Positions 1 through 64,000 of a stretch of DNA of 64,000 bases are shown here, in pieces. Every line of letters starts with the position of its first letter. Within the stretch, counting starts at the first letter, position 1. The translations under genes were made by a program, and so were the position numbers. Source of the DNA: a phage; the sequence record PX880103.1; one strand, written 5' to 3'. The notes beneath the pieces are model-generated. The model ran no database searches. It was given only the letters and a program-made list of their open reading frames with translations, and was not told the origin of the DNA.

Positions 1-2314
<2,314 letters not shown>

Positions 2315-2342
2315 TATTAAAGCATATTAAAGAGGATTAAAA

Positions 2343-4322
2343 ATGACTTTATTATCTCCGGGCATTGAGCTCAAAGAAACTACGGTTCAAAGCACCGTGG
2401 TTAATAACTCTACTGGTACAGCAGCTTTGGCCGGTAAATTCCAGTGGGGTCCTGCTTTTCAGATTAAACAGGTTACAAATGAAGTAGATTTAGTTAATAC
2501 TTTTGGTCAACCAACCGCTGAAACTGCTGACTATTTTATGTCTGCGATGAATTTCTTGCAGTACGGAAATGACTTACGAGTAGTTCGTGCTGTTGATAGA
2601 GATACCGCTAAAAACTCATCACCAATCGCCGGTAATATTGAATACACAATTTCTACCCCAGGTAGTAACTATGCGGTTGGAGATAAAATCACGGTCAAAT
2701 ATGTTTCAGATGATATTGAAACTGAAGGTAAAATTACTGAAGTAGACGCAGATGGAAAAATTAAGAAAATTAATATTCCTACTGCAAAAATTATCGCTAA
2801 AGCGAAAGAAGTCGGTGAATATCCAACACTAGGTTCTAACTGGACTGCGGAAATTTCTTCATCTTCCTCTGGTTTAGCTGCAGTAATAACTCTTGGAAAA
2901 ATTATTACTGATTCTGGTATTTTATTAGCTGAAATTGAAAATGCTGAAGCTGCTATGACAGCGGTTGACTTTCAAGCAAATCTTAAAAAATATGGAATTC
3001 CAGGAGTAGTAGCGCTTTATCCAGGAGAATTAGGCGATAAAATTGAAATTGAAATCGTATCTAAAGCTGACTATACAAAAGGAGCTTCTGCATTACTCCC
3101 AATTTATCCAGGTGGTGGTACTCGTGCATCTACTGCCAAGGCAGTGTTTGGGTATGGACCGCAAACTGATTCACAGTACGCTATTATAGTTCGTCGCAAT
3201 GATGCTATTGTTCAAAGCATTGTTCTTTCAACTAAGCGTGGTGAAAAAGATATTTACGATAGTAACATCTATATCGATGACTTTTTCGCAAAAGGTGGCT
3301 CAGAATATATTTTTGCAACTGCACAAAACTGGCCAGAAGGCTTCTCTGGAATTTTAACTCTGTCTGGTGGATTATCATCAAATGCTGAAGTATCAGCAGG
3401 AGATTTGATGGAAGCTTGGGACTTCTTTGCTGACCGTGAATCCGTTGATGTTCAACTGTTTATTGCAGGTTCTTGTGCCGGTGAATCTTTAGAAACAGCA
3501 TCTACTGTCCAAAAACACGTCGTTTCAATTGGGGATGCTCGCCAAGATTGCTTAGTATTGTGCTCTCCTCCACGTGAAACTGTAGTTGGAATTCCTGTAA
3601 CTCGTGCAGTAGATAACTTAGTCAATTGGAGAACCGCAGCAGGTTCATACACTGATAATAACTTTAATATCAGTTCAACCTACGCAGCAATTGATGGTAA
3701 CTACAAGTATCAGTATGACAAATATAATGATGTGAATCGTTGGGTTCCATTAGCAGCTGATATTGCTGGTTTATGCGCAAGAACTGATAACGTTTCTCAT
3801 ACTTGGATGTCTCCAGCTGGTTATAATCGTGGCCAGATTCTTAACGTTATTAAACTTGCTATTGAAACTCGCCAAGCTCAGCGCGACCGTTTATATCAAG
3901 AAGCTATTAACCCGGTAACTGGTACAGGTGGTGATGGTTACGTATTGTATGGTGATAAAACAGCTACTTCTGTTCCTTCTCCATTTGATCGTATTAACGT
4001 TCGTCGTCTGTTTAATATGTTGAAAACGAATATCGGACGTAGTTCAAAATATCGTTTGTTCGAATTAAACAACGCGTTTACTCGTTCATCATTCCGCACA
4101 GAAACTGCCCAGTACTTGCAGGGAATTAAAGCTCTCGGTGGAATTTATGAATATCGTGTAGTTTGCGATACAACAAATAACACTCCGTCAGTAATTGATA
4201 GAAATGAGTTTGTTGCAACATTCTACATCCAACCGGCGCGCAGTATAAATTATATTACTTTGAATTTCGTCGCAACTGCTACCGGCGCAGATTTCGATGA
4301 GTTAACTGGTCTTGCAGGTTAA
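2343..4322 (+). CDS. 18: contractile tail sheath protein gp18
   Basis: 659 aa as in T4 gp18; TATAAATA late promoter upstream; synteny. Confidence 0.95.
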   Translation: MTLLSPGIELKETTVQSTVVNNSTGTAALAGKFQWGPAFQIKQVTNEVDLVNTFGQPTAETADYFMSAMNFLQYGNDLRVVRAVDRDTAKNSSPIAGNIEYTISTPGSNYAVGDKITVKYVSDDIETEGKITEVDADGKIKKINIPTAKIIAKAKEVGEYPTLGSNWTAEISSSSSGLAAVITLGKIITDSGILLAEIENAEAAMTAVDFQANLKKYGIPGVVALYPGELGDKIEIEIVSKADYTKGASALLPIYPGGGTRASTAKAVFGYGPQTDSQYAIIVRRNDAIVQSIVLSTKRGEKDIYDSNIYIDDFFAKGGSEYIFATAQNWPEGFSGILTLSGGLSSNAEVSAGDLMEAWDFFADRESVDVQLFIAGSCAGESLETASTVQKHVVSIGDARQDCLVLCSPPRETVVGIPVTRAVDNLVNWRTAAGSYTDNNFNISSTYAAIDGNYKYQYDKYNDVNRWVPLAADIAGLCARTDNVSHTWMSPAGYNRGQILNVIKLAIETRQAQRDRLYQEAINPVTGTGGDGYVLYGDKTATSVPSPFDRINVRRLFNMLKTNIGRSSKYRLFELNNAFTRSSFRTETAQYLQGIKALGGIYEYRVVCDTTNNTPSVIDRNEFVATFYIQPARSINYITLNFVATATGADFDELTGLAG

Positions 4323-4338
4323 TACGGTGCATTCTAAA

Positions 4339-4356
4339 GGCCTGTTTCGGCAGGCC
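4339..4356 (+). terminator. hairpin after gene 18
   Basis: GGCCTG-TTTCGG-CAGGCC stem-loop following the gene 18 stop. Confidence 0.45.
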
Positions 4357-4357
4357 A

Positions 4358-4365
4358 TATAAATA
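4358..4365 (+). promoter_or_regulatory. late promoter (TATAAATA), first of two upstream of gene 19
   Basis: Exact TATAAATA just 3' of the gene 18 terminator hairpin. Confidence 0.55.
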
Positions 4366-4416
4366 CACTATATCCTTAATTCTTTAATTCTATATGCCCT
4401 AGGTTAAACATAGGGA

Positions 4417-4424
4417 TATAAATA
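4417..4424 (+). promoter_or_regulatory. late promoter (TATAAATA) proximal to gene 19
   Basis: Exact TATAAATA 15 nt upstream of the gene 19 ATG. Confidence 0.6.
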
Positions 4425-4438
4425 CTACAGAGGCTAAT

Positions 4439-4930
4439 ATGTTTGTAGATGATGTAACACGAGCGTTTGAATCAGGTGATTTTGCGCGACCTAACTTATT
4501 CCAAGTAGAAATTTCTTATCTTGGACAAAATTTTACGTTCCAATGTAAAGCTACTGCTCTACCAGCTGGTATTGTAGAAAAAATTCCAGTCGGATTTATG
4601 AACCGTAAAATTAACGTAGCAGGCGATCGTACATTCGATGACTGGACTGTTACAGTAATGAACGATGAAGCTCATGATGCTCGCCAGAAGTTCGTTGATT
4701 GGCAAAGCATTGCTGCGGGACAAGGAAACGAAATTACTGGTGGAAAACCTGCAGAGTATAAAAAGAGCGCTATCGTTCGTCAATATGCTCGTGACGCTAA
4801 AACAGTAACAAAAGAAATTGAAATTAAAGGTCTGTGGCCTACTAACGTGGGTGAACTTCAATTAGATTGGGATTCAAACAATGAAATCCAAACATTTGAA
4901 GTAACTCTTGCTCTCGATTATTGGGAATAA
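4439..4930 (+). CDS. 19: tail tube protein gp19
   Basis: 163 aa as in T4 gp19; two TATAAATA boxes upstream; synteny. Confidence 0.93.
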   Translation: MFVDDVTRAFESGDFARPNLFQVEISYLGQNFTFQCKATALPAGIVEKIPVGFMNRKINVAGDRTFDDWTVTVMNDEAHDARQKFVDWQSIAAGQGNEITGGKPAEYKKSAIVRQYARDAKTVTKEIEIKGLWPTNVGELQLDWDSNNEIQTFEVTLALDYWE

Positions 4931-4962
4931 AATGAATGGGGAGAAATCCCCATCCTGCTTAA

Positions 4963-6587
<1,625 letters not shown>

Positions 6588-6588
<1 letters not shown>

Positions 6589-6833
6589 TGGAAGGTTTAA
6601 TTGAAGCTATTAAATCAAACGACCTCGTAGCCGCTCGTAAATTATTTGCTGAAGCCATGGCTGCAAGAACGATTGATTTAATTAAAGAAGAAAAAATCGC
6701 TATCGCTCGTAATTTCTTAATCGAAGGTGAAGAACCTGAAGACGAGGATGAAGATGAAGATGATGACGAAGATAGCGATGATAAAGACGACAAAAAAGAC
6801 AAAGACTCTGACGAAGACGAGGATGATGAATAA
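6588..6833 (+). CDS. 67: prohead core protein gp67 with acidic C-terminal tail
   Basis: 81 aa; TAATG stop/start coupling to gene 20; poly-Asp/Glu C-terminus; synteny. Confidence 0.88.
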
Positions 6834-7258
6834 TGCTTCTGATCCCTGAAACTCATGAATTAGTTCTCGAGAATGTCGAAGCACTTATTCCTGAAGCACA
6901 GGGTCGCTTTGACGAATTGTCTTCTGCTTTAAATAAAGACGATATAAATACAATTGTCGAGAATATGCTTGATGATGAAACTGATTTAGCGGTTGCATTA
7001 GCTTCTATTAATGAAAATATGCCGTTAAATGAATTCATCGTTAAACATGTTTCCGCCCGTGGTGAAATTACTCGCACTAAAGATCGCAAAACCCGCGAAC
7101 GAAATGCATTTCAAACCACTGGGCTGTCTAAAGCAAAACGTAGACAAATTGCTCGTAAAGCTACCAAAACGAAGATTGCCAATCCAGCAGGTCAATCTCG
7201 TGCTCAGCGTAAGCGTAAAAAAGCTCTTAAACGCCGTAAAGCATTAGGATTAAGCTAA
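6833..7258 (+). CDS. 68: prohead core protein gp68
   Basis: 141 aa; TAATG coupling; basic C-terminus; synteny. Confidence 0.88.
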
Positions 7259-7896
7259 TGAATGAACCCCAATTACTAATTGAAACTTGGGGTCAACCTG
7301 GCGAAATTATTGATGGCGTGCCAATGCTTGAATCTCATGATGGAAAAGACCTAGGTTTAAAACCTGGTTTATACATCGAAGGAATATTCATGCAAGCGGA
7401 AGTCGTCAATAGAAATAAACGTCTTTATCCAAAACGCATATTAGAAAAAGCGGTAAAAGACTATATCAATGAGCAAGTTTTAACTAAACAAGCTCTCGGA
7501 GAATTAAATCATCCTCCACGCGCTAATGTTGACCCGATGCAAGCCGCTATCATTATAGAAGATATGTGGTGGAAAGGAAATGACGTATACGGACGAGCTC
7601 GTGTTATTGAAGGTGACCATGGTCCTGGAGATAAATTAGCAGCTAATATTCGTGCCGGATGGATTCCAGGAGTTTCTTCTCGTGGATTAGGTTCATTGAC
7701 TGACACAAATAAAGGTTATCGTATCGTAAACGAAGGATTCAAATTAACTGTAGGTGTTGATGCAGTATGGGGTCCAAGTGCTCCAGATGCATGGGTAACT
7801 CCTAAGGAAATTACCGAATCACAGACGGCGGAAGCCGATACAAGTGCCGATGACGCCTATATGGCTCTCGCAGAGGCCATGAAAAAAGCGTTATAA
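7258..7896 (+). CDS. 21: prohead core protease gp21
   Basis: 212 aa as in T4 gp21; synteny between 68 and 22. Confidence 0.92.
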   Translation: MNEPQLLIETWGQPGEIIDGVPMLESHDGKDLGLKPGLYIEGIFMQAEVVNRNKRLYPKRILEKAVKDYINEQVLTKQALGELNHPPRANVDPMQAAIIIEDMWWKGNDVYGRARVIEGDHGPGDKLAANIRAGWIPGVSSRGLGSLTDTNKGYRIVNEGFKLTVGVDAVWGPSAPDAWVTPKEITESQTAEADTSADDAYMALAEAMKKAL

Positions 7897-7899
7897 ATA
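7892..7899 (+). promoter_or_regulatory. late promoter (TATAAATA) for gene 22
   Basis: Exact TATAAATA overlapping the gene 21 stop, 28 nt upstream of gene 22. Confidence 0.6.
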
Positions 7900-7926
7900 T
7901 TATTATCTAAACAACAGGACTACAAA

Positions 7927-8736
7927 ATGCTTAAAGAACAACTGATTGCTGAAGCGCAAAAAATTGATGCTTCCGTTGCTCTTGATAGTATTTTCGAATC
8001 AGTTAATATTTCTCCGGAAGCAAAAGAAACTTTCGGCACTGTATTCGAAGCTACCGTCAAGCAGCACGCCGTTAAATTAGCTGAATCTCATATCGCTAAA
8101 ATTGCTGAAAAAGCAGAAGAAGAAGTAGAAAAAAATAAAGAAGAAGCCGAAGAAAAAGCTGAGAAGAAAATCGCTGAGCAAGCTTCTAAATTCATCGACC
8201 ATCTTGCGAAAGAATGGCTCGCTGAAAATAAATTAGCAGTTGATAAAGGCATCAAAGCCGAACTGTTTGAATCCATGCTTGGTGGATTAAAAGAGCTCTT
8301 TGTTGAACACAACGTTGTTGTTCCAGAAGAATCAGTTGATGTTGTGGCTGAAATGGAAGAAGAGCTGCAAGAACATAAAGAAGAATCAGCTCGTCTGTTC
8401 GAAGAACTCAATATGCGCGACGCATATATCAATTATGTGCAGCGTGAAGTGGCATTGAGCGAAAGTACTAAAGATCTGACTGAGTCTCAAAAAGAAAAAG
8501 TCTCTGCTCTGGTCGAAGGTATGGATTATTCAGATGAATTCTCAAATAAATTGAGTGCCATCGTAGAAATGGTGAAGAAGTCTAATAAAGATGAAAGCAC
8601 TATTACTGAGGGTATAAATACTCCTGATACTGAAGCAGCCGGACTGAATTTCGTCACTGAAGCTGTAGAAGATAAAACTGCACCTGGTGCAGAAGATATT
8701 GTAAGTGTATATGCGAAAGTCGCATCTCGTTTCTAA
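7927..8736 (+). CDS. 22: prohead core scaffolding protein gp22
   Basis: 269 aa as in T4 gp22; Glu/Lys-rich helical composition; late promoter upstream. Confidence 0.92.
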   Translation: MLKEQLIAEAQKIDASVALDSIFESVNISPEAKETFGTVFEATVKQHAVKLAESHIAKIAEKAEEEVEKNKEEAEEKAEKKIAEQASKFIDHLAKEWLAENKLAVDKGIKAELFESMLGGLKELFVEHNVVVPEESVDVVAEMEEELQEHKEESARLFEELNMRDAYINYVQREVALSESTKDLTESQKEKVSALVEGMDYSDEFSNKLSAIVEMVKKSNKDESTITEGINTPDTEAAGLNFVTEAVEDKTAPGAEDIVSVYAKVASRF

Positions 8737-8754
8737 TTTTAAAGGTTAACACAA

Positions 8755-10320
8755 ATGACTATCAAAACTAAAGCTGAACTTTTGAACAAATGGAAGCCAT
8801 TACTGGAAGGTGAAGGTTTACCGGAAATTGCTAATAGCAAACAAGCGATTATCGCTAAAATCTTTGAAAACCAGGAAAAAGATTTCCAGACAGCTCCAGA
8901 GTACAAAGACGAAAAAATTGCTCAGGCATTCGGTTCTTTCTTAACAGAAGCTGAAATCGGTGGTGACCACGGTTACAACGCTACTAACATCGCTGCTGGT
9001 CAGACTTCTGGCGCAGTAACTCAGATTGGCCCAGCTGTTATGGGTATGGTACGTCGTGCTATTCCTAACCTGATTGCTTTCGATATTTGCGGTGTTCAGC
9101 CGATGAACAGCCCAACTGGTCAGGTATTCGCACTGCGCGCAGTATATGGTAAAGACCCAATCGCTGCCGGCGCTAAAGAAGCATTCCACCCAATGTATGG
9201 TCCAGATGCAATGTTCTCTGGTCAGGGTGCTGCTAAGAAATTCCCAGCTCTGGCTGCTAGCACACAAACCGTTGTAGGTGATATCTATACTCACTTCTTC
9301 CAGGAAACTGGTACTGTGTATCTGCAGGCTTCTGCTGTAGTAACAATCGATGCTGGTGCATCTGACGCAGCTAAATTAGATGCAGAAATTAAGAAACAAA
9401 TGGAAGCTGGTGTACTGGTAGAAATCGCTGAAGGTATGGCTACTTCTATCGCTGAACTCCAGGAAGGTTTCAACGGTTCTACCGATAACCCATGGAATGA
9501 AATGGGCTTCCGTATCGATAAACAAGTTATCGAAGCTAAATCTCGTCAGCTGAAAGCTGCTTACTCTATCGAATTAGCACAAGACCTCCGCGCTGTTCAC
9601 GGTATGGATGCTGATGCTGAACTGTCTGGTATTCTGGCTACCGAAATCATGCTGGAAATCAACCGTGAAGTTGTTGATTGGATTAACTACTCAGCTCAGG
9701 TTGGTAAATCTGGTATGACCCTGACTCCAGGTTCTAAAGCTGGTGTATTTGACTTCCAGGATCCGATTGATATTCGTGGTGCTCGCTGGGCGGGTGAATC
9801 CTTTAAAGCTCTGTTGTTCCAGATTGACAAAGAAGCAGTTGAAATTGCTCGTCAGACCGGTCGTGGTGAAGGTAACTTCATTATCGCTTCCCGTAACGTA
9901 GTTAACGTTCTGGCTTCAGTTGATACCGGCATTTCTTATGCTGCACAGGGTCTGGCTACCGGCTTTAACACTGATACTACCAAGTCAGTATTTGCTGGTG
10001 TTCTGGGTGGTAAATACCGTGTATATATCGACCAGTATGCTAAACAGGATTATTTCACTGTAGGTTATAAAGGTCCGAACGAAATGGATGCTGGTATTTA
10101 CTATGCTCCATATGTAGCTCTGACTCCGCTGCGTGGTTCCGATCCGAAGAACTTCCAACCAGTAATGGGATTCAAAACTCGTTACGGTATCGGTATCAAC
10201 CCATTTGCAGAATCCGCTGCTCAGGCTCCGGCTTCTCGCATCCAGAGCGGTATGCCTTCTATTCTGAATAGCCTTGGTAAAAACGCTTACTTCCGCCGTG
10301 TATATGTTAAAGGTATCTAA
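8755..10320 (+). CDS. 23: major capsid protein gp23 (precursor)
   Basis: 521 aa as in T4 gp23; LTE|A processing-site context at residue 65; strong hairpin terminator downstream. Confidence 0.96.
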   Translation: MTIKTKAELLNKWKPLLEGEGLPEIANSKQAIIAKIFENQEKDFQTAPEYKDEKIAQAFGSFLTEAEIGGDHGYNATNIAAGQTSGAVTQIGPAVMGMVRRAIPNLIAFDICGVQPMNSPTGQVFALRAVYGKDPIAAGAKEAFHPMYGPDAMFSGQGAAKKFPALAASTQTVVGDIYTHFFQETGTVYLQASAVVTIDAGASDAAKLDAEIKKQMEAGVLVEIAEGMATSIAELQEGFNGSTDNPWNEMGFRIDKQVIEAKSRQLKAAYSIELAQDLRAVHGMDADAELSGILATEIMLEINREVVDWINYSAQVGKSGMTLTPGSKAGVFDFQDPIDIRGARWAGESFKALLFQIDKEAVEIARQTGRGEGNFIIASRNVVNVLASVDTGISYAAQGLATGFNTDTTKSVFAGVLGGKYRVYIDQYAKQDYFTVGYKGPNEMDAGIYYAPYVALTPLRGSDPKNFQPVMGFKTRYGIGINPFAESAAQAPASRIQSGMPSILNSLGKNAYFRRVYVKGI

Positions 10321-10333
10321 TCTTTGACGATTT

Positions 10334-10353
10334 AAGGGACCTTCGGGTCCCTT
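10334..10353 (+). terminator. intrinsic terminator after gene 23
   Basis: AAGGGACC-TTCG-GGTCCCTT hairpin followed by a T-rich tract. Confidence 0.7.
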
Positions 10354-10368
10354 TAGTTGTTTTTATGG

Positions 10369-10376
10369 TATAAATA
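10369..10376 (+). promoter_or_regulatory. late promoter (TATAAATA) for gene 24
   Basis: Exact TATAAATA between the gene 23 terminator and gene 24. Confidence 0.6.
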
Positions 10377-10403
10377 AATCATATAAACCAAAAGGAAAGC
10401 GCA

Positions 10404-11687
10404 ATGGCTAAAATCAACGAACTTCTGCGCGAATCAACCACAACGAATAGCAACTCAATCGGTCGCCCAAATCTCGTTGCTTTGACTCGCGCTACCACTA
10501 AATTAATATATTCTGACATTGTAGCAACGCAAAGAACTAATCAACCTGTTGCTGCTTTTTATGGTATCAAATACCTTAACCCAGACAATGAATTTACATT
10601 TAAAACTGGTGCTACTTACGCTGGCGAAGCTGGGTATGTAGACCGAGAACAAATCACAGAATTAACAGAAGAGTCTAAATTAACTCTCAATAAAGGCGAT
10701 TTATTCAAATATAATAATATCGTTTATAAAGTATTAGAAGATACACCATTTGCTGATATTGAAGAAAGCGATTTAGAATTAGCTCTTCAGATTGCAATCG
10801 TTCTTTTAAAGGTTCGTCTATTTTCTGATGCTGCAGTAACAAGCAAATTTGAAAGCTCTGATAGTGAAATTGCGGATGCTAGATTTCAGATTAATAAATG
10901 GCAAACCGCAGTTAAATCTCGTAAACTTAAAACTGGTATCACAGTTGAATTAGCGCAAGATTTAGAAGCAAATGGATTCGATGCTCCTAATTTCTTGGAA
11001 GATTTGCTTGCAACTGAAATGGCAGATGAAATCAATAAAGATATTCTACAGTCTTTGATTACAGTGTCAAAACGCTATAAAGTTACAGGAATTACTGATA
11101 CTGGATTCATTGATTTGAGTTATGCATCTGCACCTGAAGCTGGTCGTTCATTATACCGAATGGTATGTGAAATGGTTTCACATATCCAGAAAGAATCAAC
11201 TTATACAGCAACGTTCTGTGTTGCTTCAGCTCGTGCCGCTGCGATTCTTGCTGCATCAGGTTGGTTAAAACATAAACCAGAAGATGACAAATATCTTTCA
11301 CAAAATGCCTACGGGTTCTTAGCTAATGGTTTACCGCTTTATTGTGATACCAACAGCCCGCTAGATTATGTAATCGTTGGCGTAGTAGAAAATATTGGTG
11401 AAAAAGAAATTGTTGGGTCAATTTTCTATGCTCCGTATACAGAAGGTCTTGACTTAGATGACCCTGAACATGTAGGTGCATTTAAAGTTGTAGTTGATCC
11501 AGAAAGTTTGCAGCCATCTATCGGTTTATTAGTTAGATATGCTTTATCAGCAAATCCTTATACTGTAGCAAAAGATGAAAAAGAAGCAAGAATAATTGAC
11601 GGTGGAGACATGGATAAAATGGCAGGTCGTTCAGATTTGTCTGTTTTATTAGGTGTTAAGCTACCAAAAATTATTATTGATGAATAA
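10404..11687 (+). CDS. 24: capsid vertex protein gp24
   Basis: 427 aa as in T4 gp24; gp23-paralog; late promoter upstream. Confidence 0.93.
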   Translation: MAKINELLRESTTTNSNSIGRPNLVALTRATTKLIYSDIVATQRTNQPVAAFYGIKYLNPDNEFTFKTGATYAGEAGYVDREQITELTEESKLTLNKGDLFKYNNIVYKVLEDTPFADIEESDLELALQIAIVLLKVRLFSDAAVTSKFESSDSEIADARFQINKWQTAVKSRKLKTGITVELAQDLEANGFDAPNFLEDLLATEMADEINKDILQSLITVSKRYKVTGITDTGFIDLSYASAPEAGRSLYRMVCEMVSHIQKESTYTATFCVASARAAAILAASGWLKHKPEDDKYLSQNAYGFLANGLPLYCDTNSPLDYVIVGVVENIGEKEIVGSIFYAPYTEGLDLDDPEHVGAFKVVVDPESLQPSIGLLVRYALSANPYTVAKDEKEARIIDGGDMDKMAGRSDLSVLLGVKLPKIIIDE

Positions 11688-11690
11688 AAC

Positions 11691-11715
11691 AAAGGGACCT
11701 TTCGGTCCCTTTTTA
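11691..11715. terminator. bidirectional terminator between convergent genes 24 and rnlB
   Basis: AAAGGGACC-TTTC-GGTCCCTTTTT, A/T runs on both sides. Confidence 0.7.
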
Positions 11716-11716
11716 T

Positions 11717-12721
11717 TTAACTCACCAGCTCAATCCAAGCTGGACGAAGTACATCTTGTACCATTTTAACTAATTCCTTTTTAATCAAAGAAGGATTATC
11801 TGCTTGAGTTAGAGTAATACCTTCACGAGAAGTTTCTTCCAAAATATCTTGGACAGTTAGCCCCATAACCTTTCCAAAATCCTTTGGACCAATTTCGCCA
11901 ATTTTAGAAATAACGTTATTTACCCGGTTCAGTGTAACGTAACAAGCTAAAATTCCCACCAATTTGTTATCAGCTTCTGATAGTTCAACTTTAGCTTTAA
12001 TAGGTTTATCAGACTTTTTCTTTTCACTAAATTTAGAGTTCTTGCATTTAATCGCTACACGATTGCGATTAGGCAGCCAAGAAGGATAACAAGGTTTCAA
12101 TACATATCCTTCAGCAGTAAATACTTCGCCTTTTGCTTCGGCATTCCAAACGCATTTATTTGCATCAACTAATCCGGCATGGTCTACTGTAAAATTATAA
12201 TCTTGGACGACAGAATCTAAATCATTTGGCAATTTAATAAGCTCTTCAAATTTACCGCGACCTAAAAGTGGAGCCATTTTAAATTTAAATGTATTGCAGA
12301 ATGATTCCATCATATAATCGTCGACATAAGTCACATCACCGCTTTCTGTAGTGACAATAATGTCAAATACATAAAAATCTTTATCGCCATAATCGACATT
12401 CTTCTGAATGCCAGGTCCAGCGAATTCGCCAAAAACTTGATAAGATACAACCGCTGAAGTTTCCATAATATCTTGTACTGCTTTAATGGAATCAGCGTAA
12501 TTCTTTAGAATAATTTCATACCCAAAGAAATCTTCAGCAGGAAGAATAGGACCAGTGCGTTTAGCGCAAGTCACTTTATCACGCTCAATAATCAACGAGA
12601 AATTTGTGCCGTGAATCTTTTCACGAGCTACCCACTCCCCACCAGTCAATCCCAAGCTATAAAGTTTTTCAATAAATTTAGAGTTGTAATGATTTTCAAG
12701 ACTGCTATACTTTTTAAACAT
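11717..12721 (-). CDS. rnlB: RNA ligase 2 (Rnl2)
   Basis: 334 aa as in T4 Rnl2; N-terminal KIHGTN ligase lysine motif; position downstream of hoc. Confidence 0.9.
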
Positions 12722-12730
12722 AATTAATCC

Positions 12731-13009
12731 TCAAAATGTAATTTCTAACCAATCACCATCACGCTGATCACTATTGACTTTAAAGCTGAATCCTTCTTTT
12801 CTCAGCCAATCACCAATTTCTTCAGTAATCAATTTATCACGAGCAATACAATAATAATTAAAATGTGTTTTACCTTGTTCAGCTGCTTTATTAGCAAGTT
12901 CCGAAAAATCTTTAATAAAGCACTCTAGTTTAAACTGTTTACTTTTAAATGCTTTTTCACGCAATTGATTAGCAAAAGATTCATTTTCATAAAGATCATA
13001 CTGTTCCAT
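12731..13009 (-). CDS. hypothetical protein (T4 24.2 position)
   Basis: 92-aa ORF in the conserved slot; function unknown. Confidence 0.6.
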   Translation of the reverse strand: MEQYDLYENESFANQLREKAFKSKQFKLECFIKDFSELANKAAEQGKTHFNYYCIARDKLITEEIGDWLRKEGFSFKVNSDQRDGDWLEITF

Positions 13010-13211
13010 TTTTCACCTTTTTATTGATATGTCTTTTTCTATAGACAACTTTTTCTCGAGTTTCAAATTTATTCTTAGCAGTCATAGCTCGAGCCCATAA
13101 TACAGCCACTTCTTTCGCCTGTAAGTTTAATTCACGAGCAATTTCAATGAATGACTTTCCAGACTCATGAAGAGTAAACACCACAACCTCAGTTCTCATA
13201 ATCAATCTCAT
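12996..13211 (-). CDS. hypothetical small protein with putative helix-turn-helix (T4 24.3 position)
   Basis: 71-aa ORF; SGKSFIEIARELNLQAKEV resembles an HTH. Confidence 0.55.
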   Translation of the reverse strand: MRLIMRTEVVVFTLHESGKSFIEIARELNLQAKEVAVLWARAMTAKNKFETREKVVYRKRHINKKVKNGTV

Positions 13212-13280
13212 GTTATCGAGTTGGTGCCATTATATACATCATTTTCTGATTGTGTTTTGCGTGCTTTCAAAATGAAGAAA

Positions 13281-13294
13281 GGGGCCGAAGCCCC
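13281..13294 (-). terminator. terminator hairpin downstream of hoc
   Basis: GGGGCCGAAGCCCC; minus-strand RNA has a UUCG loop then a U-rich tract. Confidence 0.6.
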
Positions 13295-13300
13295 TTACGA

Positions 13301-15007
13301 TTATGGATAGGTATAGATCATACCAGTTTCTAAAGCAGTTTTGTGAATGATGTATCCATTACGCGATTCTTGGACATCAACTTCTGGATAGTCTTTCATC
13401 ATTTTCTGAAGAGTGTAACGATGCAGGTAGTATTTACTATCTGGATCTTCAGTTTTCCAATCTTTACCTTCTTCAGTCATTTTTTGGATTTCATCCATAA
13501 CCCACCAACCGCACCAGATGTAAGCTGAAGTACGATGTGGAAGAGGATGAACATAAGGTAATTCACCTTCTGGTTCCGGAGCAACTTTATCAGTTACCTG
13601 GACTTGACCTTCTGCTGTAATAGTTTTGCTATCATAGTCAACTGCAGTAACGACGGCAGTCACTTCAATAGTTTGACTTCCAACAGATGAAGTATCAACG
13701 GTATATACATTAGTTGATCCTTCTACTGGAGAAGAATCTTTCTTCCATGAATATTCAATTTGCGCTTCTTCTGGAGCATCAGTGACATTAGCAGTAAATG
13801 TAGCCGAAGCATCTTGTTGAACGTTAATAGAAGGAGGAGTCAATGTAACCTGTGGATTCATTGTCTTCTTATTAACCGTTAATGATACTTCATTAGAAGT
13901 AACTGTTTTTGCGTCATAATCCGTTGCTGTTACTTGGGCTACGCATTTAATTTTTTTAACTCCAACTGCAGTAGGAGTATAGTTAAATGTAGCGGAAGTT
14001 GCTTCACTAATTTGTGAATCATCTACATACCACTGATACGTAGCAGATGCTCCATCAGGTTGAGAAGCTAAAGCGGCGGTAAATTCAACAGCTGTTCCAA
14101 TTACTCCGGCACCAGGATTAGCAGGAGTTACAGCTAGGGTAGTCGTTTGTGTTTTCTTGTTAACAGTCAAAGATACTTCATTCGAAGTAACTTCCTTTTC
14201 ATTGTAATTTTCTGCAGTTACTTGAGCTACGCATTTAATTATTTTTACTCCACTTGTAGTTGGAGTGTAATTGAACGTAGCATTAGTTTCTCCAATAACT
14301 TGAGAACCGTCAACATACCATTTATATGTAGCAGATGCTCCAACGGGTTGAGAAGCTAAGGCAGCAGTAAATTGAACTGGGGTTCCGATTACTCCCGCTG
14401 GAGGACTATCAGGAGTTACTGCCAAAGTAGTTGTCTGCTCCTTTTTATTAACAGTCAGTGATACTTCATTCGAAGTAACGCTTAGTGCATCATAATCTGT
14501 CGCAGTTACTTGAGCCACACACTTAATTCTTTTTACGCCGCTTTCGGCAGGAGTGTAATTGAATGTAGCAGAAGTTGCTTCGCCCACAGGAGAATCATCT
14601 ACATACCATTGATAAGTAGCGTTTGCGCCCGATGGCTGCGAAGCTAAAGCGGCTGTAAATTGAACAGCTGTTCCAATTACTCCAGCGTCAGGGCTATTAG
14701 GAGTTACAGCTAAGGTGGTCGTTTGTGTCTTATTTTGAACTGTGATAGTTGTAGTAGCTTCTGCTGTTTCAGCTTCAGCTTCTGGAACTGTATTTGTTGC
14801 AACTACTTTAATAGTCTTTTGACCGGCAGGCCCCTTTAATACATAATTAAAAGTTGCTTCAGCTCCATCTTGTGGAACATTATCTACGCTCCAAGCATAT
14901 GTAATAGTTCCACCTTCAGTTTGACCACTGGGTGCAGCAGTAAACTGCTTGGTTTCATCAATAACCCCTGTCGGTGTTTTAGGAGTTATATCAACTGTAA
15001 AAGTCAT
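13301..15007 (-). CDS. hoc: Hoc outer capsid decoration protein, expanded to five Ig-like modules
   Basis: 568 aa; N- and C-termini match my recollection of T4 Hoc (376 aa); three ~96-aa near-identical tandem Ig-like repeats plus two diverged ones. Confidence 0.9.
   Translation of the reverse strand: MTFTVDITPKTPTGVIDETKQFTAAPSGQTEGGTITYAWSVDNVPQDGAEATFNYVLKGPAGQKTIKVVATNTVPEAEAETAEATTTITVQNKTQTTTLAVTPNSPDAGVIGTAVQFTAALASQPSGANATYQWYVDDSPVGEATSATFNYTPAESGVKRIKCVAQVTATDYDALSVTSNEVSLTVNKKEQTTTLAVTPDSPPAGVIGTPVQFTAALASQPVGASATYKWYVDGSQVIGETNATFNYTPTTSGVKIIKCVAQVTAENYNEKEVTSNEVSLTVNKKTQTTTLAVTPANPGAGVIGTAVEFTAALASQPDGASATYQWYVDDSQISEATSATFNYTPTAVGVKKIKCVAQVTATDYDAKTVTSNEVSLTVNKKTMNPQVTLTPPSINVQQDASATFTANVTDAPEEAQIEYSWKKDSSPVEGSTNVYTVDTSSVGSQTIEVTAVVTAVDYDSKTITAEGQVQVTDKVAPEPEGELPYVHPLPHRTSAYIWCGWWVMDEIQKMTEEGKDWKTEDPDSKYYLHRYTLQKMMKDYPEVDVQESRNGYIIHKTALETGMIYTYP
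13858..14722. repeat. three diverged tandem ~288-bp repeats encoding Ig-like modules within hoc
   Basis: Protein repeats 2-4 are ~80-90% identical; the DNA copies are clearly related but diverged. Confidence 0.75.
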
Positions 15008-15016
15008 AAGTTATCC

Positions 15017-15697
15017 TTATTTTAATGTTACGAAAGAAGAATTACGTGTTTCACGAATTAGAACTGATCCGTCGCGATTAATGTAATAAATTAAGCTAAA
15101 TAAAGTTTGGTGCGCAGACGCATGTTCAAAACTAGTTGGGTGAGATTTCCAATCTGGAGTTTCAGCAATCCATTGGTAAATCCACCAAGGAACAGTGCAG
15201 AATCCTGGATTTTTTCCAATCAGCTGAAGATTTGGGCTAAAGTTTTCCGGAAGAGTAAATACAGACGGCTTTTCAGATTCAATAATCTCAGCTACAGACT
15301 GCTCGAATTTTTCTTCAACAAAAGAAGTATCTTCAATCAAAACATCGGTATTTTCAGGAATTTTATCCATTTCTACTACTTCAATTTTAATGTCAGATTT
15401 AACCGGAGAATCAATCAGAAGTGCTGCCTCTGGATTGACTTCTTCATCGTCATATTTTAATCCGTCTGCGGCATCAGCAGCATCAATTAAGTCTTTAATA
15501 GATAACCCATCAGTCTCTGGCATAGGTTCACTAGCGAGCTTCTGGAGGGCTTCTTCAATATCATTAACGATATTATCAAAAGATTTATTCTTTTTGACCT
15601 TTATACCAAACTGTTCAGCATATTCAGCTAATTTAGCTTTAGCTTCTTTATTATCATCAAGAGCCTTCAGCTCTGCAATATAATCTTTATCTATCAT
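15017..15697 (-). CDS. inh: Inh, inhibitor of prohead protease
   Basis: 226 aa as in T4 Inh (hoc.1); directly upstream of hoc. Confidence 0.85.
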   Translation of the reverse strand: MIDKDYIAELKALDDNKEAKAKLAEYAEQFGIKVKKNKSFDNIVNDIEEALQKLASEPMPETDGLSIKDLIDAADAADGLKYDDEEVNPEAALLIDSPVKSDIKIEVVEMDKIPENTDVLIEDTSFVEEKFEQSVAEIIESEKPSVFTLPENFSPNLQLIGKNPGFCTVPWWIYQWIAETPDWKSHPTSFEHASAHQTLFSLIYYINRDGSVLIRETRNSSFVTLK

Positions 15698-15710
15698 AAT
15701 ATTTCCTCAG

Positions 15711-15718
15711 TATAAATA
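15711..15718 (+). promoter_or_regulatory. late promoter (TATAAATA) upstream of segE
   Basis: Exact TATAAATA 29 nt upstream of the endonuclease ATG. Confidence 0.5.
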
Positions 15719-15746
15719 TAGATATATTTATTACTCGGAAAATAGT

Positions 15747-16364
15747 ATGTACCACTTTGTATACGAAACAACAAATCTAATAAATGGTAAAAAGTATATA
15801 GGAAAGCACTCTACTGACGACCTGAATGATGGCTACCTTGGTTCCGGTAAGGCAATTCAGCAGGCTATAAAGAAATATGGTGAAAACAATTTCTCTAGAA
15901 AAATACTAAAAGAGTTTAAAACTTCCGAAGAAGCGTACATGTATGAAGAAGAAATTATAACTCCTGAACTAATAAAAAGCAAAAATTATTATAATATGAA
16001 ACCTGGTGGAATTGGTGGAATTGTTATGACTACAGAGGTTATAGCAAAGATGAAAGAATCTTCCGCTAAGAGATTTGAAAACTCACCTGGTACGGTATTA
16101 GGTACAACTTGTTACACTAATGGAACTAAAAATATTTTTATTAAGCCTGGAGAACTTGTTCCAGAAGGATTTGTAAAAGGGATGGTTCATCCTAATAGAA
16201 AGTCCAGAAAAGGATGCAAAGTCAAACCGACTACAACAGGAACTTTTTGGGTCAATAATGGCGCAATAAATAAATTAATACAACCAGACGGTATTATTCC
16301 CGACGGATTTATTAAAGGTCGTCTCATGAAAAGAGATTCTAAAGGCAAATTTAGTAAGGCATAA
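15747..16364 (+). CDS. segE: GIY-YIG homing endonuclease (Seg family)
   Basis: 205 aa; N-terminal GIY-YIG module (YIGKHSTDD...GYLGSGK); free-standing between inh and uvsW, where I recall T4 segE. Confidence 0.75.
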   Translation: MYHFVYETTNLINGKKYIGKHSTDDLNDGYLGSGKAIQQAIKKYGENNFSRKILKEFKTSEEAYMYEEEIITPELIKSKNYYNMKPGGIGGIVMTTEVIAKMKESSAKRFENSPGTVLGTTCYTNGTKNIFIKPGELVPEGFVKGMVHPNRKSRKGCKVKPTTTGTFWVNNGAINKLIQPDGIIPDGFIKGRLMKRDSKGKFSKA

Positions 16365-16366
16365 TT

Positions 16367-17875
16367 ATGGATATTAAAGTACATTTTCACGACTTCAGTC
16401 ATGTACGCATCGATTGTGAAGAGAGCACGTTCCACGAATTAAGAGATTTCTTTTCGTTTGAGGCCGATGGATATAGGTTTAATCCTCGCTTCAGATATGG
16501 CAACTGGGATGGACGAATCCGTCTTTTAGATTATAATCGTCTTCTTCCATTCGGCTTAGTCGGGCAAATTAAAAAGTTCTGTGATAACTTTGGCTATAAA
16601 GCCTGGATTGACCCGCAAATTAACGAAAAAGAAGAATTATCAAGAAAAGATTTTGATGAATGGCTTTCTAAATTAGAAATCTATTCAGGAAATAAAAGAA
16701 TTGAACCACACTGGTATCAAAAAGATGCAGTGTTCGAAGGATTAGTTAATCGTCGTAGAATTCTTAATCTTCCAACATCCGCTGGTAAATCTTTAATTCA
16801 AGCTTTGCTTGCGCGATATTATTTGGAAAATTATGAAGGTAAAATTCTTATCATTGTTCCAACAACTGCTCTGACAACTCAGATGGCTGATGACTTCGTT
16901 GACTATCGTTTATTCAGTCATGCAATGATAAAGAAAATTGGTGGCGGAGCATCAAAAGATGATAAATATAAAAATGATGCACCAGTCGTTGTTGGTACAT
17001 GGCAAACTGTAGTTAAACAACCGAAAGAATGGTTCTCACAGTTTGGAATGATGATGAATGATGAATGCCATCTTGCTACAGGAAAAAGTATTTCATCTAT
17101 CATATCAGGATTAAATAATTGCATGTTTAAATTTGGTTTGTCTGGTTCATTACGTGATGGAAAAGCCAATATCATGCAGTATGTTGGAATGTTTGGTGAA
17201 ATATTTAAGCCAGTAACGACTTCTAAATTAATGGAAGATGGACAAGTAACTGAGCTAAAAATTAATAGTATTTTTCTTCGCTATCCCGATGAGTTCACTA
17301 CTAAATTAAAGGGAAAAACTTACCAAGAAGAAATAAAAATTATTACTGGGCTTAGTAAAAGAAATAAATGGATCGCTAAATTAGCTATTAAGCTTGCGCA
17401 AAAAGATGAAAATGCTTTTGTCATGTTTAAACATGTGTCACATGGTAAAGCTATTTTCGATTTAATTAAAAATGAATACGATAAAGTTTATTACGTATCA
17501 GGGGAAGTTGATACCGAAACCCGCAATATAATGAAAACCTTAGCTGAAAACGGTAAAGGAATAATTATAGTAGCTAGTTATGGTGTATTTTCTACTGGTA
17601 TTTCAGTTAAAAATCTGCATCACGTTGTTTTAGCGCACGGTGTTAAATCAAAAATCATTGTATTACAAACAATCGGTCGTGTATTACGTAAGCATGGTTC
17701 TAAAACAATCGCAACTGTCTGGGACCTCATAGATGATTGCGGCGTTAAGCCAAAATCTGCTAATACGAAAAAGAAATATGTTCATTTGAACTATCTTTTA
17801 AAACACGGCATTGATCGTATTCAGCGCTACGCAGATGAAAAATTTAATTACGTAATGAAAACAGTTAATTTATAA
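16367..17875 (+). CDS. uvsW: UvsW DNA helicase
   Basis: 502 aa; Walker A (PTSAGKS) and DECH box; synteny. Confidence 0.92.
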   Translation: MDIKVHFHDFSHVRIDCEESTFHELRDFFSFEADGYRFNPRFRYGNWDGRIRLLDYNRLLPFGLVGQIKKFCDNFGYKAWIDPQINEKEELSRKDFDEWLSKLEIYSGNKRIEPHWYQKDAVFEGLVNRRRILNLPTSAGKSLIQALLARYYLENYEGKILIIVPTTALTTQMADDFVDYRLFSHAMIKKIGGGASKDDKYKNDAPVVVGTWQTVVKQPKEWFSQFGMMMNDECHLATGKSISSIISGLNNCMFKFGLSGSLRDGKANIMQYVGMFGEIFKPVTTSKLMEDGQVTELKINSIFLRYPDEFTTKLKGKTYQEEIKIITGLSKRNKWIAKLAIKLAQKDENAFVMFKHVSHGKAIFDLIKNEYDKVYYVSGEVDTETRNIMKTLAENGKGIIIVASYGVFSTGISVKNLHHVVLAHGVKSKIIVLQTIGRVLRKHGSKTIATVWDLIDDCGVKPKSANTKKKYVHLNYLLKHGIDRIQRYADEKFNYVMKTVNL

Positions 17876-17888
17876 GGGCTTCGGCCCT

Positions 17889-18131
17889 TTGGAGAAAAAG
17901 ATGTTACTAGAATTTAAACAATTTCTTTATGAAGCTTCTATTGATGAATTTATGGGTAAAATTGCCTCTTGTCAAACATTAGAAGGTTTAGAAGAACTTG
18001 AAGCTTATTATAAGAAAAGAGTCAAAGAAACTGAATTAAAAGATACTGATGACATCTCAGTCAGAGATGCTTTGGCAGGAAAAAGAGCTGAATTAGAAGA
18101 TTCAGACGATGAAGTAGAAGAAAGCTTTTAA
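17889..18131 (+). CDS. uvsW.1: UvsW.1 small helical protein
   Basis: 80-aa ORF just after uvsW, separated by a GGGCTTCGGCCC hairpin, own RBS GGAGAAAAAG. Confidence 0.75.
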   Translation: MEKKMLLEFKQFLYEASIDEFMGKIASCQTLEGLEELEAYYKKRVKETELKDTDDISVRDALAGKRAELEDSDDEVEESF

Positions 18132-18186
18132 ATTAAAAAAGGCCCAACCAAAAAGGAAGGGCCAAAACTATAGACTAAAGGTCACA

Positions 18187-18354
18187 CTATAGCAAAAGTT
18201 GTGTTTCATTTAATTGTTCTTCCGAACTTTCTGAAACTGGTAGTTCTTTAATGTAATTATAGCAAGGCCCAGGATGTACAGGACCTTTGTCTGTTTCAAC
18301 AACCAATGCAGAATCGATTGGAGTTTTACAGACAACACAAATCTTATCTGACAT
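18187..18354 (-). CDS. small hypothetical protein (55 aa), absent from the ORF track
   Basis: ATG preceded by GAGGAG at 6-nt spacing; MSDKICVVCKTPIDSALVVETDKGPVHPGPCYNYIKELPVSESSEEQLNETQLLL; fills the gap downstream of the 74-aa ORF. Confidence 0.55.
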   Translation of the reverse strand: MSDKICVVCKTPIDSALVVETDKGPVHPGPCYNYIKELPVSESSEEQLNETQLLL

Positions 18355-18382
18355 GATTGTCTCCTCTGAATTATATATCTAT

Positions 18383-18607
18383 TTATACAACTCTCATATG
18401 CATATCAATGCCCATATCTTTAGAATAAAAATATTCATCAAGATATCCGGCAAATTTTCCTTTAATATAAAGGACATCTTCACCACACGGGTGGTCGGCC
18501 AGGATACGAATATCCTGACGCTTAAGATTATACTTTTTCATTAAGAATTGAATTTCTGTTTCAAATTCTTCTTCATAATTAAAAGCATCATCAATGCTAT
18601 ATCTCAT
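18383..18607 (-). CDS. hypothetical small protein (uvsY-adjacent ORF)
   Basis: 74-aa ORF directly downstream of uvsY. Confidence 0.6.
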   Translation of the reverse strand: MRYSIDDAFNYEEEFETEIQFLMKKYNLKRQDIRILADHPCGEDVLYIKGKFAGYLDEYFYSKDMGIDMHMRVV

Positions 18608-19020
18608 TATTTTCCAGCCTCAAATGCCCGCATGTCTTGAATATGCTTAATAGCAAATCCACGTGATTTAATAGCATCAAGAGCTCCGCTACAGAAATCT
18701 AATAAAATCCCCCAATACTGTAACGAGGTATCAACCTTTAAAACATCCTTATCAGCTGATAGAACTGTCTTCATTTCTGATTTCTCATAACGATCCATAC
18801 TAAATTCATCACCATCTCCTCGTCCCGAGTAGTAGTCTAATTTAGCTTTAAGAGCAACTTTTTTCTGTGCTTCAATTCTAAGCATTTCCTTTTTAATACT
18901 TGAATGCTTATTAAGCCATTTACTATATAACATCACATTATTAGCTGCTTCATACTGTAATTTAGTCGAATCTATAAACACATCTTTCTTCAATTCTTCT
19001 TGAAGATCTTCTAATCTCAT
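18607..19020 (-). CDS. uvsY: UvsY recombination mediator
   Basis: 137 aa as in T4 UvsY; between gene 25 and uvsW. Confidence 0.9.
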   Translation of the reverse strand: MRLEDLQEELKKDVFIDSTKLQYEAANNVMLYSKWLNKHSSIKKEMLRIEAQKKVALKAKLDYYSGRGDGDEFSMDRYEKSEMKTVLSADKDVLKVDTSLQYWGILLDFCSGALDAIKSRGFAIKHIQDMRAFEAGK

Positions 19021-19086
19021 ATTGTTCTCTATTCAATTGTTATTGGATGGACTTAGATTCATTATACCACGTTTATACGTGAAGCA

Positions 19087-19485
19087 TTATACTCTATTAC
19101 TGGAAGCCAGTTGTAGTTTTATCTGCTCAATATCATCAGGGTTATCAATGACCGAAAAGCGTATTTCTACTATCAGAGTGTAATCATCATAAACTGGTAT
19201 CACATTAACTGCTAATTTATCAATACGTGGCTCATAGTTTCTTACTGCGCTTTCGATATTGCGCTCAACTGTGTCAGCAGTAAGAGGAGTCATATTTTCA
19301 AAAAGCTGGTCTGATAAATCACATCCAAATTCAGGGTCAAACGGTCTTGAACCTTTTCTTGTTGTAATAATTCCCAAAAGACTGTTTTTAATTGACCTTA
19401 ATCCAAGCGATCTGGAAACGTCTTTGTTCCAATCCATTTTCATTTCCGGGTCAATGTCAGAATAAAGCTTATTAATATTTGACAT
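19087..19485 (-). CDS. 25: baseplate wedge protein gp25
   Basis: 132 aa as in T4 gp25; synteny. Confidence 0.9.
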   Translation of the reverse strand: MSNINKLYSDIDPEMKMDWNKDVSRSLGLRSIKNSLLGIITTRKGSRPFDPEFGCDLSDQLFENMTPLTADTVERNIESAVRNYEPRIDKLAVNVIPVYDDYTLIVEIRFSVIDNPDDIEQIKLQLASSNRV

Positions 19486-20111
19486 TATAGTAACTCAAAG
19501 AACTCTTTGAGGCCTCTTATTACGTGAGCATGGGTTTTTCCACACTCTGGACACTTAATTGGAACAGCCAAATAAACAGTAGGCTTTAAAAGCATATCTT
19601 TTATAGCTACAATATCTGACTCTGTGATGATAGAATATAAATCTTCCAGTTCTTTTTCATTTAAGTCTTCAACTGGAATGCTTTCCCCGTTAGCATGAAT
19701 CGTTTCTATACATGATACTATCATGTGGGCTATATTTTTATCATCAAAAATTTTAGGGTATCGGAATTTAATTTTAATGTCACCCAGTGTATACCAGAGG
19801 TCTTCTGGTGCATCTATTTGTGTATGTAATAGATTTATATGGGTTGGTATTTCAGTTCCACAGGTGCACTTCCAGGAGTTTTCGTGATTAACTTCGCCGA
19901 GAGAATGTGCCCATAAATGAATCAACAATAGTTCTGATTCTTGGCGGTTTAAATCTTTTGCATTTGTGCAGTCTTTGATTAGCTTTTTAACAATTACTTC
20001 TACGGAACCATTATTTTTGGCAGTAATAAGTTCTAGATATTCTTTAAGCGTGAATGCGCGACAATTGATTATTTTAGAACCAACTCTCACATCAAATTTG
20101 TATTCATACAT
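19485..20111 (-). CDS. 26: baseplate hub protein gp26
   Basis: 208 aa as in T4 gp26; AAGGAG RBS; divergent from gene 51. Confidence 0.88.
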
Positions 20112-20132
20112 ATTTAGCTCCTTTATTTATCA

Positions 20133-20140
20133 TATTTATA
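20133..20140 (-). promoter_or_regulatory. late promoter (TATAAATA on minus strand) for genes 26/25
   Basis: Plus-strand TATTTATA overlaps the gene 51 box, forming TATTTATAAATA. Confidence 0.55.
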
Positions 20141-20144
20141 AATA
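20137..20144 (+). promoter_or_regulatory. late promoter (TATAAATA) for gene 51
   Basis: Exact TATAAATA 18 nt upstream of the gene 51 ATG. Confidence 0.6.
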
Positions 20145-20161
20145 GAATAAAAGGAGCATCT

Positions 20162-20911
20162 ATGGCAAACATTATTCGTTGTAAATTACCAGATGGTGTT
20201 CATCGTTTTAAACCATTTACGGTAGAAGATTATCGAGATTTTTTGTTAGTTCGAAACGATATAGAACATCGGTCACCACAAGAACAAAAAGAAATAATTA
20301 CTGATTTAATTGATGATTATTTTGGAGACTATCCGAAGACTTGGCAACCATTTATATTTTTGCAGGTATTTGTAGGGTCGATAGGTAAAACTAAAGTACC
20401 GGTTACATTTGTATGTCCAAAATGTAAAAAAGAAAAGACAGTTCCATTTGAAATATATCAAAAAGAATTAAAGGAACCTGTTTTTGATGTAGCTAATGTT
20501 AAAATTAAATTAAAGTTTCCTTCTGAGTTTTATGAAAATAAAGCAAAGATGATTACTGAAAATATTCATTCTGTTCAAGTAGATGAAATATGGTATGATT
20601 GGAAGGAAATTAGTGAATCAAGCCAAATAGAACTTGTTGACGCCATCGAGATAGAAACATTAGAAAAAATTCTCGATGCAATGAATCCTATTAATTTAAC
20701 TCTACATATGTCATGCTGTAATAAGTACATTAAAAAATACACTGATATAGTAGACGTGTTTAAGCTATTAGTTAACCCAGATGAGATATTTACTTTTTAT
20801 CAAATTAATCACACACTCGTAAAAAGTAATTATAGCTTAAATTCAATAATGAAAATGATTCCTGCTGAGCGCGGATTCGTATTAAAACTGATTGAGAAGG
20901 ATAAACAATAA
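20162..20911 (+). CDS. 51: baseplate hub assembly catalyst gp51
   Basis: 249 aa as in T4 gp51; late promoter 20137-20144. Confidence 0.88.
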
Positions 20912-22086
20912 TGAGTATGTTGCAACGCCCCGGATATCCAAATCTCAGCGTTAAATTATTTGATAGCTACGACGCTTGGAGTAATAATAGATTTGTTGAA
21001 TTAGCTGCTACTATTACAACATTAACTATGCGGGATTCTCTTTATGGCCGAAATGAAGGAATGCTACAGTTTTATGATTCTAAAAACATTCATACAAAAA
21101 TGGATGGAAATGAAATAATTCAGATTTCTGTAGCTAATGCAAATGATATTAATAATGTTAAAACACGAATTTATGGATGTAAGCATTTTTCCGTGTCAGT
21201 AGATTCAAAAGGTGATAACATCATTGCTATTGAATTGGGAACTATTCATTCTATAGAAAATCTTAAATTTGGTAGACCATTTTTCCCTGATGCAGGTGAA
21301 TCTATAAAAGAAATGCTTGGTGTCATTTATCAGGATCGCACATTATTAACTCCAGCAATAAATGCTATAAATGCTTATGTTCCTGATATTCCATGGACTA
21401 GCACATTTGAAAACTATTTGTCATATGTAAGAGAAGTTGCTCTAGCTGTAGGAAGCGACAAATTTGTATTTGTATGGCAAGACATCATGGGAGTTAACAT
21501 GATGGACTATGATATGATGATAAATCAAGAACCATATCCAATGATTGTCGGTGAGCCATCTTTAATAGGTCAATTCATTCAAGAATTAAAATATCCATTA
21601 GCATATGATTTTGTTTGGTTGACTAAATCGAATCCTCACAAACGTGACCCAATGAAAAACGCTACTATCTATGCTCATTCATTTTTAGATTCTTCAATAC
21701 CAATGATTACTACAGGAAAGGGTGAAAACTCTATTGTGGTGTCAAGGTCAGGTGCTTATTCTGAAATGACTTATAGGAATGGATATGAAGAAGCTATTCG
21801 TCTTCAAACTATGGCACAATATGACGGTTATGCTAAATGTTCTACTGTCGGTAATTTTAACTTGACTCCTGGTGTTAAAATTATTTTTAATGATAGTAAA
21901 AACCAATTTAAAACAGAATTTTACGTTGATGAAGTTATCCATGAATTATCCAATAATAATTCAGTAACTCATTTATATATGTTCACTAATGCAACGAAAC
22001 TGGAAACAATAGACCCAGTTAAGGTTAAAAATGAATTTAAATCTGATACTACCACTGAAGAAAGTAGTTCTTCCAATAAGCAATAA
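20911..22086 (+). CDS. 27: baseplate hub protein gp27
   Basis: 391 aa as in T4 gp27. Confidence 0.92.
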
Positions 22087-22564
22087 AGAAGTTTCTATTC
22101 CTAAAATGGGTCTTAAACATTATAACATTTTAAAAGATGTTAAAGGTCCTGATGAAAATTTAAAACTTCTTATTGATTCTATTTGTCCAAATTTATCACC
22201 GGCAGAAGTTGATTTCGTTTCTATTCATTTATTGGAATTTAATGGAAAGATTAAATCTCGTAAAGAAATAGATGGCTATACTTATGACATTAATGATGTT
22301 TATGTATGCCAAAGATTAGAATTTCAATACCAAGGAAATACATTTTATTTTAGACCTCCTGGAAAATTTGAACAATTTTTAACGGTGAGCGATATGTTAT
22401 CTAAATGCTTACTTAAGGTCAATGATGAAGTTAAAGAAATTAATTTTCTTGAGATGCCAGCATTCGTTTTAAAATGGGCAAATGATATTTTTACAACTTT
22501 AGCAATTCCTGGCCCTAATGGTCCAATAACTGGAATTGGCAATATTATTGGATTATTTGAATGA
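22031..22564 (+). CDS. 28: baseplate hub distal protein gp28
   Basis: 177 aa as in T4 gp28; overlaps the 3' end of gene 27 in another frame. Confidence 0.85.
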
Positions 22565-24334
22565 AAAAGCCACAAGAAATGCAAACGATGCGTAGAAAAG
22601 TTATTTCAGATAATAAACCAACACAGGAAGCGGCTAAATCCGCTTCTAACACTTTATCTGGACTTAATGATATATCTACGAAATTGGATGATGCTCAAGC
22701 TGCTTCTGAATTAATAGCTCAAACTGTCGAAGAAAAATCGAATGAAATAGTTGGAGCAATTGGTAACGTAGAAAGCGCAGTTAGTGATACTACTGCCGGT
22801 TCTGAGTTAATTGCTGAAACTGTCGAAATTGGCAACAATATTAATAAAGAAATCGGTGAATCACTCGGAAGCAAATTAGATAAATTAACAAGTTTACTAG
22901 AGCAAAAAATTCAGACAGCTGGAATTCAACAGACTGGGACTAGTTTAGCCACAGTTGAAAGCGCTATTCCTGTTAAAGTCGTTGAGGATGATACTGCTGA
23001 ATCTGTGGGTCCTTTATTACCGGCTCCCGAAGCAGTTAATAATGATCCTGACGCTGATTTTTTCCCTACCCCTCAACCAGTTGAGCCAAAGCAAGAATCA
23101 CCAGAAGAAAAACAGAAAAAAGAAGCATTTAACTTAAAATTATCTCAAGCTTTAGATAAATTAACAAAGACGGTTGATTTTGGATTTAAGAAATCCATTT
23201 CAATTAGTGATAAAATATCAAGCATGTTATTTAAGTACACCGTCAGTGCTGCTATTGAAGCTGCTAAAATGACTGCAATGATATTGGCTGTTGTTGTTGG
23301 AATAGACCTTTTGATGGTTCACTTTAAATATTGGTCAGATAAATTTTCGCAGGCATGGGATTTATTTAGTACAGACTTTACTAAATTCTCTAGCGAAACC
23401 GGAACTTGGGGTCCTTTATTACAGAGCATCTTTGATTCTATTGATAAAATTAAACAACTTTGGGAAGCGGGAGATTGGGGTGGATTGACAGTAGCTATTG
23501 TTGAAGGGCTTGGAAAGGTTCTTTATAATTTAGGAGAACTTATTCAGCTTGGAATGGCTAAATTATCAGCAGCAATTCTTCGAGTTATTCCTGGTATGAA
23601 GGATACTGCTGATGAAGTAGAAGGAAGAGCACTAGAAAATTTCCAAAATTCTACTGGAGCATCTCTTAATAAAGAAGACCAGGAAAAAGTTGCGAATTAT
23701 CAAGATAAACGAATGAATGGAGACCTTGGTCCAATAGCAGAAGGACTAGACAAAATTGCGAACTGGAAAACTCGTGCATCTAACTGGATTCGTGGCGTTG
23801 ATAACAAAGAAGCATTAACTACCGATGAAGAACGCGCAGCGGAAGAAGAAAAATTAAAGCAACTTTCACCGGAAGAAAGAAAAAATGCTTTAATGAAGGC
23901 CAATGAAGCTCGTGCCGCGATGATTCGTTTTGAAAAATATGCTGATTCAGCTGATATGAGTTAAACACCCAACGGTTAAATCAGTTGAAGCTGCCTATGA
24001 AGACCTTAAACAGCGGATGGATGACCCGGATTTAAATAATTCACCGGCAGTTAAAAAAGAACTTGCTTCTAGATTTGCTAAAATTGATGCTACTTATCAA
24101 GAGCTTAAGAAAAATCAGCCTAATGCCAAACCTGAAACTTCTGCTAAATCACCAGAAGCGAAACAGGTCCAGGTTATTGAAAAGAACAAAGCACAACAAG
24201 CTCCTGTTCAACAAGCATCTCCTTCAATCAATAATACTAATAATGTTATTAAGAAAAATACTGTCGTTCATAATATGACACCTGTTACGAGCACAACTGC
24301 TCCTGGTGTATTTGGCGCGACTGGAGTTAATTAA
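22561..24334 (+). CDS. 29: gp29 tail-length tape measure / baseplate hub protein, interrupted by an apparent 1-nt frameshift near 23957-23964
   Basis: 467-aa ORF (22561-23964) continues in the +1 frame (open from 23960, ends 24334); removing one nucleotide fuses them into 590 aa, the T4 gp29 length. Confidence 0.85.
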
Positions 24335-24342
24335 GGAATAAT

Positions 24343-25437
24343 ATGGCAATTGTTAAAGAAATAACTGCTGATTTAATTAAAAAGTCCGGTGAGACAATTT
24401 CAGCCGGGCAGAGCACTAAATCAGAAGTAGGAATTAAAACATACACAGCCCAGTTTCCAACTGGGCGTGCTAGTGGTAATGACACTACAGGGGACTTCCA
24501 GGTAACAGATCTATATAAGAATGGATTATTATTTACTGCATACAATATGTCATCTAGGGATTCTGGAAGTCTTAGATCGATGAGATCTAACTACTCTTCT
24601 TCATCTTCGAGTATTTTAAGTACAGCTAGAAACACTATTAGTAGTACAGTATCAAAACTATCAAATGGATTAATATCAAACAATAATTCAGGAACAATAA
24701 GTAAAGCTCCTGTCGCAAACATTCTTTTACCAAGATCTAAATCTGATGTTGATACATCATCACATAGATTTAATGATGTTCAAGAAAGCCTTATCAGTAG
24801 AGGCGGAGGTACTGCTACTGGTGTGCTAAGTAATATTGCTTCAACCGCAGTATTTGGGGCACTGGAAAGTATAACACAAGGTATAATGGCTGATAATAAT
24901 GAACAGATTTATACGACAGCCAGAAGTATGTATGGTGGTGCTGAAAATAGAACTAAAGTGTTTACATGGGATTTGACTCCACGTTCAACAGAAGATTTAA
25001 TGGCTATTATTAATATCTATCAATATTTTAACTATTTTTCTTATGGTGAAACGGGTAAATCTCAATATGCTGCTGAAATAAAGGGGTATTTAGATGATTG
25101 GTATCGTTCTACATTAATTGAACCTTTATCTCCGGAAGACGCAGCTAAAAATAAAACATTATTTGAGAAAATGACATCGAGTTTAACTAACGTTCTAGTA
25201 GTTTCAAACCCGACGGTTTGGATGGTGAAAAACTTTGGCGCAACATCTAAGTTTGATGGAAAAACGGAAATATTTGGTCCATGCCAAATACAGAGCATCA
25301 GATTTGATAAAACACCTAACGGTAACTTTAACGGATTAGCTATTGCTCCAAACCTCCCTAGTACATTTACTCTCGAGATTACTATGAGAGAAATTATCAC
25401 GTTAAACCGTGCTTCTTTATATGCGGGGACTTTTTAA
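24343..25437 (+). CDS. 48: baseplate tail tube cap gp48
   Basis: 364 aa as in T4 gp48. Confidence 0.92.
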   Translation: MAIVKEITADLIKKSGETISAGQSTKSEVGIKTYTAQFPTGRASGNDTTGDFQVTDLYKNGLLFTAYNMSSRDSGSLRSMRSNYSSSSSSILSTARNTISSTVSKLSNGLISNNNSGTISKAPVANILLPRSKSDVDTSSHRFNDVQESLISRGGGTATGVLSNIASTAVFGALESITQGIMADNNEQIYTTARSMYGGAENRTKVFTWDLTPRSTEDLMAIINIYQYFNYFSYGETGKSQYAAEIKGYLDDWYRSTLIEPLSPEDAAKNKTLFEKMTSSLTNVLVVSNPTVWMVKNFGATSKFDGKTEIFGPCQIQSIRFDKTPNGNFNGLAIAPNLPSTFTLEITMREIITLNRASLYAGTF

Positions 25438-26402
25438 TGTATTCTTTAGAGGAATTTAATAATCAAGCAATAAACGCAGATTTCCAACGTAATAATATGT
25501 TTAGCTGCGTTTTTGCGACAACTCCATCAACTAAAAGCTCTTCGTTGATAAGTTCAATTAGCAATTTTTCTTATAATAACTTGGGTCTAAATTCAGATTG
25601 GTTAGGATTGTCTCAAGGCGATATTAATCAGGGAATTACAACGTTAATTACTGCTGGAACACAAAAACTGACAAGAAAATCAGGAGTCAGTAAATATCTA
25701 ATTGGTGCAATGAGTCAACGTACAGTTCAAAGTTTATTAGGCTCATTTACAGTTGGTACATATTTAATTGACTTCTTTAACATGGCATATAACTCATCTG
25801 GATTGATGATATATTCTGTAAAAATGCCAGAGAATAGATTATCTTATGAAACTGACTGGAACTATAATTCTCCTAATATTCGCATAACCGGGAGAGAATT
25901 AGACCCTTTGGTTATTTCATTTAGAATGGATTCAGAGTCGTGTAATTATCGTGCAATGCAAGACTGGGTCAATGCTGTTCAAGACCCAGTAACTGGACTG
26001 CGTGCTTTGCCACAAGATGTCGAGGCAGATATTCAGGTTAATCTTCATGCTCGCAATGGATTACCTCATACCGCAGTGATGTTCACTGGATGTATTCCAG
26101 TGTCAGTGAGTGCTCCTGAGTTATCATATGATGGAGATAACCAAATAACTACATTTGATGTTACTTTTGCGTATAGAGTCATGCAGGCTGGAGCAGTTGA
26201 TAGACAGGCCGCTCTTGAATGGCTTGAATCTGCTACTATAAATGGCATTCAAAGCTCTTCTGGAAATAATGGAGGTGTTACTGAACTATCTGGTTCGCTT
26301 TCACGACTTAGTAGATTAGGGGGAACTGCAGGAAGCATTTCAAATATTAATACTATGACAGGAATTGTCAATTCGCAAAGTAAAATATTAGGAGCAATAT
26401 AA
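25437..26402 (+). CDS. 54: baseplate tail tube initiator gp54
   Basis: 321 aa (T4 gp54 ~320); gp19/gp48-like. Confidence 0.92.
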   Translation: MYSLEEFNNQAINADFQRNNMFSCVFATTPSTKSSSLISSISNFSYNNLGLNSDWLGLSQGDINQGITTLITAGTQKLTRKSGVSKYLIGAMSQRTVQSLLGSFTVGTYLIDFFNMAYNSSGLMIYSVKMPENRLSYETDWNYNSPNIRITGRELDPLVISFRMDSESCNYRAMQDWVNAVQDPVTGLRALPQDVEADIQVNLHARNGLPHTAVMFTGCIPVSVSAPELSYDGDNQITTFDVTFAYRVMQAGAVDRQAALEWLESATINGIQSSSGNNGGVTELSGSLSRLSRLGGTAGSISNINTMTGIVNSQSKILGAI

Positions 26403-26408
26403 CACAAT

Positions 26409-26426
26409 GGGGACCTTTCGGTCCCC
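26409..26426. terminator. bidirectional terminator between gene 54 and the convergent minus-strand operon
   Basis: GGGGACC-TTTC-GGTCCCC followed by ATATTTTTATTT. Confidence 0.65.
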
Positions 26427-26432
26427 ATATTT

Positions 26433-26723
26433 TTATTTACGGAATGAAATGAAAGCAGCAACTGAAGCAACTAAACTGTCTTCAATATAAACTTCAATTT
26501 TTACAGGAGCTTCTGACTCGAATTTACCTGTTACTACACCCTGAAAAATACTTTCAGTCTGTTCTGGCTTTGAAAAATTTTCAGAAGGAAAAATTCCGAA
26601 CTTTTTATCTGTTCCAAAAATTTTAATAAATTCATCGTAAACCGCTTCGTTAAAAGCATTATCAGCAGGAATAACGCCTTCAACTACAAGTTCTTGACCT
26701 AAAAAGCGTAAAGAAGATTTCAT
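26433..26723 (-). CDS. hypothetical protein (alt.-3 position)
   Basis: 96-aa ORF; GTTTAC/TATAAT-type promoter and GAGGAA RBS upstream. Confidence 0.6.
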   Translation of the reverse strand: MKSSLRFLGQELVVEGVIPADNAFNEAVYDEFIKIFGTDKKFGIFPSENFSKPEQTESIFQGVVTGKFESEAPVKIEVYIEDSLVASVAAFISFRK

Positions 26724-26754
26724 TTTGTGTTCCTCATGTTATGTCAGTAAGACT

Positions 26755-26784
26755 ATTATAACACAACATAAGGAACTTGTAAAC
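26755..26784 (-). promoter_or_regulatory. early-type promoter (-35 GTTTAC, 18-nt spacer, -10 TATAAT) for the alt.-3-position ORF
   Basis: Minus strand reads GTTTAC ... TATAAT, then GAGGAA RBS and ATG. Confidence 0.55.
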
Positions 26785-28841
26785 TACATTTTGAACTTTT
26801 TAGACATTCCGTTGATGTTAACCAAAGAAGCTAAGATTTGAGAAACTTCGTTTTCCTCTTCTTTTGATTCTTCTACAAGGAATTGATTAAATCCAGCCAT
26901 TGGACGAACTTCACCAGTTTCCATTAAATGGTCGCCATCATATACTGATTCTTCTAATTGTTCAGAAGGAGGAACGATTGTACCTTCGATTAGATACTTG
27001 TTATAAGCAGTTTCTTTCATAAAGTACGTACTTACTTTATTAATCTTCAGTAAAATTCCACGCGGTAGAATAACTTCAGCTTCTGATGGAAATCCTGATA
27101 AATGACCTGGAACGATAACTTTGATTCGCTCAGCTCCTTTAATTACCATACCCACTCTAGTTTCAGCATCTTCATTAGCGTATGTAGAATGACTACCCAT
27201 ATGCATCAAATCTTCTGCATCAACGGAACCTTCTCCTTCACCAGAAAATACTGCACCGGAATCATCTAGAGCCATATAGTTTTTACCATGCTCGCCGAAG
27301 ATATTTGGTTTAAGTGATGTCGATACGAAGTTCTTGAAATAGAACATTTTGTTTTCAATGTTATGACGCAAAGTTTTAAAGGTAACTTCTTGTCCACGGT
27401 AAAGTGTAGTTCCTGGAGGAAGAACTGATCCTTTGGCAAAGGCAGAATCCAACGTCTCGATGTGCTTAATAGCTCGTTCCATGTATTCTTCACGAGTAGA
27501 ATCTGGTTTACCCAAAAGGAACGAGTTCATTTCAACATATGAATCTGCACAATAATCTTCAATTACATCAGATTCAGCTTGAGTTAATCCTTTTGGAGTT
27601 ACTTCAGTACTTGCGTATTCATATGCCTGGGCAGCAGATTCATTAATCAATTTATAAATGCCATTCATGACGAATTGAATAATAGCTGTCTTTTCATCTG
27701 GCGTGGCTTTAGAACCTTTAACTAAATCATTAATAATTTTCTTAATAACATCAAAGCTATTAGAAATATTAATGTCAGCAAGATCGCTTAAAATTTTATC
27801 AGTTTTATAATCAAAGAATTCTTTATTCTTTAAATATTCTTGAGAACCTTGATATGTTATATCACTCTGCAACTTGATAGATGGATCACGTAAACGCGCA
27901 TGGGCCAATGCGATATGATTTCGGAAGTTTTCTAGTTCATAATCGCTAGATTTAAAACGAGAAGCACTCCTCATACCACCAATAGCTCCTTTGCTGAAGT
28001 TTGAACCAATCTGGATAACGCCAGAGTTCATTGGACCTTCTGCTTTATATACCGGAACTTTAGATTCAAACTCTTGATATTTCTTGGCAGCGAAGCTATC
28101 ACCCTGAAGTGAAGCATCGACAGTAGAATATTGAGCTTGTGCTGCTAATCGACGACTAATTTTAGTTTTCTGAATAACAGCTTGATCAGTGCGCTTATCA
28201 TTTTCTAAAGCAATAGAAGCAGCAACAGCGACAGCTTTAGGAACAGCATCACCTGTTTTAACATCTACATAAACATCACCGACCTTTGATTCAACTTTTG
28301 TGAATAACTCAGTTGAAATAGGAGGTACACCTGGAATGTCTTCTAAATTGGCATTTTTACGGTAAACCATAATATATGCATATTTCTTATCATAATCCCA
28401 GATTTCCTTTAAAAGAACATATCGACCTGCTCCTTTAGTACGTACTAAACGGTCAGCAATAACTTGCATTTGACGAGCTGCGCCATTTGTTTTACTTTTT
28501 AGCACACGGAACAAACACGCGTCAATTTTATACTGCTTCATTGTTTGAAGAGCAGTATCAAAAACAGCATTAATGACGCCAATTGGATTTCCACCCAAGT
28601 TTTTAAGCTTAACTAGTGATAATTTCTCGTTGACACCTATCATTACGATATGCATCATTTTATCGCCTGGCTTAACGTTTTTATTTGTATCACCACCAGA
28701 GGTGTATGTACAAAATCTAAATCCAGGAAGCACGCTTTCTTCACCGGCTTGAATAGCAAAAATTTGAGGTATTTTATGCTTAGGATTTAAGTTAACAACC
28801 GGCGCCGAAGCGCCGTCAAATAATTCTGTAATAAGTTCCAT
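26784..28841 (-). CDS. Alt-like ADP-ribosyltransferase, paralog A
   Basis: 685 aa; N-terminal MELITELFD; ART triad context YRGQ, FVSTSL, EAEVILPRG. Confidence 0.85.
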   Translation of the reverse strand: MELITELFDGASAPVVNLNPKHKIPQIFAIQAGEESVLPGFRFCTYTSGGDTNKNVKPGDKMMHIVMIGVNEKLSLVKLKNLGGNPIGVINAVFDTALQTMKQYKIDACLFRVLKSKTNGAARQMQVIADRLVRTKGAGRYVLLKEIWDYDKKYAYIMVYRKNANLEDIPGVPPISTELFTKVESKVGDVYVDVKTGDAVPKAVAVAASIALENDKRTDQAVIQKTKISRRLAAQAQYSTVDASLQGDSFAAKKYQEFESKVPVYKAEGPMNSGVIQIGSNFSKGAIGGMRSASRFKSSDYELENFRNHIALAHARLRDPSIKLQSDITYQGSQEYLKNKEFFDYKTDKILSDLADINISNSFDVIKKIINDLVKGSKATPDEKTAIIQFVMNGIYKLINESAAQAYEYASTEVTPKGLTQAESDVIEDYCADSYVEMNSFLLGKPDSTREEYMERAIKHIETLDSAFAKGSVLPPGTTLYRGQEVTFKTLRHNIENKMFYFKNFVSTSLKPNIFGEHGKNYMALDDSGAVFSGEGEGSVDAEDLMHMGSHSTYANEDAETRVGMVIKGAERIKVIVPGHLSGFPSEAEVILPRGILLKINKVSTYFMKETAYNKYLIEGTIVPPSEQLEESVYDGDHLMETGEVRPMAGFNQFLVEESKEEENEVSQILASLVNINGMSKKFKM

Positions 28842-28844
28842 GAT

Positions 28845-30941
28845 TTATCCTTGAACGAACTTGTAAGGCATGTTTGTAATATCTATGCAAGACGCAATAA
28901 TTCCAAGAGATGATTCTACTTTCTGTTTAACATTTGATGAAACAAATGATGCAAAGTCAACTCTGTCTTCTATTTCAATATCACCTGTCGTTGTAACTAC
29001 TTCGCCGGTTTCCATTAGACGGTCACCGTCATAAATTACCGATTCGGTGAGTTCTTCCGTGGTCATAACTTCAGCTTGAATGAGTTTTGTATTATTAGAC
29101 GTGGTTCCGTCATTATTAGAAGCATCAGTTATTTTATTAACTTTGACCATCAATCCGCGCGGTAGAATAACTTCAGCTTCTGTTGCTATTCCGAGACTTC
29201 CTGGATATACAACATTAACTTTATGAGCTCCATCAATTGCCCATCCTATTTGAACTTTAACGTATTCAGGATTTTCTTTATACGCTCTTATTTCGTTTGG
29301 ATTAATAGTTATTCCTTCTTCATTTTTATCAACTGTTAATTCATTGCGAGCTTCTGGTTCTAAAAGACCAATACCAGCATGTGTAATTCCAAAACGTCCA
29401 AAAATGATAGGAGTTAAAGAAGTAGATACAAAATTTCTGAAATAGAACACTTTATTTTTAACTAGTGCTTCGTATATAGGAGCAGTCATACTTTGAGCAC
29501 GATAAACTGTAATGCCTTCCGGTATGCGGTCACCATTTTCAAAAGCTGAATCTAAATTATTTATAGCAGATTCAATTTCTTTTTCACTCATTACATCATA
29601 TCGTTCTGGATTGTAACGACCTAAAAGAAGATTATTAATGTCTGTATATCCTGAGCCACAATATTCTCTAATGCCGCGCTTTTGTGATGGAGTATATTTA
29701 GAACCATCACGAGCAATAGTAATATCAATCATTGGACCAGCACCAATTCCAGAAAAACTATAAATCATTCGTTTGAGGAATTTAGTTTTTGCTGCATTCC
29801 AGGCATTTTTAGTTATTTCTTCCCAGACTTCATCTGACTGACCTTTACGAGTTTTATTATGTTTATCAAGCCAATTATCTTTATATTCTTCAAAGAATTG
29901 ATTAACAGCTGCTGCGTATTTCTCTAAACATTTTATTGAAGTAGTTGGTTCATTTTTAATCGCATTAAGAATTACATCTTTAATTTTTTCAGAAACTTCA
30001 TTAACCTCACTTTTTGAAAAGAATTTATAATCATAGTGAAGTTCATCTGCAGTTCCTTCGGCAATAATTTTTGCTGCCTTAGTTTTAGAAGCTAATGAAT
30101 TAATTCCAAGCTTCATTTCTTCTGCTTCGGGAATTAAAGGAGCAGTAGCAGGTTTATTGAAATTAGCTGCGGTAGATTCATACTTCTGGAATAATTCACT
30201 TTCAAATCTAGAAGATTCCAATGACTGACTTTGTGCAATTGCTCTACGGGAAATTTTAACTTTAACGATTACAGCTTGGTCAGAACGTTTATCATTTTCT
30301 TGTGCAATAGATGCTGCAATTGCCTCATTTTTAGTTACTTGAGCTCCGGTATCTTTATTGATATAAACATCACCGACCTTCGATTCAACTTTAGTAAAGA
30401 GCTCGGTACTAATTTCCGGAACTCCTGGAATGTCTTCTAGTGATACATTTTTGCGATGTATAAGAATATATGCATACTTTTTATCGTAATCCCAGAGTTC
30501 CTTAAGAAGGACGTATCTACCACCTGAACGACTACGGATAAGTCTATCAGCAATAACTTGAATTTGTCGAGCTTGGCCAGCAGTTTTAGACTTAAGAATA
30601 CGGAGCATACAGGCATCAATTTTATACTGACGCATCGTTTGCATTGCAACAGTAAAAACTGAATTGATATAATTAATTGGGCTTGGACCAAGACCTTTTA
30701 ATTTAGCAATTGAACCTTTAGCAGTTAATGTAAAAGGAACAATATGCATCATTTTATCGCCCATTTTTAAATCGCGATTAGTATCACCTCCAGATGTATA
30801 GGTACATAAACGAAAGCCTGGTTGTTCAATTGCATCATCAACGTGAACTGAAAAAATTTGCGGTATTTTCTTCTTTGGATTTAAGTTTGTAATCGGAAGA
30901 GTAGTATCTTCGTCAAATAATTCTGTAATGAGTTCCATCAT
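28845..30941 (-). CDS. alt: Alt-like ADP-ribosyltransferase, paralog B (probable Alt ortholog)
   Basis: 698 aa; N-terminal MMELITELFD; YRAQ, FVSTSL, EAEVILPRG; late promoter upstream; adjacent to gene 30. Confidence 0.85.
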   Translation of the reverse strand: MMELITELFDEDTTLPITNLNPKKKIPQIFSVHVDDAIEQPGFRLCTYTSGGDTNRDLKMGDKMMHIVPFTLTAKGSIAKLKGLGPSPINYINSVFTVAMQTMRQYKIDACMLRILKSKTAGQARQIQVIADRLIRSRSGGRYVLLKELWDYDKKYAYILIHRKNVSLEDIPGVPEISTELFTKVESKVGDVYINKDTGAQVTKNEAIAASIAQENDKRSDQAVIVKVKISRRAIAQSQSLESSRFESELFQKYESTAANFNKPATAPLIPEAEEMKLGINSLASKTKAAKIIAEGTADELHYDYKFFSKSEVNEVSEKIKDVILNAIKNEPTTSIKCLEKYAAAVNQFFEEYKDNWLDKHNKTRKGQSDEVWEEITKNAWNAAKTKFLKRMIYSFSGIGAGPMIDITIARDGSKYTPSQKRGIREYCGSGYTDINNLLLGRYNPERYDVMSEKEIESAINNLDSAFENGDRIPEGITVYRAQSMTAPIYEALVKNKVFYFRNFVSTSLTPIIFGRFGITHAGIGLLEPEARNELTVDKNEEGITINPNEIRAYKENPEYVKVQIGWAIDGAHKVNVVYPGSLGIATEAEVILPRGLMVKVNKITDASNNDGTTSNNTKLIQAEVMTTEELTESVIYDGDRLMETGEVVTTTGDIEIEDRVDFASFVSSNVKQKVESSLGIIASCIDITNMPYKFVQG

Positions 30942-30961
30942 ATCCTCTCTAGTGTTTATTC

Positions 30962-30969
30962 TATTTATA
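30962..30969 (-). promoter_or_regulatory. late promoter (TATAAATA on minus strand) for the alt paralog pair
   Basis: Plus-strand TATTTATA about 20 nt upstream of the alt-B start. Confidence 0.55.
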
Positions 30970-30974
30970 AAATT

Positions 30975-30993
30975 AAAGGCCCGAAGGCCTTTA
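30975..30993 (-). terminator. hairpin at the 3' end of the 62-aa ORF, upstream of the alt late promoter
   Basis: AAAGGCC-CGAA-GGCCTTT (UUCG loop on the minus-strand RNA). Confidence 0.5.
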
Positions 30994-31179
30994 ATAATCT
31001 ATTGGTAAGAGAGTACGATATATTTCAAACTTTGGACCTTTTTCATAAGCATCAAAAGTTTCTGTGAATTTATTATAAGCATATGCATCTATAAATTCAA
31101 GCATGATTTGTGATACAGAAGTAGAAACATCTCCACCTTCTTTTTGAGCCACGACAATTGTTTCTAAGTAAGCTTTCAT
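30991..31179 (-). CDS. hypothetical small protein
   Basis: 62-aa ORF between gene 30 and alt; hairpin terminator at its 3' end. Confidence 0.5.
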   Translation of the reverse strand: MKAYLETIVVAQKEGGDVSTSVSQIMLEFIDAYAYNKFTETFDAYEKGPKFEIYRTLLPIDY

Positions 31180-32639
31180 AGACCAGTTACCTCATGAAAA
31201 TCACCAAATACATCCTCGAATGTATTAGCTTTAGTTTTATCTTCACGCAAACGAATCGCAATTGGAAGAAATAATTTAACGTAATCAGTGCGGCCATCAG
31301 ATTTTAACCAACCGTTGCATTCGCACTCTAGAATTTTTCCAATATAATAATTTTGGTTTTCCATAATGCGAGTACGGTCAAGTTCATGTGATTTTACGCC
31401 GGCTTTATCTTTTAAGCCTGAACCAGCATTTACTTTAATTTTTCCACACTCTGACTCAAGAATAAATCCACCTGCTTTAGTAGGGTCTTTACGGTGAGGA
31501 TAAATTCCTACAATTTTTAAATCAACATCAATTACTTCTTTAAATTTATAGAGATTTTTTGAACGAGCATTTTCCCATAATCCATCGATATTTTTGAGAA
31601 TAATACCTTCAAGACCTTGGTCAATATACTTTTTATAAATTACCTTAGCTTCATCTAGGTTATTTACTACCTGGTTTTCAATTAAAATTACTTTATCATA
31701 GCCTGATGTCATTTGTTCTAGTTTAGAAAAACGTACATCATATTTTAAACGAAATGCTGGAAGACCGTATATTTCTACCAACGGGACATAATCCCAGACC
31801 TGAAACTTCATGCATTGAGCTTCTTTTTCAGAAATGGTTCCCTTTAAAGATTTATTGGCGATGCCATTAGATGCAGTACGTGATTCAGCTACTTCTGCGA
31901 AGTCTTTAACTTTACTGTTTTCAGGATGAGCATCAAAAAGAAAATCTAGGCCTTCTGGCTCCTTTTTAACTTGCTCATGGTATACCAATTCGCCATCAAT
32001 TAACACACCTTCTGGATGAATCTGGCGAGCTTCAGCAGTCATTTTGATTAATTCTTCCTTAAGAAGATCTAATCCTAGATATTCATTACCAGCTCGTGAT
32101 AAAAGACGAACATCATCTAATTCATCACCTCTGACTTCAGCAAAGCACCGAGCCCCATCAGCTTTTAACTGGGCAAAGGCTGGAAATTTGATATTCTTAT
32201 TAATGCCTTTTTCATCATAAGAACTTGCAAGCATTTGAGGTTGTTCAGGAATTAAACCTGGCCAAACTTTGTTTGCAATAGATACTGAAGCACCACATTC
32301 AAGGTCTCGCATCATCACTCGACGCAAAACTTCAACATCATCTTTTTTACCATCGGTGATGTATCCAGTTAATTCCTCAATTGCCGCATTTCCAGTCAAT
32401 TTCCGAGTAGCTAACGTGAATTCAATGAAGTCAAGCATATCGGTAAGAGTCAACATTCCAAAACTCTGGGTAGCAATACCAGGTTTAGGCCATTTCTTGA
32501 TATAATACTGCAACCCACGAGAATAAGTCAGACGATATACTCGTTTAAGCAATTCATTATCTTTATTCTTTTCAAGAATTGCTTGCTTCTGCTTAGTTGA
32601 ACCAATAGATGCTATTTCGTTCAGAATTTTAAGAATCAT
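31176..32639 (-). CDS. 30: ATP-dependent DNA ligase gp30
   Basis: 487 aa as in T4 DNA ligase; adenylation-site lysine in AQLKADGARCF. Confidence 0.95.
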   Translation of the reverse strand: MILKILNEIASIGSTKQKQAILEKNKDNELLKRVYRLTYSRGLQYYIKKWPKPGIATQSFGMLTLTDMLDFIEFTLATRKLTGNAAIEELTGYITDGKKDDVEVLRRVMMRDLECGASVSIANKVWPGLIPEQPQMLASSYDEKGINKNIKFPAFAQLKADGARCFAEVRGDELDDVRLLSRAGNEYLGLDLLKEELIKMTAEARQIHPEGVLIDGELVYHEQVKKEPEGLDFLFDAHPENSKVKDFAEVAESRTASNGIANKSLKGTISEKEAQCMKFQVWDYVPLVEIYGLPAFRLKYDVRFSKLEQMTSGYDKVILIENQVVNNLDEAKVIYKKYIDQGLEGIILKNIDGLWENARSKNLYKFKEVIDVDLKIVGIYPHRKDPTKAGGFILESECGKIKVNAGSGLKDKAGVKSHELDRTRIMENQNYYIGKILECECNGWLKSDGRTDYVKLFLPIAIRLREDKTKANTFEDVFGDFHEVTGL

Positions 32640-32905
32640 TGTTCATCCTTTAGAGTTTGGTTTACAGCTCTATTATAAATCAATTCATCATTAAGCTCAG
32701 TCAAAGACCTATGGTACGTGGTTCTAACTTTATTTCCTTGCATCCAATGCTTGACGTAAATGAAACCTTGCTCTACACATTTTTTAAAAATTCGTTCGTC
32801 TTTTTGAGCTCGGAATTCTGGATTGCATCTAAAAAATTGATTTACGTGACCATAATCACGTGTAGTATTACCTTCATTTTCATAAATAGTGTGAACGACA
32901 AACAT
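32636..32905 (-). CDS. hypothetical protein (30.1 position)
   Basis: 89-aa ORF, translationally coupled. Confidence 0.6.
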   Translation of the reverse strand: MFVVHTIYENEGNTTRDYGHVNQFFRCNPEFRAQKDERIFKKCVEQGFIYVKHWMQGNKVRTTYHRSLTELNDELIYNRAVNQTLKDEQ

Positions 32906-33768
32906 TAGAATGCTCCTTGGAAAATATTATCACCACTAGTAATTCTATTAAAATACCCTGCGTCGCCAGGCTTAATATAACTCCACGTATGGAATGGATT
33001 CATATGATATAGATGTGTATAATATGGATTATATGGATGTGTATAATATGGATGATATGGATTTAATCCAGGAGTTCTCCATGTAGTATTTTGGCGAAAA
33101 GAATCGTTTTTAACCATCTTCTCAATTACATCTTTTATAGCTTTTTCACTATCAAAACTTTCTTTATTTTCCTTCGGCGAAAAAAGCTTATTTTCTACAT
33201 CATTCCATGTATAAACTCGCTGAGCAGTTTTTGGAATATTGTCACGCTCTCCTCGAGCCATCCAATAAACTGGAACATTTAATATTTCACTCGCATGATC
33301 GCAGTGGTGAGCGAGATCGTCAATATAACAAATTACGTTATATTTCTCTTTTGCCTTTTTGAACAACTCTTCTTTTGAAGAATCATGACCACACATCATT
33401 ACTTCTGAGAAGGCACCAGGAAAAAGAGCATTCAAATTAAATTGACGATTCAACAGAGCGTCAATAGAATCACCCAATGCTGTAACAGCTACAAAATTAT
33501 AATCTTCTTTTAATTTGTTAATTACACACAGGGCATCTTTATATGGAGACAAGTAACGAATAAAATCCGAACGATTGTATTTTTCAATTAACTTGACGCC
33601 AAGTTCTTCATCACAGTTAAAGAGTTTACCAGGAGAAATAAATTTCTCATCCTGGATCATTTTTAAAATATGTTCTAACGGAAGATTATATTTCTGAGCA
33701 AAATAAGGAAGGCCTGATTGCCAGCTTAAACATACTCCATCAATATCAGTTAAAATAGTAGGCTTCAT
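32905..33768 (-). CDS. HAD-superfamily hydrolase-like protein with Tyr/His/Pro-rich repeat tail (30.2 position)
   Basis: 287 aa; N-terminal ILTDIDGV (HAD motif I); C-terminal NPYHPYYTHPYNPYYTHLY encoded by a 2-copy direct DNA repeat. Confidence 0.7.
   Translation of the reverse strand: MKPTILTDIDGVCLSWQSGLPYFAQKYNLPLEHILKMIQDEKFISPGKLFNCDEELGVKLIEKYNRSDFIRYLSPYKDALCVINKLKEDYNFVAVTALGDSIDALLNRQFNLNALFPGAFSEVMMCGHDSSKEELFKKAKEKYNVICYIDDLAHHCDHASEILNVPVYWMARGERDNIPKTAQRVYTWNDVENKLFSPKENKESFDSEKAIKDVIEKMVKNDSFRQNTTWRTPGLNPYHPYYTHPYNPYYTHLYHMNPFHTWSYIKPGDAGYFNRITSGDNIFQGAF
32979..33024. repeat. two-copy tandem direct repeat (~24 bp) inside the 3' end of the HAD-like gene
   Basis: GATGTGTATAATATGGATTATA TG GATGTGTATAATATGGATGATA; encodes the Y/H/P-rich C-terminal tail. 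Confidence 0.7.
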
Positions 33769-34229
33769 AAAGAGTCTCTTAATAGGTTTAACACATCAAT
33801 AAATTCAGCTTCGGTTAGTATTGTATCATCTTTTGTTAGACCACTAGCCATGCTGTGCTTCAAAACTTTTCCTTTCGAGGCTTGTAATGCATCACGAAAG
33901 CCCCTGTTTTGGAACGCTGCTTCAAAATATGCATTTGTGTATAATTCTTTCCACGCCGGGGAGTATCTTGAAAACGGAACTCCAAGCCAGAACAACGTGC
34001 CACGATCCTGAGCTCTAGCATAAGACCTTCCAGCTTGTTGGGCGGCAAGCCCGGATAACCCAAATATACGACGTTGCTGTTCAACATTTTTCACCTTACA
34101 CCCTTGGAGGAATCCTTCGAGACCTCCAAATTGAATGCCATCCATAACGAAAGGCCATTGGGCGAAATTACTTAATGCACATGATGGCCATTTAAAATTG
34201 CTTCTTATCTCTAGCTCAGACATTTTCAA
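33765..34229 (-). CDS. NADAR/YbiA-family protein (30.3 position)
   Basis: 154 aa; SCALSNFAQWPFVMDG...F..G.KV resembles the E. coli YbiA core DFSNFAAWP..DG..W...EH.FQAQKF. Confidence 0.65.
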   Translation of the reverse strand: MKMSELEIRSNFKWPSCALSNFAQWPFVMDGIQFGGLEGFLQGCKVKNVEQQRRIFGLSGLAAQQAGRSYARAQDRGTLFWLGVPFSRYSPAWKELYTNAYFEAAFQNRGFRDALQASKGKVLKHSMASGLTKDDTILTEAEFIDVLNLLRDSL

Positions 34230-34422
34230 TACTTATAATTTCAACATCAGCCCAATGACCATAGCAAGGAAGACGAAATTCAACTGGCCAGTTAGGGTCC
34301 TTTTCTAATATAATAGACTGAACTTGTGGCTCTTCATATTCATCGGTATACGGACCTTTATACGTTACTTTATATGTGACCTTAATGTACTTAATTCCAA
34401 AAATCTTATTAATTATATTCAT
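34216..34422 (-). CDS. hypothetical small protein (30.x)
   Basis: 68-aa ORF in a coupled chain. Confidence 0.5.
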   Translation of the reverse strand: MNIINKIFGIKYIKVTYKVTYKGPYTDEYEEPQVQSIILEKDPNWPVEFRLPCYGHWADVEIISIENV

Positions 34423-34616
34423 ACTAATTCCTTTAATCCGTAAATAGGAGATAATTCATCGCCCATACGAAGGTCTTCATTTCCATCTACCCAGGAAACA
34501 ATATAAGCCTCTTTTATTTGAATACCACTCCATTTAAATGGAGGTAGAACCTTAGAAATTAATCCAGGTATACCAACTCCCTTTAATTCAACAGTTTGAC
34601 CTAAAAAGAATTTCAT
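34419..34616 (-). CDS. hypothetical small protein (30.x)
   Basis: 65-aa ORF in a coupled chain. Confidence 0.5.
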   Translation of the reverse strand: MKFFLGQTVELKGVGIPGLISKVLPPFKWSGIQIKEAYIVSWVDGNEDLRMGDELSPIYGLKELV

Positions 34617-34903
34617 TAGAACCTCATCTGAAAGCCATGCGATTTAACATTACCGCCGCCAATATCAGAAATATTAATTTCACGCGCAATTGAAGGGTCA
34701 ATGTCAATTTCACGATTGAGTTTAGTGATAGCTAAAGTATCGCGCCCATTTACAGTACGGAACTCTAAAGGACATACTACATTAACGTAGTTTTTAATCG
34801 ATTCGCTGGTAGGTTGCAAATGAGCAGGAAGGTCTTTAGGCGCCTTAGAGAAAACCACTTCACAGAAATTTTTGCGGGTATCAAAATAAGTAGTCATAAA
34901 CAT
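34616..34903 (-). CDS. hypothetical protein (30.x)
   Basis: 95-aa ORF; hairpin 34919-34934 upstream. Confidence 0.55.
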   Translation of the reverse strand: MFMTTYFDTRKNFCEVVFSKAPKDLPAHLQPTSESIKNYVNVVCPLEFRTVNGRDTLAITKLNREIDIDPSIAREINISDIGGGNVKSHGFQMRF

Positions 34904-34944
34904 AGTATTTTCCTCAGTAAGGGGCCGAAGCCCCTCATTTTATT

Positions 34945-35310
34945 TTAAATATCAAATTCGTTAAGAACTACATCAAAGATTGCTTCAAGATGCTCAGGTT
35001 TAACTCTGTTACTCAGAATATGACGAATCCAAGTTTTAACCAGAAGCTTGCGATTAACGCCATTCCAGCAAGGATGAGTCCCTAAATCACGTTGACGAAA
35101 ATCATCATCCAAAGCGATTTTGAAGTTGGAACCTTTCATTGTGATTGAAACCGTGATGCCATTTTCAAATCGCATATAAACGTAGTTAGGAGTCATATAC
35201 TGTTCAATTTCGCATACTGATCCATTTTGATGTTTCCAAAGGCAAATAGTATCAATAGAACCTGCAATACCATTAGAAACATATTTACGTTCAAAGTTGA
35301 TGTAGTTCAT
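34945..35310 (-). CDS. hypothetical protein (30.x)
   Basis: 121-aa ORF; early-type promoter in 35311-35378. Confidence 0.55.
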   Translation of the reverse strand: MNYINFERKYVSNGIAGSIDTICLWKHQNGSVCEIEQYMTPNYVYMRFENGITVSITMKGSNFKIALDDDFRQRDLGTHPCWNGVNRKLLVKTWIRHILSNRVKPEHLEAIFDVVLNEFDI

Positions 35311-35378
35311 TTTTATTCTCCGAGATGTTTAATTGCGGTACAGGTATATAATATCATATCCTGTACCAAAGTAAACAA

Positions 35379-35711
35379 TTATTTTACTACTTTCCAGTGC
35401 TGCATGTCAAGTTTACCAACTTTTTTCATCTTCTCAATTAAGCGTTCTGCGCGTTGGCGAGCTGTAACATAATGCCATTCACCTAATTCATTTTGTTCAA
35501 TTTTTCCAACGATTACTGTATTCAATTCATAAATCCAACCAGTAAAGAAATTATGAACTTGAATTGTAAAGGTGAAATCTGTTCCCATACCTTCTGTTGT
35601 TTCTACTTCAATAATATCACCTTCAACTGCCATTAAGAACCACATAGTTTCATCATATTTACCGTTGAAGCATTTAGTTTTAACTGCAGCGTTCAGATTA
35701 ATTGTTTTCAT
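35379..35711 (-). CDS. hypothetical protein (30.x)
   Basis: 110-aa ORF; early-type promoter 35734-35768. Confidence 0.55.
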   Translation of the reverse strand: MKTINLNAAVKTKCFNGKYDETMWFLMAVEGDIIEVETTEGMGTDFTFTIQVHNFFTGWIYELNTVIVGKIEQNELGEWHYVTARQRAERLIEKMKKVGKLDMQHWKVVK

Positions 35712-35733
35712 TTTATTCTCCTTTGTTTGTGTA

Positions 35734-35768
35734 AGATAATACTATCACAAAGGAACTATACTGTAAAC
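35734..35768 (-). promoter_or_regulatory. early-type promoter candidate (GTTTAC -35)
   Basis: GTTTACAG on minus strand with an AT-rich -10 about 17 nt downstream. Confidence 0.4.
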
Positions 35769-35797
35769 AACTTTGTGCAATCTTTGGAAAATAAAAA

Positions 35798-35817
35798 AGG
35801 ACTCCCGAAGGAGTCCT
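35798..35817 (-). terminator. terminator hairpin downstream of the 30.9-position ORF
   Basis: AGGACTCC-CGAA-GGAGTCCT; minus-strand RNA followed by UUUUUUAUUUU. Confidence 0.6.
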
Positions 35818-35821
35818 CAAC

Positions 35822-35998
35822 TTATGCTTTCTGCTTACCAAAACGAGAAGCATCATCTCGAAGAACCGCACGTGCTCGGCGCATGATCTTCTCAACAGTT
35901 TGATTGATACGAGAGTTCGACCCACGCTTGTAACCAGCGCGTTTAGAATCACCAACTTTCTTTTCAACTGCTTTCTTTGCTTTAGCTTGTTTTGCCAT
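35822..35998 (-). CDS. small basic protein (30.9 position)
   Basis: Track ORF 35822-36040; internal ATG at 35998 gives 58 aa MAKQAKAKKAVEKK...; terminator hairpin just downstream. Confidence 0.5.
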   Translation of the reverse strand: MAKQAKAKKAVEKKVGDSKRAGYKRGSNSRINQTVEKIMRRARAVLRDDASRFGKQKA

Positions 35999-36396
35999 TA
36001 TAAATTCTCTTTTAAATGAAAATGCAGGACTTATTGGCATTGCCTGCGCAAGCCCTCAAGGGGAACATAGGTTTTTGGATATTTAACGACCAGGATAACC
36101 ATAAACCCGTCATCATACCTTATAGCTCTTATCTGTTGCACACCGTTAGCTTAAAGGTTCCGGGTTCGATTTCTCGAGGATAAGATATATACTGATGGAT
36201 ATATAGGCCTTGAGGCGTACTCCCGATTGGCCATCACCTCGGGGTAGCATGCACTTGCCGCTATAAGAATAACATTCAAGAGGTACACCGTAAAACTGCC
36301 GGGGTCTTAAAACTATAATGATTCGCAAATCATTAATCAGACAGTTCGACGGCTCCTCGTTTTAACTTCACACTAAGGCAGTGACTCTCCAATAAA

Positions 36397-36645
36397 TTAC
36401 TTCAGTGTTACCACAAAGTGACGAACTGCTTTTCGTGCAGCAGAAGCCAGAGGCTTAGCATATTTAAGTTCATCTTTTTCCTGAAGCTCAGCAGCTAGTG
36501 CAGTTTGAGCAGGATTCAGATGTTTGAAATAACGCAGGATTTCAAGAGCTTCGGCTTCAACATCAATAGATGCGCCATAGTTTTCGTGACCATTATTCCA
36601 TGCGTTTCGTTGCAGTTCAAGAGCGTGTTGTAATTGTTTAATCAT
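36397..36645 (-). CDS. rIII: rIII lysis-inhibition accessory protein
   Basis: 82 aa as in T4 rIII; immediately downstream of gene 31. Confidence 0.85.
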   Translation of the reverse strand: MIKQLQHALELQRNAWNNGHENYGASIDVEAEALEILRYFKHLNPAQTALAAELQEKDELKYAKPLASAARKAVRHFVVTLK

Positions 36646-36784
36646 TTAAAAATTCTCATTAGAGATTAAAACTCAGTAGTCACGTTCTTCTGAATTTCAC
36701 TTCCTTTCGGCAAGTCTCTCAGTTGTAGACTACCACATAGAATTGTTCGGTTAACTTATTATTCCGACACCCAATTCATATTAT

Positions 36785-36792
36785 TATTTATA
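36785..36792 (-). promoter_or_regulatory. candidate late promoter (minus strand) upstream of rIII
   Basis: Plus-strand TATTTATA just 3' of the gene 31 stop. Confidence 0.4.
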
Positions 36793-37128
36793 TCACTTAT
36801 AAAGACACGGAATAGCTTTATAGTGACAGGTAACGAATTTTTGTTTAATTTCTTTTGGCTGCTTAAGACCCAGAGCTACAAAAGGATGCGGAACATTTCG
36901 AATTTGACCAACTGGAAGAGAAGTCAAATCGCCAACTTCGCAGAAACCTTTAGGAACATCAGGACCGACAGAGTGAACTACACACAGTTCAGGAACTTCA
37001 CCTTGGACACGTTTACCAATAATAAGTCCTGATTCTGTAACTTCTTCATCACCGGCTTGTGCAGGTTCAGAAACTAAAATAACATATTCACCGACAGCAC
37101 TAATTGGTAGCTGTTGTACTTCAGACAT
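36793..37128 (-). CDS. 31: gp31 co-chaperonin (GroES analogue)
   Basis: 111 aa as in T4 gp31; synteny. Confidence 0.9.
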
Positions 37129-37184
37129 CGTTTTTCCTTTTTGTTAACAGATGAATTAATAATAACAAATAATTCTTAAAGCAT

Positions 37185-37493
37185 TTATTTACCAATAAAT
37201 TGGAGTAAATGCTCAACTTTCATACCATTAACGGAAATCAATTTGTCAATAGAAAAACCTCGCCATGCACCAAGCTCAACATCAAATACTGGAATCATGT
37301 CAGTAGATTCTTTCCGAGTAGATTCAGTCAATTTGCCAGTTTGCATGGTTGGCATAAAGTCTGCATCACGAGTACCTTTCATAGTACGAATAGTACCATC
37401 AGACTTTTCAAAAACTACGTTTGAAACACCCATGGACAATTTAGTTTTCAAAATTTCACGAATTGCTACTTTCTGCTCAGTTGTCAGTTTCAT
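37185..37493 (-). CDS. hypothetical protein (31.1 position)
   Basis: 102-aa ORF. Confidence 0.6.
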   Translation of the reverse strand: MKLTTEQKVAIREILKTKLSMGVSNVVFEKSDGTIRTMKGTRDADFMPTMQTGKLTESTRKESTDMIPVFDVELGAWRGFSIDKLISVNGMKVEHLLQFIGK

Positions 37494-37730
37494 TTATTTA
37501 CCTATTACAGTTTTAATATGAGTTGTTCCACGTTCTTTAAGGGTGGAAAGTAATTTTTGGCATTTTTCTAAATCAGATTTCCAACTATATGGTTTATCAA
37601 TACAAACCCAATTTGTCTTATAATACTGTTTCCATTTAGAGAAAAAATATTTCTTATACTCTACAGCAAATGAGATGTTCTCGTTAGAATAAGAACTAAT
37701 TGCTGTGAGCTTTACTAAACGAAATTTCAT
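37494..37730 (-). CDS. hypothetical protein (31.2 position)
   Basis: 78-aa ORF. Confidence 0.55.
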   Translation of the reverse strand: MKFRLVKLTAISSYSNENISFAVEYKKYFFSKWKQYYKTNWVCIDKPYSWKSDLEKCQKLLSTLKERGTTHIKTVIGK

Positions 37731-38311
37731 TATTCACCACAGAATTCGTTGATATTTTCCCAGTTTAACTTATTCAAGTTTTTCTTAGGAACATTAAACA
37801 CTTCAATACCTGCATTTCGCAGAATATCATCCCAGCCAGGTTTATTTTTATCGTATGTTTCGCAATAAACCAGCTTTTTAATACCAGATTGAGCTATCGC
37901 TTTTGCGCAATCTGGACAGGGAGAAAGTGTTACATACATAGTAGCACCTTCAATAGAAGAACCATTTCGTGCAGCAAACAAAATTGCATTTAGTTCAGCA
38001 TGAATTTCATTTTTAGATGACCATTCCGAGTGAGCACTACGATGTTCTTTCGCCAAAACAAAACGATCAGTTGAACCAAATGATACGCATTCAGGCTTAT
38101 GACCTTGAATGATAGTATGTTTAGGCTTATTCAACAACCAACCTTGCTCAGCAGCATAATCACAACAGTTCACACCCCCTGCGGGTGAACCGTTATATCC
38201 AGTAGAAATAATACGTCCATTCTTTTCAATTACTGCTCCTACCTTCCAGGAGCAACATTTTGATTCCTGCGATACTAAATATGCAATTTGAAGTACTGTA
38301 CTCGCTTTCAT
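37730..38311 (-). CDS. cd: dCMP deaminase
   Basis: 193 aa as in T4 Cd; zinc-binding HAE...PCPDC cytidine/dCMP deaminase motifs. Confidence 0.92.
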   Translation of the reverse strand: MKASTVLQIAYLVSQESKCCSWKVGAVIEKNGRIISTGYNGSPAGGVNCCDYAAEQGWLLNKPKHTIIQGHKPECVSFGSTDRFVLAKEHRSAHSEWSSKNEIHAELNAILFAARNGSSIEGATMYVTLSPCPDCAKAIAQSGIKKLVYCETYDKNKPGWDDILRNAGIEVFNVPKKNLNKLNWENINEFCGE

Positions 38312-38646
38312 TTCATAATCACCAGATAAGCAGATTTAGCAGTTTCAACACGATAAATTTCGTGACGAAGTTTAGTTATACTTTTAATAACAGAACTAAT
38401 TATATTCTGCCCATCTTTAAAGCGGTTTTTCTTATCAATAAAAACCGCGCCAGTCATCTTTTTGTGAAGCTCAACTGGATACTTCGTCACAATAATTGCA
38501 TCATACACAGAAGGATGAATACTATTCACCAGAATATCATTCATTAAAGTTATTCTAATGAACTGTGCTGTTTCAGAATCAAGCGCTCTATGATCGCCAG
38601 TATCATTTTCAAGACAATTATCAATTATATCAGTTAAATTCATCAT
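38308..38646 (-). CDS. hypothetical protein (cd.x)
   Basis: 112-aa ORF coupled to cd. Confidence 0.55.
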   Translation of the reverse strand: MMNLTDIIDNCLENDTGDHRALDSETAQFIRITLMNDILVNSIHPSVYDAIIVTKYPVELHKKMTGAVFIDKKNRFKDGQNIISSVIKSITKLRHEIYRVETAKSAYLVIMK

Positions 38647-38882
38647 AGTACGCCATACACCCTTTGTGCTTCAACTAATCCATCAAAATCCAGTTTAAGA
38701 TGCGATATTTGATCGCCATCGCCTGGATTCACAATTACTAATACTGAACGAGGAGTTTCGGTAATAACACGAACCGATGTTTCAGGAAATCGTTCAGAAA
38801 CCTTATTTACTAATTCCTGTGCAAATAGTTTAACTTTTTCTTGAAATTCTTTAACAGTAATCGGTTTTTCACTTAGCAGCAT
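38643..38882 (-). CDS. hypothetical protein (cd.x)
   Basis: 79-aa ORF; early-type promoter inside an inverted repeat upstream. Confidence 0.55.
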   Translation of the reverse strand: MLLSEKPITVKEFQEKVKLFAQELVNKVSERFPETSVRVITETPRSVLVIVNPGDGDQISHLKLDFDGLVEAQRVYGVL

Positions 38883-38943
38883 TTTGTTTTCCTCATTTGT
38901 TTGGTAGAGCTATAATATCACAACTCTACCGTAAAGTAAACTA

Positions 38944-39219
38944 TTAAATTGCTTTGAATTCTGCTGTCTGCGATTCAAAACGAATATCGCCTTTGATGAC
39001 TAGCTCAGCATCAAGACCGAATACAACAATGATATGCGCGGAACCTGGATACAACGTAATGGCAATAGAATCCACCTGGTCTGGAAGCAAAGTGTTCAAT
39101 ACATGAGTCACTTGAGCATGGATTCGAAGCTCAGCTGCGTTATCAAGTTTTTCAAACATATTATTAGCAATAATTTGGCTAAACACTACTTCTACGATTT
39201 TAGAATAAGTCGGAAACAT
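38944..39219 (-). CDS. hypothetical protein (cd.x)
   Basis: 91-aa ORF. Confidence 0.55.
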   Translation of the reverse strand: MFPTYSKIVEVVFSQIIANNMFEKLDNAAELRIHAQVTHVLNTLLPDQVDSIAITLYPGSAHIIVVFGLDAELVIKGDIRFESQTAEFKAI

Positions 39220-39283
39220 ATTTACCTCACATAATTTTCTTCAAGCCAATTAATAATATCCCAAGTTTCATGGTGCAAAGCCA

Positions 39284-40484
<1,201 letters not shown>

Positions 40485-40488
<4 letters not shown>

Positions 40489-40715
40489 TTATTTTTCTCA
40501 ACTAATGATTGAATATAATCATGTAGGTCTTTAGATGCTTTGCCCCACTTATTTTGGTATTCATTTTTAAGATTAGCACGTGATTGAGCTAATAAAACAT
40601 CATTAGTTGGAGGTAAAGATTCTAATCGCTGAATCTGGCGTCCATAAATCATTGCAGCCATCTCGGATTCATAAATCAATCCTTTGAGATGTTCAAATTG
40701 ATGCCATGAAATCAT
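40485..40715 (-). CDS. hypothetical protein
   Basis: 76-aa ORF. Confidence 0.5.
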
Positions 40716-41011
40716 TTACATTTATCCTCTTTTAACTCTTGACGATAATAGCATATCATAGTTTTCTGGTCGTGTACATATCGTTTTACATCATTAAGCC
40801 AAATACGAAATTCCTGGGAATCTTCAAATGGCATACCGACCCAAGCTTTACCATCAATAACTTTAACTTGCCAAGATAGTTTAGCTTCATCATATGACTT
40901 TATTTGCACAGGCCAATTAGGATGAACTGTTTCTTTCTTTACTTCTAGAGGCTTTGTCGAACAACCAACTAGAAGACCAATAGATAATATTACTGCTGAT
41001 AGTTTAATCAT
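40712..41011 (-). CDS. putative o-spanin (outer-membrane lipoprotein, Rz1 equivalent)
   Basis: 99 aa; signal peptide with lipobox LVGC; immediately follows the i-spanin candidate. Confidence 0.65.
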   Translation of the reverse strand: MIKLSAVILSIGLLVGCSTKPLEVKKETVHPNWPVQIKSYDEAKLSWQVKVIDGKAWVGMPFEDSQEFRIWLNDVKRYVHDQKTMICYYRQELKEDKCK

Positions 41012-41361
41012 TTAGAAAGGTCCTGGATGTCTTCTGCGAACTTGTTGAAGGAGTTGTTGATTTGTTTTTCAACCAATCCTGGCTTATGAGCCACCACATC
41101 CGCCTTCTTTGCGTCTTTGCGCAGTTTTTCATTTTCACGCTCAATAGCAGCAATTGCCTCACGATTTTTATTATTCATCGCATCAATATAATTATACTGA
41201 ATTCGTAAATTATTTAATGCTAAAGCGTTTTCATTGGCTGTTTTTGTAATTTCAGTAACTGATGTTTCTAATCTTTCTACCTTATGTTTTAAAATAATAG
41301 ATGTTCCGCCAAATGCTATTACGAGTAATAGCAAACCTGCTGTTGTATTACTTAATTGCAT
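41008..41361 (-). CDS. putative i-spanin (Rz equivalent)
   Basis: 117 aa; N-terminal transmembrane helix then predicted coiled coil; paired with the lipoprotein ORF. Confidence 0.65.
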   Translation of the reverse strand: MQLSNTTAGLLLLVIAFGGTSIILKHKVERLETSVTEITKTANENALALNNLRIQYNYIDAMNNKNREAIAAIERENEKLRKDAKKADVVAHKPGLVEKQINNSFNKFAEDIQDLSK

Positions 41362-41858
41362 AAAGTTTTAATAACCTCTACAATATCGTCTTGAGAAAGA
41401 CCGTTAATTAAAATATGATGTTCAGCTGGAGATTTAGAAATTTTAAAGCATGCCTCAACATCTTCTGCCATATCCGATGCACTACGATTTGGATTACTAA
41501 TTCCAAGACGATGCTTTCCAGTCAAAGGATTAACGATGATATAGCATTTACAGCTATTGATATGAACATTAGGTTGAGTCTGATTAATGAACACTTCACA
41601 ATCATACTTAGCGAGTTGATTTTCTAAAAAGACTTTCATCTCTTCAACCGCATCAGGAAGCATATCACGGGCTTGCTCAAGACGACGATTTCGATATTCT
41701 TTAATGGTCGTTTTCCGCTTGACTTGCTTAGCTAAATCTTTCTTAAGATCGGTGATATATCCAACTCGACGATTTCCTTTAAATACAGAAATCCCATCTG
41801 TGGTATCACCATATGCTTCAACGACCATTTCAGTAGTAATAAGTTGTAAATCCATCAT
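41352..41858 (-). CDS. alc: Alc, inhibitor of host transcription
   Basis: 168 aa (T4 Alc 167); conserved position between rnlA and pseT region. Confidence 0.8.
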   Translation of the reverse strand: MMDLQLITTEMVVEAYGDTTDGISVFKGNRRVGYITDLKKDLAKQVKRKTTIKEYRNRRLEQARDMLPDAVEEMKVFLENQLAKYDCEVFINQTQPNVHINSCKCYIIVNPLTGKHRLGISNPNRSASDMAEDVEACFKISKSPAEHHILINGLSQDDIVEVIKTLCN

Positions 41859-41886
41859 AAAGTCCTCATGTTATGTCAGTAAGACT

Positions 41887-41916
41887 ACTATAACATAACA
41901 CGAGGGACTTGTAAAC
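41887..41916 (-). promoter_or_regulatory. early-type promoter (-35 GTTTAC, -10 TATAGT) for alc
   Basis: About 90% identical over 54 nt to the promoter-leader at 26731-26784. Confidence 0.55.
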
Positions 41917-41919
41917 AGC

Positions 41920-43507
<1,588 letters not shown>

Positions 43508-43533
43508 AATAAATGGGCCTTGCGGCCCACTCC

Positions 43534-44712
43534 TTAAAAGTATTTTTTAAAACTCATCATAACTTTATCATCAACGTCATTATCAATCTGTGCTACAAGA
43601 TAAGATGACAGTTCTACTTCTTGCGGCGCGGATTGAACATTATCAGAATTAAGATATTCACGAATCCAAGGATATGGATGTTTAACCGGAGCATCGGTAA
43701 TTGGGCATGGAAGACCACACTGTTTCATACGAGATACAGTTAAGTAATCAATAAAGCTCCACATGCTATTTGTATTTAATCCAGGAACATCGCCATCTTT
43801 AAATAAATGAACTGCCCAATCTTTTTCTTGGCGGTTAACTTCCATGAAAATATCAACTGCTTCTTGTTCACACTCTTGAGCAATTTTAACCCATTCATCG
43901 CCATCAGTGCCAAGTTGAAGTTGACGAATAATATATTGAGTGCCTTTAAGGTGAAGCTGCTCATCACGTGCAATGAACTTCATAATCTTGGCATTACCTT
44001 CCATGATTTCCATATTCTTATGGAAGTTAAAAGTGCATGCGAAAGATACATAAAAACGAATAGCTTCTAAGGCATTAATAACGTGCAAACAGAGGTAAAG
44101 AGATTTCATTAAAGCACGTTTAGCTTCGACTTCATGTTTAATAGCTCGGTTTAAACGAAAGTCGGCATCAGGAGATTCTTTAGCTAGTTCTACAAATTCT
44201 TTAGCATTTTCCCATTCACGGGTTTTAATCAGAACATCATCATAATAGCGACCGATAGATTCAGCACGTTTCATAATAGCTTCATCTAATACAATCTCAT
44301 CAAATACCTTCGATGGATCAGTATAAAGATTTCGCATGATATGTGTATATGAACGACTGTGAATAGTTTCACTAAAAGTCCATGTAGCAACCCATGTATC
44401 AAGGCTTGGGTCTGAAATTAATGACATAAGTACAGCAGACGGCGCACGACCCTGAATGCTATCCAAAAGTGATTGATACTTCAAATTGTTAGTAAAAATA
44501 TTTTGCTGATACTGAGGAAGCTTATTAAACTGCGCAGCATCCATCATTAAGTTTACTTCTTCAGGCCGCCAGAAAAATGACAATTGCTTTTCGGTCAAAT
44601 CTTCAAAAACTTTATGGCGTTGAATATCATAACGCGCAATACCAAGACCTGAACCAAAAAACATGGGTTCTTTTAAAACATCAACTGGATTTGTATTAAA
44701 AACTGTGCTCAT
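43534..44712 (-). CDS. nrdB: ribonucleotide reductase small subunit, uninterrupted (no intron)
   Basis: 392-aa continuous ORF with di-iron/tyrosyl-radical R2 features. Confidence 0.92.
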   Translation of the reverse strand: MSTVFNTNPVDVLKEPMFFGSGLGIARYDIQRHKVFEDLTEKQLSFFWRPEEVNLMMDAAQFNKLPQYQQNIFTNNLKYQSLLDSIQGRAPSAVLMSLISDPSLDTWVATWTFSETIHSRSYTHIMRNLYTDPSKVFDEIVLDEAIMKRAESIGRYYDDVLIKTREWENAKEFVELAKESPDADFRLNRAIKHEVEAKRALMKSLYLCLHVINALEAIRFYVSFACTFNFHKNMEIMEGNAKIMKFIARDEQLHLKGTQYIIRQLQLGTDGDEWVKIAQECEQEAVDIFMEVNRQEKDWAVHLFKDGDVPGLNTNSMWSFIDYLTVSRMKQCGLPCPITDAPVKHPYPWIREYLNSDNVQSAPQEVELSSYLVAQIDNDVDDKVMMSFKKYF

Positions 44713-44763
44713 AAATTTTCCGCTTAGTTAATAGTTGGTGACTCGTCCATGAGTCAAATTATA

Positions 44764-47028
44764 TCATAATTTACAGGATGAACAATCTTCAGCTTTTGGA
44801 GTTTCTATTTCATAATCATCAGTACCAGAACCATCGCGGGTATTATGGTAATAGAAATTTTTTCCGCCAAAATACCAGAAATACAAAAGGTCATCAATCA
44901 TTATTGACATTGGAACCTTTCCTTTTGGAAAAATCTGCGGGTCATAGTATGTATTTGCTGAAGCTGATTGACATACCCATTTCAGCATAATAGCTACCTG
45001 CGTAAGATAAGGTTTATTACCTTTCTTAGCTAATTTCCACGTATAATCATAAAGGTCTATGTTATGCTCAATATTGGGCACGACTTGATTAAAGGAACCC
45101 TCTTTTGATTCTTTAACAGAGACTGGTCCACGTGGAGGCTCGATACCATTTGTACTGTTAGAAACTTGGGAAGATGACTCACACGGCATAAGTGCTGATA
45201 ATGTGCTATTACGGATGCCAAAAAGCTTAAGGTCTTCCCGCAGCGACGACCAGTCACAAACGTATTTTGGAGCTGCAATTTGGTCAATCTTTTTATTGTA
45301 CCAGTCGATAGGTAATTCGCCTCGAGACCAACGAGTGTCTGAATAATATTCGCAAGGTCCTTTTTCTTTGGCGAGCTTAATGGATGCTTTAATGAGTCCA
45401 TACTGTAATCTCTCAAATAGTTCATGTGTTAAATCGTTAGCATCTTCATAAGAAGCAAAGTTACTTGCCAGCCAAGCTGCATAGTTAGTAACACCTACAC
45501 CGAGGTTACGACGCTTTTTAGCTTTTTCTGCTTCAGGAACTGGATATCCTTGGTAATCCAAAAGATTATCAAGAGCACGAACTTGAACTTCTGCCAATTC
45601 ATTAATTTTATCTTGGTCTTGCCAATCGAAGTTATCCAACACAAATGCAGATAACGTGCACAAGCCAATTTCAGCATCAGGACTATTCACATCATTTGTT
45701 GGAATAGCAATTTCACAGCACAAGTTACTCTGACGGATAGGTGCCTTTTCACGAATAAACGGAGTATAGTTATTCGTATTATCAATGAACTGTACATAAA
45801 TCCTTGCTGTTCCTGAACGTTCAGTCATGAGCAATTCAAATAGTTCACGGGCTTTAATACGCTTTTTACGAATATTAGGGTCTTTTTCTGCTGCTTCGTA
45901 TAATTCACGGAAACGGTCTTGGTCTTTAAAATAAGAATAATAAAGCTCGCCACCCATTTCATGCGGACTGAATAAAGTAATGTAATCGTTCTTTCCAAAA
46001 CGTTCCATCATTAGGTCATTCAGTTGAACGCCATAATCCATATGACGAATACGGTTTTCTTCTACGCCTTTGTTATTTTTCAAAACGAGAAGATTTTCAA
46101 CTTCCAAATGCCAAATAGGATAATAAGCAGTAGCAGCGCCGCCACGAATTCCACCCTGTGAACATGATTTAACTGCAGTCTGAAAATGTTTCCAAAAAGG
46201 AATAACACCAGTATGGCGTACTTCACCCGTGCCAATCTTAGAACCTTCGGCACGAATCATACCAACGTTAATACCAATTCCAGCGCGTTTAGAGATATAT
46301 TCAACAATTGAAGCAGAAGCCTTATTGATAGACTTCAATGAATCTCCTGCCTCAATAACAACACATGAACTAAACTGTCGAGTCGGAGTACGACAACCAG
46401 CCATAATAGGAGTTGGCAGTGAAATTTGTCGAGTAGATACCGCTTCATAAAAACGGATAACATGTTTTAATCTATCAACAGGTTCATCTTGATGCAATGC
46501 CATTCCAATAGCCATAAATGCAAACTGTGGAGTTTCATAAATTTGACCTGTGGTTTTATCTTTAACTAGATATTTTTCTTTTAATTGCATCGCCCCGGAA
46601 TAAGTAAATTCCATATCCCGCTCGTGCTTAATTTTTGATTCTAAAAATGTAATTTCTTCTGCTGAATATTTTGACAATAATTCAGGGTCATATTTACCTT
46701 CATTTACACAGTAAGAAATATGGTCAATAAATGAACGTGGTTCATACTGCCCGTAAACATGCTTACGAAGAGCAAACATTAAACAGCGTGCAGCTACATA
46801 TTGATAATCAGGTTCTTCAACCGAAATAGAATTCGCAGCGGCCTTAATGACAATAGTCTGAATATCGTCAGTTGTCATTCCATCACGGAGATAAGATTTA
46901 ATATTTTCATATAATTCATAAGGATCTACTGATGTTCCTTCAGCTGCCCAAGATAAAACTTTAATAATTTTTTGTGGGTCAAAGCTCTGAGAAACACCAC
47001 TACTTTTGATAACATTAATTAATTGCAT
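44764..47028 (-). CDS. nrdA: ribonucleotide reductase large subunit
   Basis: 754 aa as in T4 NrdA; class Ia RNR. Confidence 0.95.
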   Translation of the reverse strand: MQLINVIKSSGVSQSFDPQKIIKVLSWAAEGTSVDPYELYENIKSYLRDGMTTDDIQTIVIKAAANSISVEEPDYQYVAARCLMFALRKHVYGQYEPRSFIDHISYCVNEGKYDPELLSKYSAEEITFLESKIKHERDMEFTYSGAMQLKEKYLVKDKTTGQIYETPQFAFMAIGMALHQDEPVDRLKHVIRFYEAVSTRQISLPTPIMAGCRTPTRQFSSCVVIEAGDSLKSINKASASIVEYISKRAGIGINVGMIRAEGSKIGTGEVRHTGVIPFWKHFQTAVKSCSQGGIRGGAATAYYPIWHLEVENLLVLKNNKGVEENRIRHMDYGVQLNDLMMERFGKNDYITLFSPHEMGGELYYSYFKDQDRFRELYEAAEKDPNIRKKRIKARELFELLMTERSGTARIYVQFIDNTNNYTPFIREKAPIRQSNLCCEIAIPTNDVNSPDAEIGLCTLSAFVLDNFDWQDQDKINELAEVQVRALDNLLDYQGYPVPEAEKAKKRRNLGVGVTNYAAWLASNFASYEDANDLTHELFERLQYGLIKASIKLAKEKGPCEYYSDTRWSRGELPIDWYNKKIDQIAAPKYVCDWSSLREDLKLFGIRNSTLSALMPCESSSQVSNSTNGIEPPRGPVSVKESKEGSFNQVVPNIEHNIDLYDYTWKLAKKGNKPYLTQVAIMLKWVCQSASANTYYDPQIFPKGKVPMSIMIDDLLYFWYFGGKNFYYHNTRDGSGTDDYEIETPKAEDCSSCKL

Positions 47029-47345
47029 AAGTCCTCAACTTGAAAATCGTCTTTAAACAATCGGTTAACTATATGAGCTATTATATCACCATGACACGGC
47101 TTTGGTTTACATGTGCATCCTAGCCTCATTCCACGTAAAGGCTCTAAATGTGCTTTAGTTATTTCTCCGGATTTAATTCGACGTATAAAATCTTTTTTGA
47201 ATAATTCAATGGCAGCCTCCCGGCTGCCAGCATCTTTACCGACGTAATTTCCCCAAAATGTACCGCGGTGAATATTAACATCAAAGTCGGATTTGTATTT
47301 ATTCACTACCCGGCATAGACGGCCCGGTTGGTAATAATTCTTCAT
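47019..47345 (-). CDS. hypothetical protein with Cys/His cluster
   Basis: 108-aa ORF overlapping nrdA start; [12 protein letters not shown] cluster. Confidence 0.55.
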
Positions 47346-47562
47346 ATTGTTTTTCCGTTAAAACAGTAATATCGTAGTAACAGTCAGAAGAAGTTTTAAC
47401 TGTGGAAATTTTATTATCAAAATACTCACGAGTCATTTTATGAGTATAATATTTTTTACCATAAATGATAATAGGCTGTTCTGGTCCTGGAACTTCTAAC
47501 TCGCTTGGGTTAGGAAGTGTAAAAAGAACGGCACCAGAAGTATCTTTAAATCGTAAAATCAT
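47299..47562 (-). CDS. hypothetical protein
   Basis: 87-aa ORF between td and nrdA. Confidence 0.5.
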
Positions 47563-48419
47563 ATTGCCATTTTCCCTTTAATTGCTGGATGCGATTCATA
47601 ATTTTCAAGGATAAAATCTTTCGGTTTCATGTATTCAGTTAACCAGTAAAGCTGTGTTTCGGTGTCACAATTTCCAAACTCTATAGGCCAATCAATTTTA
47701 AGTTCACACAGTTCTTTAGGCTCACGACGTAAAATTTCTTTACATTGCTCAGTATGATTCATATAGATGTGAGTATTACCACCAGAAAATATCAAATCTC
47801 CTGGGATAAGATTACACATCTTAGCCACAATATGCGTCAAGGCAGCATACGAGGCAATGTTGAATGGCAAGCCTAAGAAAACATCTACACTTCTTTGGTA
47901 CCATTGTAAATCAAGATAACCATTACGCACATTAAACTGATAGAACATATGACAGGGCGGTAATGCCATTTGATTGATTTCAGCTGGATTCCATGCTGAA
48001 ACGATTTGACGTCGATCAGTTGGTAATTTTTTAATACGATCAATAGTTTCAACTAATTGATCCACACCACCGAAATCACGCCATTGTTTACCGTATATAG
48101 GACCAAGTTCACCACTATGATATCCTAGGTCTTTAGCCTGGTTTTCATAGTTATCGTCCCAAATAGTTTTACCTTGAATAAGACTACCATGAGTGCGAAG
48201 ACGTAAATCATTAACATTGGTAGAACCGGAAATAAACCATAGAAGCTCAGCAATGCATGCATTCCAAGCGAGCTTCTTAGTTGTTACTGCAGGAAAACCT
48301 TTAGTTAAATCCCAGCGTAATTTAGTACCGAACAAAGCAATTGTTCCTGTGCCTGTTCGGTCATCGGTTTCATAACCATTTTCAAAAATGTCTTTAATTA
48401 AATCTTGGTATTGTTTCAT
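47559..48419 (-). CDS. td: thymidylate synthase, uninterrupted (no intron)
   Basis: 286-aa continuous ORF as spliced T4 Td; active-site context PCH. Confidence 0.95.
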
Positions 48420-48464
48420 TTAGTACCTTATATAAATTATAATACATTTTATGAAGCTAAATAA

Positions 48465-48812
48465 TCAATACGGTTTAGCATCAAATTTTCTCTCAATTTC
48501 AGGTGTGAAATATAATTCTTTACCACGTTTGGAAAAGCGACCAATAATATGATAATTATTCTCATCAAACGTGATATTACCAATATCCATAGCTTTCAAC
48601 CAAATATCGATATTTCTATCAAGCTTTATGTCAAAATTCCAATACAGAGAACTATTACCGAAAATACTACAAGCGGATTCAGTGAAACAACTGCTATAAA
48701 TCTTGTCTTTAGGAACTACTAATTGATAGACACCTTTAATAAACTGAGGACCCTGCCATTTTGGCTGTTTCACGTCTTTTTCTAATAGAATAGGGTAATA
48801 ATTAAAATTCAT
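48465..48812 (-). CDS. hypothetical protein between frd and td
   Basis: 115-aa ORF with no recognisable motif, in a junction where T4 frd and td overlap. Confidence 0.55.
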   Translation of the reverse strand: MNFNYYPILLEKDVKQPKWQGPQFIKGVYQLVVPKDKIYSSCFTESACSIFGNSSLYWNFDIKLDRNIDIWLKAMDIGNITFDENNYHIIGRFSKRGKELYFTPEIERKFDAKPY

Positions 48813-48831
48813 ATTTCCGCCACGCGTTATT

Positions 48832-49658
<827 letters not shown>

Positions 49659-49668
49659 ATTATTTTCC

Positions 49669-49911
49669 TTAAACAGACTTTTTCACAATTTTCCAATCAG
49701 CTTTAAACTGGTCGACGTCAGAATGGTAAATCCAGAATCCTGCGCTTTCTCCGTCTTCATAAAGAGGACATCCATCGCATTCATCTTCCCATCCCATATC
49801 ACGTAAAAGGTGTTCAGCTTTTTCAACAAGTTCAGAATCTTTACCGATGATATTAAAATACCATTTACCTCTAACTTCTGAATCTTTAATGCTCTGACGC
49901 TGTAATCTCAT
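49669..49911 (-). CDS. hypothetical protein (frd.x)
   Basis: 80-aa ORF; early-type promoter upstream. Confidence 0.55.
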   Translation of the reverse strand: MRLQRQSIKDSEVRGKWYFNIIGKDSELVEKAEHLLRDMGWEDECDGCPLYEDGESAGFWIYHSDVDQFKADWKIVKKSV

Positions 49912-49934
49912 TTTATTCTCCTCAAGTTGATAAG

Positions 49935-49967
49935 GCTATAGTATCATTACCATAGCCTGTTGTAAAC
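49935..49967 (-). promoter_or_regulatory. early-type promoter candidate (GTTTAC -35)
   Basis: GTTTACAACAGGCTATGGTAATGATACTATAGCC on minus strand, upstream of the 80-aa ORF. Confidence 0.4.
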
Positions 49968-49969
49968 AT

Positions 49970-50197
49970 TTATTTTTGGATTAATCCCATATAAAATTTA
50001 GCATCTTCAGGATACATGCCATCACAATACTCATTGGTCATAAAACTAATAAGGTCTTCAAGAGGACCTTGAACTTCAATTTGAATACTAAAGAATTGGG
50101 TATCTTTAATGTAAGCCATACTCAAAGAAGGATAACGATTGCGGATAACTTCGTAAGTGTATTCAAAATCAACAATATCAATATTAACCTTAGCCAT
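49970..50197 (-). CDS. hypothetical small protein, paralog 1 ([13 protein letters not shown]...)
   Basis: Start moved to ATG 50197 with GAGGAAAA RBS (75 aa); the track's longer version would swallow its own promoter. Confidence 0.55.
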
Positions 50198-50224
50198 TTT
50201 ATTTTCCTCATGTAGTTGATAGGG

Positions 50225-50256
50225 CAATAGTATCACACTACTACCCTTCTGTAAAC
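50225..50256 (-). promoter_or_regulatory. early-type promoter candidate for small paralog 1
   Basis: GTTTAC -35 and TACTAT-like -10 upstream of ATG 50197. Confidence 0.4.
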
Positions 50257-50615
50257 TACTTTTTGAAAGTTTTTCGCAAAAGTTCAATGATTTCGTCTAC
50301 ATTGTTTTCATCTACAATGCAGTGAATTTTTGTTACGCCAGAAACTAGGTATTCGTCTTCTTCAGAAGTCGGTTCTTTATATTCACGAAAACAATGAAAT
50401 TCGTCTTCACAGACGTTAAAGTAAAAATGCTTTCCATTTGCGCATTCAATGTGTTTTATTACTCTAAATCCATCAACAAAGAAAGCTTCTTTAACTTCAA
50501 ACCATCCGCCATTTTCTTGAATAATTTTAACTATTGCTGAATTAGAACGTGGACGATAATTAATAAATGTATCAATAAGTCTTGGAACAAGTTCATACTT
50601 TTTACCGATATACAT
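50256..50615 (-). CDS. hypothetical protein
   Basis: 119-aa ORF between the two paralogs. Confidence 0.5.
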
Positions 50616-50662
50616 TTTCTTTTCCTCATTTTAATAGGGGCTTGATAGCCCCTTGATAATTA

Positions 50663-50887
50663 CTATTCAATAAATCCTGTGTAAAATTCTACATCTTCAG
50701 CATCCATACCGTCGCAGTATTCATTAACCATAAACTGTTTAAGACGATTTAAAGGACCTTCAATAACAACTGAAACATTACAATTAGGATCATTTAGTGC
50801 GCTTATGATACTAAGTTCAGGATAACGATTACGAATAATTTCTTCAATATATTCAAAATCAACAACATCAATATCAATTTTAGCCAT
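50663..50887 (-). CDS. hypothetical small protein, paralog 2 ([13 protein letters not shown]...)
   Basis: Start at ATG 50887 with GAGGAAAA RBS (74 aa); about 50% identical to the 49970-50197 product. Confidence 0.55.
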
Positions 50888-50926
50888 ATTATTTTCCTCT
50901 TTAATTATCAGCAGTATTGCCGATAG

Positions 50927-50960
50927 TTGTATAGTACCATAAAGCTTTATGCTTGTAAAC
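50927..50960 (-). promoter_or_regulatory. early-type promoter candidate for small paralog 2
   Basis: GTTTACAAGC ... TACTATAC on minus strand upstream of ATG 50887. Confidence 0.4.
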
Positions 50961-50989
50961 AACTTTGTGAAAAATTTTTAAAATAAAAA

Positions 50990-51008
50990 GGGGACCTCTA
51001 GGGTCCCC
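50990..51008 (-). terminator. intrinsic terminator downstream of gene 32
   Basis: GGGGACC-TCTA-GGGTCCCC then a long U-rich run on the minus-strand RNA. Confidence 0.7.
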
Positions 51009-51030
51009 AATTAATTAGTAATATAATCTG

Positions 51031-51939
51031 TTAAAGGTCATTCAAAAGGTCATCCAGGTCCGTGTCATCAGCACTAGATGAACTACCAGAGCTTGAGCTC
51101 ATAAAATCATCTTCAGTTTTTGTATTGAAGTCATCAACATTGAATGCATCCAAATCATCAGCAACTTTATCAGCTTTCTTAGCGGCAGTCGCTGCGGCAC
51201 CACCCATAGCAGCAGTTCCCATAACTTGACTGAACTTAGTGCTCAATTCTTCAAACGATTTGAATTTATCTTTAGAAGTCATTTCAGAAAGGTCAACCAT
51301 TTGTTCGAACAGTTCTTTCTGGAAAGATTCATCATCAATGTTTGGAATCGCAGATTGATTCAGGAATTTAGATTCGTCGTAGTTACTAAAACCAGAAACT
51401 TGTTTAACTTTCAGTACAAAGTTAGCACCTTCCCACGGACAAGTTACATCAACTGGAGTTTCACCCATTTCAACATCAACTGCAATCATTGCATTGATTT
51501 TATCCCAGATTTTCTTACCGAAACGGTATTTAAATACTTTACCTTCATTTTCTGGAGCAGCTGGGTCTTTTACTACAAGAATATTAGCCCAATAAGAAGT
51601 TTTACGTTTAACAAGGCTGTACTCTTTATTGTCAGTGTTGTACAGATCATTTTTACTGATGTATTGACATACTGGGCAAGAATCGTAATCACCGTGGGTA
51701 GATGAACAGTTTTCAATATACCATTTACCATTTTTCTTGAAACCGTGATTTACAAGAATTGCGAATGGTGCTTGTTCATCATTTTTAGACGGAAGAAAAC
51801 GAATTACTGCTTGACCATTACCCGCATTGTCGAGTTTCAGTTTCCACTCGCCTTTATCTTCAGAAGAAAAACCACCTTTGTTTCCAGCCAGTTTAGCCAT
51901 TTGTGCAGCGAGTTCAGCAGTAGATTTACGTTTAAACAT
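51031..51939 (-). CDS. 32: gp32 single-stranded DNA-binding protein
   Basis: 302 aa (T4 gp32 301); N-terminus [23 protein letters not shown]; acidic Ser-rich C-terminus; strong terminator downstream. Confidence 0.96.
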
Positions 51940-52038
51940 TTTTATTTCCTTTTTAATTTAATTAACAGTTGGTGCTATGACGATGTATGACCTCATAGCT
52001 GGTCAGTGAGGTAATTATAATCTATTTATAATAAGCAA

Positions 52039-52692
52039 TTAATACTTACAAGATTTCACAGTTTCAATGAAAACATTTTTAGCTTTCTGTGAATCAATAT
52101 TTAAAATTTTTCTATAAGCCTTTAACTTTATAGAATAATTATTCCAGACTAAATTATCAGTCTGTTCATCATGTTTATCAATTATATTTAAAAATGAATC
52201 AAGCAAGATAAACGTCTCAAACGAAATTATGTTCGATTGCAGAAGTTTAAAAATATAACTTGACTGAACTTTTGGATTATACTCAAAGATTTCTTTAAAA
52301 GCAGAAACTTCAACTTTTTTACTAAAATAATAAATGTTGCGAATATCTTCTTCAAACTTAAACTTAATTTGCTTTAAGCGTCCGATATATTCACGATAAA
52401 ACACAAGTGCATCAGCGTCAGAGATGTCACCAATCCAAGCATCTTGGTTAGCAACCAAATTGCTTATAAAGATTAAAGCAAGTTCCTTTAATTTATATTT
52501 TTCTGATAACTTCTGGAAAAAATACTTATCCCTTCGCTTTTGATAAGCGGCATCAGACACCCGCATGCACCAATTATACTTAATTACATCATACTTTCCA
52601 TTCATATGTTGTTTTATCATTAAGTATAATTTATAAACTGATTTACCATCAATGTATCTTTCACCACCAGCAGGCATGCGGAGTTTAATCAT
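52039..52692 (-). CDS. 59: gp59 helicase loader
   Basis: 217 aa as in T4 gp59; synteny. Confidence 0.9.
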   Translation of the reverse strand: MIKLRMPAGGERYIDGKSVYKLYLMIKQHMNGKYDVIKYNWCMRVSDAAYQKRRDKYFFQKLSEKYKLKELALIFISNLVANQDAWIGDISDADALVFYREYIGRLKQIKFKFEEDIRNIYYFSKKVEVSAFKEIFEYNPKVQSSYIFKLLQSNIISFETFILLDSFLNIIDKHDEQTDNLVWNNYSIKLKAYRKILNIDSQKAKNVFIETVKSCKY

Positions 52693-53027
52693 AGCAGAAA
52701 ATCTAATGTATTAGTTTTTTCACAACGAACAACAGAAGGACGTAAAAGATTTTCGTCAATAGCTTCTGACTGAATTTTTTCAATTATACCCGAAGGAATA
52801 AATTTAGCAAATTGAGTTTCAGGAATAGAGTTTTCTTCCAAGAATGCTGTCGTAGCTTCAAGATAACTCATTCCAAACTCTTCTACCATTTTTTCAATAA
52901 TAAATCCATTTTCTTGACGATCAAGAAGCTTTGCTATTTCATCCTTTTCTTTCTTAATTGAAAGTTCTTTTTCTGAAAGACCGGTCTCATCGACCGGACG
53001 AATATCATTTAGAGAAAACTGTGTCAT
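52689..53027 (-). CDS. 33: gp33 late transcription co-activator
   Basis: Internal start MTQFSL gives 112 aa as in T4 gp33. Confidence 0.85.
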   Translation of the reverse strand: MTQFSLNDIRPVDETGLSEKELSIKKEKDEIAKLLDRQENGFIIEKMVEEFGMSYLEATTAFLEENSIPETQFAKFIPSGIIEKIQSEAIDENLLRPSVVRCEKTNTLDFLL

Positions 53028-53274
53028 AAAGTTCAACTACCTCTTCAGTTTCAGCTTCAAACACATCACGATTATCTTTATGATACAAAGCTAATAGACG
53101 ATTAAACATCTTACCATCAACGCCAAGTTCATCTTTAGCACGAATTCGAATATCTTTAATCAGTTCATTATAACCGGAAATTTTCAGTTTATGATCAGAT
53201 GCTTCTTTAATAAATTTAGCCAAATCTTCGCCATGGATAGCTTCATCAAATTCAACCATTTCTTTTTTAGCCAT
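53005..53274 (-). CDS. dsbA: DsbA dsDNA-binding late transcription enhancer
   Basis: 89 aa as in T4 DsbA; synteny. Confidence 0.85.
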   Translation of the reverse strand: MAKKEMVEFDEAIHGEDLAKFIKEASDHKLKISGYNELIKDIRIRAKDELGVDGKMFNRLLALYHKDNRDVFEAETEEVVELYDTVFSK

Positions 53275-53282
53275 TATTCACC

Positions 53283-54200
53283 TCAAAATTCATTAATGCT
53301 ATTAGTTAATTTAGAAAGACCCGCTTTTACAAAATATGAATAAATTTTGCCACGCGGTGGTAATTTATATGAATTATAGTAATTCACAATGTTTGAAGCA
53401 ATATTATCAGGAATATAATCAAAATCAATTAGAACTAAATTTTCTTTATAACGATTATATTCAGATTCTGTGAGAAGCACCTTAGCTTGCTCACGGTCAT
53501 TAGCAATAGCTTCAACGATTGAAGTTTTCATTGAAGGAGTTCGTTCACCTTCAACTCTGGTAAACCAAAAGTCAGATCGTACTTTAACTGAAGCAACGTT
53601 ATCCTTTTTGTCGCCTTTAAGGATTTTAGTCATACAGTCAATTTCAGCAGAACCGCTTTTAATTTTAACCCATTTCTTGTGCATCGGTGACCATTGCTTA
53701 ACATTTGGATATTTGTGAAGTTGAGTAAAGTCACCATCCGACGAAATGATTAAAATCTTGTGTCCTTCTAAAGAGAACTTTTTAACAAGAACAGCAATAT
53801 GGTCATCTGCTTCATACTTATCAATATCCATAACAATGTATGGCATATAAGCTTTCAATTCATCTATAACTTTATGGCTGGATTCAAAATAACCTTCCCA
53901 GTCCCAAGTAGATTCTTCTCGTGCTTTTCCACGGTTTTTCTTATAATAATAAGCAAAATCACGACGCCAATATCCAGATTTCGCGTTATCAATACACAAC
54001 ACGATTTTAGTGTATCCAAGAGTTTTTGCTTTTTTGACATTAAACTTAATTGAGTTCAATATCAAATGACGAACCATTGATAAATTAATTTTTTCTTTAT
54101 CTGGGAAGTTTACCAAAGCAGTTGAAAGCGCAATTTGACTAAAGTCAATAAAGCAAATTCCTTCTTTGTAATCTTCATCCAGCATCATTTCTAAATCCAT
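53283..54200 (-). CDS. rnh: RNase H (5'-3' exonuclease/flap endonuclease)
   Basis: Internal start MDLEMML gives 305 aa as T4 RNase H; start coordinate may be off by 1 nt. Confidence 0.88.
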   Translation of the reverse strand: MDLEMMLDEDYKEGICFIDFSQIALSTALVNFPDKEKINLSMVRHLILNSIKFNVKKAKTLGYTKIVLCIDNAKSGYWRRDFAYYYKKNRGKAREESTWDWEGYFESSHKVIDELKAYMPYIVMDIDKYEADDHIAVLVKKFSLEGHKILIISSDGDFTQLHKYPNVKQWSPMHKKWVKIKSGSAEIDCMTKILKGDKKDNVASVKVRSDFWFTRVEGERTPSMKTSIVEAIANDREQAKVLLTESEYNRYKENLVLIDFDYIPDNIASNIVNYYNSYKLPPRGKIYSYFVKAGLSKLTNSINEF

Positions 54201-54262
54201 ATGAACCTCGTTCAATTAGTGAGATTTCTATTATATACCATCCAAATCTTAAAGTAAACAAG

Positions 54263-54270
54263 TATAAATA
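54263..54270 (+). promoter_or_regulatory. late promoter (TATAAATA) for gene 34
   Basis: Exact TATAAATA about 35 nt upstream of the gene 34 ATG. Confidence 0.6.
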
Positions 54271-54304
54271 CTTATTATTGAAAACACAATAGGAGCCCGG
54301 GAGA

Positions 54305-57300
54305 ATGGCCGAGATTAAAAGAAAGTTCAGAGCAGAAGATGGTCTGGACGCAGGTGGTGATAAAATAATCAACGTAGCTTTAGCTGATCGTACCGTAGGA
54401 ACTGACGGTGTTAACGTTGATTACTTAATTCAAGAAAACACAGTTCAACAATATGATCCAACTCGTGGATATTTAAAAGATTTTGTAATCATTTATGATA
54501 ACCGTCTTTGGGCTGCTATAAATGATATTCCAAAACCAGCAGGAGCTTTTAATAGCGGACGCTGGAGAGCATTACGTACCGATGCTAACTGGATTACGGT
54601 TTCATCTGGTTCATATCAATTGAAATCCGGTGAAGCAATTTCGGTTAATACTGCAGCTGGAAATGACATCACGTTTACTTTACCGTCTTCTCCAATTGAT
54701 GGTGATACTATCGTTCTCCAAGATATTGGAGGAAAACCTGGAGTTAACCAAGTTTTAATTGTAGCTTCAGTGCAAAGTATTGTAAACTTTAGAGGTGAAC
54801 AAGTACGTTCAGTACTAATGACTCATCCAAAGTCACAGCTAGTTTTATTTTTTAGTAATCGTCTGTGGCAAATGTATGTTGCTGATTATAGTAGAGAAGC
54901 TATAGTTGTAACACCAGCGAATACCTATCAAGCACAATCCAACGATTTTATCGTACGTAGATTTACTTCCGCTGCACCAATTAATGTTAAACTTCCAAGA
55001 TTTGCTAATCATGGCGATATTATTAATTTCGTCGATTTAGATAAACTAAATCCGCTTTATCATACAATTGTTACTACATACGATGAAACGACTTCAGTAC
55101 AAGAAGTTGGAACTCATTCCATTGAAGGCCGTACAACAATTGACGGTTTCTTGATGTTTGATGATAATGAGAAATTGTGGAGATTGTTTGACGGGGATAG
55201 TAAAGCGCGTTTACGCATTATAACGACTAATTCTAATATTCGTCCAAATGAAGAAGTTATGGTATTTGGTGCGAATAACGGAACAGCTCAGACAATTGAA
55301 CTTCAGCTTCCAACTAATATTTCTGTTGGTGATACTGTTAAAATTTCCATGAATTACATGAGAAAAGGACAAACAGTTAAAATCAAAGCTGCCGGTGAAG
55401 ATAAAATTGCTTCTTCAGTTCAATTGCTGCAATTCCCAAAACGCTCAGAATATCCGCCTGAAGCTGAATGGGTTACAGTCCAAGAATTAGTTTTTAATGG
55501 TGAAACTAATTATGTTCCAGTTTTACAACTTGCTTATATAGAAGATTCTGACGGAAAATACTGGGTTGTACAGCAAAACGTTCCAACTGTAGAAAGAGTT
55601 GATTCTTTAAATGATTCTACCAGAGCAAGATTAGGCGTGATTGCTTTAGCTACACAAGCCCAAGCTAATGTCGATTTAGAAAATTCTCCACAAAAAGAAT
55701 TAGCAATTACTCCAGAAACGTTAGCTAATCGTACTGCTACAGAAACTCGCAGAGGTATTGCAAGAATAGCAACTACTGCTCAAGTGAATCAGAACACCAC
55801 ATTCTCTTTTGCTGATGATATTATCATCACTCCTAAAAAGCTGAATGAAAGAACTGCTACAGAAACTCGTAGAGGTGTCGCAGAAATTGCTACGCAACAG
55901 GAAACTAATGCAGGTACTGATGATACTACAATCATCACTCCTAAAAAGCTTCAAGCTCGTCAGGGTTCTGAATCATTATCTGGTATTGTAACTTTTGTAT
56001 CTACTGCAGGTGCTACTCCAGCTTCTAGCCGTGAATTAAATGGTACGAATGTTTATAATAAAAACACTAATAATTTAGTTGTTTCACCTAAAGCTTTAGA
56101 TCAGTATAAAGCTACTCCAACACAGCAAGGTGCAGTAATTTTAGCAGTTGAAAGTGAAGTAATTGCTGGACAAAGTCAGGAAGGATGGGCAAATGCTGTT
56201 GTAACGCCAGAAACGTTACATAAAAAGACATCAACTGATGGAAGAATTGGTTTAATTGAAATTGCTACGCAAAGTGAAGTTAATACAGGAACTGATTATA
56301 CTCGTGCAGTCACTCCTAAAACTTTAAATGGCCGTAAAGCAACTGAAAGTTTAAGTGGTATAGCTGAAATTGCTACGCAAGTTGAATTCGACGCAGGCGT
56401 CGACGATACTCGTATCTCTACACCATTAAAAATTAAAACTAGATTTAATAGTACTAATCGTACTTCTGTTGTTGCTCTATCTGGATTAGTTGAATCAGGA
56501 ACTCTCTGGGACCATTATACCCTCAATATTCTTGAAGCAAATGAGACACAACGTGGTACACTTCGTGTAGCCACGCAAGTTGAAGCTGCTGCAGGAACAT
56601 TAGATAATGTTTTAATAACTCCTAAAAAGCTTTTAGGTACTAAATCTACCGAATCGCAAGAAGGTGTTATTAAAGTTGCAACTCAGTCTGAAACTGTGAC
56701 TGGAACGTCAGCAAATACTGCTGTATCTCCAAAAAATTTAAAATGGATTGTGCAGAGTGAACCTACTTGGGCAGCTACTACTGCGATAAGAGGTTTTGTT
56801 AAAACTTCATCTGGTTCAATTACATTCGTTGGTAATGATACAGTCGGTTCTACCCAAGATTTAGAACTGTATGAGAAAAATAGCTATGCGGTATCACCAT
56901 ATGAATTAAACCGTGTATTATCAAATTATCTGCCGTTAAAAGCAAAGGCTGTAGATAGTAATTTATTGGATGGTTTAGATTCATCTCAGTTCATTCGTAG
57001 GGATATTGCACAGACGGTTAATGGTTCACTAACCTTAACCCAACAAACGAATCTGAGTGCCCCTCTTGTATCATCTAGTACTGCTACGTTTGGTGGTTCA
57101 GTTTCGGCAAATAGTACATTAACTATTTCTAATACTGGAACGGCAACTCGTTTGATTTTTGAGAAAGGACCTCAAACTGGAACTAACCCAGCACAGACGA
57201 TGACTATCAGAGTTTGGGGAAATCAGTTTGGCGGCGGTTCAGATACAACACGTTCTACTGTATTTGAAGTTGGTGATGAAACATCTAATCACTTTTATTC

Positions 57301-58174
57301 TCAACGTAATAAAGCTGGTAATATTACGTTTAGCATTAATGGTACTGTGATGCCAATAAATGTTAACGCTTCAGGCACGTTGAATGCGAATGGCGTTGCA
57401 ACATTCGGTCGTTCAGTTACAGCCAATGGTGAATTCATTAGCAAGTCTGCAAATGCTTTCAGAGCAATTAGTGGTGATTATGGATTCTTTATCAGGAATG
57501 ATGGCGGTAGCACATATTTTATGCTTACTGCATCTGGTGATCAGACTGGCGGATTTAATGGATTACGTCCTTTGGCTATTAATAATGCATCTGGCCAAGT
57601 AACGATTGGTGAAAGCTTAATCATTGCCAAAGGTGCTACTATAAATTCAGGCGGTTTGACTGTTAACTCGAGAATTCGTTCTCAGGGTACTAAAACATCT
57701 GATTTATATACCCGTGCGCCAACATCTGATACTGTAGGATTCTGGTCAATCGATATTAACGATTCAGCCACTTATAACCAGTTCCCGGGTTATTTTAAAA
57801 TGGTTGAAAAAACTAATGAAGTGACTGGGCTTCCATACTTAGAACGTGGCGAAGAAGTTAAATCTCCTGGTACATTGACTCAGTTTGGTAATACACTTGA
57901 TTCGCTTTACCAAGATTGGATTACTTATCCAACGACTCCAGAAGCACGTACCACTCGCTGGACACGTACATGGCAGAAAACCAAAAACTCTTGGTCAAGT
58001 TTTGTTCAGGTATTTGATGGAGGTAACCCTCCTCAACCATCTGATATCGGTGCTTTACCATCTGATAATGCTATAATGGGGAATCTTACTATTCGTGATT
58101 TCTTGCGAATTGGTAATGTTCGCATTGTTCCTGACCCAGTGAATAAATCTGTTAAATTTGAATGGGTTGAATAA
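54305..58174 (+). CDS. 34: long tail fibre proximal subunit gp34
   Basis: 1289 aa as in T4 gp34; internal ~40-aa repeats; late promoter upstream. Confidence 0.95.
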   Translation: MAEIKRKFRAEDGLDAGGDKIINVALADRTVGTDGVNVDYLIQENTVQQYDPTRGYLKDFVIIYDNRLWAAINDIPKPAGAFNSGRWRALRTDANWITVSSGSYQLKSGEAISVNTAAGNDITFTLPSSPIDGDTIVLQDIGGKPGVNQVLIVASVQSIVNFRGEQVRSVLMTHPKSQLVLFFSNRLWQMYVADYSREAIVVTPANTYQAQSNDFIVRRFTSAAPINVKLPRFANHGDIINFVDLDKLNPLYHTIVTTYDETTSVQEVGTHSIEGRTTIDGFLMFDDNEKLWRLFDGDSKARLRIITTNSNIRPNEEVMVFGANNGTAQTIELQLPTNISVGDTVKISMNYMRKGQTVKIKAAGEDKIASSVQLLQFPKRSEYPPEAEWVTVQELVFNGETNYVPVLQLAYIEDSDGKYWVVQQNVPTVERVDSLNDSTRARLGVIALATQAQANVDLENSPQKELAITPETLANRTATETRRGIARIATTAQVNQNTTFSFADDIIITPKKLNERTATETRRGVAEIATQQETNAGTDDTTIITPKKLQARQGSESLSGIVTFVSTAGATPASSRELNGTNVYNKNTNNLVVSPKALDQYKATPTQQGAVILAVESEVIAGQSQEGWANAVVTPETLHKKTSTDGRIGLIEIATQSEVNTGTDYTRAVTPKTLNGRKATESLSGIAEIATQVEFDAGVDDTRISTPLKIKTRFNSTNRTSVVALSGLVESGTLWDHYTLNILEANETQRGTLRVATQVEAAAGTLDNVLITPKKLLGTKSTESQEGVIKVATQSETVTGTSANTAVSPKNLKWIVQSEPTWAATTAIRGFVKTSSGSITFVGNDTVGSTQDLELYEKNSYAVSPYELNRVLSNYLPLKAKAVDSNLLDGLDSSQFIRRDIAQTVNGSLTLTQQTNLSAPLVSSSTATFGGSVSANSTLTISNTGTATRLIFEKGPQTGTNPAQTMTIRVWGNQFGGGSDTTRSTVFEVGDETSNHFYSQRNKAGNITFSINGTVMPINVNASGTLNANGVATFGRSVTANGEFISKSANAFRAISGDYGFFIRNDGGSTYFMLTASGDQTGGFNGLRPLAINNASGQVTIGESLIIAKGATINSGGLTVNSRIRSQGTKTSDLYTRAPTSDTVGFWSIDINDSATYNQFPGYFKMVEKTNEVTGLPYLERGEEVKSPGTLTQFGNTLDSLYQDWITYPTTPEARTTRWTRTWQKTKNSWSSFVQVFDGGNPPQPSDIGALPSDNAIMGNLTIRDFLRIGNVRIVPDPVNKSVKFEWVE

Positions 58175-58182
58175 GAGGTATT

Positions 58183-59301
58183 ATGGAAAAATTTATGGCA
58201 GAGTTTGGACAAGGATATGTCCAAACGCCATTTTTATCGGAAAGTAATTCAGTAAGATATAAAATAAGTATAGCGGGTTCTTGCCCGCTTTCTACTGCAA
58301 AAGGACCATACGTTAAATTTCAGGATAATCCTGTCGGAAGTCAAACATTTAGCGCAGGACTTCATTTAAGAGTTTTTGATCCTTCCACCGGAGCATTAGT
58401 TGACAGTAAGTCATATGCTTTTTCGACTTCAAATGATACTACATCAGCTGCTTTTGTTAGTTTCATGAATTCTTTGACGAATAATAGACTTGTTGCTATA
58501 TTAACTAACGGAAAGGTTAATTTTCCTCCTGAAGTAGTATCTTGGCTAAGAGCTGCAGGAACGGCTGCTTTTCCATCTGATTCTATATTGTCAAGATTCG
58601 ACGTATCATATGCTGCTTTTTACACTTCTTCTAAAAGAGCTATTGCATTAGAGCATGTTAAACTAAGTAATAGAAAAAGCACAGATGATTATCAAACTAT
58701 TTTAGACGTTGTATTTGACAGTTTAGAAGATGTTGGAGCTACCGGGTTTCCAAGAAGAACGTATGAAAACGTTAAGCAATTTATGTCAGCTGTCGGTGGA
58801 ACTAATAACGAAATTGCACGTTTTCCAACTTCAGCTGCTATAAGCAAACTCTCTGATTATAATTTAGTTCCTGGTGATGTTCTTTATCTTAAAGCACAGT
58901 TATATGCTGATGCTGATTTACTTGCACTTGGAACTACAAATATATCCATCCGTTTTTATAATGCGTCGAATGGATATATTTCCTCGACACAAGCTGAGTT
59001 TACTGGACAAGCCGGGTCTTGGGAATTAAAAGAAGATTATGTAGTTGTTCCAGAAAACGCGGTGGGATTTACGATATACGCACAAAGAACTGCACAAGCT
59101 GGTCAAGGCGGAATGAGGAATTTAAGTTTTTCTGAAGTGTCAAGAAATGGTAGTATTTCGAAACCCGCTGAATTTGGCGTCAACGGTATTCGAGTTAATT
59201 ATGTCTGTGAATCCGCTTCACCTCCGGATATAATGGTACTTCCTACACAAGCATCGTCTAAAACTGGTAAAGTGTTTGGGCAAGAATTTAGAGAAGTATA
59301 A
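58183..59301 (+). CDS. 35: long tail fibre hinge protein gp35
   Basis: 372 aa as in T4 gp35. Confidence 0.92.
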   Translation: MEKFMAEFGQGYVQTPFLSESNSVRYKISIAGSCPLSTAKGPYVKFQDNPVGSQTFSAGLHLRVFDPSTGALVDSKSYAFSTSNDTTSAAFVSFMNSLTNNRLVAILTNGKVNFPPEVVSWLRAAGTAAFPSDSILSRFDVSYAAFYTSSKRAIALEHVKLSNRKSTDDYQTILDVVFDSLEDVGATGFPRRTYENVKQFMSAVGGTNNEIARFPTSAAISKLSDYNLVPGDVLYLKAQLYADADLLALGTTNISIRFYNASNGYISSTQAEFTGQAGSWELKEDYVVVPENAVGFTIYAQRTAQAGQGGMRNLSFSEVSRNGSISKPAEFGVNGIRVNYVCESASPPDIMVLPTQASSKTGKVFGQEFREV

Positions 59302-59306
59302 ATTGA

Positions 59307-59324
59307 GGGAGCCTTCGGGTTCCC
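59307..59324 (+). terminator. terminator hairpin after gene 35
   Basis: GGGAGCC-TTCG-GGTTCCC followed by TTTTTC. Confidence 0.6.
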
Positions 59325-59332
59325 TTTTTCTT

Positions 59333-59340
59333 TATAAATA
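59333..59340 (+). promoter_or_regulatory. late promoter (TATAAATA) for gene 36
   Basis: Exact TATAAATA after the gene 35 terminator, 24 nt upstream of gene 36. Confidence 0.6.
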
Positions 59341-59363
59341 CTATTAAAATAAAGGGGCATACA

Positions 59364-60029
59364 ATGGCTGATTTAAAAGTAGGTTCAACAACTGGAGGCT
59401 CTGTCATTTGGCATCAAGGAAATTTTCCATTGAATCCGGCCGGTGACGATGTACTCTATAAATCATATAAAATATATTCAGAATATAATAAACCGCAAGC
59501 AGCTGATAACGATTTCGTTTCTAAAGCTAATGGCGGTACTTATGCATCAAAAGTAACATTTAACGGCGGCGTCCAAGTCCCGTATGCTGCAAACATCATG
59601 AGCCCATGTGGTATTTATGGAGGTAACGGTGATGCAGCTACTTTTGATACAGCAAATATTGATATTGTTTCGTGGTATGGTATAGGATTTAAATCATCGT
59701 ACGGTTCAGTAGGCCGAACTGTTGTAATTAATACACGTAATGGTGATATTAATACAAAAGGTGTTGTGTCGGCAGTTGGCCAAGTAAGAAGTAATGCAGC
59801 TGCTCCTGTAGCAGTGAATGACCTTACTAGAAAGGACTACGTTGATGGAGCAATAAATACTGTTACAGCAAATGCAAACTCCAGGGTGCTACGGTCAGGT
59901 GATACCATGACAGGTAACTTAACAGCGCCAAACTTTTTCTCACAGAATCCTGCGTCTCAACCTTCACATGTTCCACGATTTGACCAAATCGTAATTAAGG
60001 ATTCTGTTCAAGATTTCGGCTATTATTAA
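59364..60029 (+). CDS. 36: long tail fibre distal connector gp36
   Basis: 221 aa as in T4 gp36; late promoter upstream. Confidence 0.92.
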   Translation: MADLKVGSTTGGSVIWHQGNFPLNPAGDDVLYKSYKIYSEYNKPQAADNDFVSKANGGTYASKVTFNGGVQVPYAANIMSPCGIYGGNGDAATFDTANIDIVSWYGIGFKSSYGSVGRTVVINTRNGDINTKGVVSAVGQVRSNAAAPVAVNDLTRKDYVDGAINTVTANANSRVLRSGDTMTGNLTAPNFFSQNPASQPSHVPRFDQIVIKDSVQDFGYY

Positions 60030-60037
60030 GAGGACTT

Positions 60038-63000
60038 ATGGCTACTTTAAAACAAATACAATTTAAAAGAAGCAAAACAGCAGGTGCACGTCCTGCTGCT
60101 TCAGTATTAGCCGAAGGTGAATTGGCTATAAACTTAAAAGATAGAACACTTTTTACTAAAAATGATACAGGTCAAATTATCGACCTTGGCTTCGCTAAAG
60201 GTGGACAAGTCGATGGTGATGTGACTATTAATGGTAAATTAACATTAAATGGTGCGTATGTTCAGACGCTGGCTGGTATTAATACCACGGGTGGTATTAA
60301 TGCTGGAGCCGCTATAAGTGCAACAACTTATTATGCTCGGTCTGGTTCTTATTATGCTCGTGCTCCAGATGCCGATACGAATACACATGTTTGGTTTGAA
60401 AATAGCAATGGTATAGAACGTGGCGTGATTTGGGCTATTCCGAACACTTCAGACCTTGGCCAGGTCAAAATTCGGGCGAAAACCACAGGTGGTGTTTTCG
60501 CCGGCGAGTACAGTTTCCGCTCTGATGGCCGATTTGATGTTCCTGTAGCAGTTAAAATCGGCGGAGCAGCGATGCTAACCAAAGACGGCAACATTACATC
60601 AGGTTCATTGTTTGGTGGTAACCTTAACAACTATTTGACTTCTATTAAAAATGACATTGTTGCTGGTGATAATAAGAAAGTAAGTAAAACCGGTGACACT
60701 ATGTCCGGTAACTTGACTATTAACGCTAACTTAAAAGTCGAAAACTCTAATGGAACGTATGTTGATTTAGGTTCAGAGAACTCTAGTAACTATAGCAGAT
60801 TAACTCTTGCTCGTAAAGTTGGAGATGGCGCTGGTGTAGCAATGCTTAAAGTTACTCCTGAAGGAAACGTGCAATTTGGTTATCAACCTACAGTTGCTAC
60901 TCCATCTCCTACCAAGTATATTCTAATTAAACCTAACGGTCTTGAAGTAGAAGGTGATTTAGTTTTTAAGCAAACTTATCGTGGTATTGAAGAAGCATTT
61001 GATATTACTGATCAGACTATTGACCTTAATAGCCTTATTATTAGAGGATCAGATTTAGGTACTCGTAAGCTGTATAAATGCAGATCATCTGGCGGTGGTT
61101 CTAATATATTGAACAAACCTACATCTGACGGCAACTTTACTCTTGAAGTTCTGTCTTTACGCAAGGTTTCTGATAGCGATTGGTCATGTAAGCAGACCTT
61201 TACTACAAAGAACAATAATGTTGTAGGCGTATATGTTCGCTACGGACAAGGCGGCTCATGGACCGCATGGCAAGAAGTTGTATCTGGTGTTCAGCCAATT
61301 AAATTAGGTGGTACTGGAGCAACTTCTGTAGCTGCTGCCCGTAATAACCTTGGTGTTGGTGAAGGCCAAACTGTAACATTCGGTAATTTAGTTACCAATG
61401 ATTTAACTGCAAACAAACAAGTTAAAATCGGCGGAGTCGGAATAGCTGATGCATTAAGAATTTGGAATGCCGAATACGGTGCTATTTTCCGTCGTTCAGA
61501 AACAGCATTACATATTATCCCGACTCCTAAAGATGCTGGTGAAAATGGTGGAATAAGTAATCTCCGCCCATTAAGTATTGCTCTTAATAATGGTATGGTA
61601 CAAATGCGCCATTCTGTTACGTTAGGCGATGACGGCAGAGGTGGCAATATGATTACCGTAGACAATGATAATAAACTTGTTGCTGTTACTAGTCATAGCC
61701 GCATTTCTCCTAATTACCGTATGCAGTTAGGTCAGGCTGCGTACATTGATGCAGAATGTACTGATGCTGTTCGCCCGGCTGGAGCTGGTTCTTTTGCTTC
61801 ACAGAATAATGAAAACGTCCGTGCTCCGTTCTATATGAATATTGATAGAGCTGATACTGGTACATATGTTCCGATTTTGAAACAACGTTATGTTCAAGGT
61901 AACGGCTGCTATTCATTAGGGACTTTAATTAATAATGGTAATTTCCGAGTTCATTACCATGGAGGCGGAGATAACGGTTCTACAGGTCCACAGACTGCTG
62001 ATTTTGGATGGGAATTTATTAAAAACGGTGATTTTATTTCACCTCGCGATTTAATAGCAGGTAAAGTCAGATTTGATAGAACTGGTAATATTACTGGAGG
62101 TTCAGGAAACTTTGCCAATTTAAATACCACGTTAAACCGTAAAGTTAATGTTGGCGGTTGGGCTGGTAGTTCTGATGGTGGATGGTACAAATTTGCTACG
62201 GTAACAATTCCTCAAGGTACTGGCACAGTAACTTTTAAAATTTCCGGTGGAGCTGGTTTTAATTTTAAAAGCTATAACCAAGCTTCTATTGCTGAGATAG
62301 TTCTTCGCACAGGTAATAATCCTAAAGGCATAAACGCTGTACTATGGAACAGGTCAGACCTGAGTTTTAATCAGATAGCTACTATGAATACATCTGGTGA
62401 TACTTATGATGTATACGTGTTCTGTGACGGTTATACAAATGCATTAGTGGTTGAATATTCTTGTAGTGAAAACTCTTCGGTAACCGTAGTCGGTCTTAAC
62501 GGAGGCATTCAGCCAGTTGTTGATGCATTGCCTGAGGGACATGTTGTAGGTAAAACAGTTCGTCTGTTAAATAATATTGGCGGAACTTTCGCAGCTGGCG
62601 AATCTGACGTTGTTACTCGTGGTGAATACGTTGCTGATAATCAAAAAGGCATGCGTATTAAATCTAACGGTAATAATATCGGTTCTAATGCTGCTATACT
62701 TCGAAATGACGGCGGAAGTTTTTATATTTTAGCTACAGATAAAAATACAGCAGAAAAAGCCGATGCGGCTAATGGTGATTGGAACTCATTGCGTCCTTTT
62801 ACAATAAGCATGACTACCGGTGAAGTATCAATGAATAACGGCATAACTGTTCGTAACTATGCCACATTCTATAATGATATTGTTCTCAAAGATAATGGTT
62901 ATATTCACTTTAATAAGTCTGGCGCTAATCCAAGAAGCATGAGTATATTCCATGCCGGAGATGCCACACGTGGTAACCGTATTGAAATTGCTGATGATTC

Positions 63001-63580
63001 AAGTTATTTGGTTTATTTCCAACGTTTACCGGGCGGCGCTAACCAGTGTACATTTAACTCTGCTGCTCTTTCGGGTATAACACAGACTAACTCTTTTGGT
63101 GTCAATACATCAAACGCACTTGGTGGAAATAGTATAACGTTTGGTGATAATGACACCGGTATTAAGCAAAATGGCGATGGATTATTAGACATATATGCGA
63201 ACAGCGCGCAAGTGTTCCGTTTCCAAAATGGTGATTTGTACTCATACAAAAATATAAATGCTCCAAACGTTTATATTCGTTCTGATATTCGTTTAAAATC
63301 CAACTTCAAACCTATCGAAAATGCACTTGATAAAGTTGAAAAACTTAACGGTGTCATTTACGATAAAGCTGAATACATCGGTGGAGAGGCAATTGAAACT
63401 GAAGCGGGTATTGTGGCTCAAACGTTACAAGACGTTTTACCAGAAGCTGTCCGTGAAACAGAAGACAGCAAGGGTAATAAAATACTCACTGTTTCTTCTC
63501 AAGCCCAGATTGCTCTTCTGGTTGAAGCTGTGAAAACACTTTCTTCTCGCGTAAAAGAACTCGAATCTAAACTTATGTAA
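60038..63580 (+). CDS. 37: long tail fibre distal subunit gp37 with C-terminal intramolecular chaperone-like domain
   Basis: 1180 aa; last ~99 aa (SDIRLKSNFKPIENALDKVEKLNGVIYDK...) resemble the self-cleaving chaperone of tailspikes/endosialidases. Confidence 0.88.
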   Translation: MATLKQIQFKRSKTAGARPAASVLAEGELAINLKDRTLFTKNDTGQIIDLGFAKGGQVDGDVTINGKLTLNGAYVQTLAGINTTGGINAGAAISATTYYARSGSYYARAPDADTNTHVWFENSNGIERGVIWAIPNTSDLGQVKIRAKTTGGVFAGEYSFRSDGRFDVPVAVKIGGAAMLTKDGNITSGSLFGGNLNNYLTSIKNDIVAGDNKKVSKTGDTMSGNLTINANLKVENSNGTYVDLGSENSSNYSRLTLARKVGDGAGVAMLKVTPEGNVQFGYQPTVATPSPTKYILIKPNGLEVEGDLVFKQTYRGIEEAFDITDQTIDLNSLIIRGSDLGTRKLYKCRSSGGGSNILNKPTSDGNFTLEVLSLRKVSDSDWSCKQTFTTKNNNVVGVYVRYGQGGSWTAWQEVVSGVQPIKLGGTGATSVAAARNNLGVGEGQTVTFGNLVTNDLTANKQVKIGGVGIADALRIWNAEYGAIFRRSETALHIIPTPKDAGENGGISNLRPLSIALNNGMVQMRHSVTLGDDGRGGNMITVDNDNKLVAVTSHSRISPNYRMQLGQAAYIDAECTDAVRPAGAGSFASQNNENVRAPFYMNIDRADTGTYVPILKQRYVQGNGCYSLGTLINNGNFRVHYHGGGDNGSTGPQTADFGWEFIKNGDFISPRDLIAGKVRFDRTGNITGGSGNFANLNTTLNRKVNVGGWAGSSDGGWYKFATVTIPQGTGTVTFKISGGAGFNFKSYNQASIAEIVLRTGNNPKGINAVLWNRSDLSFNQIATMNTSGDTYDVYVFCDGYTNALVVEYSCSENSSVTVVGLNGGIQPVVDALPEGHVVGKTVRLLNNIGGTFAAGESDVVTRGEYVADNQKGMRIKSNGNNIGSNAAILRNDGGSFYILATDKNTAEKADAANGDWNSLRPFTISMTTGEVSMNNGITVRNYATFYNDIVLKDNGYIHFNKSGANPRSMSIFHAGDATRGNRIEIADDSSYLVYFQRLPGGANQCTFNSAALSGITQTNSFGVNTSNALGGNSITFGDNDTGIKQNGDGLLDIYANSAQVFRFQNGDLYSYKNINAPNVYIRSDIRLKSNFKPIENALDKVEKLNGVIYDKAEYIGGEAIETEAGIVAQTLQDVLPEAVRETEDSKGNKILTVSSQAQIALLVEAVKTLSSRVKELESKLM

Positions 63581-63581
63581 A

Positions 63582-63599
63582 AGAGGGCTTCGGCCCTCT
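63582..63599 (+). terminator. hairpin between genes 37 and 38
   Basis: AGAGGGC-TTCG-GCCCTCT after the gene 37 stop; could be a terminator/attenuator or an RNA stability element. Confidence 0.45.
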
Positions 63600-63610
63600 A
63601 AGGATTTTTA

Positions 63611-64000
63611 ATGGCAATTGTAGGTGTTCCTGGCTGGATTGGTGAATCTGCCGTGAATGAAACTGGACAACGTTGGATGGATGCTGCGATGAGAGCAGTT
63701 CGTGTTTCAGTTCCTGGTTGGATGAGCTCAATGGCTGGACAATCTAAAGAAATTATTCACACGCTTGGAGCAGACCATAACTTCAATGGTCAATGGTTCC
63801 GAGATAGGTGTTTTGAGGCAGGTAGTACACCTATAGTGTTTAATATTACAGGTGATTTAGTATCATATTCTAAAGATGTTCCTTTATTTTTCATGTATGG
63901 AGATACACCGAATGAATATGTTCAGTTGAATATACACGGCGTAACGATGTATGGACGTGGCGGTAATGGCGGTAGCAATAGTCCTGGCTCAGCTGGAGGT
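63611..64000 (+). CDS. 38: gp38 receptor-recognising adhesin (5' part, runs off the window)
   Basis: [15 protein letters not shown]... conserved gp38 N-terminus, then Gly-rich [16 protein letters not shown] typical of T2-type adhesins. Confidence 0.85.

Follow-up and report, generated by a model that had tools for sequence, protein, structure and literature searches.

Several described RNAs serve as points of reference for a structured RNA that lies beside rIII, a lysis-inhibition gene of T4-like phages. The purine and lysine riboswitch aptamers have established structures that combine a P1 helix, a multi-helix junction, and neighboring arms tied together loop to loop. The natural hairpin ribozyme is built on a perfect four-way junction that places adjacent arms side by side, and one arm carries an internal loop. 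Among the T-even phages themselves, rnaC and rnaD of T4 (the species 1 and 2 RNAs) are non-coding RNAs of about 120–140 nt that come from a longer transcript and whose function is unknown. T4-type phages also harbor PeSL cassettes, reportedly described by Arbiol et al. in 2010, in which a sigma-70-type early promoter is said to stand beside a simple stem-loop at many loci. Finally, phi29 pRNA and the ROOL and GOLLD RNAs are phage-linked structured RNAs with complementary loops that mediate RNA–RNA contacts; these loop contacts are intermolecular and build oligomers (PMC12286853).

Here, we describe a 149-nt element located between genes rIII and 30.9 of a T4-like phage, in a stretch of 64,000 nt (sequence record PX880103.1) that we call the window. 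We regard it as nearly certain that positions 36119–36267 hold a real, selected RNA structure on the minus strand. Judged by its sequence and predicted structure, the element is a previously undescribed RNA family: it fails every test of known-family membership that was run, and a full-text literature search, sequence strings included, found no description of it. Our overall explanation, which blends our confidence in the structure with our confidence in a mechanism, is that this structure is an autonomous module that would bind a partner or assemble with copies of itself. We assign this explanation a probability of roughly 0.6.

The source genome belongs to Tequatrovirus and is ~99% identical to vB_EcoM_JB75 and PYPS2T across the rIII–30.9 region. 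All genes here lie on the minus strand, in the order cd, 31.2, 31.1, 31, rIII, spacer, 30.9, terminator, and 30.8 (Table 1), and the window RIII is 100% identical to T4-type RIII. The initial annotation had drawn a 356-bp, GC-rich, ORF-free island beginning at 36041. That edge was misplaced: it rested on a 72-aa ORF (35822–36040, ATG at 36040) that is an over-extension. The gp30.9 homologs of T4 and RB9 are 59 aa long, and their start is the ATG that corresponds to 35998 (MAKQAKAKK...), which AAAAGAGAA precedes. Because gene 30.9 starts at 35998, the non-coding spacer spans 35999–36396, or 398 bp. Base composition is as had been described. GC content is 0.441 for 36041–36396 versus 0.364 for the whole window, and the 120-nt core (36141–36260), given as about 50% G+C, is at exactly 0.500. 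No other internal stretch of the window runs as far without an ATG-initiated ORF of at least 50 aa, and the one TTG-initiated ORF is as claimed (60 aa, 36146–36328, minus strand); short ATG ORFs are also present and are not conserved. What failed was the treatment of the 356 bp as one unit. The region is a mosaic of modules, of which only 36119–36267 is the GC-rich structured core; the GC content of this element, 0.470, places it in the top 2% of 149-nt windows.

Gene 30.9 is conserved in all genera examined. Its product has no Pfam match and falls into phrog_1427 of PHROGs, a family annotated as function unknown. The sole canonical terminator outside coding sequence is that 3′ of 30.9. A weak Rfam match to the Rhizobiales sRNA Atu_C8 was seen at 35783–35866 on the minus strand (31 bits versus a gathering score of 50; E = 5e-4); the hairpin of this intrinsic terminator explains the match, and homology was rejected.

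Table 1. Features of the rIII–30.9 region and parts of the RNA element, in window coordinates.
Feature	Position	Strand	Description
rIII	36397-36645	-	82 aa; gene upstream of the element, same strand
Upstream spacer part	36268-36396	-	common to T4; outside the element; has a long hairpin including the 36317-36336 stem-loop
Structured RNA element	36119-36267	-	149 nt, P1 5′ strand to P1 3′ strand; single copy in window
P1 5′ strand	36260-36267	-	CUUAUAGC; pairs with 36119-36126
P1 3′ strand	36119-36126	-	GCUAUAAG; pairs with 36260-36267
Arm A	36206-36259	-	P2, internal loop, P3, L3
P2	36257-36259 with 36206-36208	-	GGC with GCC; 1 compensatory pair (GGU/ACC, fHe-Yen9-01)
P3	36239-36246 with 36218-36226	-	bulged A; 4-7 of 8 pairs compensatory
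L3, terminal loop of arm A	36227-36238	-	12 nt
L3 kissing nucleotides	36231-36236	-	UGAUGG; 6 bp with CCAUCA of the arm B loop
Arm B (P4 hairpin)	36186-36205	-	7 bp, 36199-36205 with 36186-36192; 3 compensatory pairs
L4, loop of arm B	36193-36198	-	6 nt, CCAUCA
Arm C	36127-36185	-	P5, then three-way junction: P6, P7, invariant GCAACA strand
P5	36179-36185 with 36127-36133	-	3 compensatory pairs
P6	36166-36177	-	GNRA (GAAA) hairpin; 2-3 compensatory pairs
P7	36161-36165 with 36140-36145	-	15-nt loop 36146-36160; 2 compensatory pairs
Joining strand	36134-36139	-	GCAACA; invariant
Downstream spacer part	35999-36118	-	common to T4; hairpin module B, hairpin C, weak terminator-like stem
Hairpin module B	~36072-36117	-	UAUGAUG-stem-loop-stem-GUUAAAUAUCCAAAAC; present in T4
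Hairpin C	36049-36066	-	GUUCCCCUUGAGGGCUUG; occurs once in window
Weak terminator/attenuator-like stem	36014-36047	-	GCAGG-(14 nt)-CCUGC then AUUUUCAUUU; before the 30.9 RBS; also in T4
Gene 30.9	35822-35998	-	59 aa, very basic; downstream gene in every locus
Canonical terminator	35797-35818	-	hairpin GAGGACUCC-UUCG-GGAGUCCUU plus U-run, 3′ of 30.9

Covariance model R1 matches the 64 kb only once, at 36115–36270 of the minus strand, with 184 bits (E ~1e-40). The closing helix, P1, differs in sequence in almost every genus and always keeps its complementarity. Specifically, compensatory changes occur at four of its five modeled pairs; JD18, for example, has UAAAC/GUUUA, and Moon has UUUAUAAGC/GCUUAUAAA. 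Beyond P1 comes a perfect four-way junction, in which no unpaired nucleotides link the helices. In arm A, a conserved internal loop of 10 by 9 nt (AAGUGCAUGC / CGCCUCAAG) separates P2 from P3. Arm C is the most conserved part of the element (GGUGUGCAACAGAU); the tetraloop of its P6 hairpin is GAAA or GUAA across the family, and the compensatory changes in its P7 helix include an A–U to U–A exchange in variant L088.

This fold is grounded in comparison among related phages. MAFFT was used to align 13 distinct sequences, and folding this alignment with RNAalifold gave a consensus of 42 pairs in eight helices, with compensatory double changes in 21 of the 42. In this alignment, 97.6% of cells are standard pairs, versus 27–42% when the 3′ partners are slid by one to three columns. 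Shuffled controls reached the observed value in 0 of 500 cases on four of five measures and in 1 of 500 on the fifth. An independent set, gathered through the rIII protein rather than through the RNA, comprised 50 IMG/VR rIII loci, 20 of which carry the element. Here, 98.7% of cells are paired and 25 of the 42 pairs are compensatory, with at least one in every helix. Over the two sets, sliding the partners lowers pairing to 26–42%. Covariance-model scores of these rIII-anchored loci are 126–187 bits, and there are no intermediate scores: none lies between E = 1e-26 and 1. The element family is sharply bounded. The thermodynamic signal of a single sequence is modest, with z = -1.96 for the window sequence; the centroid fold of that sequence alone is the consensus structure.

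The comparison also uncovers a tertiary contact. In every variant, all six nucleotides of the arm B loop are matched by a complementary 6-nt stretch in the loop of arm A, in the cognate combinations CGAUGG/CCAUCG, UGAUGG/CCAUCA, CUAUGG/CCAUAG, and CAAUGA/UCAUUG; three of the six pairs of this L3/L4 helix change on both sides. We interpret L3/L4 as a kissing contact. The covariation is compatible with either intramolecular or intermolecular pairing and cannot separate them, and in the absence of oligomerization data, the complementarity could equally be intermolecular, as in phi29 pRNA, ROOL, and GOLLD. The latter RNAs are, however, unrelated to the element in size, sequence, and context, and T4-type packaging is not known to use an RNA. 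A small GGC/GCC helix that RNAalifold draws within L3 is probably replaced by the kissing interaction. Two other candidate pairings were rejected. The first, a helix or pseudoknot between GCAU of the arm A internal loop and GUGC 3′ of P7, was taken from an all-against-all column scan; it never covaries and is also disfavored by L088, which changes U to A at the shared position and keeps P7. The second joins the 3′ side of the arm A internal loop to the P7 loop, and on inspection of the alignment its variants change in the wrong direction. With only about nine sequence types to compare, many positions do not vary and so carry no information, and pseudoknots beyond the kissing loop appear to be outside the reach of the available sequence diversity.

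Taken against these data, the proposal in the initial annotation of a structured RNA in the GC-rich core has gained strong support from eight helices, 21–25 compensatory pairs, and a covarying loop–loop contact. That annotation had also named findings that would count against it: an interval in T4 and its relatives that is equally long, unconserved, and without covariation, or a decayed ORF. In related phages, the interval is conserved and covaries; the idea that T4 might have an equally long interval was wrong, as T4 lacks the core; and no decayed ORF is apparent in any of six frames compared with Pfam and PHROGs. The individual stems that had been put forward survive less well. GAGG...CCTC is not a conserved helix, nor is CGGGA...TCCCG, whose two strings are one site read on opposite strands. 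The hairpin at 36317–36336 does exist, with a stem of 8 bp and a loop of 4 nt rather than the reported 5, but it falls outside the conserved element, and T4 has it too. This AU-rich hairpin caps a longer predicted stem, CCGUCGAACUGUCUG...CGGCAGUUUUACGG (36290–36350, minus strand), in the spacer part common to T4, and two GGAG motifs, possible RegB sites, occur just upstream of the hairpin stem.

No Rfam family matches the element. Rfam 15 (4227 covariance models), searched in E-value mode over 35600–36900, gave no match inside it, and a search of 36105–36280 alone with E up to 10 returned only two truncated snoRNA-like fragments (E = 5–9.5) in the 3′ flank. ARAGORN predicted 0 tRNA or tmRNA genes in the whole window. 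Running R1 with filters off on T4 positions 69000–75000 produced a best match of 5.1 bits and none on rnaC or rnaD, so homology to these RNAs was rejected. They occupy another locus, the tRNA cluster, and T4 possesses both rnaC and rnaD while lacking the element. Nor does the element fit the PeSL pattern: a sigma-70 scan found no promoter-like site within the spacer, the element has a single locus, and its fold is complex rather than a stem-loop.

Two features assign the RNA to the gene-sense (minus) strand: G·U pairs and the GNRA loop. The alignment contains 47 G·U cells that become A·C mismatches on the opposite strand, as does the conserved U·G closing pair of P4, and 99.3% of cells are paired in sense versus 95.3% in antisense. 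The tetraloop reads GNRA on the minus strand only. In Moon-, Karam-, and Kanagawa-type phages, only 3–5 nt separate the rIII stop codon from the start of the element, too few for a terminator or promoter. We infer from this spacing that the element is made on the rIII transcript; there are no expression or binding data to indicate whether a discrete RNA accumulates or engages a partner. A MotA-box-like sequence with TAnnnT, noticed upstream of the element by reading the sequence only, was set aside: its start would fall inside or after the P1 5′ strand. Because an internal start conflicts with the P1 covariation, we do not claim a dedicated promoter.

Nor does the element read as protein-coding. 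In-frame stops interrupt a 34-codon ORF inside it in 12 of 30 variants, frameshifts disrupt this ORF in EnC07 and EcS1, and its ATG is missing in fHe-Yen9-01; none of the six translated frames of the spacer has a match in Pfam or PHROGs. Several GenBank records annotate one or two hypothetical proteins of 34–65 aa across the element, as in MH355584 (JB75_0063A), MZ234027 (CHD2BS1_176/177), and MN395284 (PhiKpNIH-6, "Sixpack prediction"). These annotations are almost certainly spurious.

BLAST searches with the interval matched it in full in ~180 phage records, on the two flanks only in T4/RB-type phages, and over the central 135 nt only, at 94–96% identity, in Klebsiella Jiaodavirus phages. 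The element core exists in 411 GenBank phage records, compared with 1117 records that have an rIII homolog. When records are tallied by the first word of the phage name, core and rIII records number 161 and 162 for Klebsiella, 131 and 561 for Escherichia (about a quarter), 27 and 36 for Enterobacter, and 18 and 32 for Yersinia; Acinetobacter has 69 rIII records and is not among the top ten names listed for the core. Carriers among the fetched genomes include a subset of Tequatrovirus along with Jiaodavirus, Moonvirus, Karamvirus, Kanagawavirus, Marfavirus, and Kagamiyamavirus, and further carriers are Serratia phage 4S and the Tegunavirus fHe-Yen9-01 (phiR1-RT is without the element). The order gp31, rIII, element, 30.9 holds in 42 of 42 loci examined, with one copy per locus. 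In IMG/VR and metagenomes, the element resides almost entirely on T4-sized contigs, and the few short contigs that can be checked have the same flanking genes.

Remote members were sought in IMG/VR, metagenomes, and GTDB genomes using an exact 21-mer and a gapped pattern, and all phage matches were close variants. The element was not found in 185,579 GTDB species genomes, in which 31 loose-pattern matches approximate the chance estimate and none scores with the covariance model. E. coli genomes showed no similarity to it, and plasmids yielded only two matches, of 30 nt, attributable to chance. In these searches, the family is found only in T4-like phages of enterobacteria. Within it, the element is 81–93% identical to that of the window in JD18, Moon, 4S, EnC07, KpNIH-6, and myPSH1140, versus 69–76% for rIII and 67–72% for gp31 at the nucleotide level in the same six phages. 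In the most divergent carriers, EcS1 and Yen9-01, the element (65–69%) is no better conserved than flanking genes (rIII, 70–73%). These two phages contribute much of the covariation.

The element comes and goes cleanly. In T4 and RB9, "GA" replaces a 153-nt block containing it, and the flanking spacer is nearly identical; the T4 indel is clean and lies at the base of P1, with no target-site duplication at the T4/window junction. Phages VR7, IME281, and LF82-2 carry an unrelated ~50-nt cassette, AUUUUGUACUACCCCGCGUCAGAAAAAGGUUAUCUGUCUAAGUCGUGGUUGG, at the exact insertion point, just upstream of the UAUGAUGACG motif (window ~36118/36271, where T4 has "GA"). The cassette contains a hairpin, CAGA...UCUG, which is CAGC...GCUG in LF82-2. 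The neighboring hairpins are arranged differently among genera. Module B, conserved across T4-like genera including T4 with modest covariation (2–3 pairs), is downstream of the element in the window, Moon, EnC07, EcS1, and Yen9-01, and upstream in JD18, 4S, and KpNIH-6. Hairpin C is upstream in EnC07 and EcS1 and downstream in JD18, Moon, and 4S; its motif may be a recombination or processing signal. A degenerate copy of hairpin C, GUACCUCUUGAAUGU, is present directly upstream of the element in the window and also in T4. JD18-type phages have a GGGAGC...GCUCCC stem and U-rich run analogous to the weak terminator-like stem of the window. From the clean loss in T4, the variable position relative to the hairpin module, and the lack of a conserved adjoining expression platform, we infer that the element is a self-contained, dispensable module.

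A fold so elaborate and so strongly conserved implies a specific molecular job, whether binding, catalysis, or assembly. Moreover, the element behaves as a self-contained cassette at a variable site; this speaks against a riboswitch tied to a fixed expression platform and favors an autonomous RNA, that is, a partner-binding domain or a ribozyme. The mechanism we favor, though at somewhat less than even odds, is an autonomous partner-binding or assembly module; function has not been shown, and there are no binding data. The notion is that the folded domain would act through its invariant junction and loop nucleotides on a conserved partner. This partner could be a host or phage protein or, via the complementary loops, another copy of the element. 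Binding would occur while the RNA is attached to the rIII–30.9 transcript or after its processing from that transcript, and the element would not act as an mRNA-specific switch. The invariant synteny would fit a cis role, for rIII or for 30.9, equally well. RIII binds S1, a ribosomal protein, and keeps the RegB endoribonuclease from being activated (PMC9409239). It is conceivable that the same transcript supplies an RNA partner, but nothing supports this yet.

The alternative that survives best, which we nonetheless consider unlikely, makes the element a riboswitch-like or leader cis-regulator. It would be an aptamer in the 30.9 5′ leader or the rIII 3′ UTR that, on sensing a metabolite, ion, or protein, governs either the translation of 30.9 or how far transcription reads through the weak terminator-like hairpin that precedes this gene. 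One hallmark of riboswitches, a conserved, P1-closed, aptamer-like domain with covariation, is indeed present: like the purine and lysine aptamers, the element joins a variable P1, a multi-helix junction, and two neighboring arms in kissing contact with many invariant unpaired nucleotides, including those of the junction. It also always lies upstream of 30.9, and a stem plus U-run intervenes in the window and in JD18-type phages. The second hallmark, a conserved overlapping or competing expression platform, is missing, as P1 is followed by module B or C depending on the genus. In the window, ~70 nt that are also in T4 separate P1 from the terminator-like stem, and T4 has an identical leader and 30.9 without the element. 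Unlike the purine and lysine aptamers, to which it has no sequence or covariance-model similarity, the element has a four-way junction, an arm that is itself a three-way junction, no known ligand, and a varying position relative to flanking modules. No Rfam riboswitch matches it, and 30.9, a gene of unknown function, gives no hint of a ligand.

Somewhat less probable still is a new class of self-cleaving ribozyme that processes the gp31–rIII–30.9 transcript, for which there are no cleavage data. Small ribozymes are common in phage DNA, and the element is an autonomous module of ribozyme-like size in an untranslated region, independent of its flanks, with a highly conserved junction core. Its four-way junction, adjacent arms side by side, and internal loop in one arm recall the natural hairpin ribozyme; however, its arms are joined by Watson–Crick loop–loop pairing rather than by docking of two internal loops, and it offers no identifiable cleavage site. 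Local resemblances to loop B of the hairpin ribozyme lie within covarying helices, and we therefore treat them as coincidental. No ribozyme family of Rfam 15 matches even at E up to 10. Furthermore, the element is confined to one copy per genome, one syntenic locus, and one phage lineage, whereas known self-cleaving classes are dispersed across contexts.

We find it improbable that the element is merely a generic stabilizer that protects the gp31–rIII mRNA from 3′-to-5′ exonucleases or aids termination with no specific partner. A stem-closed structure in the rIII 3′ UTR would suit such a role, and T4 has other hairpins in the same spacer, but stabilization creates no need for ~65 invariant nucleotides, a four-way junction, a GNRA loop, or a covarying kissing interaction, and it does not call for an element better conserved than its flanking genes, as this one is outside EcS1 and Yen9-01. 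Finally, a DNA-level or decayed element, be it MITE- or IS-like with inverted repeats, a relic of the group I intron or homing-endonuclease kind that the initial annotation had allowed, or a small protein-coding gene, is very unlikely: presence and absence do vary among close relatives, the ends are inverted repeats, and several records call proteins here, but those ends differ between genera yet stay complementary, covarying instead of being conserved, a single copy per genome lacks a target-site duplication, the G·U pairs and GNRA loops point to RNA, the ORF is broken and without a family match, and neither an Intron_gpI match in Rfam nor an endonuclease ORF remnant in six frames exists.

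Few viruses have been studied as thoroughly as T4 and its relatives, yet hundreds of GenBank genomes leave the element unannotated or mis-annotate it. Its absence from T4 itself is probably why it was overlooked. An entry in an RNA family database would stop phage annotators from calling ORFs across it, and the covariation-supported model with its tertiary contact recommends the element for structure determination. Isogenic comparisons are easy, since the clean presence or absence of the element is all that distinguishes close relatives, and function should be directly testable. We speculate, with a little more reserve than we attach to partner binding, that the element represents a new functional RNA class specific to T-even-type phages and carried as an accessory module. 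Such a class could be a self-cleaving ribozyme, an RNA that binds a ligand or protein (perhaps as a decoy or sponge for a host factor or defense component), or an RNA that self-assembles via its loops.

Follow-up and report, generated by a model that had tools for sequence, protein, structure and literature searches.

Gene td.1 at the frd-td junction of T4-like phages and its most likely loss from phage T4

In phage T4 (NC_000866), the dihydrofolate reductase gene frd and the thymidylate synthase gene td share a 4-bp overlap (ATGA), and no other ORF separates them. In the stretch of phage DNA analysed here (64,000 nucleotides of sequence record PX880103.1, hereafter the window), the two genes are separated by an open reading frame (ORF) of 115 codons. 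The initial annotation, whose statement of a direct overlap in T4 was borne out, described this ORF as an extra one, devoid of recognizable nuclease or other motif, and pointed to gene junctions as typical sites for mobile or accessory ORFs. Is the ORF a genuine gene, was it gained by this phage or lost by T4, and what might its product do?

Identity and coding status of the 115-codon ORF

The ORF listing of the 64-kb window confirmed an ATG-started ORF of 115 codons between frd and td, at exactly 48465..48812 on the minus strand. The gene order is frd - td.1 - td - nrdA.2 - nrdA.1 - nrdA, and the features of the junction are as follows.

48832..49413, minus strand: frd, dihydrofolate reductase, 193 aa, upstream neighbour
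48813..48831, minus strand: frd-td.1 spacer, 19 bp, AATAACGCGTGGCGGAAAT, read from the sequence
48465..48812, minus strand: td.1 coding sequence, 115 aa and stop codon (ORF call), member of PHROG 1928
48439..48468, minus strand: promoter-like site of the td.1-td spacer, TTGATT-N18-TATTAT, with an overlapping TATAAT (consensus scan)
47559..48419, minus strand: td, thymidylate synthase, 286 aa, without intron, downstream neighbour

The spacers measure 19 bp from the frd stop codon to the td.1 ATG and 45 bp from the td.1 stop codon to the td ATG. Ahead of the td.1 ATG, the 19-bp spacer contains a weak Shine-Dalgarno-like sequence (GGCGGA/GGA). The td reading frame is uninterrupted over 286 residues and the gene is thus intronless in the window phage, with neither group I intron nor I-TevI. 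A MotA-box-like TTTAGCTTCA was noticed by eye in the td.1-td spacer, upstream of the -10 element of the promoter-like site. The homologous stretch is labelled 'promoter' in phage Lutter (NC_054924), and the match to the consensus suggests that the site may function as one. T4 is without it, as it is gone along with td.1.

Differences from T4 were also found on the other side of frd. An ORF of 81 aa without Pfam match (49413-49658, minus strand) abuts the frd start and is preceded by a homologue of frd.1 (DUF5417, 49669-49911). T4 has only a 71-bp gap at this place, so that the 81-aa ORF is also accessory relative to T4. Further upstream, two Phage_FRD3 (PF05798) paralogues that are 51% identical to one another (49970-50197 and 50663-50887, both on the minus strand) flank a homologue of frd.2 (50256-50615), whereas T4 has a single frd.3.

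As judged by sequence comparison, the ORF is td.1, an already annotated gene of the function-unknown family PHROG 1928, and is not new. The encoded protein is 98% identical to that of T2H td.1 (ABI48932.1) and equal to it in length, and the genes of both are located alike between frd and td. The name was given in the GenBank records of T2H (AY262132.2) and T6 (AY262134.2), while the record of RB51 lists the gene as RB32ORF229c. The td.1 of T2 and T6 and the window ORF are one gene with homologous spacers, without difference of substance. Many Tequatrovirus genomes match this region with 98-99% identity, the best match being phage teqsoen (99.0% over 2 kb), and the window phage is one more member of that genus. 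PHROG 1928 was matched over the full length (residues 4-111 of 115, E=1.5e-35); as the family is without assigned function, membership is silent on mechanism.

A tblastn search with the 115-aa product retrieved 580 phage records, with one place in each. The identity exceeds 90% in 363 of them, including T2, T2H, T6, RB3, RB18, RB51 and RB68, and is below 60%, down to about 30%, in the remaining 217, which belong to at least four other Tevenvirinae genera. A word-indexed protein search returned only 3 close relatives, and the distant members were reached by an exhaustive HMMER search: among 1.84 billion representative proteins, only 22 td.1-family clusters were found, nearly all of 95-116 aa, with identities of 26-47%. 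No second copy of td.1 was found when the family HMM was run against all six-frame ORFs of the 64-kb window. No mention of td.1, nor of its expression or function, was found in the literature searched (full text; reviews of the T4 mobile elements and genome; the mobE paper that cites AY262132).

Several records carry other names for the td.1 product. It is called 'putative homing endonuclease' in the BASEL phages FriedrichMiescher, WilhelmHis, AugustSocin and AlbertHofmann, and 'putative glucose-1-phosphate adenylyltransferase' in SF2-1, while an apparent second 'putative dihydrofolate reductase' in IsaacDaniel, JLBYU24 and HMD-9 is td.1 (records MZ501066, MZ501113, MZ501052, MZ501047, PQ571308, MW749000, OK272476 and PV287714). 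These names are backed neither by a domain (Pfam, family members included) nor by the fold.

With a G+C content of 36%, chance alone should produce about two open stretches of 115 codons in the 64-kb window, all six frames counted. Length alone is thus weak proof of coding, and it is conservation that settles the matter. When the window is compared with T2H, FriedrichMiescher, teqsoen and NHEP29, the dN/dS ratio of td.1 (Nei-Gojobori) lies between 0.025 and 0.109, similar to that of td in the window/NHEP29 pair (0.066). Because the ratio is low and similar to that of td, td.1 is, by this measure of selection, a functional protein gene. An alignment of 23 sequences contains six invariant residues (Q16, W19, G27, G91, K95 and G97) and four nearly invariant ones (Y29, N79, F93 and F102), all of which are present in the window protein. 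The C-terminal motif I-I-G-R-F-x-K-x-G-x4-F-x-P is conserved in the family. The chance expectation and the weak Shine-Dalgarno sequence are what could be expected of a fortuitous frame in a non-coding frd-td spacer, but we regard such an origin as next to impossible, given that the protein is kept in 580 records to about 30% identity with its length preserved, that dN/dS is 0.03-0.11, that a fold is confidently predicted (see below) and that a PHROG family is matched.

Distribution of td.1 and alleles of the frd-td junction

At every locus examined in sequenced phages, from at least five Tevenvirinae genera, td.1 directly follows frd. Homologues lie directly 3' of frd in CIP9 (Kanagawavirus), KpV477 (Jiaodavirus), Moon (Moonvirus) and S16 (Gelderlandvirus), and adjoin a gene annotated as DHFR in others, for instance the phages CBH8 (Serratia) and EcS1 (Escherichia). 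There is no frd-td.1 spacer in NHEP29, CIP9, KpV477, Moon and S16, where the td.1 start overlaps the frd end. The order in two metagenomic T4-like contigs is DHFR - td.1 - ORF of 116-118 aa - TS. A tandem paralogue of td.1, of 115-119 aa, directly follows td.1 in Kanagawavirus, Moonvirus and Gelderlandvirus.

CIP9 (locus L005), 2817-3176: td.1 tandem paralogue with motifs KKW, HGxY and GRFxKxG
Moon and S16 (loci L007, 2787-3134, and L008, 2809-3159): td.1 tandem paralogues with the same motifs

The tandem paralogues of CIP9 and Moon match PHROG 1928 with E values around 1e-36, and the KpV477 orthologue belongs to PHROG 1928 too. A distant member of the family (P0024, 109 aa) was encountered outside the frd-td context, at 1248-1577 of locus L015 (contig ERZ27260015 k141_230232). 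Its gene sits between those of a TM2/zinc-ribbon protein and an RlaP-family protein, on a T4-like contig that also has a RegB-like gene.

The identity between the window phage and other genera is 32-43% for td.1, 46-49% for Frd and 71-80% for Td. The identity of td.1 falls with distance as do those of its neighbours, which fits vertical descent from a common ancestor. Most likely, td.1 was ancestrally present at the frd-td junction and was lost by T4; both the ancestral presence and the direction of the change are drawn from parsimony across genera.

Within Tequatrovirus, 519 records matched the junction. Td.1 is present in 353 of them. The contiguous junction of the T4 type is found in only 32 (T4 stocks, RB55, RB59, HY03, SG1 and a few others), where the matched place spans 335 bp versus 751 bp in the window. 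An unrelated 68-aa ORF (PHROG 9550) occupies the junction instead of td.1 in about 135 records, such as that of pSs-1; as this last count is approximate, the three add up to 520. The ORF is therefore not extra in this phage, contrary to the initial annotation, since td.1 is the majority state (353 of about 520 Tequatrovirus records), and the frd/td overlap of T4 is a minority state, most likely a derived one. The suggestion that the ORF is accessory stood up better, with three junction alleles in Tequatrovirus (td.1, the 68-aa ORF, or nothing) and a gain in phage NHEP29 that is described below. Its occurrence at the same place in T4 and close relatives had been named as the mark of a core gene. 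The close relatives T2 and T6 do carry td.1 at this junction, but it is missing from T4, and the absence from the 32 T4-type records, from RB69 and from the approximately 135 records with the 68-aa ORF sets td.1 apart from core genes.

On the coding strand of the window, frd ends with GTATATAAATGAAATAACG and td starts with GGTACTAAATGAAACAATACC, while the T4 junction reads GTATATAAATGAAACAATACC. The T4 junction is the window sequence minus 416 bp between two copies of TAAATGAAA.

48830..48838, minus strand: TAAATGAAA, 9-bp direct repeat, upstream copy, spanning the frd stop codon TGA (48834..48832)
48414..48422, minus strand: downstream copy of the 9-bp direct repeat, spanning the td ATG (48419..48417)
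48423..48838, minus strand: 416-bp segment absent from T4, containing the 19-bp spacer, td.1 and the 45-bp spacer, with a 9-bp ambiguity of its boundaries
48838, 48422, 40491, 37496, 25923, 19663 and 18212: minus-strand sites of the repeat in the window

T4 and its closest relatives most likely lost td.1 through a 416-bp deletion between these repeats, from which the well-known ATGA overlap of frd and td would have resulted. RB69 (Mosigvirus) has the same overlap junction as T4 and is without td.1, which calls for an independent loss or for recombinational spread of the deleted allele. In the window, the repeat, which combines a stop codon with ATG-AAA, has seven copies on the minus strand and two on the plus strand. 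Such a microhomology, common at gene boundaries, could mediate gene-precise deletions elsewhere.

The reverse event is indicated in NHEP29 (PQ511150), an Escherichia phage of the genus Mosigvirus. Its frd shares about 98% identity with that of RB69 and only about 61% with that of the window, yet its td.1 (locus L010, 2501-2848) is 89% identical to that of the window at the nucleotide level, and at the amino-acid level it is 93% identical to Tequatrovirus td.1. There are TAAATGAA repeats on either side of the gene, the ATG of which overlaps the frd stop codon. The combination of an RB69-like frd with a window-like td.1 indicates that NHEP29 acquired the gene laterally, presumably by recombination at the TAAATGAA boundary repeats.

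The 68-aa ORF shares the junction with td.1, being tightly packed between frd and td, but its sequence is unrelated. It ranges more widely than td.1, beyond the T4-like phages, as it is also found in Phapecoctavirus genomes with about 43% identity. In CIP9, td.1, its paralogue and the 68-aa ORF stand in a row before td. The frd-td gap thus acts like a small cassette site, of which different lineages kept different subsets.

pSs-1 (Shigella phage, locus L009), 1666-1872: 68-aa ORF (PHROG 9550)
CIP9 (locus L005), 3173-3379: 68-aa ORF (PHROG 9550)

A link between the loss of td.1 and co-conversion by I-TevI was considered and rejected, because td.1 and the td intron with I-TevI are found together in 79 records, including T6, RB3 and PST. 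The polymorphisms of td.1 and of the intron are thus independent.

Many seg and mob genes of T4 occupy gene junctions (PMC2988022). Like them, td.1 lies between conserved genes and varies among close relatives, so that the insertion between frd and td of an autonomous mobile ORF, such as a free-standing homing endonuclease gene, or the remnant of one, has to be weighed. The patchy presence in Tequatrovirus, the lateral acquisition by NHEP29, the short direct repeats flanking the site and the product name given in the four BASEL phages would all agree with such an element. Nevertheless, every testable feature that defines a homing endonuclease failed, and this origin is very improbable. Unlike the seg and mob genes, td.1 has no nuclease motif, is half the size and is kept at one locus across genera. 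In Pfam, the ORF and the 22 family members show no module of a nuclease (GIY-YIG, HNH, LAGLIDADG, PD-(D/E)xK or another) or of DNA binding, NCBIfam likewise returned nothing, and no nuclease is among the structural neighbours. Q, W, G and K make up the invariant residues, among which there is no acidic/histidine catalytic set, and the 115 residues amount to about half of a Seg or Mob protein. Each of the 580 records has the gene at a single place, which is after frd across at least five genera wherever examined; purifying selection on it is strong, and in 79 records the I-TevI intron is present as well. The gain by NHEP29 is explained by recombination at the boundary repeats. The proposal of a mobile ORF is thus not upheld in the sense of an autonomous element, which nothing marks at this fixed place with its single copy per genome. 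The movement of td.1 consists of gene-precise loss and gain at boundary microhomology, that is, passive mobility.

An annotated homing endonuclease gene was observed in the Klebsiella phage KpV477 (locus L006, 3683-4414), on the opposite strand, right after td and before nrdA. True homing endonuclease genes thus target this cluster in other genera.

Predicted fold and possible roles of Td.1

The td.1 product is a mildly basic protein of 13.7 kDa with a pI of 8.5, and pI values of 8-9 prevail in the family. An AlphaFold2 model was generated from an 18-sequence alignment, with a pLDDT of 84.7 and a pTM of 0.77. DSSP assigns predicted strands to residues 6-12, 27-34, 38-40, 48-50 and 62-64, a helix to residues 68-76, and further strands to residues 80-82, 86-96 and 99-104. 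The model describes a single-domain, mostly β protein, and the predicted order of elements (β1β2β3-helix-β4β5) resembles that of an OB-type barrel. The comparison was made with the OB-fold domains that bind single-stranded nucleic acids (SSB/RPA, S1, cold-shock, HIN and RecO N-terminal domains). Q16 and W19 map to the β1-β2 loop, G27 and Y29 to β2, and the G91-R-F93-x-K95-x-G97 motif to the β4-β5 hairpin. From these secondary-structure positions, the conserved residues would be placed on one face of the protein.

No significant domain match to td.1 was found in Pfam, NCBIfam, PADLOC or a sequence profile search of the PDB, and the 22 family members gave no significant match in Pfam either. The lack of a recognizable nuclease or other motif that was reported in the initial annotation therefore holds. 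The known OB families (SSB, S1, CSD, tRNA_anti and others) were not significantly matched at the sequence level in Pfam or among PDB sequences. The best matches of the domain searches, HlyIII and TagH (E=0.04 for both), were judged spurious. Td.1 appears to be an orphan fold that is confined to T4-like phages and is without structural relative.

Taken together, the best explanation of the locus, which we hold with good confidence, is that td.1 is an ancient and dispensable gene and that T4 underwent a deletion; the product is taken, as a best guess, to be a small binding protein. Td.1 is an accessory gene of the early/middle nucleotide-precursor cluster of T-even-type phages. Its location inside the frd-td-nrd cluster and the overlap of its start with the frd stop codon in several genera make co-expression likely, and td.1 would be co-transcribed or co-expressed with frd and td. 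The protein itself would be a dispensable binding module and not an enzyme.

As to what is bound, the leading guess, a tentative one, is that basic and aromatic loops of Td.1 bind single-stranded nucleic acid, either ssDNA or RNA. A host protein or a defence system is about equally likely as the target. Td.1 may accordingly act in host takeover or counter-defence by binding a host protein, as do the products of many of the small early genes that vary among T-even phages; this is possible, if somewhat doubtful. It would suit a gene that is present, absent or replaced by an unrelated ORF at one site, that has a tandem paralogue in several genera, that was transferred laterally and whose orphan fold is limited to T4-like phages. 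The divergence between genera, faster for td.1 (32-43% identity) than for Frd (46-49%) and Td (71-80%), points in the same direction. However, the very low dN/dS within Tequatrovirus is unlike that of an arms-race gene, and no PADLOC defence model or known family was matched. An adaptor or accessory subunit of the thymidylate cycle that binds Frd and/or Td, for instance by coupling them in a dNTP-synthesising complex or by tethering them to DNA/gp32, is less likely still. In at least five genera, as well as in T4-like contigs from metagenomes, the gene is situated between frd and td, its overlap with the frd end in NHEP29, CIP9, KpV477, Moon and S16 suggests translational coupling, and purifying selection is as strong on td.1 as on td. 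Yet T4-like genomes are generally collinear, so that the kept position is a weak sign of functional linkage. Moreover, T4, RB69 and about one-third of the Tequatrovirus records keep frd and td without td.1, and the distant family member P0024 adjoins an RlaP-family gene, away from DHFR and TS genes. A more far-reaching proposal combines some of these elements: Td.1 and the tandem paralogues might form a family of small barrels, specific to T4-like phages, that physically connects Frd/Td with nucleic acid or the replication machinery. We consider it a long shot; if it were true, T4 would bear, in its frd/td overlap, the mark of a lost third partner.

Significance of the locus

The discovery value of the ORF is small, as hundreds of GenBank genomes already contain it as 'td.1' or 'hypothetical protein'. 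As a well-conserved orphan with a confident model, Td.1 is nonetheless a reasonable, low-priority target for characterization. The T4 reference is atypical at frd-td, and comparisons with T4 only will therefore keep flagging td.1 as 'extra'. The frd-td gap of Tequatrovirus is a small cassette site, for which three alleles exist and at which microhomology between stop and start codons most likely mediates gene-precise gain and loss.

Follow-up and report, generated by a model that had tools for sequence, protein, structure and literature searches.

The window analyzed here, a stretch of 64,000 nt from record PX880103.1, includes the variable stretch from gene 32 to frd of a Tequatrovirus (T4-like) genome, and two Frd.3-family genes are found on its minus strand between these two genes. 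One of them, frd.3A, occupies the resident Tequatrovirus position, while the other, frd.3B, is of foreign origin and was very probably imported from a Gaprivervirus/Dhakavirus-like phage as a cassette of ~290 nt, by recombination within promoter cassettes. The original prediction, made from the sequence alone, described the region as a duplicated promoter-plus-ORF module created by local duplication and divergence. The homology of the two proteins, their promoters and the five-ORF layout that is absent in T4 hold up, but the local duplication does not. The five small ORFs between gene 32 and frd are:

50663-50887, minus strand: frd.3A (copy A), 74 aa, Pfam PF05798, in the resident Tequatrovirus position
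50256-50615, minus strand: frd.2, 119 aa, Pfam FRD2 PF03197 (111.6 bits)
49970-50197, minus strand: frd.3B (copy B), 75 aa, Pfam PF05798
49669-49911, minus strand: frd.1, 80 aa, DUF5417, Pfam PF17438, a resident backbone gene
49413-49658, minus strand: 81-aa ORF, phrog_3183, the fifth small ORF

The claim that T4 has three ORFs where the window has five agrees with the T4 annotation, which lists frd.3, frd.2 and frd.1 in the same interval. T2 has the same three ORFs as well as an unannotated 81-aa ORF, and both T4 and T2 have a single frd.3. The 81-aa ORF, for which the Pfam search gave no match, is present in T2, IME340 and VEc74 and missing from T4; it is a separate insertion or deletion, shared with T2 and independent of frd.3B. 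The 119-aa ORF that was noted between the copies is frd.2, which separates frd.3A from frd.3B, the copies being 690 nt apart. It is a member of the published GoF/MotB.1/Frd.2 family of LSm-like-fold proteins (PMC12152347), and frd.2 is reported to be the sole T4 gene of unknown function that was scored 'Fit' (PMC11879866).

As predicted, the two proteins of ~75 aa are homologous, with 38 of 74 residues identical (51%, E=1e-28, BLASTP). Both belong to Pfam PF05798 (Phage_FRD3), a profile of 75 positions with a curated gathering cut-off of 28.1 bits, where copy A scores 109.6 bits over positions 1-74 and copy B 123.4 bits over positions 1-75. Both copies also match phrog_1764. The synonymous divergence between A and B (dS 0.98) is about equal to that between the frd.3 genes of different genera (dS 1.23, T4 vs VR7), and A and B are therefore counterparts from two genera joined by horizontal transfer. 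Copy A is itself a minority allele at its slot. It is matched at ≥90% DNA identity by 51 of 596 phage records, the T4/T2-type frd.3 alleles are ~81% identical to it, and one study of Tequatrovirus (PMC10236363) counted the window-type A allele among the rare 'cloud' genes. Relative to IME340, its last codon is changed from CAG to TAG.

Copy B resembles the frd.3 of other genera. It is 85-91% identical in amino acids and 89-92% in DNA to Gaprivervirus/Dhakavirus frd.3, compared to 68% amino-acid identity to T4 frd.3. A megablast search with the B coding sequence returned one Tequatrovirus record (VEc74, 97.8%) and 73 records at 86-92% identity, which are Dhakavirus or Gaprivervirus wherever the genus was checked or appears in the name. 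The likeness includes the promoter that follows B. Compared with VR7, ECML-359 and JS98, frd.3B is 89-92% and the following promoter 91-98% identical, while the backbone reaches 69-72% for gp32, 74-79% for frd.1 and 67-78% for frd (82% to QL01). The same promoter is 97-98% identical to Gaprivervirus phages, 91% to JS98 and 74% to its T2/IME340 equivalent. The neighboring frd.1 is 96-97% identical in DNA to T2, T4 and VEc74, and 74-79% to Gaprivervirus/Dhakavirus phages.

Synonymous divergence gives the same picture. Between the window and VR7, dS is 0.37 for frd.3B, compared to 1.82 for frd.1, 1.67 for gp32 and 2.69 for frd. Across Dhakavirus and Gaprivervirus, frd.3B has a dS of 0.37-0.60, estimated from about 41 synonymous sites in a 75-codon gene, whereas the backbone ranges from 0.8 to 2.7, with the minimum for frd vs QL01 (0.81). 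By Fisher test, the synonymous differences of frd.3B deviate from those of frd.1 (p=5e-4) and of the pooled flanks (p=1e-6). An NJ tree unites the Tequatrovirus B copies in a single clade, with Gaprivervirus frd.3 as its sister group (bootstrap 97); the A-slot alleles all belong to another clade (bootstrap 100). Additionally, the lone frd.3 of Dhakavirus and Gaprivervirus lies between frd.2 and frd.1, which is the position of B in the window. The donor search gave no sampled donor above about 92% DNA identity to frd.3B, so the transfer is not recent. IMG/VR returned only known Dhakavirus/Gaprivervirus isolates, at 85-91% amino-acid identity to Frd.3B, and a word-indexed protein search with Frd.3B found nothing between 87% and 99%.

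The regulatory elements and junctions around the two copies are as follows:

50990-51008, minus strand: gene 32 intrinsic terminator hairpin, GGGGACCCTAGAGGTCCCC then a T-run (terminator scan, RNA fold)
50931-50960, minus strand: frd.3A early promoter, GTTTAC-N17-TACTAT with TG upstream
50636-50653, minus strand: hairpin between frd.3A and frd.2, AGGGGCTATCAAGCCCCT (RNA fold -12.9 kcal/mol, z=-2.2)
50224-50262, minus strand: resident-type promoter part before frd.3B, GTTTAC...TACTAT with embedded hairpin (alignment)
50213-50223, minus strand: left junction zone, CCTATCAACTA, between the -10 element and the ribosome-binding site (three-way alignment)
49923-50212, minus strand: imported cassette, ~290 nt (identity, dS, NJ tree)
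49908-49922, minus strand: right junction zone, AGGAGAATAAAATGA, at the frd.1 ribosome-binding site and start codon (three-way alignment)

Each copy was predicted to have its own GTTTAC-type early promoter and ribosome-binding site, and this is the case. Promoter-like TTTACA-17-TACTAT sites with an upstream TG are located at 50959-50931 (before A), 50255-50227 (before B) and 49966-49938 (before frd.1), and GAGGAAAA ribosome-binding sites at 50892-50899 (frd.3A) and 50202-50209 (frd.3B). All three promoters are followed by GAGGA(A/G)AATAAAATG, and the -35 elements are preceded by AT-rich CAAAAAGTA or CAAAAATAAAT. However, the promoter before B is no copy of the one before A. Aligned with each other, they score z=2.3 over shuffles, and their likeness comes from the shared consensus alone. 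The repeated pair is instead formed by the promoters before B and before frd.1 (z=7.6, 71% identity over 55 nt), and these two B-flanking cassettes constitute a 55-nt direct repeat, 289 nt apart.

The promoter before frd.3B is of resident type and is the counterpart of the one found directly before frd.1 in T2 and IME340; over the 58 nt of the complete spacer preceding frd.3B (50198-50255), identity to the T2 frd.2/frd.1 spacer is 89.7%. The promoter scan before frd.2 gave no -35/-10 match, so frd.2 is presumably co-transcribed with frd.3A. RNA folding gave a significant hairpin in the cassette before frd.3B (-20.5 kcal/mol, z=-4.9) and another in the cassette before frd.1 (z -3.3). Both span the promoter spacer and the -10 element, with no U-run after. 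The frd.3A promoter is closely preceded by the terminator hairpin of gene 32. Rfam gave no credible match in 48000-53000.

The imported cassette contains a donor-type ribosome-binding site, the frd.3B coding sequence and a donor-type promoter with its hairpin (49933-49967). At the left junction, resident-type sequence upstream changes to donor-type sequence downstream, and the 10 other B-carrying loci compared all have this junction in the same form. The right junction changes from donor-type upstream to Tequatrovirus-type downstream. In the window it carries a donor-type leader, CAACTTGAGG, and a second variant, CAACTACTGAGGAG, which could have arisen by a single crossover at TATCAAC, is found in L013, L014, L018 and L020.

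The cassette would have been inserted inside the resident frd.1 promoter cassette by homologous recombination in short patches common to the early-promoter cassettes of T-even phages, known as PeSL (promoter-early stem-loop) elements. Candidate exchange points among the cassette sites in frd.2-frd.1 are CCTATCAAC or GAGGAGAATAAAATG. The left crossover lies in CCTATCAACTA of the resident cassette, and the right one in the frd.1 ribosome-binding site/start codon or, in some carriers, again at TATCAAC. After insertion, the resident frd.1 promoter would serve frd.3B and the imported promoter would serve frd.1. With the promoters reassigned in this way, every gene would keep an early promoter and no transcription unit would be broken. 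We infer that the cassette entered either as a small excised circle that integrated, or by a double crossover during co-infection. As the right junction of the window includes the donor-type leader, integration of a circle by a single crossover does not fit it exactly, although it fits the variant of L013, L014, L018 and L020, and judged from the junction of the window a double crossover appears to fit better.

The two-copy layout is rare, with no more than 4 cases among 734 phage records that carry Frd.3, but it is real, as at least 24 independent contigs have it. The arrangement is also present in the isolate genome VEc74 and in the NCBI assemblies GCA_002196645.1 and GCA_026110335.1. An index of public assemblies has the exact B protein in 38 blocks; 24 contigs were read, and the order gp32-Frd3-FRD2-Frd3-DUF5417-81aa-DHFR is seen in 10/10 loci shown. 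Copy B is found in the window, VEc74 and the loci L012-L021, and is absent from T2, T4 and IME340. The insertion has a single origin and then spread among Tequatroviruses, where B-carrying loci pair B with at least 4 different A alleles. Copy B is also under purifying selection. The carriers in public assemblies were retrieved by exact B-protein match, and the test for amino-acid changes is the comparison with VEc74, in which B shows 5 synonymous and 0 non-synonymous changes; dN/dS of B against the donor group is 0.10-0.17. Other imports have used the slot between frd.2 and frd.1 too. T2 and IME340 have nothing in it, T4 has a 22-codon ORF there, and SHBML-50-1 and Jbel have a Dhaka-type 86-aa ORF with 85% DNA identity. 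In phage Jbel, tblastn also gave a second place for Frd.3, outside the Jbel 32-frd locus.

A local tandem duplication of the promoter and frd.3 module in this lineage, followed by divergence, would explain why two clearly homologous genes lie 690 nt apart and why their ribosome-binding sites and first 27 codons are 82% identical in DNA over 92 nt. Yet duplication in situ predicts copies that are mutually closest and have homologous non-coding flanks, and neither is observed. Copy B is 85-91% identical to Gaprivervirus/Dhakavirus Frd.3 compared to 51% to A, the copies belong to separate clades (bootstrap 100 and 97), and their dS (0.98) is close to the value found between genera (1.23). The flanks point the same way, since the promoters of A and B are alike only at the consensus (z=2.3), the one before B matches the T2 frd.1 promoter instead (89.7%), and the one after B is 97-98% identical to Gaprivervirus phages and 91% to JS98. 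Together with the dS contrast (p=1e-6), this makes local duplication very improbable. An ancient two-copy state is somewhat easier to accept, but still unlikely. In this case, the common ancestor of the T-even genera would have had frd.3 in both slots, most Tequatroviruses would have lost the B slot and Dhakavirus/Gaprivervirus the A slot, while this lineage kept both vertically; each slot is indeed occupied in different genera, and deletion between flanking promoter cassettes is documented (PMC2839356). However, vertical descent predicts that B has diverged as much as the backbone, while its dS is 0.37-0.60 compared to 0.8-2.7 (p=1e-6). For the promoter after B, identity is 91-98% with the donor group and only 74% with T2/IME340, and no more than 4 of the 734 Frd.3-carrying records have two copies.

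The short cassette could also suggest an assembly chimera, in which Tequatrovirus and Dhakavirus/Gaprivervirus-like reads from one sample were mixed, as mixed T-even populations are common in sewage samples. The chance of this is close to nil, because the same layout and left junction recur in VEc74, two NCBI assemblies and many independent metagenome contigs. Moreover, the B copies make up a separate clade that differs by about 8-9% from every known donor, and B is therefore not a read mixture of known phages. Homing endonucleases have been named as a second driver of exchange in these regions (PMC4122927), and co-conversion of sequence flanking a SegG-type cut near gene 32 could have dragged the cassette in. 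T4 and VR7 have segG between genes 59 and 32, and some B-carrying contigs have a 210-aa ORF at the segG position. In the window, however, segG is absent and gp59 (52039-52692) directly adjoins gene 32. The stretch from the SegG site to the cassette contains gene 32 and frd.2, and both are of Tequatrovirus type (94-98% identical to T2 and VEc74; against the donor group, 69-72% or no match), so there is no continuous conversion tract. As both junctions additionally fall in promoter cassettes, we consider a role for SegG highly improbable.

Import of frd.3B as a promoter-bounded cassette is an ordinary new instance of known promoter-cassette shuffling and implies no new kind of element or mechanism. 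Modular shuffling by PeSL cassettes is described for T4-type phages (Arbiol et al., 2010, PMC2839356; Comeau et al., 2014, PMC4122927), and the cassettes here share with them an AT-rich lead, a sigma-70-like early promoter that matches the published PST/T4 consensus TTTACW-N17-TAYWAT (PMC4122927), a stem-loop, a ribosome-binding site and an ATG. The promoter feature is found before frd.3A, frd.3B and frd.1, together with the AT-rich upstream stretch and the ribosome-binding site/start codon. As in PeSL systems, a lone small ORF lies between two cassettes in a variable region between core genes and is present or absent among close relatives; frd.3B is such a gained or lost ORF, with crossovers inside the cassette. 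As in the PeSL mini-circles that were sequenced (PMC2839356), crossing over maps to the interval from the -10 element to the ATG. The stem-loops differ, as the PST/T4 PeSL figure legend places the stem-loop just upstream of the promoter (PMC4122927). This is what the gene 32 terminator hairpin provides before frd.3A, whereas the B-flanking hairpins lie inside the spacer and -10 element instead of upstream of the -35 and are without a U-run, making a terminator role putative. Unlike integration of a single PeSL circle, the right junction of the window includes the donor leader. The imported ORF is also no orphan, as the recipient already had the gene and gained a second, divergent version of it.

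The T4 internal-protein (IP) locus, where alleles and cassettes are swapped (Repoila et al., 1994, cited in PMC4122927), offers a parallel. As described in the citing paper, small accessory genes with conserved regulatory borders are exchanged there between T-even phages, giving different combinations in otherwise near-identical genomes. By the same description, it is a different locus, whose IP proteins go into the virion and include known anti-restriction factors. The frd.3B import provides a junction-resolved example of T4-like phages moving one small gene between genera.

Pfam and PHROGs place Frd.3 only in families of 'unknown function', and a literature search gave nothing on Frd.3 function or on a two-copy frd.3 arrangement. 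Both copies are full-length and share their length and neighborhood with T4 Frd.3, the 'uncharacterized 8.8 kDa protein in frd-Gp32 intergenic region' of PF05798. Elsewhere the family nearly always occurs in one copy, while the window has two from different clades. A PDB sequence search with Frd.3 gave nothing at E≤10. An exhaustive profile search of 1.84 billion representatives gave 8 matches, among which there was no cellular homologue. P0018 and P0023 were rejected as spurious, repetitive proteins, and P0019 and P0021 are only fragments of 30-50 aa, so the Frd.3 family is small. The AF2 model of Frd.3B (pLDDT 94.2, pTM 0.82) has a beta-alpha-beta-beta-alpha-alpha order, and the predicted fold is ferredoxin-like. 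Foldseek against BFVD matched this model to five members named '8.8 kDa protein in frd-Gp32' (TM 0.78-0.95), with TM 0.95 to the Shigella phage Shf125875 member and 0.78-0.89 to members from Serratia, Erwinia and Klebsiella phages.

For an accessory gene, Frd.3 is unusually rich in alleles: the A slot has three clades, some alleles are chimeric, and one copy was imported across genera. At least 3 sharply different A-slot alleles, as well as chimeric ones, are found in genomes that are otherwise 95-98% identical. The alleles differ sharply in the beta2-beta3 hairpin, where pN/pS between the window A allele and the T4 allele is 1.7, compared to 0.16-0.34 elsewhere in the protein, all from very small counts. 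The protein of ~75 aa is also very acidic (pI about 4.1-4.3). Our best guess is that Frd.3 binds a host factor and that two divergent alleles widen what the phage can handle. A more specific version, which we regard as speculative and rather doubtful, is that Frd.3 is a specificity-determining early protein, for example one blocking a variable host defence or takeover target, whose hairpin would experience diversifying selection, with residues 26-44 as the candidate sites, and whose alleles would pass between T-even genera in cassettes bounded by promoters. The allele variety, the hairpin pN/pS, the acidity and the persistence of B over at least 4 A backgrounds may be hints of this. If true, carrying two divergent Frd.3 alleles would widen the range of hosts or host variants that the phage overcomes. 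Its allele richness makes Frd.3 a reasonable candidate for host-interaction studies. Frd.3 mRNA has also been reported, in a preprint, among the abundant NAD-capped T4 RNAs.

The window belongs to the genome of a T4-like phage (Tequatrovirus). A 3.2-kb stretch surrounding its frd.3 pair matched 783 phage records, with top matches at 95-97% identity. The genes of the locus are:

52039-52692, minus, gp59
51031-51939, minus, gene 32
50663-50887, minus, frd.3A (74 aa; PF05798), at the resident position
50256-50615, minus, frd.2 (119 aa; PF03197)
49970-50197, minus, frd.3B (75 aa; PF05798), the second copy
49669-49911, minus, frd.1 (80 aa)
49413-49658, minus, 81-aa ORF
48832-49413, minus, frd

The two ~75-aa proteins that the original prediction called paralogs are homologous (51% identity, E=1e-28), and each belongs over its full length to Pfam PF05798 Phage_FRD3 (A 109.6 and B 123.4 bits, cut-off 28.1). 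Their paralogy is real, and their family is a known one that carries no functional annotation. The 119-aa ORF between them, described as unrelated, is frd.2, a member of the GoF/MotB.1/Frd.2 family with an LSm-like fold (PMC12152347) and, among T4 genes of unknown function, the only one scored 'Fit' in a CRISPRi-ART screen (PMC11879866). The observation of five small ORFs, an arrangement T4 does not have, is confirmed, since T4 has three annotated ORFs from gene 32 to frd (frd.3, frd.2 and frd.1) and T2 has these plus the 81-aa ORF (unannotated). In contrast to T4, the window lacks a segG homing-endonuclease gene in the interval from gene 59 to gene 32 (52693-52038). A 115-aa ORF (phrog_1928; 48465-48812) between frd and td is shared with T2 and VEc74 and missing in T4.

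Each frd.3 copy has its own early promoter and ribosome-binding site, as predicted, and the same promoter-like site (TTTACA-17-TACTAT with upstream TG) precedes frd.1:

50959-50931, minus, promoter-like site before frd.3A, following the gene 32 terminator hairpin
50255-50227, minus, promoter-like site before frd.3B
49966-49938, minus, promoter-like site before frd.1
50892-50899 and 50202-50209, minus, ribosome-binding site GAGGAAAA of frd.3A and frd.3B

The two frd.3 promoter regions do not form a duplicate pair, as their likeness is that of the consensus only (z=2.3 against shuffles). Those before B and frd.1 are truly alike (z=7.6; 71% over 55 nt, spacing 289 nt), and both of these cassettes, which flank B, have significant hairpin folds (z -4.9 and -3.3). 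In both frd.3 copies, the ribosome-binding site and codons 1-27 belong to a 92-nt direct repeat (50118-50209 and 50808-50899, 82% identical). Its arms bracket frd.2, reported as fitness-relevant in T4, and recombination between them would delete that gene. Another hairpin, AGGGGCTATCAAGCCCCT (50636-50653), lies between frd.3A and frd.2 with neither promoter nor U-run. It may serve to process or stabilise the transcript of frd.3A and frd.2, or may be the remnant of a promoter cassette that has decayed.

Local duplication and divergence, the origin originally proposed for B, would account for two homologous copies in one locus. However, by megablast the B coding sequence matched a single Tequatrovirus record, VEc74 (97.8%), and 73 other records at 86-92%, among which every one with genus checked or named (JS98, VR7, QL01, ECML-359, CLBP2) is a Dhakavirus or Gaprivervirus. 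Identity to this donor group was then compared by segment.

DNA identity of the window to VR7, ECML-359 and JS98 (QL01 where different), and dS against VR7
gp59: 72-77%
gp32: 69-72%; dS 1.67
frd.3B: 89-92% (QL01 88%); dS 0.37
58-nt promoter between frd.3B and frd.1: 91-98%
frd.1: 74-79%; dS 1.82
frd: 67-78% (QL01 82%); dS 2.69

Synonymous differences of frd.3B differ significantly from those of frd.1 alone (Fisher test, p=5e-4) and of the pooled flanks (p=1e-6). The gene is not merely slow-evolving, because frd.3 has a dS of 1.23 between T4 and VR7; within the window, A and B are at 0.98, approximately the between-genus distance. In a neighbor-joining tree of 42 frd.3 sequences, the B copies from Tequatrovirus backgrounds form one clade, whose sister is the frd.3 of Gaprivervirus (bootstrap 97), while all A-slot alleles fall in a separate clade (bootstrap 100). 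Identity, dS and tree placement contradict local duplication. Dhakavirus and Gaprivervirus phages carry a single frd.3 between frd.2 and frd.1, after an 86-aa ORF, which is the position of B in the window. The arrangement very probably represents a counterpart gene imported from another genus through promoter-cassette recombination.

The junctions were aligned with phages lacking B (T2, IME340) and donor-type phages (VR7, ECML-359, JS98). From the frd.2 end through -35/-10 to CCCTATCAAC, the window resembles the sequence that T2 and IME340 have immediately ahead of frd.1; from CATGAGGAAAATAAAATG through frd.3B and the next promoter to CTTATCAACTTG it is donor-type; and from ATGAGATTAC (frd.1 start) onward it is again Tequatrovirus-type. 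As the alignment switches type there, the crossovers are placed as follows:

50213-50223, left crossover zone CCTATCAACTA
49908-49922, right crossover zone AGGAGAATAAAATGA
49923-50212, insert of ~290 nt

The resident frd.1 promoter would now drive frd.3B, and the imported promoter frd.1. The right junction of the window retains the donor leader (CAACTTGAGG), and a double crossover during co-infection fits it better than integration of a single excised circle. Four other B-carrying loci (L013, L014, L018, L020) have a resident-type leader, CAACTACTGAGGAG, which is compatible with a single crossover at TATCAAC.

The PeSL cassettes of T4-type phages carry the promoter consensus TTTACW-N17-TAYWAT (PST/T4), bracket small ORFs that vary among close relatives, and have sequenced crossovers between the -10 element and the ATG or ribosome-binding site (PMC2839356; PMC4122927). 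The window cassettes share the promoter, stem-loop, ORF bracketing and crossover position. However, the hairpins on either side of B are within the promoter, not upstream of it, and have no U-run, and the right junction with its donor leader fits simple circle integration less well. The arrangement adds a further case of a process that is already documented, and its interest is modest.

The two-copy state is rare among phage records: tblastn found Frd.3 at 738 places in 734 records, therefore at most four records have two copies, and among these two copies were confirmed in VEc74 only. In public assemblies, 38 blocks index the exact B protein. Of 24 contigs read from these matches, 10 loci were displayed, and all 10 have the order gp32-Frd3-FRD2-Frd3-DUF5417-81aa-DHFR and an identical left junction, which excludes an assembly artefact. 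B is paired there with at least four kinds of A allele (T4 type, VEc74 type, window type and a chimera). The window and VEc74 copies of B are separated by five changes, all of them synonymous, and B has a dN/dS of 0.10-0.17 against the donor group. The common left junction, varied A alleles and constrained coding sequence indicate a single insertion event, spread among Tequatroviruses by ordinary recombination, and purifying selection on B.

The interval between frd.2 and frd.1 is a site of repeated insertion. T2 and IME340 have no ORF in it. T4 has an unannotated hydrophobic ORF of 22 codons there, MFAPYIMAAVMLVCLYLLIKAC (minus strand, 1734-1802 of the T4T locus L003, HM137666), with its own ribosome-binding site GGAGAAAAG, directly after the promoter that would drive frd.3B in the window. 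The Tequatroviruses SHBML-50-1 (L005, 1564-1824) and Jbel (L011, 3166-3426) carry a Dhaka-type 86-aa ORF there, 85% DNA-identical to JS98 and QL01 and well over backbone identity, which looks like a second, independent import. Jbel (PP942088) also has a second Frd.3-like place by tblastn, outside its 32-frd locus. The small-ORF block appears to have been traded between Gaprivervirus and Dhakavirus as well, because the 86-aa ORF, frd.3 and frd.1 have a dS of 0.24-0.59 between VR7 and JS98, compared with 1.19 for gp32 and 2.9 for frd.

The A allele of the window is a minority type, matched at ≥90% identity by 51 of 596 records and listed as a rare 'cloud' gene in a Tequatrovirus pan-genome paper (PMC10236363). 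The frd.3 of T4 and T2 is ~81% identical to it, while the flanks are at 94-97%. Recombination also occurs inside the gene, as frd.3A of L016 and L017 (2270-2518), two further B-carrying loci, is chimeric, T4-type to IEGPL and window-type after. The Frd.3 proteins are strongly acidic (pI 4.05-4.27), and between the window A and T4 alleles pN/pS is 1.7 in the beta2-beta3 hairpin and 0.16-0.34 elsewhere (~19 changes; alone not significant). As a working guess, Frd.3 might be an early protein that binds a host factor through an allele-dependent recognition surface. The frd.3A of the window ends one residue short (...GFIE*), because its last codon (50663-50665) is TAG at the place of a CAG (Gln) that precedes the TAA stop in IME340 and other carriers of the allele.

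Follow-up and report, generated by a model that had tools for sequence, protein, structure and literature searches.

The end of the 64,000-nucleotide stretch of phage DNA that was analysed (record PX880103.1, hereafter the window) very probably carries the distal tail-fibre genes of a Tequatrovirus with a T2/T6-style host-recognition tip, in which gp37 would be cleaved at its C-terminus and gp38 docked on the resulting end.

The distal tail-fibre locus

The genes and the promoter motif at this end of the window are as follows.

59333..59340, + strand: T4-type late promoter motif TATAAATA, exact match, upstream of gene 36
59364..60029, + strand: gene 36, distal hinge connector, 221 aa (Pfam Phage_T4_gp36, E 9.6e-49)
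60038..63580 (stop codon included), + strand: gene 37, long tail fibre distal subunit precursor, 1180 aa (open reading frame)

The reading frame of gene 37 gives the length of 1180 aa that the original prediction had stated, and its product matches PHROG 1699, 'long tail fiber protein distal subunit', with an E value of 2.9e-184, while NCBIfam holds no model for either gp37 or gp38. The window contains 19 exact copies of the late promoter motif, where 8.5 would be expected, and a second one of these lies at 54263, 5′ of gene 34. The copy at 59333..59340 is likely to mark the start of a late g36-g37-g38 transcript, a promoter role that we assume from what is known of T4.

The gp37 tip and its C-terminal chaperone domain

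Two features make up the end of gp37.

63077..63280, + strand: mature gp37 tip, aa 1014-1081, ending ...NAPNVYIR, the predicted gp38 docking surface (T2 identity, S16 alignment)
63281..63577, + strand: C-terminal intramolecular chaperone domain of the Peptidase_S74 family, aa 1082-1180 (PF13884, E 3.4e-15)

A chaperone domain of ~99 aa had been proposed for the C-terminus of gp37, and the Pfam search for Peptidase_S74 bore this out, as PF13884 matched aa 1082-1139 over the whole of the model (positions 1-58/58) with 56.5 bits (cut-off 22), and there are exactly 99 residues from S1082 to the end of the protein. The domain opens with S1082-D-I-R-L-K1087, in which the Ser and Lys(i+5) pair is present. 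SDIRLK aligns with SDRRIK of phage S16, whose gp37 is cut at DLNVS^SDRRIKK (PMC7917993), and has the same spacing as Ser1264/Lys1269 in the mechanism described for T5 pb1 (PMC4690869). Cleavage is predicted at R1081|S1082, with S1082 as the putative nucleophile and K1087 as the putative base. This 99-aa stretch also matches the very end of proteins from over 25 PHROG tail-fibre families. In T5 pb1 and the K1F endosialidase, Peptidase_S74 is likewise the C-terminal domain of a trimeric fibre, and gp37, as read from its sequence, can be likened to them in its putative Ser nucleophile, Lys i+5 and predicted post-folding release, but their upstream fibre domains are unrelated to those of gp37 and their matured end itself binds or catalyses and does not serve to dock an adhesin made as a second protein.

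Over its last 167 aa, chaperone domain included, gp37 is 95% identical to T2 gp37, as is the tip itself (aa 1014-1081 against T2 gp37 1175-1242, 95%). A passage of PMC3157838, citing Drexler et al. 1986, states that T2 and T6 gp37 are cleaved at the C-terminus and, because of this near-identity to T2, autoproteolytic release of the chaperone is predicted for gp37 of the window. The tip also aligns with the gp37 tip of S16, for which a docking role has been described (PMC7917993). In the S16 gp37 tip-gp38 complex (PDB 6F45, Dunne et al. 2018) the S74 chaperone follows the tip, as it does here, although similarity to the S16 proteins is remote (E 4.7e-12 and 2.5e-25), the chaperone of S16 has 113 aa rather than 99, and its tip finishes with DLNVS where that of the window has NVYIR.

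Alternatively, the S74 domain could be a degenerate, uncleaved remnant, in which case the C-terminal domain would stay on the fibre, and gp38 would either attach at some other site or fail to bind. This would be compatible with the poor fold prediction (AlphaFold2 on gp37 aa 1014-1180, run on the single sequence only, gave a mean pLDDT of 47, too low to confirm the helical coiled coil and mixed alpha-beta fold of the family) and with the fact that cleavage is deduced from sequence. It is nevertheless very unlikely given the full-length Pfam match far over the cut-off, the intact Ser/Lys pair, the likeness of the last 167 aa to a T2 protein that the passage cited above reports as cleaved, and the 98% conservation of the attachment domain in the gp38 with which gp37 is paired. 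A cleaved gp37 end is the preferred reading.

The gene 37-38 junction

The sequence that joins the two genes contains the following.

63582..63599, + strand: intercistronic hairpin AGAGGGC-UUCG-GCCCUCU, 7-bp stem and UUCG tetraloop (fold energy -13.4 kcal/mol)
63600-63604, + strand: ribosome-binding site AAGGA, after the hairpin and before gene 38

Gene 38 is encoded directly 3′ of the gene for a gp37 bearing a predicted cleavable chaperone end, at a distance of 31 bases from the gene 37 stop codon to the gene 38 start. The ATG of gene 38 is at 63611 rather than 63612. The hairpin was also picked up by a scan for terminator-like sequences, and the same hairpin is annotated in the T2 record X04442 as a stem-loop or potential terminator.

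The gp38 adhesin

From 63611, 130 codons of gene 38 fall in the window before the reading frame is cut by the window end, and these cover three features.

63611..63736, + strand: gp38 N-terminal attachment domain, aa 1-42, with W9, W22 and W37 (Pfam Gp38_N, PF21721, E 1.6e-18)
63752..63955, + strand: gp38 beta-helix domain, aa 48-115, ~70 aa (Pfam GP38 profile, PP01 near-identity)
63956..64000, + strand: first 15 residues of the first glycine-rich motif of gp38, aa 116-130 (translation)

The assignment of gene 38 to the adhesin type was confirmed by matches to Pfam Gp38_N and GP38 (PF05268, E 1.8e-31, with aa 47-130 on profile positions 1-87/218) and to PDB entries 6F45 and 9V85. A conserved N-terminus followed by a glycine-rich motif had been described, and both are present, but the motif begins only at aa 116 and a beta-helix domain lies between them. 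The adhesin architecture comprises five glycine-rich motifs and four hypervariable segments (a PGII sandwich), of which the window shows the first 15 residues of motif 1, and the gp38 proteins of phages FL12 and NIC06P2, which are the same as that of the window up to the cut, carry it in full (259 and 260 aa). In FL12, T2 and NIC06P2, a gp38 of 259-262 aa is followed by the holin gene t. Viral contigs contained no match to an exact 54-base pattern taken from the window end, and an exact-protein look-up with gp37 returned none either.

At the positions that align with W9, W22 and W37, S16 gp38 has Trp residues described as acting in docking (PMC7917993), and it shows the same succession of attachment domain with three conserved Trp, beta-helix and Gly-rich motif. 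Over aa 1-47, gp38 is 98% identical to T2 gp38, a conservation that points to purifying selection acting at the interface, and the pairing of T2-like gp38 aa 1-47 with a T2-like gp37 end fits the lock-and-key subtypes of PMC3157838. The beta-helix domain shows only 44% identity to its T2 counterpart and belongs to the PP01/M1/RB3 kind, being near-identical to PP01 gp38 (PDB 9V85, PMC12892980) at ~70/73 positions over aa 48-120. The PP01 protein, whose incompatibility with T2 gp37 has been reported, has another N-terminal attachment subtype and departs from the window sequence right after GRGGNG; its receptor is OmpC. The description of the tip as T2-type is therefore apt for the docking interface (the gp37 C-terminus and gp38 aa 1-47) and not for the beta-helix domain.

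The name of gene 38 and its place in the gene order, both as in T4, are the only points that might suggest an assembly chaperone of the T4 type, with gp37 bearing the receptor-binding tip as in T4. T4 gp37 has its own receptor-binding tip at its end and no S74 domain, and T4 gp38 is an unrelated chaperone (T4 RefSeq note). The original prediction had named this alternative as one to be checked; the 130 visible residues gave no blastp match to T4 gp38 at E<=10, and Pfam places the fragment in adhesin families, which together refute a T4-type identity for gp38. Moreover, T4 gp37 does not align to the C-terminal third of gp37 in the window, where no homology to the T4 tip was found (T4 aligns to aa 1-162 and 445-699 only), leaving this reading with almost no likelihood.

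With gp38 taken as an adhesin, the working of the tip can be proposed from homologues. In this model, gp37 would be made as a precursor whose last 99 residues, of the Peptidase_S74 kind, nucleate the folding of the fibre end as a trimer. After the correct trimer has formed, Lys1087-activated Ser1082 would cut the R1081-S1082 bond, and the departure of the chaperone would bare the flat ...NVYIR tip. One copy of gp38 would then dock on this tip through aa 1-42 with Trp9, Trp22 and Trp37, and its glycine-rich sandwich domain, mostly past the window, would offer loops to an outer-membrane protein receptor. There was no contradicting observation in the data on this best explanation.

The gp37 shaft and the T4-like backbone

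Two further features lie upstream of the gp37 tip.

60200..61400, + strand: gp37 shaft segment, ~aa 55-455 (DNA common to FL12, NIC06P2, GRNsp7 and TH58)
62597..62806, + strand: Gp34_trimer-like domain, gp37 aa 854-923 (Pfam PF21446, E 4.2e-9; 37.4 bits, cut-off 27)

The N-terminus of gp37, MATLKQIQFKRSKTAGARPAASVLAEGELAINLKDRT, is near-identical to that of T2 and T4 gp37. The shaft DNA at 60200..61400 has no counterpart in T2 or T4 at the DNA level. Residues 97-185 resemble a gp34 segment of PDB 9f4a, and the shaft shows a weak resemblance to an R-pyocin fibre knob and to the motif GGTGA..ARNNLG (E 0.011); Pfam and PDB searches with aa 290-470 returned weak matches only, to this R-pyocin fibre. 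T4 shares the gp37 N-terminus, a shaft block at aa 445-699 (73% identity) and the position of the locus, and no DNA alignment to T4 was found after 62125. T2 (LC348380; X04442) shares the gp37 C-terminal 167 aa, gp38 aa 1-47 and the intercistronic hairpin, as well as a block at gp37 aa 700-938 that is ~95-98% identical and contains the Gp34_trimer-like domain, but its gp37 has 1341 aa and the window holds no T2-like DNA at 60200-61400 and 62800-63050. The closest relative, FL12 (PP400786), aligns over the whole 3963-bp region at 93.2% nucleotide identity, with a gp37 of 1179 aa (92% amino acid identity), a gp38 that is 100% identical over aa 1-130 and, as far as the window reaches, the same gene order (g36-g37-g38-t in FL12), but identity to FL12 is only 78-86% within 61400-62200. 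As judged from these alignments, gp37 is a patchwork of segments common to different phages.

A mosaic of a T4-like remainder and an unlike host-range module had been predicted, and alignment to T4 in 1-kb bins agreed with it: all bins of positions 1-60000 align except 27001-28000, most at 95-99% identity, while 803/4000 positions align in 60001-64000, with a sharp drop at ~60200. The tip module does interrupt an otherwise T4-like backbone.

The same sharp drop, together with the T4-type gp38 carried by slur14 and other close relatives of the backbone, might indicate that the module is a foreign host-range cassette recently imported into a T4 backbone, so that the phage of the window, and not T4, is the recombinant. 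We consider this unlikely. Adhesin-type gp38 is the commoner form (764 phage records, against 297 with T4-type gp38), and T4 is the exception, in line with a published account in which the adhesin form predominates and the end of g37 and g38 of T4 are the parts that were replaced, by lambda-derived sequence (PMC3157838). In addition, gp37 of the window is a multi-parent patchwork, not one imported block. The T4-type gp38 of slur14 on a near-identical backbone shows, however, that the two tip types swap between such backbones.

The receptor

OmpA is the best single guess for the receptor, a tentative one, given the OmpA dependence of FL12, the nearest relative (PMC12032242, Lutz et al. 2025). 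The guess is weakened by the difference between FL12 and NIC06P2 gp38, which are identical to ~aa 159 but differ past that point (only 76% identity after aa 131), and the OmpA specificity of FL12 lies in gp38 loops beyond the content of the window. The loops that confer specificity fall beyond base 64000, where the two closest relatives differ, so that the window does not reveal the receptor. Assignment from the visible part of gp38 was rejected as well, since the same beta-helix domain occurs in adhesins whose reported receptors are OmpC (PP01), OmpA (FL12) and Tsx (RB3 and relatives). There is a rather slim chance that the gp38 loops past the window have an untyped specificity, or that the gp37 shaft at 60200-61400 is a secondary binding site; if true, either would extend a well-mapped system by a small step.

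Implications

Fibres with a self-removing folding domain and a glycine-rich receptor-binding protein have been described since the 1980s. The tip arrangement found here is the standard, already known T2-like host-recognition end, and it raises no new question. Its value is one of annotation, in that this phage would recognise its host by a detachable gp38 adhesin and not by the gp37 tip. Host range would thus be set by a few gp38 loops and could be re-engineered by loop swaps, a step already taken with T2, T6, PP01 and S16.

Organization of the tail-fibre locus

Gene 37, encoding the distal subunit of the long tail fibre (gp37), lies downstream of genes 34, 35 and 36 in a locus with the following features.

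Features of the tail-fibre locus
54263, match to a T4 late-promoter motif, 5′ of gene 34
59333, match to the T4 late-promoter motif TATAAATA, just 5′ of gene 36
59364..60029, + strand, gene 36 (Pfam Phage_T4_gp36), directly preceding gene 37
60038..63580, + strand, gene 37, a single open-reading frame of 1180 codons
63578-63580, + strand, gene 37 stop codon
63582-63599, + strand, hairpin with a 7-bp stem and UUCG loop (fold energy -13.4 kcal/mol), 3′ of the gene 37 stop

By sequence comparison, gp37 and its T2 and T4 counterparts have nearly identical N-termini over the first 37 residues. The hairpin at 63582-63599, whose equivalent T2 record X04442 labels a stem-loop, is followed by an AAGGA ribosome-binding site and an ATG at 63611, from which gene 38 stays open for 130 codons to the end of the window. 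The original prediction, a gp37 of 1180 aa that ends in a ~99-aa domain and is followed by an adhesin-type gene 38, was accurate except in where it placed the Gly-rich motif. Two GC-rich UUCG-tetraloop hairpins occupy intercistronic gaps on the + strand, one after gene 37 and the other after gene 35 (59305..59326), immediately 5′ of the late-promoter motif at 59333. In 58000-64000, 16 terminator-like sites were counted, against 4.0 expected.

The C-terminus of gp37

As predicted, gp37 ends in a chaperone-family domain: Pfam Peptidase_S74 ('chaperone of endosialidase') covers residues 1082-1139 over all 58 model positions, with a score of 56.5 bits where the curated cut-off is 22 bits. The match begins at S1082, within NVYIR-SDIRLKSNF, and S1082 is the first of exactly 99 C-terminal residues. 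In a phmmer search of PDB sequences, gp37 1025-1178 aligned with the fragment of gp37 in 6F45, the tip complex of Salmonella phage S16, with SDRRIK of S16 opposite SDIRLK. S16 gp37 reportedly undergoes autocleavage between the two serines of DLNVS^SDRRIKK, releasing a 113-residue chaperone whose departure uncovers the gp38 docking surface (PMC7917993). In T5 pb1, the scissile bond is Thr1263-Ser1264, Lys1269 activates Ser1264, and the S1264A mutation stops processing (PMC4690869); the Ser...Lys spacing is equal in the window gp37 (S1082, K1087). The last 167 residues are 95% identical to T2 gp37 1175-1341, and the T2/T6 gp37 C-terminus is reportedly cleaved (Trojet et al. 2011, citing Drexler, Riede and Henning 1986; PMC3157838). 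Alone, the 99-residue piece matches the extreme C-termini in over 25 different tail-fibre families of PHROG, as expected for a portable S74 module. An AlphaFold2 model of the gp37 end from single-sequence input had a pLDDT of 47, too low to confirm the expected fold.

Gene 38 is of the adhesin type

Within the window, gene 38 is of the predicted adhesin type and not of the T4 type, since its aa 1-42 match Pfam Gp38_N (E 1.6e-18) and its aa 47-130 match GP38 ('phage tail fibre adhesin') at profile positions 1-87 of 218 (E 1.8e-31), while no similarity to T4 gp38 was detectable in the 130-aa fragment. S16 gp38 (6F45) has tryptophans opposite W9, W22 and W37, and aa 48-120 are almost identical to the PP01 gp38 receptor-binding domain (9V85). 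The conserved N-terminus and the Gly-rich motif expected to follow it are both present, but a beta-helix domain lies between them and the motif starts only at residue 116. In three relatives, FL12, T2 and NIC06P2, gp38 is a 259-262-residue adhesin followed by holin gene t.

Closest relatives and receptor

Escherichia phage FL12 is the best overall match, with 93.2% nucleotide identity over all 3963 bases, 92% identity in gp37 and 100% identity over gp38 aa 1-130. With a characterised relative 92-100% identical, this textbook arrangement is a known one; the observation holds, and its interpretation is supported. Over the gene 38 fragment, NIC06P2 is closer than FL12 (99.2% nucleotide identity), and RB3 and its relatives match at 86-87%. 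FL12 requires OmpA (PMC12032242); among phages with a matching beta-helix domain, PP01 reportedly uses OmpC (PMC12892980) and RB3 and relatives Tsx (PMC3157838). The gp38 proteins of NIC06P2 and FL12 are identical to about residue 159, but only 76% identical past residue 131, where their hypervariable segments differ. Because one beta-helix domain serves OmpC and Tsx users and these segments differ, the receptor cannot be inferred within the window; by analogy, OmpA would be the most likely single guess, and no more than that.

The open-reading frames, domain memberships, catalytic motif, conserved interface and mosaic boundary are present in the DNA itself. By analogy with T2, S16, T5 pb1 and K1F, the 99-residue domain would help the gp37 trimer to fold, after which Ser1082 and Lys1087 would cut R1081|S1082 and the chaperone would depart. 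A gp38 monomer would then use its N-terminal domain, which bears the tryptophans, to dock on the NVYIR tip, and its polyglycine sandwich loops would bind an outer-membrane protein.

Patchwork structure of gp37 and its pairing with gp38

Judged from its alignments, gp37 is itself a patchwork.

Segments of gene 37 and the start of gene 38
60038 to ~60200, common to all phages compared
60200-61400, without counterpart in T2 and T4; common to FL12, NIC06P2, GRNsp7 and TH58
61800-62125, 94% identity to T4
62200-62800, 95-98% identity to T2
62800-63050, unlike T2
63050-63750, 98% identity to T2; spans the fibre tip, chaperone domain and gp38 attachment domain
beyond ~63750, T2 match lost

Because the last T2-like block stops at ~63750, gp38 shares 98% identity with T2 in aa 1-47 and only 44% in aa 48-115. 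The gp37 end and the gp38 N-terminus are thus a conserved pair, both of the T2 subtype, which agrees with the 'lock-and-key' subtypes that Trojet et al. describe (PMC3157838), and also with a report that PP01 gp38 and T2 gp37 are incompatible (PMC12892980).

Two gp37 segments resemble gp34: aa 97-185 (60326..60592) match a gp34 chain (PDB 9f4a, E 1.4e-9) and aa 854-923 (62597..62806) match Pfam Gp34_trimer, which suggests domains common to, or shuffled between, the distal (gp37) and proximal (gp34) fibre halves. In the shaft absent from T2 and T4, aa 290-470 (~60905..61447) received no Pfam assignment, have weak similarity to an R-type pyocin tail fibre (6CL5, E 0.011) and bear the motif LGGTGATSVAAARNNLG, which aligned with similar motifs in the tail-fibre structures of a pyocin (6CL5) and a phage (7Z47); this region may be a knob-like insertion.

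A mosaic boundary with T4

The whole window was aligned to T4 positions 94000-162000 in 1-kb bins. All bins in 1-60000 aligned except 27001-28000, most at 95-99% identity, whereas in 60001-64000 just 803 of 4000 positions aligned, with none past ~62125. The break in T4-likeness near the window end is real, in keeping with the prediction of a host-range module unlike T4's in an otherwise T4-like stretch. Other dips to 70-89% identity, against a backbone of 95-99%, lie at 13001-15000, 29001-30000, 50001-51000 and 57001-58000, the last of them in distal gene 34. Midway through gene 36 (59600..59800), there is no blastn match to FL12, and identity is only 60% to T2 but 88% to T4; the tail-fibre mosaic therefore extends 5′ of gene 37, where its parentage differs.

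Bin 27001-28000, with no blastn match to T4, falls in a stretch with two tandem Alt-like ADP-ribosyltransferase genes at 26784..28841 (- strand, 685 aa) and 28845..30941 (- strand, 698 aa), both Pfam ADPrib_exo_Tox and 41% identical to each other. T4 instead has a single alt gene, accompanied by three short remnants (alt.-1, alt.-2 and alt.-3); the pair is a known variation, since other Tequatroviruses are annotated with two.

By tblastn, 764 phage records carry the window gp38 fragment against 297 with T4 gp38, which makes the adhesin type more common than T4's. Trojet et al. describe the T2/T6 form as predominant and the T4 g37 end and g38 as substituted by lambda-derived sequence (PMC3157838), and the T4 RefSeq record notes two unrelated 'gp38' proteins. 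Both types occur among phages whose backbone is close to that of the window; slur14 is 96% identical over 35000-58000, yet has a T4-type gp38. The tail-fibre tip locus is a known swap point.
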